A stretch of 64,000 nucleotides of DNA from Styela clava. Taxonomy: Eukaryota. Of the stretch, positions 1 through 64,000 are shown piece by piece (position 1 is the stretch's first letter; every line of letters starts with the position of its first letter). A model generated the notes under the pieces. That model ran no database searches. It saw only the letters and a program-made list of their open reading frames with translations, and was not told where the DNA came from. The stretch spans positions 10,230,001-10,294,000 of the forward strand of contig NC_135255.1 in the NCBI RefSeq assembly GCF_964204865.1. Reading direction: 5' to 3'. The position numbers and the translations under genes were made by a program.

Positions 1-1429
1 TATCCCACCTGCGTTGAAAATACATTTGACAGATTGGTTTAATAAAATCTTCTTTAGAATATGTCCAAGAAATAGTATGACACAATGGCACAAGCTTCAA
101 ATCAGTGCAGGGCTAGGCTATAGGAATCGAGCCGGTGATATCAATCTTTACATTCTTTATACATTTAAGTCGCCGCATCCAGGACTTTGTTGGAGTAAAA
201 AGATAAAGCATGTTACGAAGAAGTTTTTTTGAAGTATATATATATATATAGCAATTTCTATATGTACTTTAAACTCGTGTTTAGATTAAACTGTAAGAAA
301 TGTCGTGTTTATTATGGACACTTGGCTGTTTATTCCGACCAATAATCTGGCATCTGTGAGTTCTCCCGCAAGTCGCTCTTTTCTAAGTGCTCTGATATTT
401 TGTTATTTGTATGTTCTATTTTTCATTTTTGTTTTATTTATTCAGCTATTATATGAGGTGTTGGTGATATATATGAATAGATTAAATTGTGTGTAACTGC
501 CGGAATAAACTGATCCTCTGATGTTCATTACTATAATAAAGTCAATGCAACAAAGGTTGGCTGGTCTATTTGGATCGGGCTTTTTAAGTGTTTTTGTTGT
601 TACTTGCACATTGGATCACACAATATAACTACATATTTCTAGTTAGGTGATACCACCAGTTATGACCTACATAAACTACTTGTTTATTAGTTCTGAAGTT
701 AAAGTTTGCATAACAATGAAAAAACAATATTCGCTTACCTGTGTCTCTGAGTTCAGCACCAAGATTCCAAAGTTCCTTCAATTTATCTGGGTCTATTTCA
801 GCAGCTATACTGTCCTTGTCGCTGTCTGAAATGAATAGTTCAAGACAGTTCAAAAATTCAATGGAAATGTAACTTTGAAATTCATTATCTTCAAAATATT
901 TAGCCCTTTTTAGACAAATCCATTTTTCTAAATTAATAATAATTTATCAGAATTAAAATAAACTATGGTACTAACCGTGGAATGAACTTGGAACATAGGC
1001 ATCCACTAAAATATCCAAAAATAGTCTGTTGACAGTTTCGGGAATCAATTTCGATTTCACTGAAAAAAAAATTAAAACTATTGATCACAAATCTATTATT
1101 TCTACCGCAAAATTTGGTAAATAAATCATTTTTAATCATAAAAGAAAGTGTTTTCTGTATTGACACACAATTTTGTGCTTTCTTGTGTGTATCCTGACAT
1201 GTAAGTACTTTTGGCAATTGGTTCACGAAATATAAATATATACTTACATGTTAAGTTCTGGGATCCGCATACTTTTGTAATGATTTCATAAGCTGCATTG
1301 TTTTGATCAAGATAGTATTCTTGTTCGACAACAGGATAAGGAACGTCTAGAAAAAGATTTTTACCAACCAAATCAAAAAATGATTAACAAGAGAACAATC
1401 CTCAAATATATGGACACGACAACCAAATC
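1..1429. repeat. Recent segmental duplicate (copy A, cut off by the window edge) of 4973-6392; carries internal exons of the minus-strand secreted-protein gene
   Basis: Near-identical sequence at an offset of about 4963-4972 with a few SNPs and indels. ORFs 963-1226/5926-6189 and 1132-1371/6095-6334 are identical. Identity stops abruptly after GACAACCAAATC at 1429. Confidence 0.95.
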
Positions 1430-2834
1430 ACAACCAATTTACTTGATGCAGCATTTGTTGAGCCGTTCTCGTATTTGTCCCTTTAATTAAAATGGTGGTT
1501 GGTTTGAGTTGCGTACTTATTTTGTCTTAGATAGATGCTTCGTTCATGTTTTGCGTACAAAGCTACTTTGGAAACGAGGGACGATGTTTTTTTTAATAAT
1601 ATGCAACGCGTATTCACACCTAGCTGCCTTATTATTTTGACGTACCAATGAACTACATTCCGCCGTATCCCCATGTCTCGGTCTCGCTCCCTCTCAGCGC
1701 GAACTGTTATAAGTATAAGTTTATTTTGATTCTGTTAACGGTAGGGTTTGTGGTGTTTCCAGGCAAACTGTGACACAGTTACAATAGTTGCTGCTAACTA
1801 TAATTAAGACAATGAGTAAGCGTAAGCACGAGTTCGTTACGAATATAAAAGGAGTTTTCTAATGTCAAAGTCGAGGGAGTAAGGGCTATGCTCGCTGATT
1901 CTATTTCGATAATGATTTCCAATGACCAAAGACTGCTGAAGCAAATTGTTGGTAACGATAAATATGATTGATAAATTTTATCTATGTTTTGGCGCAGTAA
2001 AGGTAATATTTAAACTTATGTGTTTATGTTACGCAATAAATAATATGTTGTATCCACATTTTGGGTTGCTGTTCCCGTTCAAGATGACGAATGCTGGATG
2101 TTTAGTGTGTGTACCTTTCTTTGTAGCTTGGAACATTTTAGAGGTTATGTGTGGCTGTGACTTGAGGTAAAAATTGGAGTTCGAAAAGACTAGTGTGTGA
2201 TTCCTTTTTTTGCGTTTTTGCCGTTGTCTAGTACTCCCCCAAAATAACCTTTTGACACCCGTGCTTATTTTTGGCTCTAGGTAGATGGTTGGATATAGGT
2301 CATGAGTAAGTATGAAACTAATAAATCAGCTCTCTAATATTTATTAAAATTCGAAAGCAAGGAACATATTTTTATTGCGTTTTAAAACAAAAACAAATAA
2401 ATCACTGTATTAAAATAACCAAGAAAAAATATTCCCTCATTATTCACAATGACCTAAGCATCAATGGAATGTTGGCTACTTGTATACAGTTTATGTCTCT
2501 GAGGTTCAAGTTCTGTTCATCGATTAAATTTATCCGTATGGATTCTTTCCCGTGCCCAAACATGTGAGAATAAACAAATTCTCTTACCTAATTCAGTTTC
2601 ACTTTCTGTCACTTGGATGCTAGACATCTTGTCTGTAATATCTGCGGATACGATTTCAGTGAATATTAGCTACTCGAGCATAAAAAATTGATCTGATTTT
2701 CCTAATCACAGCTAAGTTTTTAAAGAAAAATCTAAATATTTTTGGTTTAAGAATCTATGGATTAAAGCATAACTTAGATATATATGTATATCTTTTATAC
2801 AAGAGCCCAAATATTTTAAATATAAAAAAGATTG

Positions 2835-3047
2835 GGTACTTTCTGGTATGTAAACTAAGTTAGGGTTAGGCCATAATTATATTCCGATTTTCCTTATTTT
2901 AGTTCTATTACGAGTTCGGGAACTGACTGTGTTAGCCAAGTGAATATATCCCCTGTCTATAGGCTTCCGTTCTTTTACACAACTTGATGAAAAGTAGGTG
3001 AACAAAATTAGTTACCTCCATATCGGTACACACACTTCTGAAGCGCC
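2835..3047. mobile_element. Merlin-like MITE family copy (GGTAC...AGCGCC ends, internal TTAGGGTTAGGCCATAAT)
   Basis: Same sequence in reverse orientation at 54672-54899 and degraded at 37460-37613. Ends resemble the elements at 21175 and 61025. Confidence 0.7.
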
Positions 3048-4518
3048 GTAAATTGCATACATAAGCAACACACTCCTTAATAAAATGTCCTGTTTCTTTT
3101 TGTCCTCGTGGGATAAGCTGAAGATTAAGTAAAATCATAATCATATTACCACCGCGCTTTGTCTGGCCCAGCATGGACTGTGACAGATTATTGCTCAACC
3201 TCAATAACATAAAACGGTCTGATTAATCTGAATACGACTCCCGTCTCTTGGGCGTTTACTCTACATTGGTCCTATTTTTGCGTGAAAATGGATTCCTCGC
3301 GACCTATCAAACGGGTTCTGCAATGGTTATTTATTCGAAGTTTTTATGTATGCTCAAATATGTGCTACCTCCTACTCAACGCGATAGTGAAATATCAGAA
3401 TATTCTTAATAAGAACACTGTGACTGTGGAGGTTTCTTATGAGTCAAACTTCCTATAACAACACAACCGTTGTGGGCGTTGTTGAAGGCATTCACTTGAT
3501 TGACTCAATAACACATTACGTTTACAAACACTTTTAAATACACCGAGACATCACAGGCACGTAAAAATTTAAAATACTCGATGGAGAATATTAATGAGAC
3601 AAAATTCCGTAAGCCCGTGCCACGACATGTGGTTGAGTTGTTTTATTAGCTATCCTTCTTCGTTGTAAATGTCTGAAATAAAAACCCGAATCTAAATCCC
3701 TAACCCTAGATGGTTGGTTGGTTCACGTAAAGTCATAATCTTATTCCATTTTCTGGGGTTGCACGGAATTCACAATCAGTTACGGACGTTTTTCAACGAC
3801 ATTATTTTATTTTATTGAGCATTATTTTACTGTGATTGCCCTTGCCGACATTATGACGTAAAACTCGACAAATTTAGAAATTTCTTTACTCATTGTATCT
3901 GTCGATTGATGTTATATTTTTGTTTTCGAAATGTGTAGTATCCATTCAACTGAAGATAAGTCTCTGACGTTGTTGACGTAATCTGCTTTTGACTCAATGA
4001 ATGATAGTGTGACTGACACAATGACTTGATAGGAATTTGCGACCTCTCGTCAATTGAGGTTGAAATGTTGATGTCCGTTTCACCAATTTTTTTTAGGTTT
4101 TTATTTTTTTCAATTACACAAAGTTTCTTGCAAAACCAAAAATGAGAATGAATATTCTATTACCTGGCTACTCCTACAGCTGATGTAGACTTGTAACCAA
4201 CAAGTATATAAAATGCCACATTATATAAAAAGAACCACCCAATATCGATATTTTATTCTATCTCTATCGCCACGACAGAATAAAATAATTCCTTCCCTTC
4301 ATAAACATCGTTTTACGCAACACAAACATAATATTCTTCTTATATTACCGAAAAAACGCTAAACATCACATCCGGTTTCTCAGAATTCTGTAGCATCTGA
4401 TTTTGACATTTGCTACTATCTCACTGTCATTGCGACTAAATTATCACAAGTATCCTCTAACTGTGTTTATTACATTTTAGCTCATTTACAAATATTATGT
4501 CAAAAACATTACAACAAA

Positions 4519-7500
4519 TTAGGTTCCAGGTGCAAACCCAGAGGAGCCGCCGCGACTACTAGGAGGTCCGCTGGCCCAACGTGCTGAACTTCCTCTTGAA
4601 GTCGGTGCAGCGCCTCCGCTAGAAGATCCTGGAGATGCGGGAGCACTTGCAAAATCCCCATATTCAAAATCCGATCCTTCATCTTCTTCCCCTCCACAAT
4701 CAATCCCTGCGTAGGTTTGTAAAAATGTGTGAATCCAAAATTCATTTTATTCACATTGGAAAAATGTGTCCAATTTTTAACAACCGGCGAGTGTACTCTG
4801 ACAAACTATGACTAGATTCCTTTTAACTGAGTTATGTAGACAGAACAAGAAAATGATATTCGTTTGATTTTGAAATACAAAGAAATCTTAATTTACCTAA
4901 TTCTTTTGCAGTTTCTCTCACTCTGCTGATTGATGTTCTCTCTGTCATATCTGTAAGAGCTGAATCAAAGCATATCCCACCTGCGTTGAAAATACATTTG
5001 ACAGATTGGTTTAATAAAATCTTCTTTAGAATATGTCCAAGAAATAGTATGACACAATGGCACAAGCTTCAAATCAGTGCAGGGCTAGGCTATAGGAATC
5101 GAGCCGGTGGTATCACTCCTTACATTCTTTATACTTAAGTCGCCGCATCCGGGACTTTGTTGGAGTAAAAATATAAAGCATGTTACGAAGAAGTTTTTTT
5201 GAATGATATATATATATATAGCAATTTGTATATGTACTTTAAACTCGTGTTTAGATTAAACTGTAAGAAATGTCGTGTTTATTATGGACACTTGGCTGTT
5301 TATTCCGACCAATAATCTGGCATCTGTGAGTTCTCCCGCAAGTCGCTCTTTTCTAAGTGCTCTGATATTTTGTTATTTGTAAGTTCTATTTTTGTTTTAT
5401 TTATTCAGCTATTATATGAGGTGTTGGTGATATATATGAATAGATGAAATTGTGTGTAACTGCCGGAATAAACTGATCCTCTGATGTTCATTACTATAAT
5501 AAAGTCAATGCAACAAAGGTTGGCTGGTCTATTTGGATCGGGCTTTTTAAGTGTTTTTGTTGTTACTTGCACATTGGATCACACAATATCACTACATATT
5601 TCTAGTTGGGTGATACCACCAGTTATGACCTACATAAACTACTTATTTATTAGTTCTGAAGTTAAAGTTTGCATAACAATGAAAAAACAATATTCGCTTA
5701 CCTGTGTCTCTGAGTTCAGCACCAAGATTCCAAAGTTCCTTCAATTTATCTGGGTCTATTTCAGCAGCTATACTGTCCTTGTCGCTGTCTGAAATGAATA
5801 GTTCAAGACAGTTCAAAAATTCAATGGAAATGTAACTTTGAAATTCATTATCTTCAAAATATTTAGCCCTTTTTAGACAAATCCATTTTTCTAAATTAAT
5901 AATAATTTATCAGAATTAAAATAAACTATGGTACTAACCGTGGAATGAACTTGGAACATAGGCATCCACTAAAATATCCAAAAATAGTCTGTTGACAGTT
6001 TCGGGAATCAATTTCGATTTCACTGAAAAAAAAATTAAAACTATTGATCACAAATCTATTATTTCTACCGCAAAATTTGGTAAATAAATCATTTTTAATC
6101 ATAAAAGAAAGTGTTTTCTGTATTGACACACAATTTTGTGCTTTCTTGTGTGTATCCTGACATGTAAGTACTTTTGGCAATTGGTTCACGAAATATAAAT
6201 ATATACTTACATGTTAAGTTCTGGGATCCGCATACTTTTGTAATGATTTCATAAGCTGCATTGTTTTGATCAAGATAGTATTCTTGTTCGACAACAGGAT
6301 AAGGAACGTCTAGAAAAAGATTTTTACCAACCAAATCAAAAAATGATTAACAAGAGAACAATCCTCAAATATATGGACACGACAACCAAATCGAAATATT
6401 TTCCCCACAATGTCCCCCAATACAACAATATCCTGGACAAAGCTGAAACTGTGAAAAGCTTTACCAGGTCTTGTGACAATGATGATTCATGCGTGGGGTG
6501 CCAACATGATTTAAAATTCTGAATGATTCGACTCATAGTGTCCAATAATTCAATACAAAAAATATAAACTAAGACACATTGTCAGAAGTAAGAATCAGAA
6601 TACCAAATTAATTTCATTTTCGTATCTTTTTTGTACACATACAATATTTGTACACGTGCAATATTGCTTGAAAATTTAATAACATATCGCAAAATCTTTT
6701 CGAACAATTTTTACTGAATTCGTATCTAACACGTTAACATACTTAAAACAATATCCCAGAAGATCGGGTCCACAACAAATTTGAAGACGTCATAAACTGT
6801 GAAAATAAAAAAAATAAAAAATATAAATCATGCAGTTGAAACGCAATACAATATTTTTGATATTTTTTAAAGTATTTTAAATTTCCAAATCGTTGACAAT
6901 TTTTTACCAATATTTTTTTAACCATACCTTTTTTTCTGTTTCTTCTGTCAGATTGCCAATTAAATCAAATGAATTAACTTATCATTGGTAGGTATGCTGT
7001 ATGCATGCCAAAAATTTTATCATTTTCATGGCAGTTTGCAAACAGTATTAAATGAAAAAGGAACAGTCCTAAATGTAGTAAATATATACATATATATGTA
7101 TTGGTCATAATATGGGTTGATATATCATTAAGTTCTTACGTGGCCAAAACTTCTTCGATACACTCATCATCGCCGTTGCCAGTTCCGTCATTGCCATATA
7201 GTCGTTGCTGAGTTTTTCAACAAACGCGTTGTTGCTACATATCGTAAATTTACAATTATTGAATGATTCGATAGCTTTTTCTTCTTCCTCTGCGGACAAA
7301 AAATCGTTGTAACCCCAATCTCGGATTTTGTACTTTACGAAGCTTTCTATTATCGAGCACTGAAAGAAGATATTCAAAAATGCACTTATTCTTCAAGCCA
7401 GTGTACATAGAAAGATTAAAATAAAGTATATCATATATAACTGTGACGACATTCAAATATGCACGTTTTCCTACTTAAACAAAAAACACTGGGTAAATTC

Positions 7501-8571
7501 AACACCTTGGATCGATTGTTATCACTCTTGTATATTTACTAAATTTTACTATAAACACATTTACCACATACCATTTTTATGATTCTTTGATAATCTCATA
7601 ATTATTCAACTCCTACGCCGGGTATGATTCCATATGGAACACGGCTCATTTTGTTGGAAAGCATATGCCCTCATATATTTCATACTTACGTAAATCTTAC
7701 ACTCTTTCAGATGATTACCATGAAAAATTAACATCAGAAATGTTTATTTTACCTTCACGTCGTAATATTGTAAATCTAGTGGAAGATTCTGAAGAAAATG
7801 AAAATAAAAGAACATAAGTCGCAAGTGCGAAGAACGTAAATCAAATAACTCAACTGCAAAAAATAAAATGTTCAAATGGACGCAGAAAATAAAATTACCT
7901 TTATTGGGAAATACAATGGAGGTGTGTACCAGTTGTTGCTCTGAAACAGATTTAAATCAAATATCATAAACAAAACTAATTTGAAAACCTAAATCTAATT
8001 TTTGAAAAGCAGATTTACCGGAATAGCTCGTTCCATGTCCATAACGTCCTGAAATAAATTTTAAACAAATAAATTAAAACATTTATCAATCAAATTATGT
8101 TTACCGTGATTATGTTTGATCAAAATGATCGACGGTGGTCAAAAAAAATCTCGTTATTCGGTCAATGAACTTACGCCTTTTAGCCTTCAGCTCAGGACAA
8201 GCCTATATTCAAGAAGTCACATTGATGTGCGTATCAATAACAAAGGAAATATATTATTTTATTTCGGTAAGCCTACACGATCAATGTCCATAGGTGCAAT
8301 AGTATGCAGGTGCAATTGTCGTGGGTTCAAATTACGGGTTCAAATGTACATGGGTTCAAATGTAATGGAACCACTTAAACACATGCTACTTAACTATAGT
8401 TTCTTATAAAAATAACATTCACTTACTTCTGCTTGAAGAACCTGTACATAAAATACAAGACATAAAAAATAATTATTGAAATGGAAAGCAAACAAAAAGA
8501 AACAAAACAAAAAGAAAATAACTTACATGAACGAAAAGTGCCCCAAATAGGATAGCAACAAGATAAGGCAT
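4519..8571 (-). CDS. Uncharacterised multi-exon, probably secreted protein (exon model partly resolved)
   Basis: Spliced in-frame micro-exons: MPYLVAILFGALFVH|VLQAE|ACPELKAKR|RYGHGTSYS|EQQLVHTSIVFPNK|ESSTRFTILRRE. Later exons DVPYPVVEQEYYLDQ..NLT|LKSKLIPETVNRLFLDILVDAYVPSSFH|DSDKDSIAAEIDPDKLKELWNLGAELRDT. Last exon GIDCGGEEDEGSDFEYGDFASAPASPGSSSGG...FAPGT*. Canonical GTAAG/TTTCAG sites. Several middle junctions could not be resolved. Confidence 0.55.
4973..6392. repeat. Segmental duplicate copy B (inside the apparently intact gene)
   Basis: Near-identity to 1-1429. Confidence 0.95.
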
Positions 8572-10414
8572 ATCTTCTCCTCGAAATACAAAATTCAGAA
8601 CTAAATTATTATCATTCAATTCAACTGCAAAAATTTTCTACAGTATGGTTACTTGAGTAAATTAAATAAAAAAAATTAATAAAATTTATGCTAGCTATGG
8701 GAGCTATTGTCCTAATTATTTTCTGCCAAAAACTGATCTCCGACATTAGAATTTGAAACTTTCCTCTAAATGCTTAACAGATTATAAAGCAAAATGAAGC
8801 TACAAGATCGTAGGAGCAGTATAATCTTCAAAATTAATACTTTTTTCATCACTACACACATCCGTGCGGAATCTATTTCCGAATGAATTCGAATTTCAAT
8901 GGACTTCAATGGAATCTAATTTTTATAATTTAAATTTAGGAGCGCCAAGATCAGTTACGCCCCCCAAAGAAATGAAATGATGGACATCGTACGTTACGGT
9001 ATCTTAAAACTAAATCAAATTTAAGTGTGCTATTAGGATAAACGATTCATTGTTGTCATAGCAGTATTTTTCTGTTTTTCTTTCACGCCAAATCATACGT
9101 ATCATTATCTTAGAATTAGATGAAAAACATCACTAAGAAAGAATAAAAATATCTCGAGTTTCCTATTTAGGGGTCTAGAAGTTTTTAAACAAGATGATAT
9201 TTTTCAAATAGGGATTAAAAATCGTGTAAGCAAAACTACATATATATGCCCAATGAAAGCAAAAGCAATCGAGTTAGTTGGAAATATCGGAATTTTCTTT
9301 TGAGAACAAAACAACACAATTCATAACCTACGCTGAACGAGATTGTATCGCGGTATTGGGGCTGCGATATAGGCAATCTCCTACAAAATTCGTTGCATTT
9401 TCGACATTTAAACTATAACTGTAATATCTAAGCGGTAATGAACTAGAGACGTTTAACTCCCTTTTATTACAAACTATTTGTTTGTTTTCAAGTTCAATAA
9501 TACAGGTTCTTTGTACTTGCTTGCTCGCATTCACCTGAATTGCAGAAGTTATCACGTTACCAGTAGAAGCTTTCAATTTTCTTCTATGATTTGAAACGGA
9601 TCAGTAGAGTATTACCTAACTCATTCTAAATGCCATGCCGTAGAGTTACCAAACTACCATTTATGATAACTTCATGAAGTAGACTTATCCCATGAATAAC
9701 GTCGACATTTTACATTTTTCTCATTTATGTCAGTTTATATAATATTTCATTGCAGTTCATGAATAGACAAATTTATGAACTCGAATATACTGTTAATATT
9801 GAATTGTGCCGTTCTTCAATAATTATGATATATACATAATAATACTGTCCAATTTCACTCTTCATTATTGGCATATACTTGAGTGTGTGTAAATATTCAA
9901 ATATAAAATGATATGTTAATTTTCTTAAACCTTAATTGCAGAAGTGAAGAATGCTATGAGTATCACATTTATTTTCCTTGTTTCGTAAATAGTAAATACA
10001 TAGCGAAACGTTATGCACTAATTTCAGAGGGAGTAAGATATCTTATCAACTCGATAAGGATTTACCGTGTAAAAGGAGCGCAATGAGAAGATTGTAAAAT
10101 ATAAATAAATGTATATACAAAGTGTATTTATATTCAACGTCAAATAATACATTTCGGTGCTTTATGACATGTGGTGATGGTCTGACCTACGTGGTAATAA
10201 TATTCAGGGAACCCAATCACTGAATTGGTCAAAGTTGAACCCGGCCGCCTGCAATAAATTTACTTCTCAACATCAAATTTTTACCGTTAGTTAGACTCAT
10301 TTCTTGACAATCAATGACAATCCTTCACATTATAGATTAAGCGATTTTGTTGGTATAATAATAGCTTCAGATTCCCAAATAAATTGCCTTCATCTCTTCT
10401 TGGTATCAAAACCT

Positions 10415-13400
10415 TCATCTAGCATATATAGCAAGACAAGTTGGCTTTATCTTCAGACTTTTTGAAATCACGGATACTCGGGCTTGATTCAAATCCACCA
10501 TTGATACATTATGCACTGTCCCTTTACCGGTAGTGCTGTTAAAGTATAAACACTGCAAGGTTTTGGAAATTTGGTAAAGTGAATACACCAACCAAGAGTA
10601 AACCTGTTTGCGAGCAATGAAATGGCCGTTGCTTGAAATTGAATGAGAATCTGGCTTTCTTATATAAGATATTTCTAAATATATATAGGTTGACTACTTA
10701 TAAACAAGTTTGTGGGTAAATAAGTTCCCAAGTATTTTGGGTCTCACTTAATTTCGTAACACATATATCCATGTAGCTGTTAATATAAAATTCTTAAAAC
10801 CTATAACCTAATTATTAAATCATACCTGTCTTCTGAAGCAAGAACAACAATGCATCCATCCACCACACATGCGCAACGTATATTACGTGGAAATTTAATA
10901 TTTGTAACCATTGTCCATTGATTTGAAAAGGGATCATAATATTCTGCATCAGTTCTTAAGTTCTTCCCACCACCTAACATATCCATGAATTTTCCACCTA
11001 GAAATAAACAACAAACCCCACCTGCAATGAATCATTTCAAACAAAATCCGTCGAAAAAGACATTTAATGGACACGAAATGTACATCGTTTTGCTAAATTT
11101 TTGTTGTGGTGACATTTGTTGGGAAAGAATTGCTATTCTCCGAAACTAATACGCCAAATATCTATCAGTACTCAAAGCAAGTTGAAACTGCTAGAAAGAA
11201 ATTTTATTTATTTTTTTTCATATTATCTCCGAGTCCTATAAAACGTTACCCGAAATTTTGCTATTTCTACGAATATTGCGTCACCACGTGGTAGTACAGT
11301 GACGTCAGGCAAGGCTGACATCTTTGTGACAACGTAGGCGCTGGTTACTCAGCTGCAGTGTTACCGGTACCTATATGTGAATAATGGTGGTTATGGAACT
11401 CGATTTACAATCATGTTATGAAGCTTTTAAATAGTCAGATAATGGACTTCTTAATGGGAGTTATTCGCATAGGCTACCGGTACTGCGGTTCGATAAGTTC
11501 CTGACTCTCTTATATACATTATTTACCTCCCATCACGTATATTTTTCTGTTGTGAACAACCGATGAAGATTCGTATCTGACATGATGCAGAGAAGCCACA
11601 GTTGCCCACTTTCCAAATGTAGGATCAAGCTTTTCTACGGAGTTCAAATCTTGACGCCCGTTACTTCCGCCGATGCAATAAAGACTTCCTAAACAAATAA
11701 GATGCAATCTATTAACATCTTAGCACTGAAACAATTAAATATCAAACGTATTCAAGATTTTAAAAGCAAAACGAACTATCGTCATATGCTATATCTCAAC
11801 TTACCGTTTACAGCTGCAACTGAATGACCTCGTCTCGGTGTTTTCAAGCTTGAAAGATATTCCCATGAATTATCTGAAGGTCCATATTTAACCACTCCTG
11901 ACTGGTTGGAGTTTCGTCGTGTGGCACTGACATCACCGATGATAAATATGTGACCTCAACAGAAATAGGGAAGTATTAAGATAATAGACTTTAGTTGTTG
12001 TTTTTTCATTTCACTTTATATGAGGTGAGATGGCAAAGAGATAATCTGCACCTGCATTTTGGGTTTAGTATAATACCACAAGTATTCCCAATGTGCGTGG
12101 CATAAATATTTTTGTGTATGTCATTCCAAACCTCCATATGGCTAGATCATCCAAAAATTACGTCACTGTGACGTAATTTTTGGATGCTGTAGTCAGATGT
12201 CGTGAGGGTTAGGAGTGACATATGCAAAAATTGTAACATATGAGATACTAGTAGGACTTCAGATTTATATGCAATTCAAGCTTTTTTTTTTCATTAGTAA
12301 GGAATGAAAACGTACATTTGGGCAAAAATTTCACCGATTCACATATCATTTGAAGTGCTGTACACCTACCTGTCTCTACCACAAGTTTTAGCAAACAGGC
12401 ATCGTTCACGATTCTACCTGTAACCTGAGTCCAACTTGCTGATTTTGTTGCGTATTCAATTTTATACAATGATTGATTAGATCTTGCAAGTACGTAGATG
12501 TATTTGTCCAACACCACTGCAGAAAAGGTGTCCAATTCTTTGGGTAGAGACTTGAAATTAATGATAAAACTATAGTAGAAAGTACATCAATTTCTGTAAT
12601 ATTATAATTAGGTAATATGTCAAATCAAGTATTGTAAGCTTTTGTCAGGTACATCAGTATTACATGTATCAGTAATACAAAATGTAGTGTTACGCAGATT
12701 ACAAATTTTTTTTTCCGAAAACGACGTTTGAAATAAACATTCCTGGTACCTGCATCTGCATCCATTGATTGGTGGATGGTTTGTATGCCTTGATTGCTCC
12801 AACGCTTTCATCAAAAATAATCAGAGCTAAAATTAAAAGAAAATAATGACCTATTCAGCTCAAATCAACCAAGGCAACATATCACGACTTATGAGAACTA
12901 AATTATATAAACCAAAATCAAATGACAACGCGATGACAAGTGTTTATATATTCCCATTGTCACGAAATTTCACTTTTGTATTTCGTTCAAAATGCCAAGA
13001 CACTACCCAATGCACAGAGACTTTAAACGAAAAATATCACTCTTTAAAGAATTATTACCATTTGATGGAGAAGTTGTTTGTGGTGTCTCATGTCTCGGTT
13101 TACTTGCTTTTGATGGCTGACTTCCCGAGTTTGACTTCAACGTTGATGACAAAGGTGGCGATGGGGTATGAGATATTTGTCCGAATAAGACATTAACCAG
13201 CATTTCCAAGCAGACTTTCGATTCTTTAACCAATGCCTACAAACGAGTCGCAATATTTTAAAATTTGTAAATTACGTTAATTAATTGCCCTTAAGAAGAC
13301 TTGGATCAGCAATCATTATTCATATTGGTAATTTCATTAACATATTTTCGGGATAATGCAGTGCACAAATGAACCTTTGTCATCTCATTCGTGCCACTGT

Positions 13401-15152
13401 TTGTTTCAATATTAATAAAATAAATAGTGCTCCATCAGCTGGAAATTACAAAAACATCCCAATAACTGGAAAACTTCTTACTTCTTTTTGAACGGTCTCT
13501 TTCAAATATTCAGACGATAATTTGTGAAGTTTGATAAATGCAAGTAACTGTGGAAAACTTGCTTCGCGATTCTTGATATCTGCTTTCACCCAATATACTA
13601 TTGCTTCATAAATCACAGCTGGGGATAATGTTTGCTAAAACATGAAAATTATATAAAGAATAGTCGTTAATAAACCAAATATATATATTCCAATGTCACA
13701 TATATGTTTATGAAGCGATCACTCAAACAAGGCTTACGACAAGCCAACGGTAATTTTTGCGGAGTAATACCCTGGCAGATAGCTACCACCATGCGATTCA
13801 CAATAGCATGTTTGAATTTTTATACTATGTTGTGATATACATGAATTCAATAGAGAATGATATTGTTTTTCGCCTTCCTATAAGTATAGCGCATGTATTT
13901 ATTTTTTTACATTTTCGAATGAGGTATATTTGACAAATTACTTGGACTTGGTGTGCTGATATAAGCGACGTCAAATAAACTTCATCAATTTTCTTAAAAT
14001 CTTCCGTTAATGCAATATCTTTGAAATGAGTCACAGCATAGTCATCAGCAACGTCTTCCAGCTTTTGATTCTTATATGTATTCGCCAATTTTTTGGTACT
14101 AAGACAAGTTTTACCATCAATGCGACTTTGTAAGAACGAAAATATCCATTTACTAAGCTCTGAAACAAAATTTTATTGAGAAATATTCACACTTAAAACA
14201 CAATGAACGAAGAATAACAGTAAATTTTCTTTGTGATTAATTTTGAATATTCAGGAATTCACAATATTTAACTATTAAACTAAACAAGCAAGGAAGTAAA
14301 TGAAACTTTACAAACCATCCAGTTCTAGAAAACAAGCAGCTTTTAAAACTGGCTCCACAGAAGACATAGAAACTGAAATATCTCCACTATATATAAATTC
14401 AATGCATTGTTTCACTGCTTTCGGGTCAAAATCTTTCAGTTCAACTTTTGTCGCAGAAGGATTGTTATTCTAAAGTATTTGAATAAAATTTTATATTAAA
14501 ATAATGATTGCACACAATTAAATAGTGAAATTCCGAAATTTAATCCAAATGCTAATGAAATATTGGGTAACTATTTTATTATCAAACCTCCGAACTAATA
14601 TAATATCCCAAACATAAGGAAAATGAGATTGCCTTTGGTATTGTTAATACGCATTTATAACGCTTAAATCTGGAGTATTTTGAATAAGACTAATTTGTAA
14701 GATACAATCAAGAACATATAAAGATTTTGCAACATACTTCCTTCTTTTAAAAGTGCACTCTCCTAAATTTAGACAAATGTAGTGAAGAAATACTCCTAAA
14801 GAGCTTATAGCGTATCCATTTCCGTACATTTCGTTTTAGCTGTAATCTTATTTGAATAATTTTTCATGTTTTACCTTAGGTAAAAATAAACCTTGGAAAT
14901 ATTTTGATCTTGATGCAAGAACAAGTCTATGTGCTTGTATTTCCTGACCTCCAACGTGAATCTTAGCGTCACATAGTATCACTGCACTTTTAAAACTAAA
15001 TTTGAAAAATATTTTGATAAGAACATCATATAACTAACCAATTATGTTATTCATGATGCATTATTCGTACCATGTGATTGAAAAACATTTTTCTGAGCAG
15101 AACATAACGAGATTGTAACCTTTTTTTCTATTTTATTAGTATTTGTTACCAT
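10415..15152 (-). CDS. Kelch-like protein (BTB-BACK-Kelch), about 13 exons
   Basis: BTB: LCDAKIHVGGQEIQAHRLVLASRSKYF...VELKDFDPKAVKQCIEFIYSG. BACK: IYEAIVYWVKADIKNR..FPQLL. Kelch repeats: GSLYCIGGSNGRQDLNSVEKLDPTFGKW, KIYVMGG..AEYYDPFSNQW. The start exon is ambiguous (ATG at 15152 or 15105). Confidence 0.9.
12148..12186. repeat. Perfect 19-bp-arm palindrome in a kelch-gene intron
   Basis: CATCCAAAAATTACGTCAC-T-GTGACGTAATTTTTGGATG. Confidence 0.9.
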
Positions 15153-15665
15153 TATTCTTAATTTTAGCGCGAAATTTACAGTTGGTTTGAAATAACTTAT
15201 AGCTATTCGCTCAAATCTAAATTTGTAAACTTATGATCTCAAATAAACAAAATGCATTTAGAAAACAACAAATACAAATTTCGTAGATCAAATTCGAATT
15301 TCTTTCAGCTGAATACAATGTATAATGTTTTCTAACTAACAGTGATGACAGGGCGAATTAAATGTCACAAGCAAGCGGGAAAATACGATTTAGCTGAATC
15401 ATTAACGCTTATTAGGTATCGAGAATTTCGTTTCGCCAACATTTCAATTATAAACAGAGCACAGTATCGACAAACCTGCCAATGGAAATCATGGTTGAAG
15501 ATCGGTAGTGTAAAGCATATTCTTCTGATGTATTACATTCGTTTGCATTTGACATAGTGATGAAATAGGCCAGAGTATTCACTCGTTTTATGGCTATTAC
15601 TAAAACTTAGTTGTGAAAAATAGAATAGATTATTTACTGTGTACTGAGATGGGCATACTCAAAAC

Positions 15666-16372
15666 CAGGCCTGCACAACTCAAATTACCACGAGGTCCGC
15701 AAGCAAAAATCTGGAGGCCCGGCGGGCCGCACACTTTGCCACATACATATTTCACAAGATGAACTACAAATCAAAATAATATTGTGAAACAGTTAAATTT
15801 AATGAAACACTTTCATTACTGGGGAGCTTAAAAATATGGAGAATCTTATTTTCTTGAGTAAAAACAAGGTACAGTATTTTTGCATATGAGATGGCAAATA
15901 TGTATTTAGTGGTTCATCTACCTTGAAAACCCACCGTTCATTTTCAATATTTCTTTTTTAGTAGAATTAGGTATTGCGTGTTGCATTATAAACTGACTGC
16001 AGGAAAATATTTTACTCAGGTTCAGTTTTGTAAAATCGTCCCAAATATATGTATGCCAATTTATTTAGTCATATCTACCATTATTGGATATTTCCATTGT
16101 AGGCTAGACAAACAATCCGTTTAGTAGCAATAGATCGAGGGGTCGAGCGACGAATTTTAGGGGTCGCGAAGGGCACACCAATTTCACACAAAGTTCGATA
16201 TTTATTGAAACTAGTGCAAAACATAAATCTCACGATTTCGAATATGATCGGAGTAGCGACGCGCTTGCATAACAATGCCGGCTTTGGTTGTCAGACCCGA
16301 GAAGTGGCATGTTTCCAAATCACCCGCGGGCCGCACAGAACTAAGTAGCGGGCCTTATGTTATGCAGGCCTG
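15666..16372. mobile_element. Non-autonomous hAT element
   Basis: TIRs CAGGCCTGCA.../...TGCAGGCCTG, perfect 8-bp TSD CTCAAAAC, subterminal GCGGGCCG motifs. Confidence 0.9.
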
Positions 16373-17036
16373 CTCAAAACCATAGTCACAACGTCCTCAA
16401 CTAGTAACAGCAGACATCACCGAGCTATCATGAATACAACAATAACATTCAAGTATAGAATGCACATGATAGCGAAATGATAAACCTTTTCTCGATACAT
16501 TATTGCGACTTTCGTTACGTCCTACATGTTTTTACTGCAACGATGGCTCGGTATAAAGACGTGCAGATACACAATTACTAAATATAGTCTCAAATAAGAA
16601 TGCTTATACATCTTAGGCCCTGTTTGCGGTCTATGTCCAATCAGTTTCCGATTCTAAAAAGTACCGGAAGCACTAGTTCTGATTCTCAAATATCCAAGAT
16701 AATTTCAACTTCATCAAAAACAAAGTGTTACCACAAGAAAGTTCGATCCACAATTTGAACGTGTCAAATACACATGAAGCATAGTGGAATGACCTCAATA
16801 TATATTCTCATTTGCATTTTATCATTTGTTTTCAAAACATTACTTCATATTACATTCTATCAAAGTCATATTGCACGTTTGCACAAAAGGTAATCTAATG
16901 GTTTTTTTCCTGTCTTGTTGCTTCGTGGAGTGAAAGCTCATACCTCGCTTTACGTCATATCCATCCAAGATATCATCTTTTAAATCGAAATTGAATAAAG
17001 TGGAAATAATGGGATTAGTAAGCTCATACTGTGAAT

Positions 17037-17508
17037 CAGGGGTCGGCAACCTTTTGTTGCTCGCTGGCCAAATTTAAGGGTTGCAAGTCATTAGCGGGCC
17101 GCACATATTTTTAGAAAGTTGAAAATCGAACGGATAATACTTTTTATAATAAAATCAAGCAGTGATACATTTCTCGAATAAAATATAGGTTTATTTCCTC
17201 ATTGCATTGCATCTCAAAAAATCCCATTTGAATATTTTCGGCGCCATTGAACCCTTTGCTCTTAGCATCGACTTTTATGTGTTTTGTTGCCATTTATCTA
17301 AATATAATTAAATTATAGGCTCATTAAACGAGTAATTGTTAACTTTATCTTTCTTAGAGTATACTATAATTTAGTCTACACGCGTCTCACAATAAATTCT
17401 GTTACCTAAAGAATATAATCGTCAAAACAACTGTTTTATTACCATAATTCTATATTATATTAGTCCGGATTATATTACTCCGCGGGCCGTATAGGTTGCC
17501 GACCTCTG
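17037..17508. mobile_element. Non-autonomous hAT (Charlie-like) element
   Basis: TIRs CAGGGGTCGGCAACCT / AGGTTGCCGACCTCTG; degenerate 8-bp TSD CTGTGAAT/CTTTAAAT. Confidence 0.85.
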
Positions 17509-19181
17509 CTTTAAATGTTGGTCATTAAAACACAGTATAACATATATATATATATATATATATTAATCCCGAATTAGACTCGAGTTTTATAGAATTATTT
17601 CTGTAAATTCTTTACTACACTAAATTCGGAAAATTCTGTCTAACGTATGATCTGGTTCCCAAACTGTGGCTCAAATAGCCAAAAGAAATAACAATTTTAA
17701 TAACCTTGTTTGGGTCAATGTTAAATAAACATTAAATGAAAAACACATGAATCTTGTTTTAGTATATATTTTTAGCTTGTATGTAATTTTTATTTCATTG
17801 TTTTATATTGTTCTTTCCTGCAATTTGCGAAATAAATGATGACGGTAGTCTATGTCCTTTATTGAAACTTTTCATAGTTGGCAACCCTAACATCGCTTCC
17901 GTATAAAAGTGAACAATTTTAGTATTGTAATATTATTGTATTTATATGTCTAAATAATGTTTCTAATACAAAAAGCAAAAGTAGAGAACGTGTTGTATTT
18001 CATACGCTCCACGCAGTCAAAAACAAACCACAACAAAACAAGATAAAAGATACACTCCGACTCCGTACACGTTTTCACCTATTTTACTCTCATGTTCAAT
18101 TTGACTTTTAAATTAATTATAGAGCAATCTGTAATACAAAAAACGCTGTTGGAATAAACAGAGTAAAATTTTGAATTGATTCGTAGTTAAAAGCAATCTT
18201 ACTATTTCCCAAAGTACCTTGTACCCAAAGTACCTTGCAAAATATCACGGTTTATTAGGTCTGTCTATGTTTCGCCAAAGAACTCGGCGTTTCGTTAATA
18301 TTCCGAATCTCGAGAATTCTACGTTGTGGTCTTCATACAATGTCATGTGTTATCAAATCTCCTGAGGGTTCTGCGTTTTTTTCGGAGCATCGTCTGACGC
18401 TTTCAAATTGTGGACCAATGTTCACTGTCCACGTGAATGTGATATTTGACTCCAATTGGTCGTTTGTTTTCTGAACTGATTTTTAGTGATTTGTAATTTT
18501 CTTTGTTCGAGTTTGTGGCTCTGTGCTAAAACATTGGAGTATTATACTAAGCCTTTTCTGTTTCATTCTATTCGATATTTTGTGAGCGGTACGCGAGCTC
18601 ATTTTAACTAATGTTGCTGGCCCGCCAGGTTAAAAAGGCTATTAGGAACCATGCACTGAACTAAACATTTACGCAGGTCTACGACAACGTCACCCAAACT
18701 TGCAGTATACATCTACATACAGGCACATTGTTCTCATAAAAAATACCGATTTTTAAAATTACTGTACTTTTCTCATTGTGGGGTCGCGAGTATATATATG
18801 CAGTCTTCGATTTTACGAAAATTGGGGTCGCGGAAAAAAAGTTTAGCTCTACCATTCATTGTATCACAACTGGTTAATTGTATTCAAATCTGAGTATGTC
18901 ATCGCACATTGGACTCAGAGCACTAGATTTGATTGTAAACGACATAATCACTTTGCTTGAGACGTATTTTCAATGTTCCGTAACTGAATACATTTCGTTA
19001 TTTTATTTTCATCGGAGTGTCTCCAATGGGAATTTGTACCCAACAAAAACCTTAATCAAGTTATCAGATCAGGATAACTTTGCTTGGGATTACATTGTTA
19101 TTTCAAACTGTTCAAATAAAATACAAGGCCTTTATATACCTGGGCCCCAGATATATGCGTAATTAATACATGTGTTGTGGG

Positions 19182-19350
19182 CAGTGGTGGAATTAAATGT
19201 TTTTGTCAGCCGGTTCCATCACAAAAGTCATATTTTTCACCCGGTTCTGTTACAAAAAGTCAATGACAGTGACCAGTAATGCTAACCGGTTCGCTGATCT
19301 CATGTAATTCCGTGAGACGGTTCTATAGAACCGGCTGAATCCCACCACTG
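19182..19350. mobile_element. hAT MITE (~170 bp), copy 1
   Basis: TIRs CAGTGGTGGAATT / AATCCCACCACTG, perfect TSD GTTGTGGG; second copy at 45803. Confidence 0.9.
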
Positions 19351-19427
19351 GTTGTGGGTACACACAAATATTTTACACAACAACTTCGACAGGTTCCGCG
19401 CACGTTAGTAATAAAGATCTTCCTGTC

Positions 19428-20477
19428 CAGGGCTGCCACGTTCATCTGAATAAAAAACATCTAGATTGGAAAACAAAACATCCAAAAAAGATATCTAAAT
19501 ATGTTAGATATCTAAATAAGTTATTAAATTTAATGAGAAAAAAAGAGTGTACAATTGGTTCATTATATTACATCATACTGTCATAGTATATTTCGAAGAT
19601 CATTTGAAGTTGTTGCTACAGTTGCTTCAGAGGGATTTTTATATGTTTCTGCTGTAGATATTTTTTGGATACCGAAACAGGTTCCGTATGTGACGTGCAA
19701 CATTGTTTATTTGGAACTGGGTGGAATTTAATGATAACTAGTATTGCGTTCAGTGAACCTGTCTTCCTGCTGTTTCTTAGTTGTTTTTTTTCACAGTTTA
19801 TTGCACCCAATTTTTTTCATCATCAGCATTTAAATGATGCGGTAACATTGCTGTTGCTGTGTTATTGTTCCAATTTCTGACTTTCCAAGGTTGAGGTTTT
19901 GTAGCTGACTTTATGCCCTGCCGATAATGTTTTTTTGGGATAGCTATGTTTCATGACAGCTGACAGAATGTATGTCGTATCTCGTATGTTGCTGGCAAAA
20001 AAAACGAAGACATGCTCTTTAAAACAGTCAAATTTGTAGGTAGTCTCTGTTTCAGTTGTTTAGGTGAGATACTGAAGCTAAAAAAAACTTTGGCATATAC
20101 TTGATACCGTCAAGTTGCTCTCTCCAGTTTCGTGATAAAATCCTTTGGATTTAATATCAGGCGTATGATTTAAGTTTTATCAACCTTACATCTAAAGTTA
20201 ATTCTAGAAAATATTTGTTGTGAAAATTATTTAAAATCGAAGGAATCTAAAAATGCAGATTAACAAGAAATATTGGAACTCTCGAATCTTTTATAAAACA
20301 AATAACGTTACCAAACCATAACAATTACACACAATACCCACTGGACAATATTTAAAACATTTAAAAAATAAATCTAAATTTTATAGCTAACATCTAGACT
20401 CCAAATTTTACATCTAGATTTTGAACAAAACATCTAACGTTAGATCTAGCTATAAAACAACTAAAGTGGCAGCCCTG
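19428..20477. mobile_element. Non-autonomous hAT element (~1.05 kb)
   Basis: TIRs CAGGGCTGCCAC / GTGGCAGCCCTG, perfect 8-bp TSD TTCCTGTC, subterminal ACATCTAGA/ATCTAAA repeats. Confidence 0.9.
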
Positions 20478-20633
20478 TTCCTGTCGCCGCTCGGGGAGAC
20501 TGGATCTTAACGGCAGCCACTAGTGATATTATTGTGACGTCATAATAATACTGAATTAATTGTTGTTCAACAATGAAGAATTAGACAAAATTAGTATTGA
20601 GTGAAATACTATTTTATTCTGATTTCGAAACCC

Positions 20634-23600
20634 ATGGTAAGTGGCACTTTTTTCTATATATTTCATAAAAACAGCACTTTCATTTGGCTCGTTTTCTCCT
20701 CATTCATAGAAAATGGGCAAAGGAAGAAGGATTAGATTGTTCCGCCGCGAACATGGTTGGAAAAAATCGACCAGAAATCTTATCAAAATATTGAAAAATC
20801 GTTGCAATATTTTTGCACAAAAGAACAAAGCAAAGTGCTATGAGGTAATGTTATGATTATTTGTTGAAATAATTCAGCACTTGGATTCGAAAGGTTGGAA
20901 TGGGAATAGAAAATCGAATCAGATCTTAAAATATATAGTCTAATCTCCAATGCTTTCTTTCTTAATTATTGTAAGAAATGTACGCTACCCGATATTGTCT
21001 GGATTTTTCACGTTCGTGAATGATGATTCAGGAATTGCCAAATTGTGTTGGTCCATCCGAGTTCGAACGTATGGACCCAGATGAACAACCTATTCCATCA
21101 TTAGCTAGGGAACTCGGGGTTTTGATTTAATTAAATAGTCTGCATCTAATCAAGTCTATTAGCGCAAACTTTTCGGTGCTTCCGAAGTATTCGTACCAAG
21201 ATGGCGCACAACCTGAACATTATATGTCTGCCAGGTTAGGGTTGTTCAGGTTGTGCGCCATCTTAGTAGTTGGCGCTTCGGAAGTATTCAAATCAAGATG
21301 GCGCACAACCTAAGCATTGTATGTGTACCAGGTTATGGTTTTTCAGGTTGTGCGTCATCTTGATACGAATACTTTCGGAGCGCCAACTTTTCGGTCCTTG
21401 ATGGGGCTTCGTCGCCGCATATGATTAATTCGGATGCCTCGCCTGAATAAATCGGGTTTGAAAGAAGATTTTCGAATTCAAATTTACATTTTCGGCTCAG
21501 TGAAAAACGCAGCTGTATCGAAAATTGTGATAGACTAATAGTTGTGATCTCCGAGGCGATGAATTAATTTACTGCTTACAAGGCAACGCAGGATTGCGGT
21601 TTCGTTTTTTTTTATCTAAAGATCATGATATAAACCGTAATTTTCAATATCCCAAGAATGTATAGGTGTATTTTAATTATTGAGATCGGGATCTATACAG
21701 GTTCCTTCAGAAACACAGATACCGGATTCCGTATGGAGGAGGATAGCCAAATGGATCAGACGGCATTGTAAAAAAGTTAGTTCGAGTTAATTCTTATTTA
21801 TAAAATATTTCAATATATATTTATTTAAATAATTTATTTCTGCTATGGTCTCAGGAACGGATGCTCAAATCTCTTACACTTTTAGCCCCTATCAATACTT
21901 ATCCACGGATATCTATACCCAATTCCACAATTCCTGCAATTGTCCCTGACTGCACATAAAATCTTAGAACGATTAAAGTCCGTAAAAAAGTCAATCTAAT
22001 AAAGTTCACAACGGAAAAGTAAAAGATAACCATTCTCTTTCTAACATTTCAGCTGTGCGTCTGCACATCGGCACATCGATCTGAAAGCTCAAATGATGTT
22101 TCGGAAGAAAAAGTAATTCTTATTTGATAAAAATTATTTTAACTTGTTCTCACGTTTTTTTATCAGCTCATTATCGTTGGTGTCTAAAGGAGTATTCTTT
22201 ATCCGTGGTATTCATATCAGAGATCTCTGATATGTACCCTTGTATGCGTGTTTCAGAGATATGGAATTCTGTTGCAGTGCTTCCAGAAATAGATATATAA
22301 ATATATCGACAACCAAATCCTGATATATACCAGCCACTAAACGCTAAAACCTCGCCAGTACCACGACACTGAAGAGTAAGACCCGACCCCTGCTTCTGCT
22401 TACATTAGCAATATTAGTAATATATCTGTTCTGTATGGTTAATTAGGACGTGATTAAATGTAACCATTTCCGTCTATTCTCAGGCATGTGCTTGCTCACC
22501 GATCAACGTGGTAGTAAACAGTGCCAGTATAATCACACTAAAAAAGGTGAATATATATTATAGTTTGTTTCCGTTACAAATTGAATTATTTTTCTTGACT
22601 AATGTAGCTTATATCAATTTTCCGCTCCCAAGTTTATAAAAAAAATCATGTGTACATTATAGCCCAAATACAGAATAATACAGTCGTGTTCAATTCCAAC
22701 GTTTTAAAATTCAGTTCTATTTATACACATTTATTATCTTTCATTTTCAAGCTCCCAGTTTGTACAACAAGTGACTTATCTGGAAGTTCCAGTGAGGCTG
22801 CACCCGTGCCGATAGTAAAGGTAACACGACAAACTCTCTTTATATCATAAAAATTACGTTTATTCGTTGGCTTTTAAATATCATATACACGAGCAATTGA
22901 TCTACATAAAAAAATCTGCATTATGTATCATTTACCCAAAACATATTTTAATTCATCACAAGTGCTATTATTATGAATTTCATTTTAGTTTTTAGATTCG
23001 AAACCTTCGACATCAAAAGATCCATTTGAAGGAGAGGAAGATTCTGAACTATCATCCTTGTGGTATAGAATCCCCACATGCTATTCGGATGATGTAAAAT
23101 TTTACGCTTTCATATTACTTCCCAAATTTTTTTGTTTGTCTTAATAATATTTTATAATTCAGGACTCAAGCCCAGAACCAACTCCTCGACCGTTCGCTAA
23201 AATAGTGGAACAGAGGCTAAGTCTCGATTATATAGAAAGAGTAAGTATTTTAATTAGGAATTAAAATTATGTTCTAATTTGGGGACTAAATAATTATACT
23301 TCTTTATTTTCAGATGGATATAGAATACGCTATTATTCGTTCTATGGTAAGATGAGATCCATGAATGATTTGCTTTTCAGTGAATACTATTTGCAAGATG
23401 TTGTAACAGAAATATTTAACATTTTACTAATAATTTTACAGGATACAGAGCAATGCGAGTCTCCAGATTTCATGGAGACATTGCCACGACCAGGCGACGT
23501 AATGACTGATTTATATATTGTATATATATAGTAAATCCTATACAGATAAATCTAAAATTTACTTTCTTTTTTCAGAATAAACCAAAGATGAGCTTTTTTG

Positions 23601-25640
23601 CCGGATGGGACGGGGTATGTTCCGTCCGAAATATATTTTGAATGTTGAGATAATACTAAGTAGCCTAAGAATATTTAGACAATGTCTTGAAATTTTGTTT
23701 TTAAAAATACATTTTCATGCATTCTATATTATAAACAAGTTTTATTTCAAAACCTCTAGTTGAGCCAGAAAAGATTTTGGGTCTTTATCGCTGTCCCATT
23801 TGGATATTACAGTTATAGTGTATTTTTCCAAATGCTGGATGATGAAAAGGTAATTCACCTACGTTTCTATAATATTTTTATTTTGTTTCAGCCGAATCCA
23901 TTTATCCGGCTTCCAGGACAAACACCTCCGGGTTCCTGTACTCCAAGTGTATGGGAGGGGTTCACAGAGCTCAGGGTTTGTTGTTTTCTCCTGTTGCCCA
24001 AGTTTGAGTGAAACCAAATTAATTGAGCATTGATATTATTTCGAAAAAAATATGGGTTTTTATAATTACTCGAACTGCTATAATTCTCTTCCACTATTCA
24101 TCCATGTTTACAATGTTGCATTGTTGTGCAATTTTGTACGAATGGCAGACTGTTCCACTATGCTAGTTGTTAGTAGATCTCACATATCCACCGTTGTTGG
24201 AATTATTTACGTCACATAATGATGCATGCCTTTTAAAAAGTATTTCTGATACAAAACCTTTTATATGAACAGAATTCAACTACTTTCTTTCGGCCTATTT
24301 CTCCTTCATCATCTTCATTTGGAAGTGGAGACTCTGAAGTTGAAACAAACAAAATCCATGAGGTTGACGTCTCGTTTACTATTGTTCTATATAATATATA
24401 TATTAGCGCAATGTGTTTTTGTATTGTGTACCCAACTTACAAATTACTAGAACATTGTTCAAAAGTATGTATTTTATGTAAAAAATATTGTTAGCGGCCA
24501 GTCCAAAACAGAAGCGCATACAGAATCTTATATTCATCTGTATATCACTCAGCATGCAACTGATCAATTTTGATAATATATGTTAAGCATTCTAGTAATG
24601 CTATTGCACATTTATTCGTTTCATACAATCATAAATATTAATAAAAAAAAATGATAAGAAAATAATATATAATCCGGACATTCATCTACAGGTCGATGCG
24701 ATCTCTATTGAAAGAAAGGAGGCGGGTAATGCAAATGTGGGTCAAGGTTTTATATAATAGTTCATATAATTTGGTGAATTGGTATATATGTAATTTTTTT
24801 TATTATCGTTATATTGTCTTGTTGTAGACCGAAGTTGAACAACTAATGGATTGGTTGCTCAAGAAAGTTGAGAAAAACATTGGGGAAATCGGAGATACAG
24901 AATCGGATTTGATGGTGAATACAAATTCTACTTTGTTATATATATACATATAGTTTGAAGCTCGTTTTAAAGGATTCATTCAACAAAGGAAATTCTATTT
25001 ATTAATTTACCCAAGGAAGTTTACCAAGAATTCAAAGTTATAGAAAGATTCTGAATTTCTCCATAAAATTTAATTACTTGAATCATACACAAGTCATTTT
25101 TTTTTCATTCTATATATATTCTTTCTGATTTATACTAGGGAGCGAATCTTGTTCAAGAGGAAGATATCGCACCACGATTCGACCTAGCCATAGTTGAAGA
25201 AATAGTCAATGCAGACACGGTATGCCGAGAATTAAATTGCTGTATTTTATTAAAACCCCGGCCTATTAACCGAATGTTCTATATATATGTACCCATACAA
25301 AATATATGTTATCATTTGTTCAGTTCCAAATTTTTTTTTATTTGAGCTTGGTTGGGTAAATCAGTTGTTCATGATCGATAAAACTAAGTGGAAAACGAGA
25401 TTGAAGAACACCCAGTTTTCTACAACAAAATTCTACTTTTGCAGATTGATCCAACAATTGTGGATGAAGTTGAAGAAGAAGATATTGAAGTAAGACTAAG
25501 TTAGAATAATTGTTGGCTGTCTGTTACATCTACGAATTAAACGGGGAAGATTAATAATGTAATATGTTTTGTAATATTTTTAGATGGTGGTGGCAGAATG
25601 TATGAGTTGGATGCTTGGAGAGATTGAAAAGAGAATATAG
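20634..25640 (+). CDS. Orphan protein of about 430 aa from about 19 small exons: basic/Cys N-terminus, UIM-like motif, acidic C-terminus
   Basis: Consecutive AG..GT exons join into one open frame: M|KMGKGRRIRLFRR..CYE|VPSETQIPDSVWRRIAKWIRRHCKK|LCVCTS..|ACACSP..|..|MDIEYAIIRSM|..|TEVEQLMDWLLKKVEKN..|..|MVVAECMSWMLGEIEKRI*. AATAAA near 26297. Confidence 0.75.
21175..21384. mobile_element. Merlin-like MITE made of two tandem hairpin units
   Basis: GGTGCT...AGCGCC ends, 8-bp TSD AACTTTTC, repeated CAAGATGGCGCACAACC / GGTTGTGCGCCATCTT. Confidence 0.8.
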
Positions 25641-27335
25641 GATGGAACTGGATTTCCTGGGCGGAATTGCAGAATATCGAATCACGACTTCTCGTCTGGC
25701 GAAGATCCATCCTTATAGGAAATTCTGCAAGAAGAATAAAGACTGCTACAAGGGATCACGTGTCACCGTAAGCATAAGAATGTAACATAATCCACCCACG
25801 TCAGACTTTCTCAAACCTTACGTTTTACAGTTACTTAAATACATTGTTTCTGTCTCGCACAACCTTTCATATTTCTGAGTAAAATGCACCAACATGTCAA
25901 CACTAAATAATGGTAAACCTTGAATGTATTCTTTTTTCTATTTTCAGGATCCCAGATTCAAATTGAATCAGATCCACATTGAGGTGGATTACATCAAAAG
26001 AAGTTGACTGGTGCAGTCAGCAGTCAGTATGCGCCCGGTACGGGGTACCATCTTGGCGTTGAAGACCTGAATTTTATTAGAGAACCTAAGTGTGCTTAAG
26101 CAAGGAGCCATGGCAAGAAGAGCGATACGATCAATATAACATGCGATATGATAGCTAAATGAAGTTGAGATGGTTCGACTTCAATTATGCCGCTGTTTGG
26201 GCGGTAAATGTCAAGATCGAATGAGTTTGTGTTTGTAACTTGTATAAAATTGTCATTGGTGAAATTCGCAAGTAGACAAATTATATACTACTTTCGAATA
26301 AACATTCAGTTTAAAATAGAGGAATGTGCCAATTTTATGTATATATGTCAAATATTATAACCTTCTCACTGTAATAAATACATTCAATCTTATGCAATGC
26401 AAGAACACTTTTCCTTATCTCTTAATGATGGGTATCGATTTGCGTATGTATTCTTTATTAATTCGTAAGATCTGTGAATTTGTATCAAATTATGTAATGA
26501 TATAAATATGACATATACTCATCTAGATATATATGATTACATCTTGTGAGACGTAAATACCTATTCATTATAATGTATTTGGTAACATTATGATAATGTT
26601 TAGTTTTACCATATGTTTTCGTTGAAATGATTATTGTCATAAATGCCATAAATAAGATCGGCAAAAAGTAATATTTGTGTCTCGAAAGTTTGGTGTGACA
26701 ACTTCTGCGATTGGTTATTGAACTAATGAGCAATTTGGCTGTTATGAAGTTGGCCATTACACTAGTGGACAAGTCGCCAGGCACCGCTCATCTATCTTTT
26801 ACTGGTGAATAAGGTTGTTTGCCAGAATATAGCGTTTGGTATCTCCCGTAATGTAAGATAATCGGGACAGTCGTGATCAGGCAACACTTCCAAAAACCAA
26901 TTAGCATATTTCATTCTTACGGTCCATGTTACAGTCTCTAAAACGTTTCGCTGTGTTCAATCATTAGAATCGATATATATATAGCATTTTAATATTTCTG
27001 AAAAACTTTGGTTACAATGACTTGATGGTTAAAGTTACCATCACAGGGTAAAAGTCTCAGGTTCAAATAACATGACCATACCCTTACCTAGGATGTGATA
27101 AATTGGGTAGTCAACGTGTACCCTGGAAAGATCCCGGTCCCTTCAAACGATAGTAGCTTCTAGCAGTGACATTTATTCATAGCCTTGTTTTGATTGAAAG
27201 AAAGCCCCGTTTTGGCATAAGGAATAACTAATCAAAACATGAATATAAAAATTGAAGCATATTCTCGCGTTCTTGTTTTTCATTTGTTAAAGACACTAGG
27301 TATTTTAGACAGTGTGGCTATAATAAGTAATAAGA

Positions 27336-28435
27336 ATGCGTTTTGTACTCTCCACGATATTCTGCACCTTAATTGCCCTTAGCTGTGCTTACGCCTTTTT
27401 GTTGATAAATTTGCCAAAGTTCGAATTAGAGGAAGGAGTAAATGACGAAGACGGCACGATGTCTTTTTCAAGGCGGCCTCCATTTATACGCGGAGCATTT
27501 ACTCGGATGAATGGAAGGTGGGTGAATGTGCACAATATTGTAACAATATCTACTTCTTCATTTCCGTAGATTTATTATAACCCTGAGTATATGTCGTATA
27601 TATCACCTTTCGTTAAATAAAATCTGAAATGCTGTTGGATAAAGCTTCTAAAGTAGCAACAAAACATTTTGTAATATTCTTGTGTTATATCACTTCGAGT
27701 TTTTTTCCTGTTAATAATCAAAATTGAATTCTTTTTTTAGAAGATGTGTGGCCATGCGAGCCGATATCCATTTACTTATAAATATTACGTTTTTATTCAA
27801 AATAACTTCGAAACATAGATTAATAATCATTTAAAACGTGTAGGATAGATTCCTTGCAATCGACTAGGTAAAAAAAAAATCGTGTTGTTGACTAGGTCTT
27901 ATTTTAGGTGGAGGGCTTATTTAAAAAAAAATTAAATTCAAGCTAGGTCTTATTTTCAGGGTAGGTCTTATTTTCGGGGAAACACGGTAGAAGTGAATAA
28001 CCATTATTTCAATACAAATATATCCTGTGGTTGAAAGTGGAAACTAAAATAGGCTACTAAAATATTTCTCTAACTTTGTTTATAAAATGGTCTGTATTCA
28101 ATAAAGATATTATTTTATTCGGACTTCTTTTTCTCATATTTTTAAGGCGAACTCACGTCGTACCGTCGGATGGCTGGAAACGCAAAAAGAGAGAAATACA
28201 ACACCAGGAAGGCGAGTTTGCTATTTATTTTATTACACATTGCACCTGTCATATCAAATATAAAATCTTGTTGAATAGTTTTGTCGAAATACTTGAAGGA
28301 TTTTATGTTTTGCTTTCGATTGTATGTTTGTCTGTTATATAGAGCACTTAATTGCAAACATTAAAATAACGTTTTTTATTACTATTTTGTTTTACATATG
28401 CAGCCATAGACGAAGACATAGCACTTTTTGAGTGA
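27336..28435 (+). CDS. Small secreted prepropeptide (neuropeptide/hormone or host-defence peptide precursor), about 92 aa, 3 exons (27336-27517, 28147-28211, 28404-28435)
   Basis: Signal peptide MRFVLSTIFCTLIALSCAYA, acidic spacer, then RR-PPFIRGAFTRMNG-RR-THVVPSDGW-KRKKR-EIQHQEAIDEDIALFE*. TATAAAA near 27244 and AATAAA at 28482. Confidence 0.65.
27890..27990. mobile_element. Terminal fragment of a Tc2/pogo-like DNA transposon
   Basis: Repeated TAGGTCTTATTTT ending in CGGGGAAACACGG-TA. Confidence 0.55.
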
Positions 28436-29806
28436 AAGAAGAAGAAAGAAGAAATCTATTTTAAAATACTTTTTGTACAATAATAAATCTTTGCAATACG
28501 AAAAAAATCTCTTAAACGTTTCACATTTATGCGTTTTCTCTACGCAAGCGCTACTGACGAGGATGGTGTGGGAACCAAATCTAACTCAAGATGTAACAGA
28601 TTTTAATCGCGACACCCCAAACAAGGATAATTACTTACAAGTCAAGTTTATTTTTTCCAACCAGAAAAAAAGTCAGTTTCACACAAAATATGAGGAAGAT
28701 AGAAAATCACACATTTCATCTGGGGAAGGGAAGCCGAGAGGAACCAATGCTGGTTATCGAGCAGCGAGATCTAAATACAAAAAATACGCTTCGTTGGTTC
28801 GAAACACGTGCATTCAAGCTTGCTTAAAAGTCGGTTATATGAAACTGATACTATTGTGTTTGTTGTTTAACCGCGAGCGAGCCTAACTTCAAAAAATCGT
28901 CTGATTTTTGTGCAGATAGTGTGATATCCTATTTTTAATCTTGGTTTATTTTAGTTAACATTTCACAACTTACCAAGTTTATAAAAAACCAGAAATATAA
29001 AATTTCATTTTATTATTATTATTACTTGTCCCCACAAATTGTTTCTACGAAGATTCCCCACACAACAGAGGTTAAACTTGAGACACAGTGACGTAATGGG
29101 TAAAAAAAAATACTGAAAGAAGAGTCATATAAAAAAAATAAAAAAATTTATTTAGACCAAAAATCAGCAAAGCAGTCAAAAAATGTTTGATAAAAACAAA
29201 AATCACAAATTCTTGAAATTTCGGAATCATATTAAAATTAATTCCTGAGTATGGATTAGAAAATATGTCTAAATCACTGAAATTGGGGATCGGATTTCCC
29301 GGTATCCCATCCCCATTGCTTACTTAGGAATCGAATTCATATTACCGACACCAAAACAAATTGTATTTTTTCGGCCGTAGTTGTTATAAGAATATGAGCA
29401 TCCATATTTCCACAAATCGGAGGTTTCAATACGAAAGTCAACTGTTGACATTTGGAAAACAAAATTATTCGAAAATATTGCAAAAATTGGTGTTTTTATG
29501 CTGGTAATTCAATAATTATTTGCACGCAGTATTCAAAAAGTATTCTAATAAAAATTTACAGGAGTTCAAAACCAATAATCTCCGTTTTTAACTTTTTTTT
29601 AAAACAGTCTCAAAATTTTTTTTTATCAAATCCTTCTAAATATAAATTTACGGTTATCCACTTCTTTGTCTCTTTCACTCGATGTCATAATTGAGTGTTT
29701 GTTTAATATATCCGACGCAGTCAAGCAAAAAATTCTCCCGAGACACGTCGCCGATAACAGCATTTTTTTGGTCGTAGCTGGTGTTTTCCGCCGCTAGTAT
29801 TGTAAT

Positions 29807-30355
29807 ATGTGCCTGAAAGACGCAAAAATAGCAGCCTATTTGACGTTGCTGACGGTATTTTACTGTACATCGTATGCCCAAGATGCATGTTCTGATCTTT
29901 TACCAGGACAATACCGCTGTGCTGAACCTCAAATAGATGAGCATACTCAGGCTGTTGCCAACTGCACACCAGCTGGCAAGTCGAAGATTGACTGCTATCC
30001 TGTCAATGGTATAACATGTGATGGGAAATCGTTTAATGGAAGCCAAATTGGTTTCGAAAAACTAATAAACTGTACATATACTAATGGATATTCTTATACA
30101 ACAGCACTTGGACTTTCAATTTTTCTTGGTTGGTTAGGGATAGATAGATTTTATTTAGGTTATCCAGCACTGGGATTATTGAAGTTTTGCACCTGTGGCA
30201 TTTTTGGCTTAGGTGCATTTTTTGATTTTTTATTAATTGCATTGCAAGTTGTTCTTCCTGCCGATGGTTCAAATTATGTCATTGATCTCTATGGACCCCG
30301 ATTGCGGGAAATTTCTATAAATGCTGAAACTTATTTTAAACCACAACTTGAATGA
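29807..30355 (+). CDS. TM2D1: TM2 domain-containing protein 1 (beta-amyloid-binding protein-like), intronless
   Basis: Signal peptide, CSDLLPGQYRC...PQIDEHTQ, NGYSYTTALGLSIFLGWLGIDRFYLGYPALGLLKFCT..DFLLIALQVVLPADGSNY. Confidence 0.93.
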   Translation: MCLKDAKIAAYLTLLTVFYCTSYAQDACSDLLPGQYRCAEPQIDEHTQAVANCTPAGKSKIDCYPVNGITCDGKSFNGSQIGFEKLINCTYTNGYSYTTALGLSIFLGWLGIDRFYLGYPALGLLKFCTCGIFGLGAFFDFLLIALQVVLPADGSNYVIDLYGPRLREISINAETYFKPQLE

Positions 30356-31417
30356 TAATTTTAGACTGTTTTTGTATACTATATCCAGATATATGTATAC
30401 TCTTATTTAACACTGTGCTATTTCTATTGATCTTATTAGAAGCAATAATCCAGTATGACCCAATTTGTCAAAATTATTAAGTGTAACTAGTCAGAATATA
30501 TCATTCTGAAGTTATTCTCCTGTATTTGACTGCATACTAATATGTTTTCTGTGGTTCCGCTGAGCTAATAATATACCAATTTAAACTGGCCCTGATTTGG
30601 TTTTCTCAATTTTCAGTGCTCAAAATGTCATTCACTTGACTGAGTTGAACTGTATTATTTTTTTATTTGAGCCTGAAAAAAAATTCTTCAGATATTTAGT
30701 TTTTCAGTAATCTTTTGTCATTTTTCACTCATTTTGCAACTTTTTTTTGTATTGCTGTGTGGATATATGAAAAATCCGTTGTTATCTGTTTCATTTTTCA
30801 AACCAACAATAGTCTTTATATGTAATAGTAGTTTTGTTTTTTTTTAAGGGACATTCATAGTATGTTTCTATTTGAATGGAAAACTGCCTGTCATAATATG
30901 TTATTTAGAATGCAAATTTTTCTGATAGGATTATACCATTGCCATTCCATGCATTCTATTTCATATCTCAGATGATGAATATGGATGAATTTTGGAAAAA
31001 TTATTGTTTTTATTTAATTTTTTCTGTGTTGTGCAGTATACTATTTTACCCGACTCAAAAGCAAAGCCTCAAGCGACCATTGAGAACTTTAGGAGTGTTA
31101 GTAAATTATCTATGAACCTAATTTGGTAAAGATATGTTAGTCTTGCCATATTAACTTAACAAAACTGCTCTTGGTGAATGAGAGAGCAACAATTGCGCAA
31201 TTTTTATTGTGAAGCTGTAAATGTCTCACTTTACAAGCTACGATCTGCTATATAACATAACTTTCTTTTCAATGCAAGCTTTAAAATAGTATACCCCCTA
31301 TTACTCCTGTTTTTTAATTTTTTTTATCATGTTTCTAAAATGCAATGTATTATTTTGTTCAAATATTTTTTGTTTTATTTGATAGATATTTAGATGTGCT
31401 AGTGCTTGACTTACAGA

Positions 31418-34400
31418 ATGACATCAGCAGAAAGCATTTGTCACACTCTAATCAATGTACCGTCTGTTACTGATTCGGAGCCATCTAATGAATCACAATT
31501 AAAAGCAGATATCGAACATGGCGATATTCGTACTAAAACAGACGCTTTGAAACGCGTCATATTAATGACATTGAATGGAGAAAAACTTCATGGTATGATT
31601 TTTTTTGGTATTCAAATAAAATAGTTTATGATTATAATATGTCACATTCTTTTTCAACATATTTTGGGTTATTCATGAGTAATATAATAGTGCATACCAA
31701 AATATAAAAATTTAATAATATTGAACAAATATTTCAAAATAATTGGATCCATAGTATTAATCTTCAGTGCTGAGCAGAAACTGAAGTCATACAATTTTTT
31801 AAATTGTGAATAGATTTTATCGATACCATATAATATATATATTATAGTTCGTTTGCCTCTACGGGTTTATATGAGGTAAAAAATGGAAACCGATTAAAAT
31901 AAAACAAGCCTGGTTAGGATAGATTGAGAATTGACTTCATTACGAAATTAAAATTGTAACAGGACTTTATGAATACCTTGTGTATATAGCATAGCGTAAT
32001 ATGTATCGTATGTCTTTCTTCGGAAGATAAAGAAATTGGTTGAAACCGTACATTTGAACCCACGGCAATTGCACCTGCTTACTATCATATCTAAGGATTT
32101 TTTATTGTTACACGGATATTTGAACCCATACTAACACTAACCCATGGGTTTTAGCCCTCACATATATATTGAACCAGCGGATATACACATGGGTTCAAAT
32201 GTACGGTCACCAAAGAAATTCAAGTTATATAAGTAAGGAGATAAGCCACATCAAAATTTAAAATTTTTTGACTGTATTATAGAATAAATTATTTTGTGAT
32301 AATTTGATCTGGGATATTCATTTACAGTCTGATTTGAATCCAACTGTATTTTTATACAGTATAATGAATATGTCTTTTGAATAGCTTGGAATGAAGTTAC
32401 ATTTTTGTGATTCGATTCAATGCAATTGATTTAAATTATTGCATTCTTTATTACAAGGATTATTGATGACAATCATCAAATACTTGTTGCCTTCTGAAGA
32501 TCATACTATCAAGAAATTATTGTTGATATTTTGGGAAATATGGCCCAAGACGGACAACGATGGAAAATTGAGGCCTGAGATGATTCTAGTTTGTGATGCT
32601 TATAGAAAGGTGGGCTGCTTGATCATTCATGAATTCTATTAAAATTACGCTGAATAAGCATTTAATATGGAGGATTCCCAATATTTTACTAGATAATTGA
32701 TACATTCGGTTATAAATTGGAAGCCAAATTAAAGCTTGATTGATCAAATTTCAAGTCAAGTTTATGGGTGTAAGTGTAACGGCCTAGTGGTGGCAGCGTT
32801 GGGCTTAAACATGTTGGTTATATTAATGAAATCTTGAGTTTTAATCCTATGCCCAGCAACTGACCTAATGTATAATATATTGGATAGATAAGGCCAACTG
32901 GACAGATTTCAGTCCTTCTAAAATATAGTGCAATGGCTGCTTGTTTGGAGTGGAAGATGTTTAAAATGTTGCATGGAAAAGTAATATGTAGTCAACTATC
33001 AATATCTTAGCATTGGTAATGTGTACTATGCCATTAATATCTTAGCATCGATAATGTCTACGAGACACGGCGACACTGTTTCATTGTTTTTTATCTGTTT
33101 GAATGATAAATCCCTATGTTGAAAATTGACTATTAAATTGTTTTAAAATTTATCTTTGTTTTGTTATGTATGACATTTTGATTAAATACAGTTCTGGATT
33201 ACAGTTCTTGAAGGTTGTCTTTTATTGCAGGATTTGCAACATCCCAATGAGTTCATTCGAGGTTCTACACTTCGTTTCTTGTGTAAACTTCGTCAGGCAG
33301 AACTGCTTGAACCACTAATGCCTGCTATTCGTGCCTGTCTTGAACACAGACATAGCTATGTAAGAAGAAATGCAGTTCTTGCCATTTATACTATATTCAG
33401 GTAAGTATTCCAAAACACAACCACTATCTGAAATATGAACAACCCTTATAAGGAATGCAATTATTTCAGTCACACTAGGGCAGCATTTCTCAACCCAACA
33501 GGCAGAAAAAACAGAACGATTACTATTCTTTGTATGCAGTTTTGCTTATATTATTTGGTTATTCAGTTAATATTCGATATATATATATATATTGGATGCT
33601 TTGAAGTTCAAACAAACAACAGAAACAGTTTTCCGCATAGTGAGGGAGTAATAAGGGGATCTAAAAATAGACAAAGGCAGGAATATATTGAGAAAAATTG
33701 TAGACCACTGCAGTTAGGGATTTTGCTTTTCATGTGATTTTGACAACAGTCTCTCTTCTCCACATCTGTTTACAGACATTATTTATCTTCCAGGAAATTT
33801 GAAAATTTGATTCCTGATGCTCCAGAACTTATTCATGAGTTTCTGGAAGGAGAAAAAGATGCTTCGTGTAAACGAAACGCATTCATGATGTTGATTCATG
33901 CTGATCAAGAACGAGCTTTGGATTACTTGAGCACTTGTATTGACCAAGTAAGAGTTTTGTATTTAGTATGACACACATTGCCTGTTATTATTGTGTATAT
34001 CTCAGTTTCAGTTTTTACTTATATATTTTAGTGCAATGTGTTTGTCGCATGCTTGTATCAGAGTTATCCAAAAGAATGGTTAGTGTACTTCCAAACATAT
34101 TCATTTTCAATATTGTAATTTATTGAATTTAGAAATGATTTCTTTGAAAATGTGGGCATTTCAAGAATTTGCCTCTTAGGCAAGTTCATGATCCAAAACT
34201 TGTTTTATTCAACTTTTCCGAATAACAAAACTTGAAACTTTATTATTATGCAATGACCTCAGGCGTATTCTCTATAAAATATATCACATTTCATGATATA
34301 GAATGCTAATATTGCTTAGTGGTGTTGGAGTCTCCAATCTCTATTTAGAATAGTGAATTATTTGTTACCGGCTAATCGGCTATCCCTGGCATATATTTCA

Positions 34401-37400
34401 TGATTTTGCAAACTGGTATTTCTGTTATGAACTTTATTGTGAATCTTGCTGTAGTAGTTTTCTAAACAGGTAAATTCCTCTTTTTTTGATTACCATTATA
34501 TCGCTATGACTCAATTTAATTATGTAGGTTCAAATCCGATGGGTAATAAATGTGGGAGACATTTGCTGATTGCTGTACCCTTCAATCTCCACCATTGTAG
34601 GGTTGTTCTATTACCACTGGTCGGTACTGCCGTCCTCTCACATATGGACCTGTAACTGGACAAGGGGGCTGGCTGAATGATTAAGCCATCTTTTTAACTT
34701 TTTCCACTTTACAAGATGAATATGACAATCCTATCTTAATTTATTACCTATATTCAAAATCTATTGTTTTCCATTTTTTCTAGGTGAATACATTCAATGA
34801 TATTCTGCAGCTTGTTATCGTTGAACTTGTTTACAAAGTTTGTCATGCAAATCCAGGAGAAAGAGCAAGATTTATTCGATGCATATATAATCTATTGCAG
34901 TCATCTAGCCCAGCTGTTCGTTATGAAGCTGCAGGAACTTTGGTCACTTTGTCCAGTGCCCCAACCGCTGTCCGGTGAGTAAAACATAAACTGGGCATCT
35001 AAAATGAAAAATAAAATATCAACCCATCAATGTTTGTGAACTTTATTAAATTGTGATTAAATAAATACTGTTAAACTATTAAATACTAATATATGAGAAA
35101 ATGTGATGGTTTAGTGGTTGAATGATGAACTTAACGATGTTGATATCATTAGTTGAAAAATTGTACAGATACTTGATGGTTTCGATGATTAATTTAAACT
35201 TTTATGATGATATTTGAGCCAGTGTTTCTGAAAATTGCCCAATGCAGTAGGCCAAGGATGTTTTTTTGTAGACTACAGAAAAAGACCATCACAAAGTACC
35301 ATTTCTCATGACTAAATTGAACTTATGATTTGGTCAAAGCTTTGATCGCGTCTAGGCGTCAGGATCCCCAAGTGTCTAGAGTTTTAGAAAGGGGGCAATG
35401 GGTTAAGAAATCAACAGCACTATATTACAAGGACGACTTCCATTGATTTTTCTTTAGTTGCTGATCCCCCATTTTTTAAACTATATTTCAGTGCTGCCGC
35501 CCAATGCTACGTTGAGCTAATTGTGAAAGAAGCTGACAACAATGTCAAACTTATTGTGCTGGATAGATTGATTGAATTGAGAGATCACCCCAGTCATGAA
35601 AAAGTTCTTCAGGTATGTCCTAACCTATATTCTATTTCGAGTATTTTCCTGATTGTGTGACTATGGACATAAAATCTTTATGAACGACAATGTCTAAATC
35701 TAACATATTATTTGTTCTAAACCTGCATTCCCCAGAAAGACACTGACAAATAGGATTTTTCATTTGTCCTTGGCCTTTTTCGTGACTTGTATGCTTCATG
35801 TAAAGCCTTCTCACTAATATATCATTTATTAATCTTCATTTGTAAACATTTGTTGGCATTGGCGTGTGTTCACAATGTGTTAAGAATTGCTTCTTTATAC
35901 TTATTTTTAAACAAATTTTCAAGTCTCTTAATTTGTTAAGAAAAATAATTGTTTTATTTTCAGGAACTTGTGATGGACATTCTTCGTGCTCTTTCCTCAC
36001 CTGATCTTGAGGTCCGTGAAAAAACTTTGAATCTGGCTCTGGATCTTGTGTCATCCAGAAATGTGGAAGATCTCGTTAAATTCTTGGAAAAAGAGGTTGG
36101 TATTTTGTTAGTATATTAGAAAAGGAAATGTTCATGTCATTCAAGTACAATTATGTTGGAAACAGAATTTCTTCATTTGGGCACAACTTCATGATGGATT
36201 TTAACTTTATATTTTCCATTATTCTTCATATGATAGGATATTATGGAGTTATCTTTTCAGTATATTTAACAATATCCATTGTGAATTGGGTAACTTGTGA
36301 CCAAATTCTGAACGAGCTGTCTGCGCGAACACCACACTGCTAAATCCAACATTTATTGTGGTTTCAAGAACATCATACGCCAAATAAAATTCCGTCTCAT
36401 CTTTTTTCTATCAGATTTCAAAATCGACCAGTGCTCAAGGACATGATGATACTGATAAATACAGACAGTTATTAGTTCGAGCCATGCATCAATGTACTAT
36501 CAAGTTTCCAGATACTTCTTCTGTTGTTATTCCAGTGGTAAGTTATATCTTGGTTACATACATAATGGGATGATATAACTTCGTTGATATTATCATTATT
36601 CCAAATAACAAAAGAGAAATGCTCAAACATATGGACGCCAAAGTCGTATGACTACAGCAATGTCATCAAAATCCCTGCCAGATGATAAAAAGAATTGTAC
36701 CCTATCAAATGTGAAGTAGTGCTCATGTAAATCTGTTTTCCTGAATTATTGAAGACATCAAAATTAGGGATAAAATATCTGGCCTAGTAGAAGTCTTCAG
36801 TCTTCAAGGACTGAAAATTTGAATTCTGTTAGTTGTGAAGAAACTAAATTTTTTCACTATCCCAACACAGCAACAATAATTCATCAAAGTGATTCATAGG
36901 TTCATATTGTGTCCAATTAGTTGTCGAAAAGTTTTAATAGAACTTTGACACCTATATATGCACCCTCTGTAAATTTGAATGCAATAATCCCGGTGAAAAA
37001 ATATTTTGTTCAGCTGATGGAGTTTCTCAGTGACAGCAATGAACTTGCGGCTGGTGATGTTCTTGTATTTGTTAGAGAAGCTGTTCAAAGATACGATCAA
37101 CATAAATCTCTCATACTCGATAAGCTACTCGAAGTATTCTCTTCTATCAGGAATTTGAAGTGAGACTGAATCATTGAGTATTGCTAATATGCAGTCTTAT
37201 TTTTCATCATTGACTAGTTAAAATTTGCAATCAAGATCAACACATGTTATATTATTTAATACCGGTATAAGTTGATTCGTTCAGTTTTGATTGATGTAAA
37301 TCAAAACATCAGTATTCATCAAGTCTAAAGGCAAGCGAAAAAATTATGACTCAATCGTGAAAATCTGGAGGATTCCAAAATACAATATGATAAACATTCT

Positions 37401-40400
37401 GCCACAATTTGATCGTTGAGAAATATTCAAGTATTCATGAAAATTTCGGTGGAATTTTAGGTACTGCCGTAGTATGTGTACCCAGTTAAGGTTATAGCTT
37501 ATGCCATAATTTTATTCAGATTTCCCCCTATTTTAGTTATATTAAGAGTTACTTGATGTAAAATAGGCGAACACAATTAGCTGCCTCCATATTGGTAGAC
37601 ATGCATCTGGAGCGATGAATTTTATGACAGCTCCGAGAAATAAATTTTATAACGAGATCTTTGCTAGCGTCTTCTATAATTTACATTTAGGTTGACGATG
37701 CTTAGTCAGCTTAATCTATTTTAGAATTTTGGGTCATAGATTTAGCGTTCAAATTTTAACTCTCTACCCCAAGAATTCAGAATTGCATCTCTGTCAAGGA
37801 GTTCGAAAGTGCAACTTTATCTCTGACCTCATATCCTAGCAATAAAAGCATGTCATGCTTGGGACTCCAGATTTCACAGGCCTGTGTGATTCTGAAAAAT
37901 TTATTTAATATTTTTTCATTGTGACCATTTTTTGTACCCTGTTCATGCTTGTTAGCTGATTGACAAAAATCAAACTCATGCTTTTTTGTTTATTTTGTGC
38001 AGAATAATGCGTGGTGTGTTGTGGATCTTGGGTGAATATTGCGATGGAATCGAAAGGATTCTGCATTTCATGGATGACGTTAGAAAATGCGTCGGTGAAC
38101 TTCCAATCGTTGAAAATGAATTGAAATTGGCTGCTGGAGAAATGCCTGAAGAAAAACCAGAGGAAAAATCAACTAATGATAAGGTATGTTGTTGAAATTA
38201 TGTTTATACGAGTGTACCTAATCGAAGTGAAATCTCTCTCTAGGGAAGAGATTTTGTTTTCTAGTAGGAAATACTGAACTATGTCTCTGATTTCATTGTA
38301 ATTTCACTAATATAGTTCAGTTATTTAGTAATATTGTAATACATGTGGGCACATTATAAACTATTTAAAATATGCAAAAGCCAAAGTACAAGTTGTGCGT
38401 AATACTACCTAAGGATTCTTTGAATATTGAACAAATAACAAAAAGTCTCATCAACTTTTTTTTCGTTTTAGAAAAAGGAAAAACAAAAGAAGCAGAAAGT
38501 TACAGAGATGGGAACATATGCTACTCAGTCGGCACTCAGTGTCGCAGTCAGACCAAAATCGAAGGATGAGCAACGACCACCGTTGCTCAATTTTTTCATG
38601 AATGGGGATTTTTCTCTCTCGTCCTCGCTTGCTACTGCCCTCACTAAACTTGCTTTGAGATTTCGAGAAGTTTGCTCTGATCCTAGGAAACAAAATGTAA
38701 GTGAAGATTATCAATTTTTAGTGTGCCAAATTTGTATATACAGTATCTTAGAACTAAAAATGGTTTAAAGATATATACCGGTAGTCTGAACACAACTCAA
38801 CCCAGTGAATTTCAAATTTTCATGATCTGTGGCCCCAGCAATTGAAATGAAAAGAATTGAATAAATTACAGTCAAAATTAAGCTTATTACAGCTAATTGG
38901 CTTCTAATTAATATTGTCATCCCAAATAGTAACTAGCGAAGGAGTCGCTCTTGTGAGGCTGAGAAATTTGACCTGACCAAAGTCTAATCATTTTTTGAAG
39001 GCAGTGTTCCCTCCTGTTTTTGTACAATTGAGCAGCCTGGACTTCATTTCTTTTCACTCTTGTGCTTGACTTTTTTCCGAATAATAAGATATTGACAAAC
39101 TATTATACTGTATTTTTTCTTTCAATAAAGAGAACGAAACTTGCAATCATATATATTTCATGTATTTATTCAATTCCACTCTAACTAATTTTTTGAAAAT
39201 AATTTTACTTACATAAACCCACTTTTTTGCAGTCATTCAATGCTCAATGCATGTTGATATTGTCGAGTGTGTTACATCTCGGTAAATCTGGACTTCCTAC
39301 TAAATCTATCACTGACGATGATGAATCAAGAATTACACTTTGTTTGAAGGTAAGTGTTACAACATTATGATGTCATATTCATTTTGTTCGGATTGGGTAT
39401 CGGGCTTAGGCTTCGATACTTTTATAATTTTATTCAAGATCATTTCATTGCTTATTCTGTTTATTTTTTTGTTGACAGTGAATTTATATCGTTAATTTCA
39501 TTTCTTTCAAGGTGTTGGCGGATTGTTTGCCACTCATGACTGAAATATTTAACGAACGTTGTCGTGAATCACTTTCCTCTCTACTTGCTGTACGTTCTGC
39601 AGAAGAAGCTCAAAAACAGAAAGCCGCTGCTAAGAATAGAAGTGCTCTTACTTCTGTGCAGGTTAGAATTGAATGTTTGACTTAATTGCTTTGTGAAGAT
39701 GTTGCTGCTGGAAGTCTTGTTATGTGTCATTGCGTATGCGAATATACTTTAATATCATTAATATCCTGTGCAAGTTCAATAAAATTAACATTTTTTATTT
39801 CTTTTGCGTTTGCTCAGTGTTTTAGCTTAACTGGGAATAAAATCTTCATTTTAAAAAGGCAAACTGAAGTTATGCAAAATATCAGAAATCCACATTTTGA
39901 TGTCCCTCTCTTGTTACTACTCATCTATGTTATATGTTTGAAAATATGAATGGAAAATTTAGCTATTAATATACTTTTGTTAAGCCCGATGATCCGATCA
40001 AGTTCCTTCAACTTCTTGAAAAGACTGAATCAGGAACATTAGAAGATCAATTTGAATTAAGTTTAAGCGCAGCTGTTGGTTCTGCAGCTCAGAAGAAAGA
40101 AGCCAGGGATCCTCTTGCTTCAAAATTAAACAAGGTAATAATATATGATAACAAAAGAAAATGTTAAATAATGCACTCCTATCTTGAATATATAGGGTGA
40201 TAAAGTCATGTTTCAATTACAATATTGTTATGAAGTCAGTTCTCCATATATCCTAACCAGTTTTATTTTTACTTCATTTAGTACACTTTTAAACGCATCA
40301 CAATATTTTGTTTCTTTGTGGGCAAGTTGATAAGCAGAATATTTTACATTTTATTTAAAGATATTCCTATAATTTTACTTCCAATGAAGTCCATGATGGT

Positions 40401-43400
40401 TGTGATATTTTGTGATTTCATATGATGACAACAGAGGCTCCCTCTTCCGACGCACTGAGCGCATGGGGAAAAGCCTTCGAACCTGATGTCTGATGCTAAT
40501 CACAATGAAATAAGAACAAAATAATTCACTATTCAAAAAGTTTCAAAATGAAATCATATGTTCGAATATGGAGTATATTAAATTTATTTTAAAATGGGAT
40601 TATGTTCAACAAAGAATTTTTTATAAATCATTGTAAATTGATAAAAATTGAATTTGGTTATCGGAACGCTGAAGATCAACAATGTTTCTTTTAATATTCT
40701 CTTTTTACTGGGTAGAAAGTAAAATTAAGTGGGTATATTTTATGTCTTAGAAAATATGAAATTTAATGCACGAAAGTATGCTAAATTATTTCTGAAATCA
40801 AGATCTAACCTTATCAAATATCACCAATGTCTAATATTAATATATTCGATAATTGATTCATTTGGACATCCCTACTAGTGAGGACAATGTTTTATGTGCT
40901 TTTTCTATACTTATTAACTTCCATCCAGGTCACCCAGTTGACAGGCTTTTCAGATCCAGTATATGCAGAAGCATACGTTCATATTAATCAATACGATATT
41001 GTATTGGATGTGCTGGTTGTTAACCAAACTACAGATACTTTGCAAAACTGCACATTGGAGCTTGCTACTCTAGGTGAGGATTATGTTATTAACAAAATCC
41101 ATTGCTTCTCTCACAGATCCAAGCAATATTTTAACTTTTTAAGAATTACTGTTGGATTTGGTGGCAAATGACTGAAAAAAAATCCAAATCCATACAGTTG
41201 CTCGAATTGCAAATGTTTGCTCCAGTCGGTAATCTTGTGATACTATAAGATTTTGAAGTCACAACTACTGCTCTGATGTTTGTGATATCCATAATATTTG
41301 CCAGTTATTCCCATCAAGCTATTGTCAAAGCTTAATTGGGCATCTAACTTGTTATGGTATATTGTATTGTTCTACATTTTCAGGCGATTTAAAACTTGTT
41401 GAAAAACCAAGTCCTCTCACACTTGCTCCTCATGATTTTGCCAACATTAAAGCAAGTGTAAAGGTCAGTACTGTCTAGTATATTTTTATATTATTTATTT
41501 CTTCTGGGTGGTTTGGACTCTTCATATAGTCTGCAAGCCAGTTTAAATCGTCAAGTTTGTTTGGTTTTGATGTAAGACTGAGACTAATCACGATTTTAAT
41601 ATTGCATCGCTAAAGATTTGTTCAGACAAGTTAGTTTAATTAGCAATGTTCCCAGTTGCCTATGAGTGGCCTATGAATAACATTGATATAATGTAATCGA
41701 GTTATCCAAGAACAATAATCATTTGAAACTGTGAATAAAATTGGTTGAGCTTTAGTGTACTCTGATTAAGAATTGTACTGTCAACATGGGAAAGGTATTT
41801 TTAAGTTGTTACATATCTATTTTTGCGCTGAACATTTGTTTATTTGTTGGGTATGGTGAATTAAATCTATTTTCTAGCGGAATGTGTCTTTATTTTATCA
41901 ATTAGCATTGATTCATATCTGTTCGAAGACTTAGAAGAAGTGATCTTACTTTTGTTTGCTTTTTCCCAGGTTGCTTCCACAGAGAATGGAATCATTTTTG
42001 GCAACATCGTTTATGATGTATCGGGAGCTGGTAGTGACAGAAATTGTGTTGTGTTGAATGATATTCATATCGATATCATGGATTACATTACACCTGCTTC
42101 ATGCTCAGATTCTGAATTTAGGTTAGGTTTTGATTTAGAATGCTAAATACCCAGTTTTACTTTTGATGTGTTTCCGTCGGGTATTTTGTTTGCCATGTTT
42201 AAGTAAAAATTCAACAAATGGAAGCAAAAGAATAAATGCAATGCAGTCAAAGAATTAAACAAATCGCTGCCAATGCAGTTATTGTGAGTGGTATTCGTGA
42301 AGACCTTTGCTTGTGGCTGTAAAAGAACCACACCAAATTTCACATAAATCTCTATTTCATTTAAAAATGAAGTATTTTCACATTAGTTTTTTTTTTGATT
42401 TATTGAAAGAGATCTTTTTTTATTTCATATCAATTTTTAATTTTGTTGTTCTGAACCAGTTTCTTTTTTTCACATTACCTATTATAACTCAACGTCGAGT
42501 GTTCTATTTTCCCTAATTAATATTAAATATTAAAGCGATTAATTCAGCATATATCACCATTTTGGTTTTATTTACCCAAAATTTAGAAATTATTTTCAAA
42601 ACTTTCTTTTCTCCAACAGGCAAATGTGGGCTGAATTTGAATGGGAAAACAAAGTTACAGTCAATACAAATCTATCGAGTCTAAATGATTTCCTCAGCCA
42701 TATAATCACATCTACCAATATGAAATGTCTGACACCAGAAAAGGTATTATCTTGATTTTACATTGTATTTTAACTGGTTCTTCATTTGATTAGCATGTTT
42801 ATCTTATCATAAACAGTGGAAAAAAGATAGGTGTCTGGGACTGGATTATTCCACTCGCGAAATTCAAACCACAAATTTTAGGCCATATTTTCTGAAAAAT
42901 TTTCACTAAGTATGAAAGAATCAATTAGAAAAAATTTTAATGGGGGTTTGGGTTAAATTTTGTGAAGTTCGAATTGAAAACATTCTAGTTTTTAAACCCC
43001 AAAAAAATTAGAGTAGTTCAAAGAAATGAATATGACCGGTCACTTTAAATTTTCTGAAATTGTACTATTTAGCTGATTAAAAGTGATAATAAAAAGATTT
43101 GGCAACCCAATGTTCACCCCTCTTTATCCAATAGCTCATCTGTCTTTATTTTTAAGTCAGCAACTTTACATTTGTTCAAGTCCTTATTGTCCTATGTCAC
43201 CCGATTTTATCAATAGTTTTCTTTGTTTCTAGGGTTGATCTTAGACTCATTTGTAATTATTTAGGTTCTTGGAGGTGATTGTGGATTCCTAGCAGCTAAT
43301 TTATTTGCAAAATCGATATTCGGTGAATGTGCTTTGGCTAATGTTAGTATAGAGAAACCTTCAGATAAAGGACCAGATCATCCAGTGCAAGGACATATCA

Positions 43401-43662
43401 GGATTCGTGCTAAAAGTCAGGTATGCAATGAATAGGTCCCCAATCTGCTTATTAAATTGATACCAATAAATTTTTGTGAAATATTTCTTCCATTCAGATT
43501 CGTGGCTGTGTGCCTGTATTAGAAATTTGGAAATTCAAATTTGTTTTGTATGCCTATTATTGTCATTATTTTGTCATAATGCTAATTTTTCATATTTTCC
43601 AGGGGATGGCTCTAAGTTTAGGTGACAAGATAAACTTGACTCAAAAGAAGACCAAGAAATAA
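31418..43662 (+). CDS. COPB1: Coatomer subunit beta (beta-COP), about 20 exons
   Basis: Exons match COPB1 throughout: [125 protein letters not shown]. Confidence 0.98.
32040..32210. mobile_element. MITE with CCGTACATTTGAACCCA inverted termini; related fragment at about 8290-8375
   Basis: ACCGTACATTTGAACCCA ... TGGGTTCAAATGTACGGT; internal TTTGAACCC repeats. Confidence 0.65.
40411..40504 (+). ncRNA. SNORD100: Intronic box C/D snoRNA, SNORD100-like (guide for the 18S rRNA Gm436-equivalent)
   Basis: Terminal stem TGTGATT/AATCACA, box C ATGATGA (40422), guide AGGCTCCCTCT complementary to 18S AGAGGGAGCCT, D'-like CCGA, box D CTGA (40490). The 5' part resembles human SNORD100 as recalled (ATGATGACAAC..GGCTCCCTCT). 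Confidence 0.8.
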
Positions 43663-45802
43663 CACAGGTCTATATTTGGAAATATTTTTTCATGTAGATG
43701 ACTGATTTTGGAGAAGTAAGCGCAATAAAAGGCAATTATCAAATAATACTGAAATGGACATTTTTAAATTTATTTAGTTCGTTTTTTCAGATTCGGACAA
43801 AATCATATTCAACCTCCTAAAAAATCTAATTACGCCGTTCTTACAACTAATTTGGGCCACAGGTGACATTCACGTATATATGCTTAATATTGAAATATAT
43901 ACCGAGAAAAAAAACATGTGCATGGCTTCATAAGTCAGCTATTATGTTTAATGAAATATGGTTACCGATCTGATACTTGGCGATTTACTACATATTTACT
44001 TGATGTATAAATAATTGTCACTGTATGGTGACTATGCTATACTATATAATAAAAATGCGTGAATTTGAGAAAAAAATTCAAGTATTGTTATCTTTAGTAC
44101 TGGAAATATATGTTTCAGCTTCTGAATCTTCAGTAAGATCCTTGTTATTCAACACACGCTCAGTGATTGTTTTGTAGGACATTGAGAATTAGAAACTGCA
44201 TAGGTTGTTAGTCGTATTGAGCCCATTTCCAATAGTTTTGTACATCCAATTGCCAAAGCTTATGGATGCATCGTATAAATCTGTTGAATATGGTAGTTTC
44301 CTCAGCCTACCTTCTGCGATATAATCCAAGTCAGTTTCTGGATATTCTGGAAGTTTTAAAATCCTCAATGAATCCATGGATTGTGCTTTGGACTTGAATG
44401 GTCTATTCCGTTTATTCTGTGTTTATATAAATCTTATGCCAAGTCGTATCTTGTAGTCCCAAGTTGTGGATAATTCTCCAATTAATATTTTTGCTTTTTG
44501 AATTTCTATAACTTGAAATCATTTGGAATATATATATATTTAAAGCATTCCATTATAGTTCCTTAACTTCCAAATCAGAGCGGGCTTGTTTATGTTTTCT
44601 GTCCTTTGTATCTGTAGCACTGGGACAATAGAAATATCAATATACTATATCACTTAGATGGCTTTCACAAATTGTCCGTATATTTGAGTATTGCTTTCTT
44701 GTTGCATATGCCAATTCTGTTAAAGTAAGGTTTATCATGATGATTGACGACGAAAGAAAAAACATAGTTCTGCTCGATGGTGACAGTACCAGATTACCAA
44801 ATAACATAAAATTCATCTTTGTATTTTGTAAGCAATTAAGACTGTGTAGAAAAATGAACATTTAGAGTGTTCACAACTCCTCTTGGTGTAGTTTGATAGT
44901 CACCATCTGTCCATATACAACCTTGCTTACAATAGCTAAACTGTCTAATTTGCTGTAGGTAGATTTCTTTGCATTGTATGGTTATTACATTGTTCGATTT
45001 CATGTTGATATTATTTATCGCTTTATTTGAAAGTCCGAGGAAGTTGTGAATGTAAAAAAAATAAATGAATCATGCACTTGGGTATTTCTTTTAGAGGTTA
45101 TAAGCACATATTGTTGTAAGAGGAAAGTATAATACTTTTTATACATGGAACTAGTTCTTTATATCCAAGCAAGCGTGAAGTTCCCATTTAAGCAAAGTTT
45201 TAGGTCGACACTTTCGTTGCACTGATCCTTCTCTCGTCAAAATCTAAATTTTAACAGATGTGAACTAAATGTGACAAAACCAGATGAATTTGTAGATTAC
45301 CTATGGGCGTTAGATTAATGCAGAATTTGCGTTAGGGGTATTGACAAATTATGCACTGTAGCGCATGGTCCATTGTTTCCCACGAACACCAAATATTTTA
45401 AGAGTGCGCCGTGTCAAGATTAAGAAGACACATCCACTCGCCAACGTTAGGAATATTTCAAAATGGACTATAGTAAAAAAAACACCAGACAGCCGTTATT
45501 CTTGTTGGAACGTAGAAAGAGGAAAACACTGAAACGGCAAAACTCTGCTTTCAACGTCCCAAAACCAACTTCACCCGATGGCTTACGTCGCTCTGCACGG
45601 TCGCTGTCCGTTCGCGGGGACTTCGTAACTCACCGAAAGGCGAAGTCAAACATCGAAACACATGCATGATTTCGGATATTGTATCAGCGTGGGAGCTGAT
45701 TTTCCACTGTGTCCCGTGACCCACCCTCATCTACTCATCTGTCTGCCGATCTCATCCCGCAATTGTATATGGTGATTTTATTTTCATAATATAGGGTGTA
45801 TG

Positions 45803-45970
45803 CAGTGGCGGGATTCAAATTTTTTGTCAGCCGGTTCCATCATACAAAAGTCATATTTTTCAACCGGTACTGTTACAAAAGTCATGTTTTTTTCAGTAAT
45901 GCCAACCGGTTCGCTGATCTCATAAAATTCCGTGAGACGGTTCTATAGAACCGGCTGAATCCCACTACTG
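45803..45970. mobile_element. hAT MITE (~170 bp), copy 2
   Basis: Homologous to 19182-19350; TSD GGTGTATG/GGTATATG. Confidence 0.9.
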
Positions 45971-46921
45971 GGTATATGTGTTCCAGTTACCACTTGCTAT
46001 GAACAACTATCATCAGTCGGTACACCTCTTACTAGTCATTTGTTAATTGATACTAAGTACATTAGAAAAAAAGATTCCCGTTACGGGTCGAATTTCTACC
46101 TCCATCACTATAGCCAAAACTCTATCTTCTTCCTTCTATCCAACAATAAACTACTTGCGCATCAGTGATTGCTCATAGAAAATATTTTCGCGTGGAATGG
46201 CTTATCTGTCTCTTTCAAAGCCAACGCAATAACTATAACACCAGGCATCAAGCAATGGAAATTCGTGCAGAAACATTCATTGTCATGAAGGAATTACATA
46301 TAGAAAACCAATATAATTAAATAAGAAAATAAAATTTGATAAGCTGCGTTGAGGTATTGTTGTTTTGGGTTGTGGGGCAATAGTTTGTATGGACGTCAAT
46401 ATAACTTTCCGATCTTAAATGTTACCTACAAATTAGAGATCTTCTGTAGTTCCATGACGAAAATCAACGGATTAGTTGGACAAATTTGAACCATATTTTT
46501 TTTTTGTGTCACGCTTAGGGAATTCGTATATCATCACTGTGAATTCTGCGATGACCATTGGAGCATGATATTTTGCAGTATATACATATAAGTTGATGCT
46601 GATTTTAAAATACTATATATATGATATAGTCTATATATATATATATATATATACATACCAGCAATGTAACAAAAACACAGATTACGGAATCAGAAAGCGG
46701 GGGAAAACATAAAGTATATATAAATACTACCTAATTTGAGTAAAAAGAAACAGCCTGCGTTATTTCACTTGAAAATATGTTACAGCAGTTCAGCAGAGGA
46801 TTCAGGTACAGGTATATTTTAACCCCAGTTTGCTAAGTTTACCGTCATTTCAATAATGCCTAATGCACTGATATTTTTTGAATAAATATACACTTTTCAT
46901 CTTCGCGCTTCGCGCTATATA

Positions 46922-47139
46922 CCGGGTGGCCCAAAAGTAGGTATACAGTTATTAAACTATTTTATATGCTTTGAAGCTACTTGCAGTTCACTTTATGTTA
47001 CTTGTTAAGTACCAGAAAATTTGCTTATTTTTTTAGATAATAAATCTAGTGTGAATTTTACATTAGTTTACTAGCTGCTTGGAAGGTAATAAAAAATAAA
47101 TGAAATAACTGTATATATACCTACTTTTGGGCCACCCTG
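46922..47139. mobile_element. Tc1/mariner-type MITE
   Basis: TIRs CCGGGTGGCCCAAAAGTAGGTATA / TATACCTACTTTTGGGCCACCCTG flanked by TA. Confidence 0.85.
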
Positions 47140-47272
47140 TATATATATTATCTGCATAGCGATACGGTATTCTAATCCGTTTCTTTTTTCAAAGAGGTTA
47201 GTCGTGTCATGATTTCCAAATTAATTCTTATACTTGGCTAGACTTTGCATTGTAAATAATCGTGCAGGAAAA

Positions 47273-50200
47273 ATGAAAGTTATTTGTGCAGGAATGTCAA
47301 AATGTGGCACCAAGTCTGTTAACGCAGCACTTCGAGAACTTGGATACGTTGTCTACGATTTTATGGAAAATTATGACTTCTATAATGCCGAATACCAACG
47401 ATTCGTGAGTGACGATTGGACAGTAGACGATTTCCGTAAAATGTACAATGACGTCGACGTTGTTATTGATGGACCGCTCTATTATTTCTGGGAGGAAGCT
47501 TTAGAGTCTTTTCCCGAAGCCAAAGTAAGCACGTTTGCATGACCCCGCTAACAGTCTGCAATGGGCAATCTTTCACGATGCTGTCCATTGTTAGTCGTAT
47601 ATATATGAATTATGTTTATGTATAAAGTTTATGTACTCATGTAAATTCCCAGCAAAGACCAAATTTTCTCAATCTTTAGTGACTTAGAATACAATACAAT
47701 TTACATATGTATCCCGGGGAGAGGAAAGCCGATAAGACGGCTCAACCATATGGCGAACCACGGCCTCTCGTCCGATCACCATTCCATGTCGGGTATGGGT
47801 TTAGATAGTTATTTGTTTTTGGAAGCATGGACTTGATGGTGGAGGAAGCCGTAACCGACCAGCAGTTACGTGAACCACCCTACTGCGACGAGGAGTCCAG
47901 CAATCCTCTCGCGCATACCCATCTCGCATGGGATTCGAACCTGCGAACCCAATCAGAGTAATCAGTGGTGCGGTGGCGAGCGTATTTTTAACGCTTAGCA
48001 CGATGAGACACACCGCCGCGCCACTTTAATAATAGTCGAAAAAAAATAGAAAACGAAAATTTCATACAAATTGCCGAATTGTATTTATGCTATACCGGTC
48101 ATTATAATTTGAAAAATTAAACTTAGCGGGTCTCAGCCGAGTTGAAAATCAGTCAAAAGTTATCACCCAAAAGCTTGGTATTATGAATCAAATATCTGAT
48201 TAAGCACATCGAATCTGTAATATCTCTTAACAGGTCATTCTTATGATGAGAGATACGGATGATATTTGGTATGAAAGTATTTCAAGGCAAATTCATCGGA
48301 ATCTGAAGCACCATTTCTATTACAATTATCTCTCATCAACATGGCGAAGATTTTGGAGATTTGCTTTTAACGCAGGTACAACAATACATTAATTCTTCTC
48401 AGCTTTAAATATTTTTATTCGTCACACTCTTGGGTGTTGATCTAACCTTTGACCTCTAAACAATTCTTTCTTCACTTCACAGTTTCCGTAACAATGTCCA
48501 ATCAGCAGTGTGTTAACCGTGACGCACCAATTGAACTTTTTGCAGTAGTTCAGTCACACTTTCACACATTTTTAAGCCTGGTTGTAAGCGTTGGCTCGTT
48601 TTTGCAGTTTTGTGTACAGTCTGTTAGTTTTTAGATGAATTACCGAACTTTAAGTATATATATATAAACCAAATACCTCAATGATCATTTTCTTTTTCGA
48701 ATAATTTTCGTTTCGCTGCAGTGAACAAAAATTAATGACAAAAAGATGATATATAAAATAATATATCTGTATTTTTAAATGGCAGGCAGATTTACGAAAT
48801 ATTTAAATATTTTGAATCAAAATAGGGGTTAGGTGTAGGGATGTGAGTTTTGAATAATTTATTTTCGAATCGAATTTTCTTTGTTATAGCATTGCATTAT
48901 AACTTTCTTTAAAATTGGAATAACTACAGAATAAATTGTAATTAAATAATATTTAAAGGATCAATAATGTTACATGTTACGGGAACATCGTAGACATATG
49001 TTTTAATAAAGAATAGTGCAACGAAGGTATTATAATGATATTATATTGATACTTTGAAGAAGACATATTTATGAAAAGTCCTAATATTTCAAGTATTCGA
49101 ACAAAATTGAGCGAAACAATTGGTTCATATAACACCAGGGTTTTTTATGACTTGGAAAAGCCGCAAAGAGGGGCTTTAGTCCATGTTGAAACAATGCAGC
49201 TAAACGTCGCGCGATCGCCTCGTGTTATCTGAATTAATATTGAGTTTTTAAATAGAATCAAGCTATTTTTTTTTTCTGAAACGAAACAATCACCAAGGTC
49301 GATCGTTGATCGATCAATTCTGGTGCACTTCTCAAAATCACTTTTTTGTCTCAAGCAATCAAGCAGCGACGACTAGTAAATTTCAAAAAACAAGTTGAAA
49401 AAGGATAATTTTAGGATAACCAGAAAAGAATCCTCAGACAAGAAACTGAAGTCATCCATATAACCACAATTGAAAATCTGACTGAAAAACAGTTAACTTA
49501 CACTTGCAAACAAGCATCAATATATTGTTGGGGGATTTTGTTTAATTTTCTGGTAATAATTGAGTAAGAAAAATGCCATAATAACTTTTTTGCAATGGAC
49601 ATTTTCATGTTAGATTGATCACAAATATTTATATCCCAATCAGGTTTGCTGCCTTTTGGCGTTCACTATACTGGGTATAATACGATAGAAGAATCAATCG
49701 ATGCAGAATTGGCGATGAAGCAATGTTATAGAAGACATATTGCTCATGTTGTACACGTACGATGATTTATTTTATATAACAGTAGTTACTTATTATTGGT
49801 TACCACTTTGAGCGTATGCAAATAATCCGAGGTACATATAATTTGCATAAATGGTTAAAATGAATCCTGAATCAATTGCTACATTTACCAAAATTCTGGT
49901 TTTCATAGAAGTTCATTAGTTTTGTTCATATCGTCAAGTGTAGTATTTGGGCTTTGCGTAAATAAAACTGAAAAGTATATCTTTAAGAACCATGTGAGAT
50001 ATACGTCTACCTCGTTCCGTATTTCTCGTCAATGTTTAATATTAGGCGACTTTCACATTCATAATTTACAACAGAGCTGTCCTAAAGATCGTCTGCTTAT
50101 ATTCAACTGCAAAGAAGGTTGGAAACCATTATGCGATTTCCTGGAGAAACCAATACCACGTTTCCAGTTTCCCGTAATCAACGTTAAGAGTGAGCTCACA

Positions 50201-50326
50201 GAAGGTATTTGGAAGAGTGCTGTGTTGAAACGAAGTACAAAAGAAGTATATGTTTCTGTCGGCATCACAGTTATTACCCTGTGCAGCGCTGCCTATGTTT
50301 TAGGTCGTTTTAATAAATTCATATGA
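47273..50326 (+). CDS. P-loop sulfotransferase-like protein (Sulfotransfer_4 type) with C-terminal TM anchor; exons 47273-47524, 48234-48375, 49644-49756, 50075-50326
   Basis: MKVICAGMSKCGTKS..AL..LGY; D..PLYYFWEE....FPEAKVILMMRD...WYES; Y..HIAHV..SCPKDRLLIFNCKEGWKPLCDFL..PIP..FP..N. Confidence 0.88.
47689..48021 (-). mobile_element. tRNA-derived SINE, near full length; partial copies at about 58950-59090 (-) and 34525-34700 (+)
   Basis: Pol III A-box-like head and B box GGTTCGAATCC on the minus strand, shared body GAGAGGATTGCTGGACTCCTCG..GGTTACGGCTTCCTCCAC, simple-repeat tail (TTGTA)n. Confidence 0.85.
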
Positions 50327-53016
50327 ATGAACTGTCAACTTCAATTTGAATGAGTTTCCGTTGCTGTTAAGTCAAACCAGAACCAAGGTGGTTCTATATA
50401 CACGAAGTTACCAAAAAAACTATGTTATAAACTGAAGTAAAAATACAACAATATACAATATGTTTATCTCTTCACTTGGCCTTGAATATCTCCTATGTTA
50501 AGAATATTGTGTTCTGTTTTTGTGTTTATCAATATAAGACTAAATTGTGGATTGTATATATAGAAAATGAAGTAACAGTAAGTAATTAGTAAAAAAAACG
50601 GCATTATCTCGAATTTATACTTGCGGAGCAAAAAGAATACCCAAATAAGGAAGAGTTGGTGCAGTATCTACATATTTCAAGCAATTATGCTTACCTGCTT
50701 TAATGTTGCATTTATGCTATAATAAACCATTCTGTCTGAAATTAATAACAATTACTAACTCGATTTTCGTCCTTAATTACTAATAATTGGACACGCATAA
50801 TTTTGCTAAATTGTTATTGGGAAACGATCGGGTTTTCCAGCCACTAATGGGTCGATCTAATTCAAATTATATATTACTACTTGAAGATGAAACGCTATTA
50901 CATTTATCTTCCATATAGTACCCGATATTTCATCTAAAATGCTGCTGTTTTGTTTTAATTAGTGGGAACACTTTTTTGTTAATTATAAAAACATTTTATT
51001 TCGTCAAACTCCTACGCCGATCGTTTCAACAAAATCGGCTTTACCGTTGCCGATGTACGACCATTTTGTCGATATATTTGAGCAATGGCATCTTGATTTA
51101 TTGATAATTTTTCAATTATACCTATTCCTGTATATAAGATTTTTGGCTACAATTAATTAGCTTTTCATTTATGTGATGATTCGAATGGCATTTCTTTAAA
51201 CAAAGAGTGAACTCGCTAAACTATATGGATTCGCATTTTACTTCACGTGCGTACACATGCGGTTTCTTAATATCTAATCATACGAGTTAACATTTGGAAA
51301 ACCGCTCACCCCCTCAGTAAAGGATAATTAATTGACTGTCTCGACAGATTTACGCGGTTGTTTACCATATTTATCAAAGTGTAACTTGATCGCATAGCTC
51401 AAGTCATGCTGCATGCGTCTAAGCCCTGAGGCAAATTATATCGGATCGATGTCTCTGTACTTAGCATTGCCAAGCTTTATTTTAGGTCAGATAAAAATTT
51501 TGACTCCGACGACGAGTTTGAAAGTTGAATTTCGACAGGTGTGAAAACACGACACCGATACTCGGAAAAAAAACGCCCGGTCGATCCTGGGTTACTTATA
51601 ATACACATCACAGAAGACAGATTGACACCTTTATATAATATATATAGATATATTTATATTCTCATTTTCAACGAAATTCTGAAAACAGTTTCAAATTGTC
51701 GCATTCGCGGAAAGACACACACCAATCCGCAATAAATCATAAAAGGAAACAAAAAACACCAAACTACGATGAAAAGCATGATCATACAGTGCCCATATAA
51801 GACTTCAGCGTTGAAACACATTAAAAAGATCACGAGAATATAGTCATACATGCCATGAAAAAAAGAACGTTATTGGAGACACTGAAGGGCATAGGTGCCT
51901 TCTTATACCATATGCATTGGCATCAGGAAAAACGAAAAATTGAAATTTCTTATCATATCATATGATATCCGCTGTGAACGAGCATAGTTAATATTTTTAC
52001 ATTACTTCTCGACAGGTAATGTGTACACAGGATAATAAATTTGTATGGATCTTTTTGGCTCAAAGGAAAATTGAGCAAATAAACGTTTTTTAAAATAATT
52101 CTATGAAGATGGACAGGCATATATCCTCACATATAAGCCGAGTTTACAACTCAAATAATAATGAGTTGCCAAACTGAGGGGGCGGATTATACACGCACAA
52201 TTCTGATCGCACTATGAATTACGGCTTATACGCGCCTAACTCTGATCATAAATCTTTGGGAAATTTGAGCATACTTGGCAATGACACAATCGCAAAGTAA
52301 ATAGTTCATTAAACACATGATTGAACCAATATACATTTATGCAGTAAAGCTTATAAAGAGTGTGTATATACTACAAAGTGCAAGAAATCTATATTCCTAT
52401 AAAAGTTTGAGTTGAGTTTAAGTTATGAAGATTTGTTCTTTAAATATGAAGTAAGTTAACCCATATAAAAATGCACATAATGCCAGATTTAGAATTGCTA
52501 ACGTGGAACTTCGTGAGATTAAAATAAAATAAAAAATATTAAAACACAGTATAACATAATTGTTCTTTGTCAAATCCTTCTTTAAATCGAATTTATGAAT
52601 ATTTGCTCTTTAGTGGAACGAAAGATAGAAGATATAACGCGCATATACTGCCAGGTTAACAATGGAACTTCATAAGATTAAAATAAAAAAAATAATAATA
52701 GAATATACAGTAAATTACACTGTAAACGTTCGTTTTACGTTTTAAATTTTTCTCCACATTTTCAATCGAAATGTTCTCGAGGTCAATTTCATGGATAAAT
52801 TCACAAAAGAGCTGAAAATAACTTTGACATTTTTTTTCATGAAATCACTAATTTTGCTTTCAATTGATGTATCGCATATACTGAAGTAAGGCGTGCTTTT
52901 GTTTTGCCAAATCACAATTTTTTTTTACAAAGATACAAGTTCTAAAACGAACTCAATCTAGAATTAGCTGTTTGAAATAGGCTATAGTATAGGTGAGTTG
53001 CTTTGAAATCAGTAAT

Positions 53017-56000
53017 TTAAGATGATGTAATGCTGTCATATTCAACGACGATGTCGTTATAATTAGCATATTCTCGCTTAAGATCTGATACCAGTTGTTT
53101 TCTTTCAACTTCATTCAAGAAGCAACTTCTAGCAGCGTTCAAGTTCTGAAATGAAAGAACACACATTATCTCATGCATTGGCTAATGCAAGAGTCCGCTA
53201 CCTTTTTCGTATTGTGGGCCGTTTTAAAATGAAAATTTTCACAAGTTTTTAAAAATATTTTTACCATACTTGCCAATACAACCGAACTCTAAAAAGATAG
53301 AGAATCGCATTCTTCGCTGTTGAACAATTTGTTTTTTTGATTGTATTTTATTACGTAGCTTGCATAATTTCATCACGTGAAGTTAAGAATCATGCGATCA
53401 ATCTTTTTTTCATATAACACCCCACACAAATTACGTTTAACGTTACAAAAATGTTCAAAAGCTTTTAAACTGGCAAAATATACAGCCCGGCAGCGACGCC
53501 CGGTGGTTTCTGACCACTAGGCTAATAGACAAGGATTTGATTGTCATCATTATGTTCATTTAAAGATTTATCAGCATAAACGTTTTGCGAGGGCGGTGGA
53601 AAGCGCTGACTTGACTGTGTTAGCATCGCAGACTACAAATCCACAGCATCGCCCAGGGTGTAATACGGTGGGTAGGAATGCCGTACCGGAAATAGTAGCC
53701 TGTTACATATCAGTGGCTACTGGGCCTTGTTCGAAGCAAAAGGCGCGAAATAGCGTCGTATAAAAAATTCGAAAATATCTTGTACAAACAGTGCCTATTG
53801 CGCAATATCACTCGTTTCGCTTTACTGCAAAATACGCTTCATAAGCATTCATTTTGTGGTGCATTTAACCACCACTCCGCCACTGTTTGCTCGAGTAAGC
53901 AAAAAACTATTTATAGTGCTTGATCATATAATGCGCGAACAAGGCTGATCTGGCTTAACAATATAATAATGATCATATTTATTAAAATACAAATATTACA
54001 ATATACAAAAGTTGAACATATGATATTCTTCACGGATACAATTTCATCACATCTGCGGTGTTTTTTGCGCAAACAGATCTTTCACCAACACTTAGTCATC
54101 TGCAATATGTGGTGTAACAACATACAATATTCCTGATGCAATTGGAATTTATTGCTGAAAGCAAGAATGACTCATGCTCGATAACGAAACAATGTTTTAC
54201 TCTCTTTGTAAATATGATAAAAGCAGCAAAGTACAATACAATAACAAGCAAGATGAAACTGTGAAATCAGCGATTTGTATATATTGTTTACTGAAACTGA
54301 CTATTTCTAATGCTAATTGCTGCACATCTTTGACGCCGTTCAAAGTCGTCGTTGTGAAGACCAAATAAACTTTCAGCTATTAATTTTATTATAGCTCTTA
54401 CCAATTTGAATAAATCCTGTGTCGTGAATCCCCACATAGTAGTTGCAATATCATAATCCCCGATCAAAGACGCCAAATGAACACCTGGGTCGTCCGAACT
54501 CAGCGAAAAATTAATGTTGTCTTCGTGAAATCTGAATCAAAGCATGCAGTGGTTTAAAAATTTTCAAAAGTGCAAAAATATTCTTATGAAGATGTGAAAA
54601 CAATCACCAAAGAAAGCTCATCTCCTAAATTGTTGAGCGAATTACGAAGGCAATCAATTTACTGTAGTTATGGCGCGCCCAGAAGTGTGTGTACAAATAT
54701 GGAGGTAACTAATTTTGTTCGCCTGCTTTACATCAAGTTGTGTAAAGGGACGGAAGCTTATGGGAATGGTACCACCATGGGAATGATATTCATTTGGCTA
54801 ACACAGACAGTCCCCGAACTCGTGATACAACTAAAGTAAGGAAAATCGGAATAAAATCATAGCCTAACCCTAACCTGGTTCACACTCTACGGGAGTACCG
54901 TACTTGGTTGATGGTTGTACACGTCGAGTAATAACATGGATGCTCTCATTGGGCAAAAATTGTGGTATTCGTTTGAACACAACTATATATAAATCATACT
55001 GTATTTGCTGATATTCACGTCATAACGCAAGTCACAAAGTGTTCTTTAGGGAATATATGTAATTCAACATTTTCAAAGCAAAAGATATCTCTTGTATCAT
55101 CTATACTAGAGCATGCTTTGAACGGGCGCTTCAAGTGAATTGGGTTTTATGAAGATCGGATTTAGTGGGGTTCTCTACCGAATCTTTTAATAATTTGATA
55201 AATTATGAGTGGTTAAAGCGTCATACTCAACTTTGAAGACAGAGTAAGTTCAAATCTGGGGTTCAAATCCGATATCCACCACCTCACCCACCCATAATAA
55301 ATATGAGAAGCAATGCTGAATCGGAGAGATCTCAGTTACTTCCGAGAAATTTTAAAAGCTTCCTACTGGGGCAGAGCCTTGTTCGCGTACAAAAATACAT
55401 AATGTTTTTTGCTCTTGTCGCTGCGTTGAATCGTTCGTCGTTTCGCACGGCGCCTTTCTTACTGTAAAGCTAATCGATAGAAAGCCTTGTCATTGAGAGA
55501 ATTTCAATTCGTTGTGTATACATGGAAAAACTAAATTTTTTGTGAGGTCCAGCCCCCTGATCTAGATAGAGTGTTATTTAAGTACACAACACACCTTCTT
55601 GCAGGATGTTTACTCCAGTCTTCAGGCGCACCTGTTGTAAAATGACTTGACATCGGGCAAACTTCGACATGTGTTCGATGTTGTTTTACAATCCCATAAC
55701 ATGCATCGTCCTCTAACATTCGGTATCCGTGTCCAATCCGTTCCGCGTGTAACTGTTCGATCGCCTGAAACAAAATTATCTCGTTATACTGTACGAGAAA
55801 AAAAAGTAAACAAAAACGAACACAAATTCGCGAGGTTATTCAAAACTATTCAAAAAAGTTTGTTTGAAGGTCTTGCATTCAATTTCTACGAATTTTATTA
55901 TGAAATGTTTTCAGACGTCCGCAATATAGCTGGCTTAATTTCAACTATAATATCATTGCATTCCGTGCATACGAATTCACTAACAGGAAGGCAGAGAGGA

Positions 56001-59000
56001 AAGTGGAGTAATTAGGTACAGGATCCCCAAACCAACCATATATCCCAAAGGGCCGTTGGATAATTGGGATGGCTATATCCGAATGACTTGGTATTATAGA
56101 ATATTATTTTAAAATCGATTTAGTTTATGACAATGGTGATAAATGATTAATATCACTGTAAAAATGAAATAATATACACGAGAGTATTCTTGAGCCAAAT
56201 GTATGCTGTTAATACTAATTATACTATGATCTCAGGTAGATCTGCTTTGCTACAGTGTTGGTTCAAAATCAATACTTTGATGAACGATGACTCACCTTTT
56301 TGACATGACCTGCAGGTCCAACCTCGCCAGCATGTGCTGTTCGATGTATTCCATTTATTCTACAAAACTGAAGATGTTAAAAGATTAGAGATGAAAATGG
56401 ACACTTTCATCGTAGTAACGTAGATATATTCAAGAGCTTAGACTTTTTACAAGTATCCGAAACGACTAAACAGAAGATATATAGAAAGTATGAACTTTGC
56501 ACTTTTCTTTAAACTGGAGAAGTCAATATATTGCCGTATATTTGGCAGAAAATGTATGTATATAAATAGGAAGGAGGCAATTTCTTATTCGGTCGACGTT
56601 TAAATGTGTTGAGAAATTTTTTTTTTGATATGTCGTATTTATACTCCTTTGCCTCAGAACAAGGCACAACGCAAGCGGTCACAGTCAAGTTGGAAAAGAC
56701 CGTATTTGTACTCGTAGGCATGGGTTTTGAACTCGTGATTTTAACCTGGGAATCTGGGATGCCATCATAATTTAGTCTAACGCTTTCATCTCTAGACCAT
56801 CATTTTACAAATTATGTTTTTCGTTCTGAAACTGTAAAATTTATTTTTTGTTTGAAATTTTGATGTGATTTGAGACCAAAACCCTAATCATTGCTACTTG
56901 GTTTCTGGTTGATATGAATAACCACAGAATATTACTTCAAATCCGCGTTGACAATGTAAGGGAAAATCTTCCGATCCTTCTGGGCCAGCAATATCGATAC
57001 CAACAACTCCATGTGATTCGTATTCCTGACATAGTTTCGCTGTTTCTTCTCCCCATTCTGAAATATATAAAGTTGTAGGTATAATGTATAAAGTAGTGAG
57101 GTATCACAATTGTTATAAATGTTGAACTGTTATAAAAACGTATAAAATTAAAAGAATCGTCACGTCATGCACGCATCAAACTCAATAATAAAAACATTTC
57201 CGAAATAAAACAAGAGTTCACTAAAGGTTAATTTTTATTTTAAGTAAACCAAGTCAGCAGCCACCAACAATGCAATGATCGATACATTTTAGCTACGAAT
57301 GAGAAGATTGCTCTGCTAAATTGTTGTCGTTTATGCTTTTGTTGTTGTTGCAAAAATAGCAAATTTCTTTTTAATTACCGAATAAATCACCTCACAATTT
57401 TGCCACTTAAAGATAAAAGTGTCTCAATTTCCCAGGAAGCCCATTTTTCCAAAAGTAAACCATACTATACATAACACAAAAACCTAGTTAACATGACGGT
57501 GTCTCAAAAACGTTATGACCCATTTGTCCCCTATTTAGTACACTTATCCCACTTTGCCACAATTGTACCACTTATGCCACACCTGTAACACTTGTTTCAC
57601 CTTTGTCCCATTAGGTATACATGATACTATATAATACTTTGGTAAAAGGGCTCTTATGAAGTGAGATTCTCGCTATTCGGAAAAGCGTGGGACAGCATTG
57701 AACGATACAACATTCCGATATCCACTCTTGCTTGAATAGCCTAATAATTAAGGCCTAATTTCTAAAGACGTCATTCGATCAATTATCCTGAACGAAATAA
57801 ATCACATTAAAACAAACAGTTACCGAACGGTGTAAGAGCACATAAAATAGTAGTAACTCTGATTCCGTATTCATTTTCACATTCTTTCACTGTCTTATTA
57901 ACAATGTCCATAACATCTTTAGGGCGCAGTCTTCCCCTGAAAAAATGTAGATTATCAGGGTGGCTAGGAACCAGTAACAGTGGCTACTTTTGATTTCATG
58001 TTAAAAATAAGTTGGAGAAAAATGCATAAGGTAAAATCAAACTATCCGCGAAGCGAGTAAGTAGGCTATGAGAATCGAAGGTATGTTAAATACTGAAGCT
58101 TGAGTATGTTTAAAGAAAAACGTAGCCAATCATCGGTTACTTGCATCACCCTGTAATTAGTCCGTCAATTCTTTGGCATACGTATATGTTAATAAGTGTT
58201 CATATACACCCGCAGTTCCCAAAAGGTGCGGTGCGGCATTTTTGAGGAAAATCAGGCATAGATGAGGAAGGAGAGTTGGCCTTTGCCTTTATTTCTTATG
58301 CCTTCATGTTTACGAAAAAGGGCATAAAATACACATTAACGATCACAAAATTGAGTTTTATTTGAAGGCAGCAATTTTTTCGGGCAAGTGCGCCGTATAT
58401 GGCGCCAATATACTTTGCCATAACGAGCTAATACTAATTAATCACTTGGCTGAAGAATAACTCGTCAATAATTTTAATTATATATATATGGCAAATATTT
58501 ACTAGTCTCGCCCATGCGACACCAAATGTGTTCATAAAAGCAAAATAAATATTCAGGTGTATTTAGGGATACCAACCTTTCGCAGGCGCGACAATAAGCT
58601 AGTTCTTAATAGCGCATTATTTGCCAACCGAGGGATTATAATTCAACCAAAGGTTATTTCAATATATTTACCTCTCTTCGGCATGCACCATGGGTTCAAC
58701 GTCACAATTAGCAAACAGATGTGGAGCGTATCTGAGTTCTAAATAAACCACACCGTCTGCGGCTTTATCCTCGATCGCTTCTCTCGTGATTCGAGCGATC
58801 CCGTCTTCGTCTCCACTGCATGGAATATGAATAAAAAGTCAATTGAATTTTAATGTAGCATTGTGTAATTTGAAATATTAACAATGAGGTTAAGTATTGT
58901 GGAGTGATTTCTAGAGAGGACAACTGTAGCATTCGCAATTCGTCGGCGAGTAAGGGATTAGTTAGCCGGTTATTTATTTCAGATTCATGGACTTGATAGT

Positions 59001-61648
59001 GGAGGAAGCCGTAACCGCCATGTAGCGGCGAGGAGTCCAGCAATCCTCTCGCACATAACTATTCCTGACGCTTAGAACGATGAGCCAATCGCCAATCGAA
59101 TAGTTTCCATCGCCATTCACCAATTAGTTTCTCTTGGTAATAGTAAAAGAACTGTCAAAATACATTAATCTTTCATTACGGGCGTGGTGTTGAGTTGACG
59201 AGTAAGTAGTACAAGCATATTTGTGTTATTGTGTACACTTGAAGTGAAACCACAATTTGCTAGTAATAAAACTGCCAAGCCTTCAATATTACATATTGAC
59301 ATTGTGCATGTGTAGCATACCGATATACACCAAGTACAAACGAATTAAAAATTTTAATTAAAAAACAATAACGTAGATGATTCTCTCCTAGAACAACCTA
59401 ACCTCTCAAATGATTGAACAGATAAAAATATATCTGTGGGTAGCAAGCATAATTTATGCTTAAAACTTGTAAGATTCTAGTATAATTGCAACATATTTTA
59501 TATGAGTCAATGTTAACACTACCTACAGCAGATGGCAACCCCAGCGAAGGATTAATATTTCACTGTAAAAAAGAATCGAGTATTTGAAGCCTATACAGAA
59601 AAGAAATTTTCCAGGATAGGGAATGCTGAACGGAAAAGATCGGTGGAGGTTCGTGCAGCTTCTTGTTCGAAGTAGAACTGAAAGACGTGAAAAAATGTCG
59701 TATGAAAATATTCACCCAACCGAACCTTGTTTCAATGGAATTTGAATAGTTGTTTGTATACCCTATGCAGATACGTCAAAATACGGCTACAATAGTTGGA
59801 AAAAATTGAATGAAAACTACTTACGCGTATGTTCGAGTTGCGTTATAAATCTTTTCCAAGTAATGTGGCAAAGAATTACATCTTGTTTGAGCTGTGATGA
59901 ATTTCTTCAATTCTGATTCATCTTTTTGTAGATATATGCCTCGTTTTCTATATGCAAAACAATTGAATTTATTATATACCAACCAACTCGATTTATTTCA
60001 CCCAATTTCCCTATAATTAAAATTACCCTAAAATGCTATGTATTTTTGTGAATGTTTAAAATTATACAAACCACATTGCGAAATCAATGACATGGATTCC
60101 ATTTTTCATGAATTTCGCGATTACATATGTACAAAGATTGATATTGTTAAATAGATATACTGTATGCTGGTTGAAGTCATTTTAAATTGAGTAATTAATG
60201 TTCAAAATATTCAAGTTGCCTATTGCCATCCATAAAGCATATCTATCTGATCAATCTTAAACAAACACATAACTAAGTGTATGTAAACCTACTTGCAATA
60301 CAAACTATGAATGATTTCATAAGTCACTTATCCAATGCATGGAATTTCTCATGTTGATATAGTTGGAACATATCTTTAAATAAATTTGTTTCGGGTAATT
60401 TTATTAATACACCTACTTACTTTGCCAATTCTGCAATAGTGGAAAATCGATAGCATCCATCAAGATGGCAATGTAGTTCGACCTGAAAAAATTAAGATCT
60501 ATGAGTTGAAAATTGGCAACGATGTTATTTCCGTATTATATCACATAATTCATGACACATTTATTCACGTTTCGTCTAAATATTGCGATGTACCAGAATT
60601 GTAACAAAGATTTATGTAACACGAGTTGAAACTCATTTCAAATTTAAAAATACTGGAGTGGGAATTGTTAACCCTTTAATCGTCGTCGGAAACTGCTACA
60701 ATTGCTCTACTGTAATATGATAAACTAAAAAATTCATTTTTTCATGAGTATGTGAATAAACTTTAAGTAAACCCTTCACCTAGAAGACAAATCAAAGGTT
60801 ATTGGTTAAATTTTCTAAAAATAACAGTCACCAGTAACGATTGATCAAATAGCCAAAATGTACTTTCCATCAGCTGGTATGACGCAATACAGTCACTGTG
60901 CCTGAGCGTTTCGATTCCGCGCATTTTTCTGCGGAAAGTTACGTAATTTTTTACAAAGATCTTAACAAAATTGACACCTGTGAACTTTGTACAAATCAAT
61001 TTTATTTGTAAGTACTCAAATGTGGGTGCTCCCGAAGTATGCGAACCAAGATGGCGGACATCGAAACGTAACATGGGTAACAGGTTAGGGTTAGGCCATA
61101 ATTTTTTTCGAATTTTCCTTATTTTAGTCCTATTATCATTTCGAAGACTAGCCAAGAGCCTCCCGTAGTATTTATACCTAAAATTATGGCCTAACCCTAA
61201 CCTAGTAGATATATTACATTCCGATGTCCGCCATCTTGGTTCGCATACTTCGGGAGCCCCCAAATGTGGAAAGGTATTGATTACTGATAACCCGAGTACA
61301 AATATTAATTCTTGACTGTCGTGAACTAGTGACTTTACTTTACGCAAAGTTATGGGAAACTCACTATGCCCTGTGACAGCATCGATAAATTTGGTTCTAG
61401 GAATCAACATAAAAAGGGGAAAGATACAAATCCAAGATTGCACAATTTCCACAAATGATGGCGGACAGTCACCGGATAAATATTACGCAACCCGTATGAA
61501 AAGGCTAAGCTACGTCGCATTATAACATTCCAAATCTAAACCAGCTTGAGTTAATGTTATTGAGAATGGATAATTAAATATTACTCACCTTTGGAAAGTT
61601 ATATTTATTTGAATGATCAACGTCTCGATCGCTTTCGTTTGGTGGCAT
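53017..61648 (-). CDS. ADA: Adenosine deaminase, about 10 exons
   Basis: NFPK|VELHCHLDG, GVVYLELRYAPHL, GVVGIDIAG, HRTAHAGE, AERIGHGY, VEVCPMSS, FSLSSDDP, NLNAARSCFL. All Zn ligands and the catalytic Glu are present. Confidence 0.96.
54672..54899. mobile_element. Merlin-like MITE family copy in an ADA intron
   Basis: Reverse-complement homologue of 2835-3047. Confidence 0.75.
57518..57612. repeat. Degenerate ~10-11-bp tandem repeat (CACTTGTCCC-like)
   Basis: Repeated CAYTTRTCCC / CACTTTGCCAC / CACTTATGCCAC units. Confidence 0.55.
61025..61260. mobile_element. Merlin-like MITE with long (~75 bp) TIRs
   Basis: GGTGCTCCCGAAGTATGCGAACCAAGATGGCGGACATC.../...GATGTCCGCCATCTTGGTTCGCATACTTCGGGAGCCCC with perfect 8-bp TSD CAAATGTG. 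Confidence 0.88.
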
Positions 61649-62916
61649 GTCGCCCGAATCAGGACTTCACGTCAAAAAAAAATACGTCATAAGTTAAATC
61701 AGCCTATATGATAGAATAATCTAAATTATTAAACCACTTAAAGCATGAACTGGTGTTTAGTACTAGGCCTACTACAGCATAATTGAACGACTGTATTTTT
61801 AAGCTTTCATAAATCTATTAGTTCCGAGACTGCCAGAACTCTTGCAATACTGTTGTACTATAATTCGGTTTATGATCTAGAAACCAAGTACTGAAGTACA
61901 CAAGTATATATTACCTTGACGCTTTACCTGAACAAATAGCAGGAGCTCCATATTGCCATACGCTAAGTCTGCCTACAAACTCGGTCTAAACGTCATTTCA
62001 GGAACCTCGATGATTGCGCTATGTTGTTGTGGACAAAATATTCTCTCGTATCCACCAGACCATAAAAAGGGGGCGTGGCGTCTTTTGTCACTGTACACCC
62101 CTCTCTTCTTTTCCCGTAAATAACAATGAACAAAATAATGTGAGATAATGGGCATCAGTCCTATTGCTTCCATGCCCGCTTGATTAAGTTTGTCGATGTG
62201 TTTGGTTGCATCTACGTAAAGTTGTTCAGGTTCCAAAATAATAGCTACCAATCGTTTTCAATCGTAGTTACTTTGAATTTAAAAGGTTTCAAATATATAA
62301 TAATTTTGAATTAAATTAAGAAGGTCATTATGTATGATGTAATTAAGGGTAATAAAACGCCTTTCAAAATGAGCCGACATTTGCATTGTGAAACTCGAAA
62401 CGTCGTGATAAGTGCAGTCTTTGGGAATTGTTGGTTTAGTTACCCTTGAGTGCACTATGAATATGCCTAGGTCGGGCCACAAACGCCCGATGACCGCTGC
62501 AATTGGTCAATAAATATCAGTGAATCGTGTTTATAATGTGGGTGGCTATGCGTCGTGGTGTTTAGTCAAATTGAATATATGAAACTTTTGGAAAGTTTAC
62601 CAAATGGAATAAAATCAAGGAGGTTTCAATTTTATGCACTGTAATAACAGCTCGAGAAGAAGACAGTTTAGCACGTGAATGTATACTTTATGTCTTTGCG
62701 GCAAATGTCTAAGTGTAAGCTTATGATATACGTCATGGCCTATTAAATATGTTCAGTGTAGTAGACATGAATATGAGCTAGAATAAAAATTTAAACAACC
62801 CTCAACGCTAATTGCATGAATTAAAAAGGTATACATGTATTAAGTCATATGGTGTTAGCTTTCGTCAAAGTCAAAGTATCGTTGATCTAATTATCTAAGT
62901 GGGCTACTTGGTGGAC

Positions 62917-63152
62917 ATGTCTGAGAACATGGAAAGATACAATTTTTCAAAAGTAAGTTTGGTTATATTACGAATTACGATACGGAAACTGGTGTTTTAA
63001 ACTGTTCATATGTTTCAGGTGGTGGACTAAGGCACGACATTTTTTATCATAATGATTTGGTAAGGTAATTGCCCAATTGTATTGTTGTAGGCTGAACTAC
63101 ATTGTCATCTGGATGGGTGCTTTCGGACTGGAACAATACTGGAATTAGCAAG
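62917..63152 (+). CDS. ADA: Second adenosine deaminase paralogue, exons 1-2 (62917-62952, 63091-63152); presumably continues beyond the window
   Basis: MSENMERYNFSK|AELHCHLDGCFRTGTILELAR, with the same intron positions as the minus-strand ADA (KYNFPK|VELHCHLDGCYRFSTIAELAK). Confidence 0.85.
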
Positions 63153-64000
63153 GTGCGCTCATTACTTGTTGCAGTTTTCTTTTCCCGACACAGCAAAAAT
63201 CAAGAGATTTTTGCAAATACGAATACTGTACCATATCTGTAGTCTACCAAATCTGTAATATAGGAATCTGAAAAATATAGTGTGATTTCTTTAGAGCGTT
63301 CCTGTATCTATTTCTTTTTTTGGTGAAAAATTACGCAAAAATAGACTATATTTGTCTGCCAGAACAAATTTGTGATCGAAAACATTTAAAATTATGAGAT
63401 AGGCGAAAGCCAAACCTGATAAAACACAAACCTAAAGCCAGTCTCGTATTTCGTCCCAATATATAACCATACCCAATCCCCTTGGCTGTAATTTACAACA
63501 CAAGACTTTCATATCATTTAGTTTAGCATATTACATTACAACTTCACAAGGTATTATATGCAGAAATCGCGGCATTAAACTACCAACGTACGATGAAAAG
63601 GAAATACAGCAATATATAAATGTGAAAAAAAGATGCTCGTTGAAGGAATGTTTGAGCCAATTTTTCAATTTCCTCCCAACTTTTGCGTGAGTATATAACG
63701 GGTACATATATCTGTCAAAAACTTGACTTATAACGTCGTTTAACTAGGAGTTTCGATAATATATTGTATATATATAATATAAAGTGTCATTTGGCTTTTT
63801 AGTTCTCTATTTTTCATTACAATAGTGCATATCTGTTATCCTCGTAAATAGAAGACTGAAATATCACTAAGAATATCAAATTCTTAAATAGTGTTGTATA
63901 AAATTTTCAAAATCAATGGTTTACTAGGCTATGATTAAATTCAAAAAATAAACACAATTTTATTACAGCTTATACTATCCTATGCATATACATTCTTTCT

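Follow-up and report, generated by a model that had tools for sequence, protein, structure and literature searches.

A transcript-supported candidate precursor of an amidated signalling peptide in Styela clava

Genomic context and transcript structure

The DNA analysed here is a stretch of 64,000 nucleotides from Styela clava (contig NC_135255.1, positions 10,230,001 to 10,294,000 of the forward strand), hereafter referred to as the window, and all coordinates given below are those of the window. The gene under study is located on the forward strand between a BTB-BACK gene on the reverse strand (approximately 12.2-15.0 kb; exons at 12248-15033, likely kelch) and a TM2D1 gene at 29.8 kb on the forward strand (29807-30355), which is intronless and encodes a TM2-domain (TM2D1-like) protein that clusters with a named Styela clava protein and is identical to it at 179 of 182 residues. 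Exons of coatomer beta (35388-42146, forward strand), of a Sulfotransfer_4 protein (47225-50326, forward strand) and of an adenosine deaminase (55531-55839, reverse strand) lie further to the right, one exon having been scanned in each case. Two reverse-strand frames some 5 kb from each other (963-1250 and 5926-6213) have the same 95-residue translation and represent a local duplication or a repeat, and a shared stretch is present at 2932-3222 and 54558-54839. High-copy repeats occupy 27704-28038, in the long intron of the gene, and 28575-28775, in its 3' untranslated region, where the summed depth of DNA contigs rises to about 650,000, compared with about 500 in neighbouring sequence; short direct repeats are present in the same intron at 27892-27973.

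The initial annotation had proposed three exons, 27336-27517, 28147-28211 and 28404-28435, which together give a frame of 279 nucleotides encoding 92 residues and a stop codon, and both this frame and its splice sites are backed by public (Logan) contigs from four runs. The junction 27517/28147 is joined in the contigs of all four; in each run compared, the letters that no longer follow the genome from 27518 onwards are those of the exon at 28148, and splicing creates the G-RR motif. The junction 28211/28404 is joined directly by run X2 and by length in run X1, where record 4 contains both outer pieces separated by 66 letters, the length of the middle piece. Record 8 of X2 consists of three contiguous pieces (27420-27514, 28144-28209 and 28402-28522), whose offsets of 3 and 2 nucleotides correspond to repeated AAG and AG, so that the junctions are the predicted GT-AG and GC-AG ones. 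The first intron (27518-28146, GT-AG) is 629 nucleotides long and holds the high-copy repeat at about 27704-28038; the second (28212-28403, GC-AG, phase 1), across which X2 record 8 joins, has 192 nucleotides. The four junction-bearing runs come from a single study and their RNA status is guessed rather than on record, the evidence for an RNA origin being the loss of exactly these two introns. Contigs of X5, a run from a second study, cover no spliced junction. No contig covers 27523-27690, the stretch holding an alternative donor (27522) and acceptor (27569), and since contigs drop rare forms, this lack of cover leaves room for alternative splice forms. The gene is real, and its coding structure is confirmed in Styela clava.

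A probable non-coding first exon at 26766-26804, with a GT donor directly behind it at 26805, is indicated by one contig, X1 record 1, whose 30-letter loose end matches 26766-26804 with one substitution and a 9-nucleotide gap, and which joins 26804 to 27284. The 5' untranslated part of exon 2 would accordingly span 27284-27335, with an implied acceptor at 27281-27283, where the reference reads CAT and not CAG behind a good pyrimidine tract. An allele carrying CAG is presumed, so that the splice site in the 5' untranslated region may be polymorphic. The TATA-like box TATAAAAA at 27244, initially read as a promoter element, lies within the stretch skipped by the X1 contig, and one X4 contig (depth 3.1) runs unspliced through 27200-27295, across the same stretch; since this stretch is either skipped or read through, the box is probably not the promoter. 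The AATAAA signal reported downstream does exist at 28482, but X1 contigs go on to 28767 and 28873. The 3' untranslated region can be followed to the latter limit (28436-28873), and another AATAAA is present at 29137. The signal at 28482 may be used, as an X2 contig stops at 28522, with the reservation that contigs cannot show transcript ends.

Predicted precursor and search for relatives

The motif order read in the initial annotation, that is, a signal-like segment, an acidic spacer, Arg-Arg, a 12-mer, G-RR, a 9-mer, KRKKR and an acidic tail, is present in the contig-supported frame. The predicted signal peptide (residues 1-20, 27336-27395) was delimited by hydropathy, with Kyte-Doolittle 9-mer means of 1.56-2.48 for windows starting at residues 1-19; the hydrophobic stretch extends to residue 26, beyond the predicted cut behind A-Y-A at residue 20. 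It is followed by the acidic spacer (residues 21-45, 27396-27470, net charge -5), an Arg-Arg pair as a predicted convertase site (27471-27476) and the predicted 12-residue peptide PPFIRGAFTRMN (residues 48-59, 27477-27512, net charge +2). Positions 27513-27517 encode Gly60, from which the amide is predicted to derive, and two letters of the Arg61 codon, where the phase-2 intron cuts. Exon 3 (28147-28211) contributes Arg62, the 9-mer (residues 63-71, 28151-28177, net charge -1), the furin-type site KRKKR (28178-28192) and the start of the acidic tail (residues 77-92, net charge -6), the end of which is encoded together with the TGA stop codon at 28404-28435. Residues 46-76 carry a charge of +10 between the acidic flanks (-5 and -6), and the mature region is short, free of cysteine and marked by three basic runs.

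Dibasic sites and a G-dibasic amidation signal are present in the reference frame, where a proline follows the first Arg-Arg. Proline after a dibasic Arg-Arg disfavours cleavage by convertases; the literature search found no paper stating this rule. Among 100,000 shuffles of residues 21-92, a G-dibasic site alone occurred in 12.3%, a dibasic site followed 3-29 residues on by a G-dibasic site in 3.7%, and this arrangement together with three basic runs in 1.9%, all of these tests being post hoc. The cleavage motif is only modestly above chance, and the layout is suggestive and not decisive.

The claim that the precursor has no known relative held in the animal's own genome and in the protein collections, Pfam, PDB, metagenomes and literature searched. 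Protein searches were performed with residues 1-61, which are encoded by one exon. In the 377-Mb genome assembly, whose contig C6 holds the locus, one protein and two DNA queries revealed no second copy; as only the best genome candidates were scored, distant paralogues may be missed. A collection of 5.8 billion proteins contained no relative at lengths of 33-107 residues, and at 108-2000 residues it yielded eight candidates, none at E<=10. Two phmmer matches among 1.84 billion representatives (E 1.4e-4 and 5.9e-4) are to repetitive proteins over 26-30 residues and were rejected as chance. Residues 1-61 found no match in PDB, and none of 594 pattern matches in metagenome contigs was confirmed as a relative. 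Pfam reported no family for residues 1-61, residues 21-61 or the exon-3 frame, HMMER filters being known to drop weak matches; a Pfam match of the peptide-bearing exon to galanin/spexin, GnRH, CCK or calcitonin is absent. A literature search for the exact motifs returned irrelevant papers only, most subscription papers being outside its reach. The absence from the protein collections suggests that the exon is not annotated as a protein there, and the term orphan is used here in the sense that no relative was found in the collections searched. In the ESM Atlas, seven of the ten best rows belong to peptide-hormone families both for residues 1-61 and for residues 21-61, of mixed identity and all scoring below 0.9; these matches are a lead on architecture only.

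Allelic variation and possible functions

The differences listed between contigs and reference include 17 coding substitutions, 12 replacement and 5 silent, of which 15 come from alignment tables, where differences near the ends of pieces are hidden, and two were read off an X4 loose end. For the substitutions listed, pN/pS is 0.68 (P=0.31 against neutrality), and the coding frame is not distinguishable from neutral. In the acidic spacer (27396-27470) six of the seven listed variants replace a residue, while four of the six listed changes in the signal peptide are silent (P=0.035, post hoc). Fifteen of the 17 listed changes fall before 27479 (Fisher P=0.002, post hoc and confounded by blind zones and haplotype blocks), and residues 49-62 and 72-92, blind zones included, have none among the variants listed. 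In the DNA run X9, variation falls after 27478 in intron and untranslated pieces as well, so that a haplotype block explains the low variation equally well. X1 record 4 and X2 record 5 have five differences counted and four listed each; the extra one, which probably sits close to the end of the exon, could affect Asn59 or Gly60.

Residue 48 is Ser in four and Leu in one of the five RNA contigs covering the position, and Pro in X9, as in the reference; X4 carries Pro67Thr and Ser68Leu in the 9-mer. A 4-nucleotide tandem duplication behind 27470 is present in two of the five RNA contigs and two of the four runs (X1, and X4 at depth 11.8 of 32.5) and absent from X2, X3 and X9. Its product is another 92-residue frame without any G-dibasic site, and the X4 frameshift haplotype also has Ser16Arg in the signal core. 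Since a segregating frameshift allele removes the G-RR site, the gene is likely dispensable, a frameshifted version being present in other individuals. The proposed release of the 12-mer amide and the 9-mer as conserved hormones is weakened by the population data, namely the Ser/Leu variation at residue 48, the frameshift, the replacements in the 9-mer and the pN/pS of 0.68.

The reading tentatively preferred, at a little short of an even chance, is that the gene encodes a lineage-specific, weakly constrained amidated signalling peptide released from a likely secreted precursor. The transcript structure, the open frame, the motif order and the allelic variation are observed, and every step after splicing is one that we infer. 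Signal peptidase would cleave behind residue 20, with further cuts made behind R61-R62 by a PC1/PC2-type convertase and behind KRKKR by furin; a carboxypeptidase would trim the basic residues, and PAM would convert Gly60 so as to leave Asn59 amidated. Less confidence attaches to the cut on the N-terminal side, at R46-R47: Ser48 alleles would yield the 12-mer, whereas the proline behind the Arg pair in the reference disfavours the first cut, so that the product of the Pro48 allele may more likely be a 13-mer that begins with Arg47, or else a 39-mer left uncut. Within the granule, the +10 core would be balanced by the acidic flanks (-5 and -6). The released peptide might signal through a G-protein-coupled receptor, either as a neuropeptide or as a haemocyte or gut hormone. 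Ascidians are described as possessing numerous lineage-specific neuropeptides together with cognate receptors (PMC6475428), and S. clava amidates peptides such as clavanins and styelins (PMC10608444). The frequency of amidation motifs, reported in 360 of 771 secreted Chlamydomonas proteins (PMC6313938), counts against an amidated peptide, as do the frameshift allele, the variable residue 48 and the near-neutral pN/pS. Matches to PF01082 (copper type II monooxygenase) were observed in 46 exons of the genome, on contigs C5, C13, C10, C20, C1, C14 and C3; their clustering on C5 and C13 likely reflects a family expansion. The matches do not distinguish PAM from other copper monooxygenases.

Alternatively, the gene may be a haemocyte host-defence precursor of the type of the Ciona linear cationic antimicrobial peptides, an explanation judged unlikely but serious. 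Microbes would be killed by the Arg/Lys-rich core (residues about 43-76), set free entirely or as fragments, the acidic tail serving as a neutralising propiece and the Arg pairs belonging to the active peptide. Abundant replacement polymorphism and null alleles are in keeping with a defence gene, and both are seen here. The charge of +10 on residues 46-76 between acidic flanks would also fit, as would the presence of a short, likely secreted, Cys-free precursor with an acidic C-terminal region, but the whole core has a hydrophobicity (H) of 0.063 and a moment of 0.054, and the 12-mer carries +2 only. The values for residues 43-60 (H 0.316, moment 0.333, charge +4; hydrophobicity scale hand-checked against one published table value) are within the ranges in Table 3 of PMC7387483, although this segment contains two Pro and two Gly. 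By eye, Ciona candidates in Table 1 of the same source hold FSRR-like motifs and acidic tails whose last residues are an aromatic one and Glu, as is the case here; most of the Ciona precursors described there are built as signal, cationic and anionic parts, whereas 25 acidic-spacer residues precede the cationic part of the candidate (PMC7387483). Furthermore, Ciona peptides form families, and no paralogue was found in the S. clava genome.

It is also conceivable, if rather doubtful, that the gene is a young or decaying orphan, transcribed, spliced and perhaps secreted with little or no selected function, its cleavage motifs being by-products of an Arg-rich stretch or relics. The frameshift allele in two of four runs, the pN/pS near 1 (0.68), the Ser16Arg change on the X4 frameshift haplotype, the reference without a canonical acceptor at 27283 and the G-dibasic site arising alone in 12.3% of shuffles would all agree with this. 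Three coding exons with clean splice sites are, however, much for a neutral frame, the predicted signal peptide is well formed with mostly silent variation, and the acidic, basic and acidic parts are laid out in order. Background variation is high as well, and even two S. clava sequences of TM2D1 differ from each other, at 3 of their 182 residues. That no homologue was found would fit an orphan in decay, but homology search routinely misses short peptide genes (PMC8936170).

It is highly improbable that the gene is what remains, in strongly diverged and decaying form, of the neuropeptide Y/F gene, whose loss has been reported for all tunicates. In that case residues 21-59 would be a 39-residue amidated peptide and 63-92 its flanking peptide, the RY-amide being lost and the layout of signal, peptide, G-RR and 30-residue flank kept with two coding introns, in a gene caught being lost with a null allele segregating. 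The C-terminal RY/RF-amide is absent, the peptide ending M-N-G, and a Pro-Pro stands where the helix should be. The 39 residues that separate the predicted signal cut and the amide site and the PF00159 clusters ranking second and third in the ESM Atlas for residues 21-61 (0.86 and 0.84, lead only) are in its favour; against it, the Pfam scans of the locus are blank, and the weak PF00159 matches of the genome, 27 in number and all short of the cut-off, do not include the locus. Ten top-ranking matches examined of these 27 are one identical repeat frame on different contigs, and a C-terminal PF00159 match on C14 comes from a frame of 20 residues that has no signal peptide; all were rejected. A phase-2 intron in a nearby Arg codon, with another intron further on in the C-terminal region, is an arrangement also described for NPY/NPF genes (PMC7314547), but here the intron cuts the Arg after Gly and not the Arg before the last residue, in the RF/RY dipeptide, and an AG|G phase-2 junction yields Arg by default.

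The analysis adds a transcript-supported precursor with a prohormone-like layout, missing from the collections searched. Ascidians are already known for orphan secreted peptides, and the kind is not new. The known S. clava peptides are haemocyte antimicrobials, and no neuropeptide survey of Styela clava was found in the literature search. For peptidomics, the [M+H]+ values calculated from the reference allele are 1405.75 (48-59 amide), 1561.85 (47-59 amide), 4543.3 (21-59 amide), 997.47 (63-71) and 1899.9 (77-92). The predicted peptide would also provide a ligand with which to match receptors in tunicates, the sister group of the vertebrates, and animals that carry the frameshift naturally would serve as loss-of-function material. 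A single testable candidate is thus gained, with a small chance of bearing on the tunicate loss of NPY signalling.

Comparison with known peptide systems

The initial annotation had recognised neither peptide among known tunicate ones, and a comparison with 18 Ciona-specific peptides, the tachykinin motif and CiEMa gave the same outcome; the original Ciona peptidomics paper and the supplementary peptide tables of PMC12441681 and PMC6475428 were outside this comparison and may bear on novelty. The tachykinin ending FXGLM-amide is absent from the precursor. The neuromedin U/pyrokinin motif is FxPRx-amide, of which the candidate has the F at -5 and an N-amide, while Pro-Arg is absent and Pfam is blank.

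Like NPY/NPF precursors, the candidate has a peptide-length stretch beside the (here predicted) signal peptide, a G-dibasic site, a phase-2 intron in an Arg codon and a second intron; it differs in the absence of RY/RF-amide, the position of the intron after Gly, the internal Arg-Arg and Pro-Pro and the lack of a PF00159 match (PMC7314547). The clavanins and styelins of the same species are amidated and released from prepropeptides, as is predicted of the candidate, but they are His/Phe-rich helices of 23 and 31-32 residues, respectively, unlike the candidate (PMC10608444, PMC9966394), and no clavanin or styelin protein was retrieved by the protein-collection, phmmer or PDB searches with residues 1-61. 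The linear cationic antimicrobial precursors Ci-MAM, Ci-PAP, KH.C7.94 and KH.S921 of Ciona resemble the candidate in their 50-100 residues, their signal peptide (a predicted one in the candidate), their Arg/Lys-rich core, their acidic tail and a mature part without Cys; the candidate is set apart from them by its extra acidic spacer, the Pro and Gly of its core, the G-RR site and the failure to find paralogues (PMC7387483).

CiNTLP, CiLF and CiYFV/L are, like the candidate, short, lineage-specific and without vertebrate homologues (PMC8936170 Supplementary Table 1; PMC6475428). Their precursors carry several related peptides with the free C-termini LF, YFV/L or Pro-x-aliphatic-aliphatic (PMC8936170, PMC6475428), whereas the candidate has one predicted amidated peptide and none of these ends; repeated peptides with the C-terminus of the CiLF, CiYFV/L or CiNTLP family are absent, and the precursor ends L-F-E, with no free LF end. 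The 9-mer has only a V-P-S stretch in common with CiNTLP1 (PMC8936170). CiEMa of Ciona robusta was demonstrated by mass spectrometry and is cut at unusual Trp/Asn and Gly/Asp sites, whereas the predicted sites of the candidate are basic and known from sequence, and by eye the two sequences do not resemble each other (PMC10888236). CiEMa, a haemocyte signalling peptide without BLASTP relatives, nevertheless likewise comes from an orphan secreted ascidian precursor and is a short amidated signalling peptide of 14 residues (PMC10888236), the kind of product that the candidate is predicted to yield.
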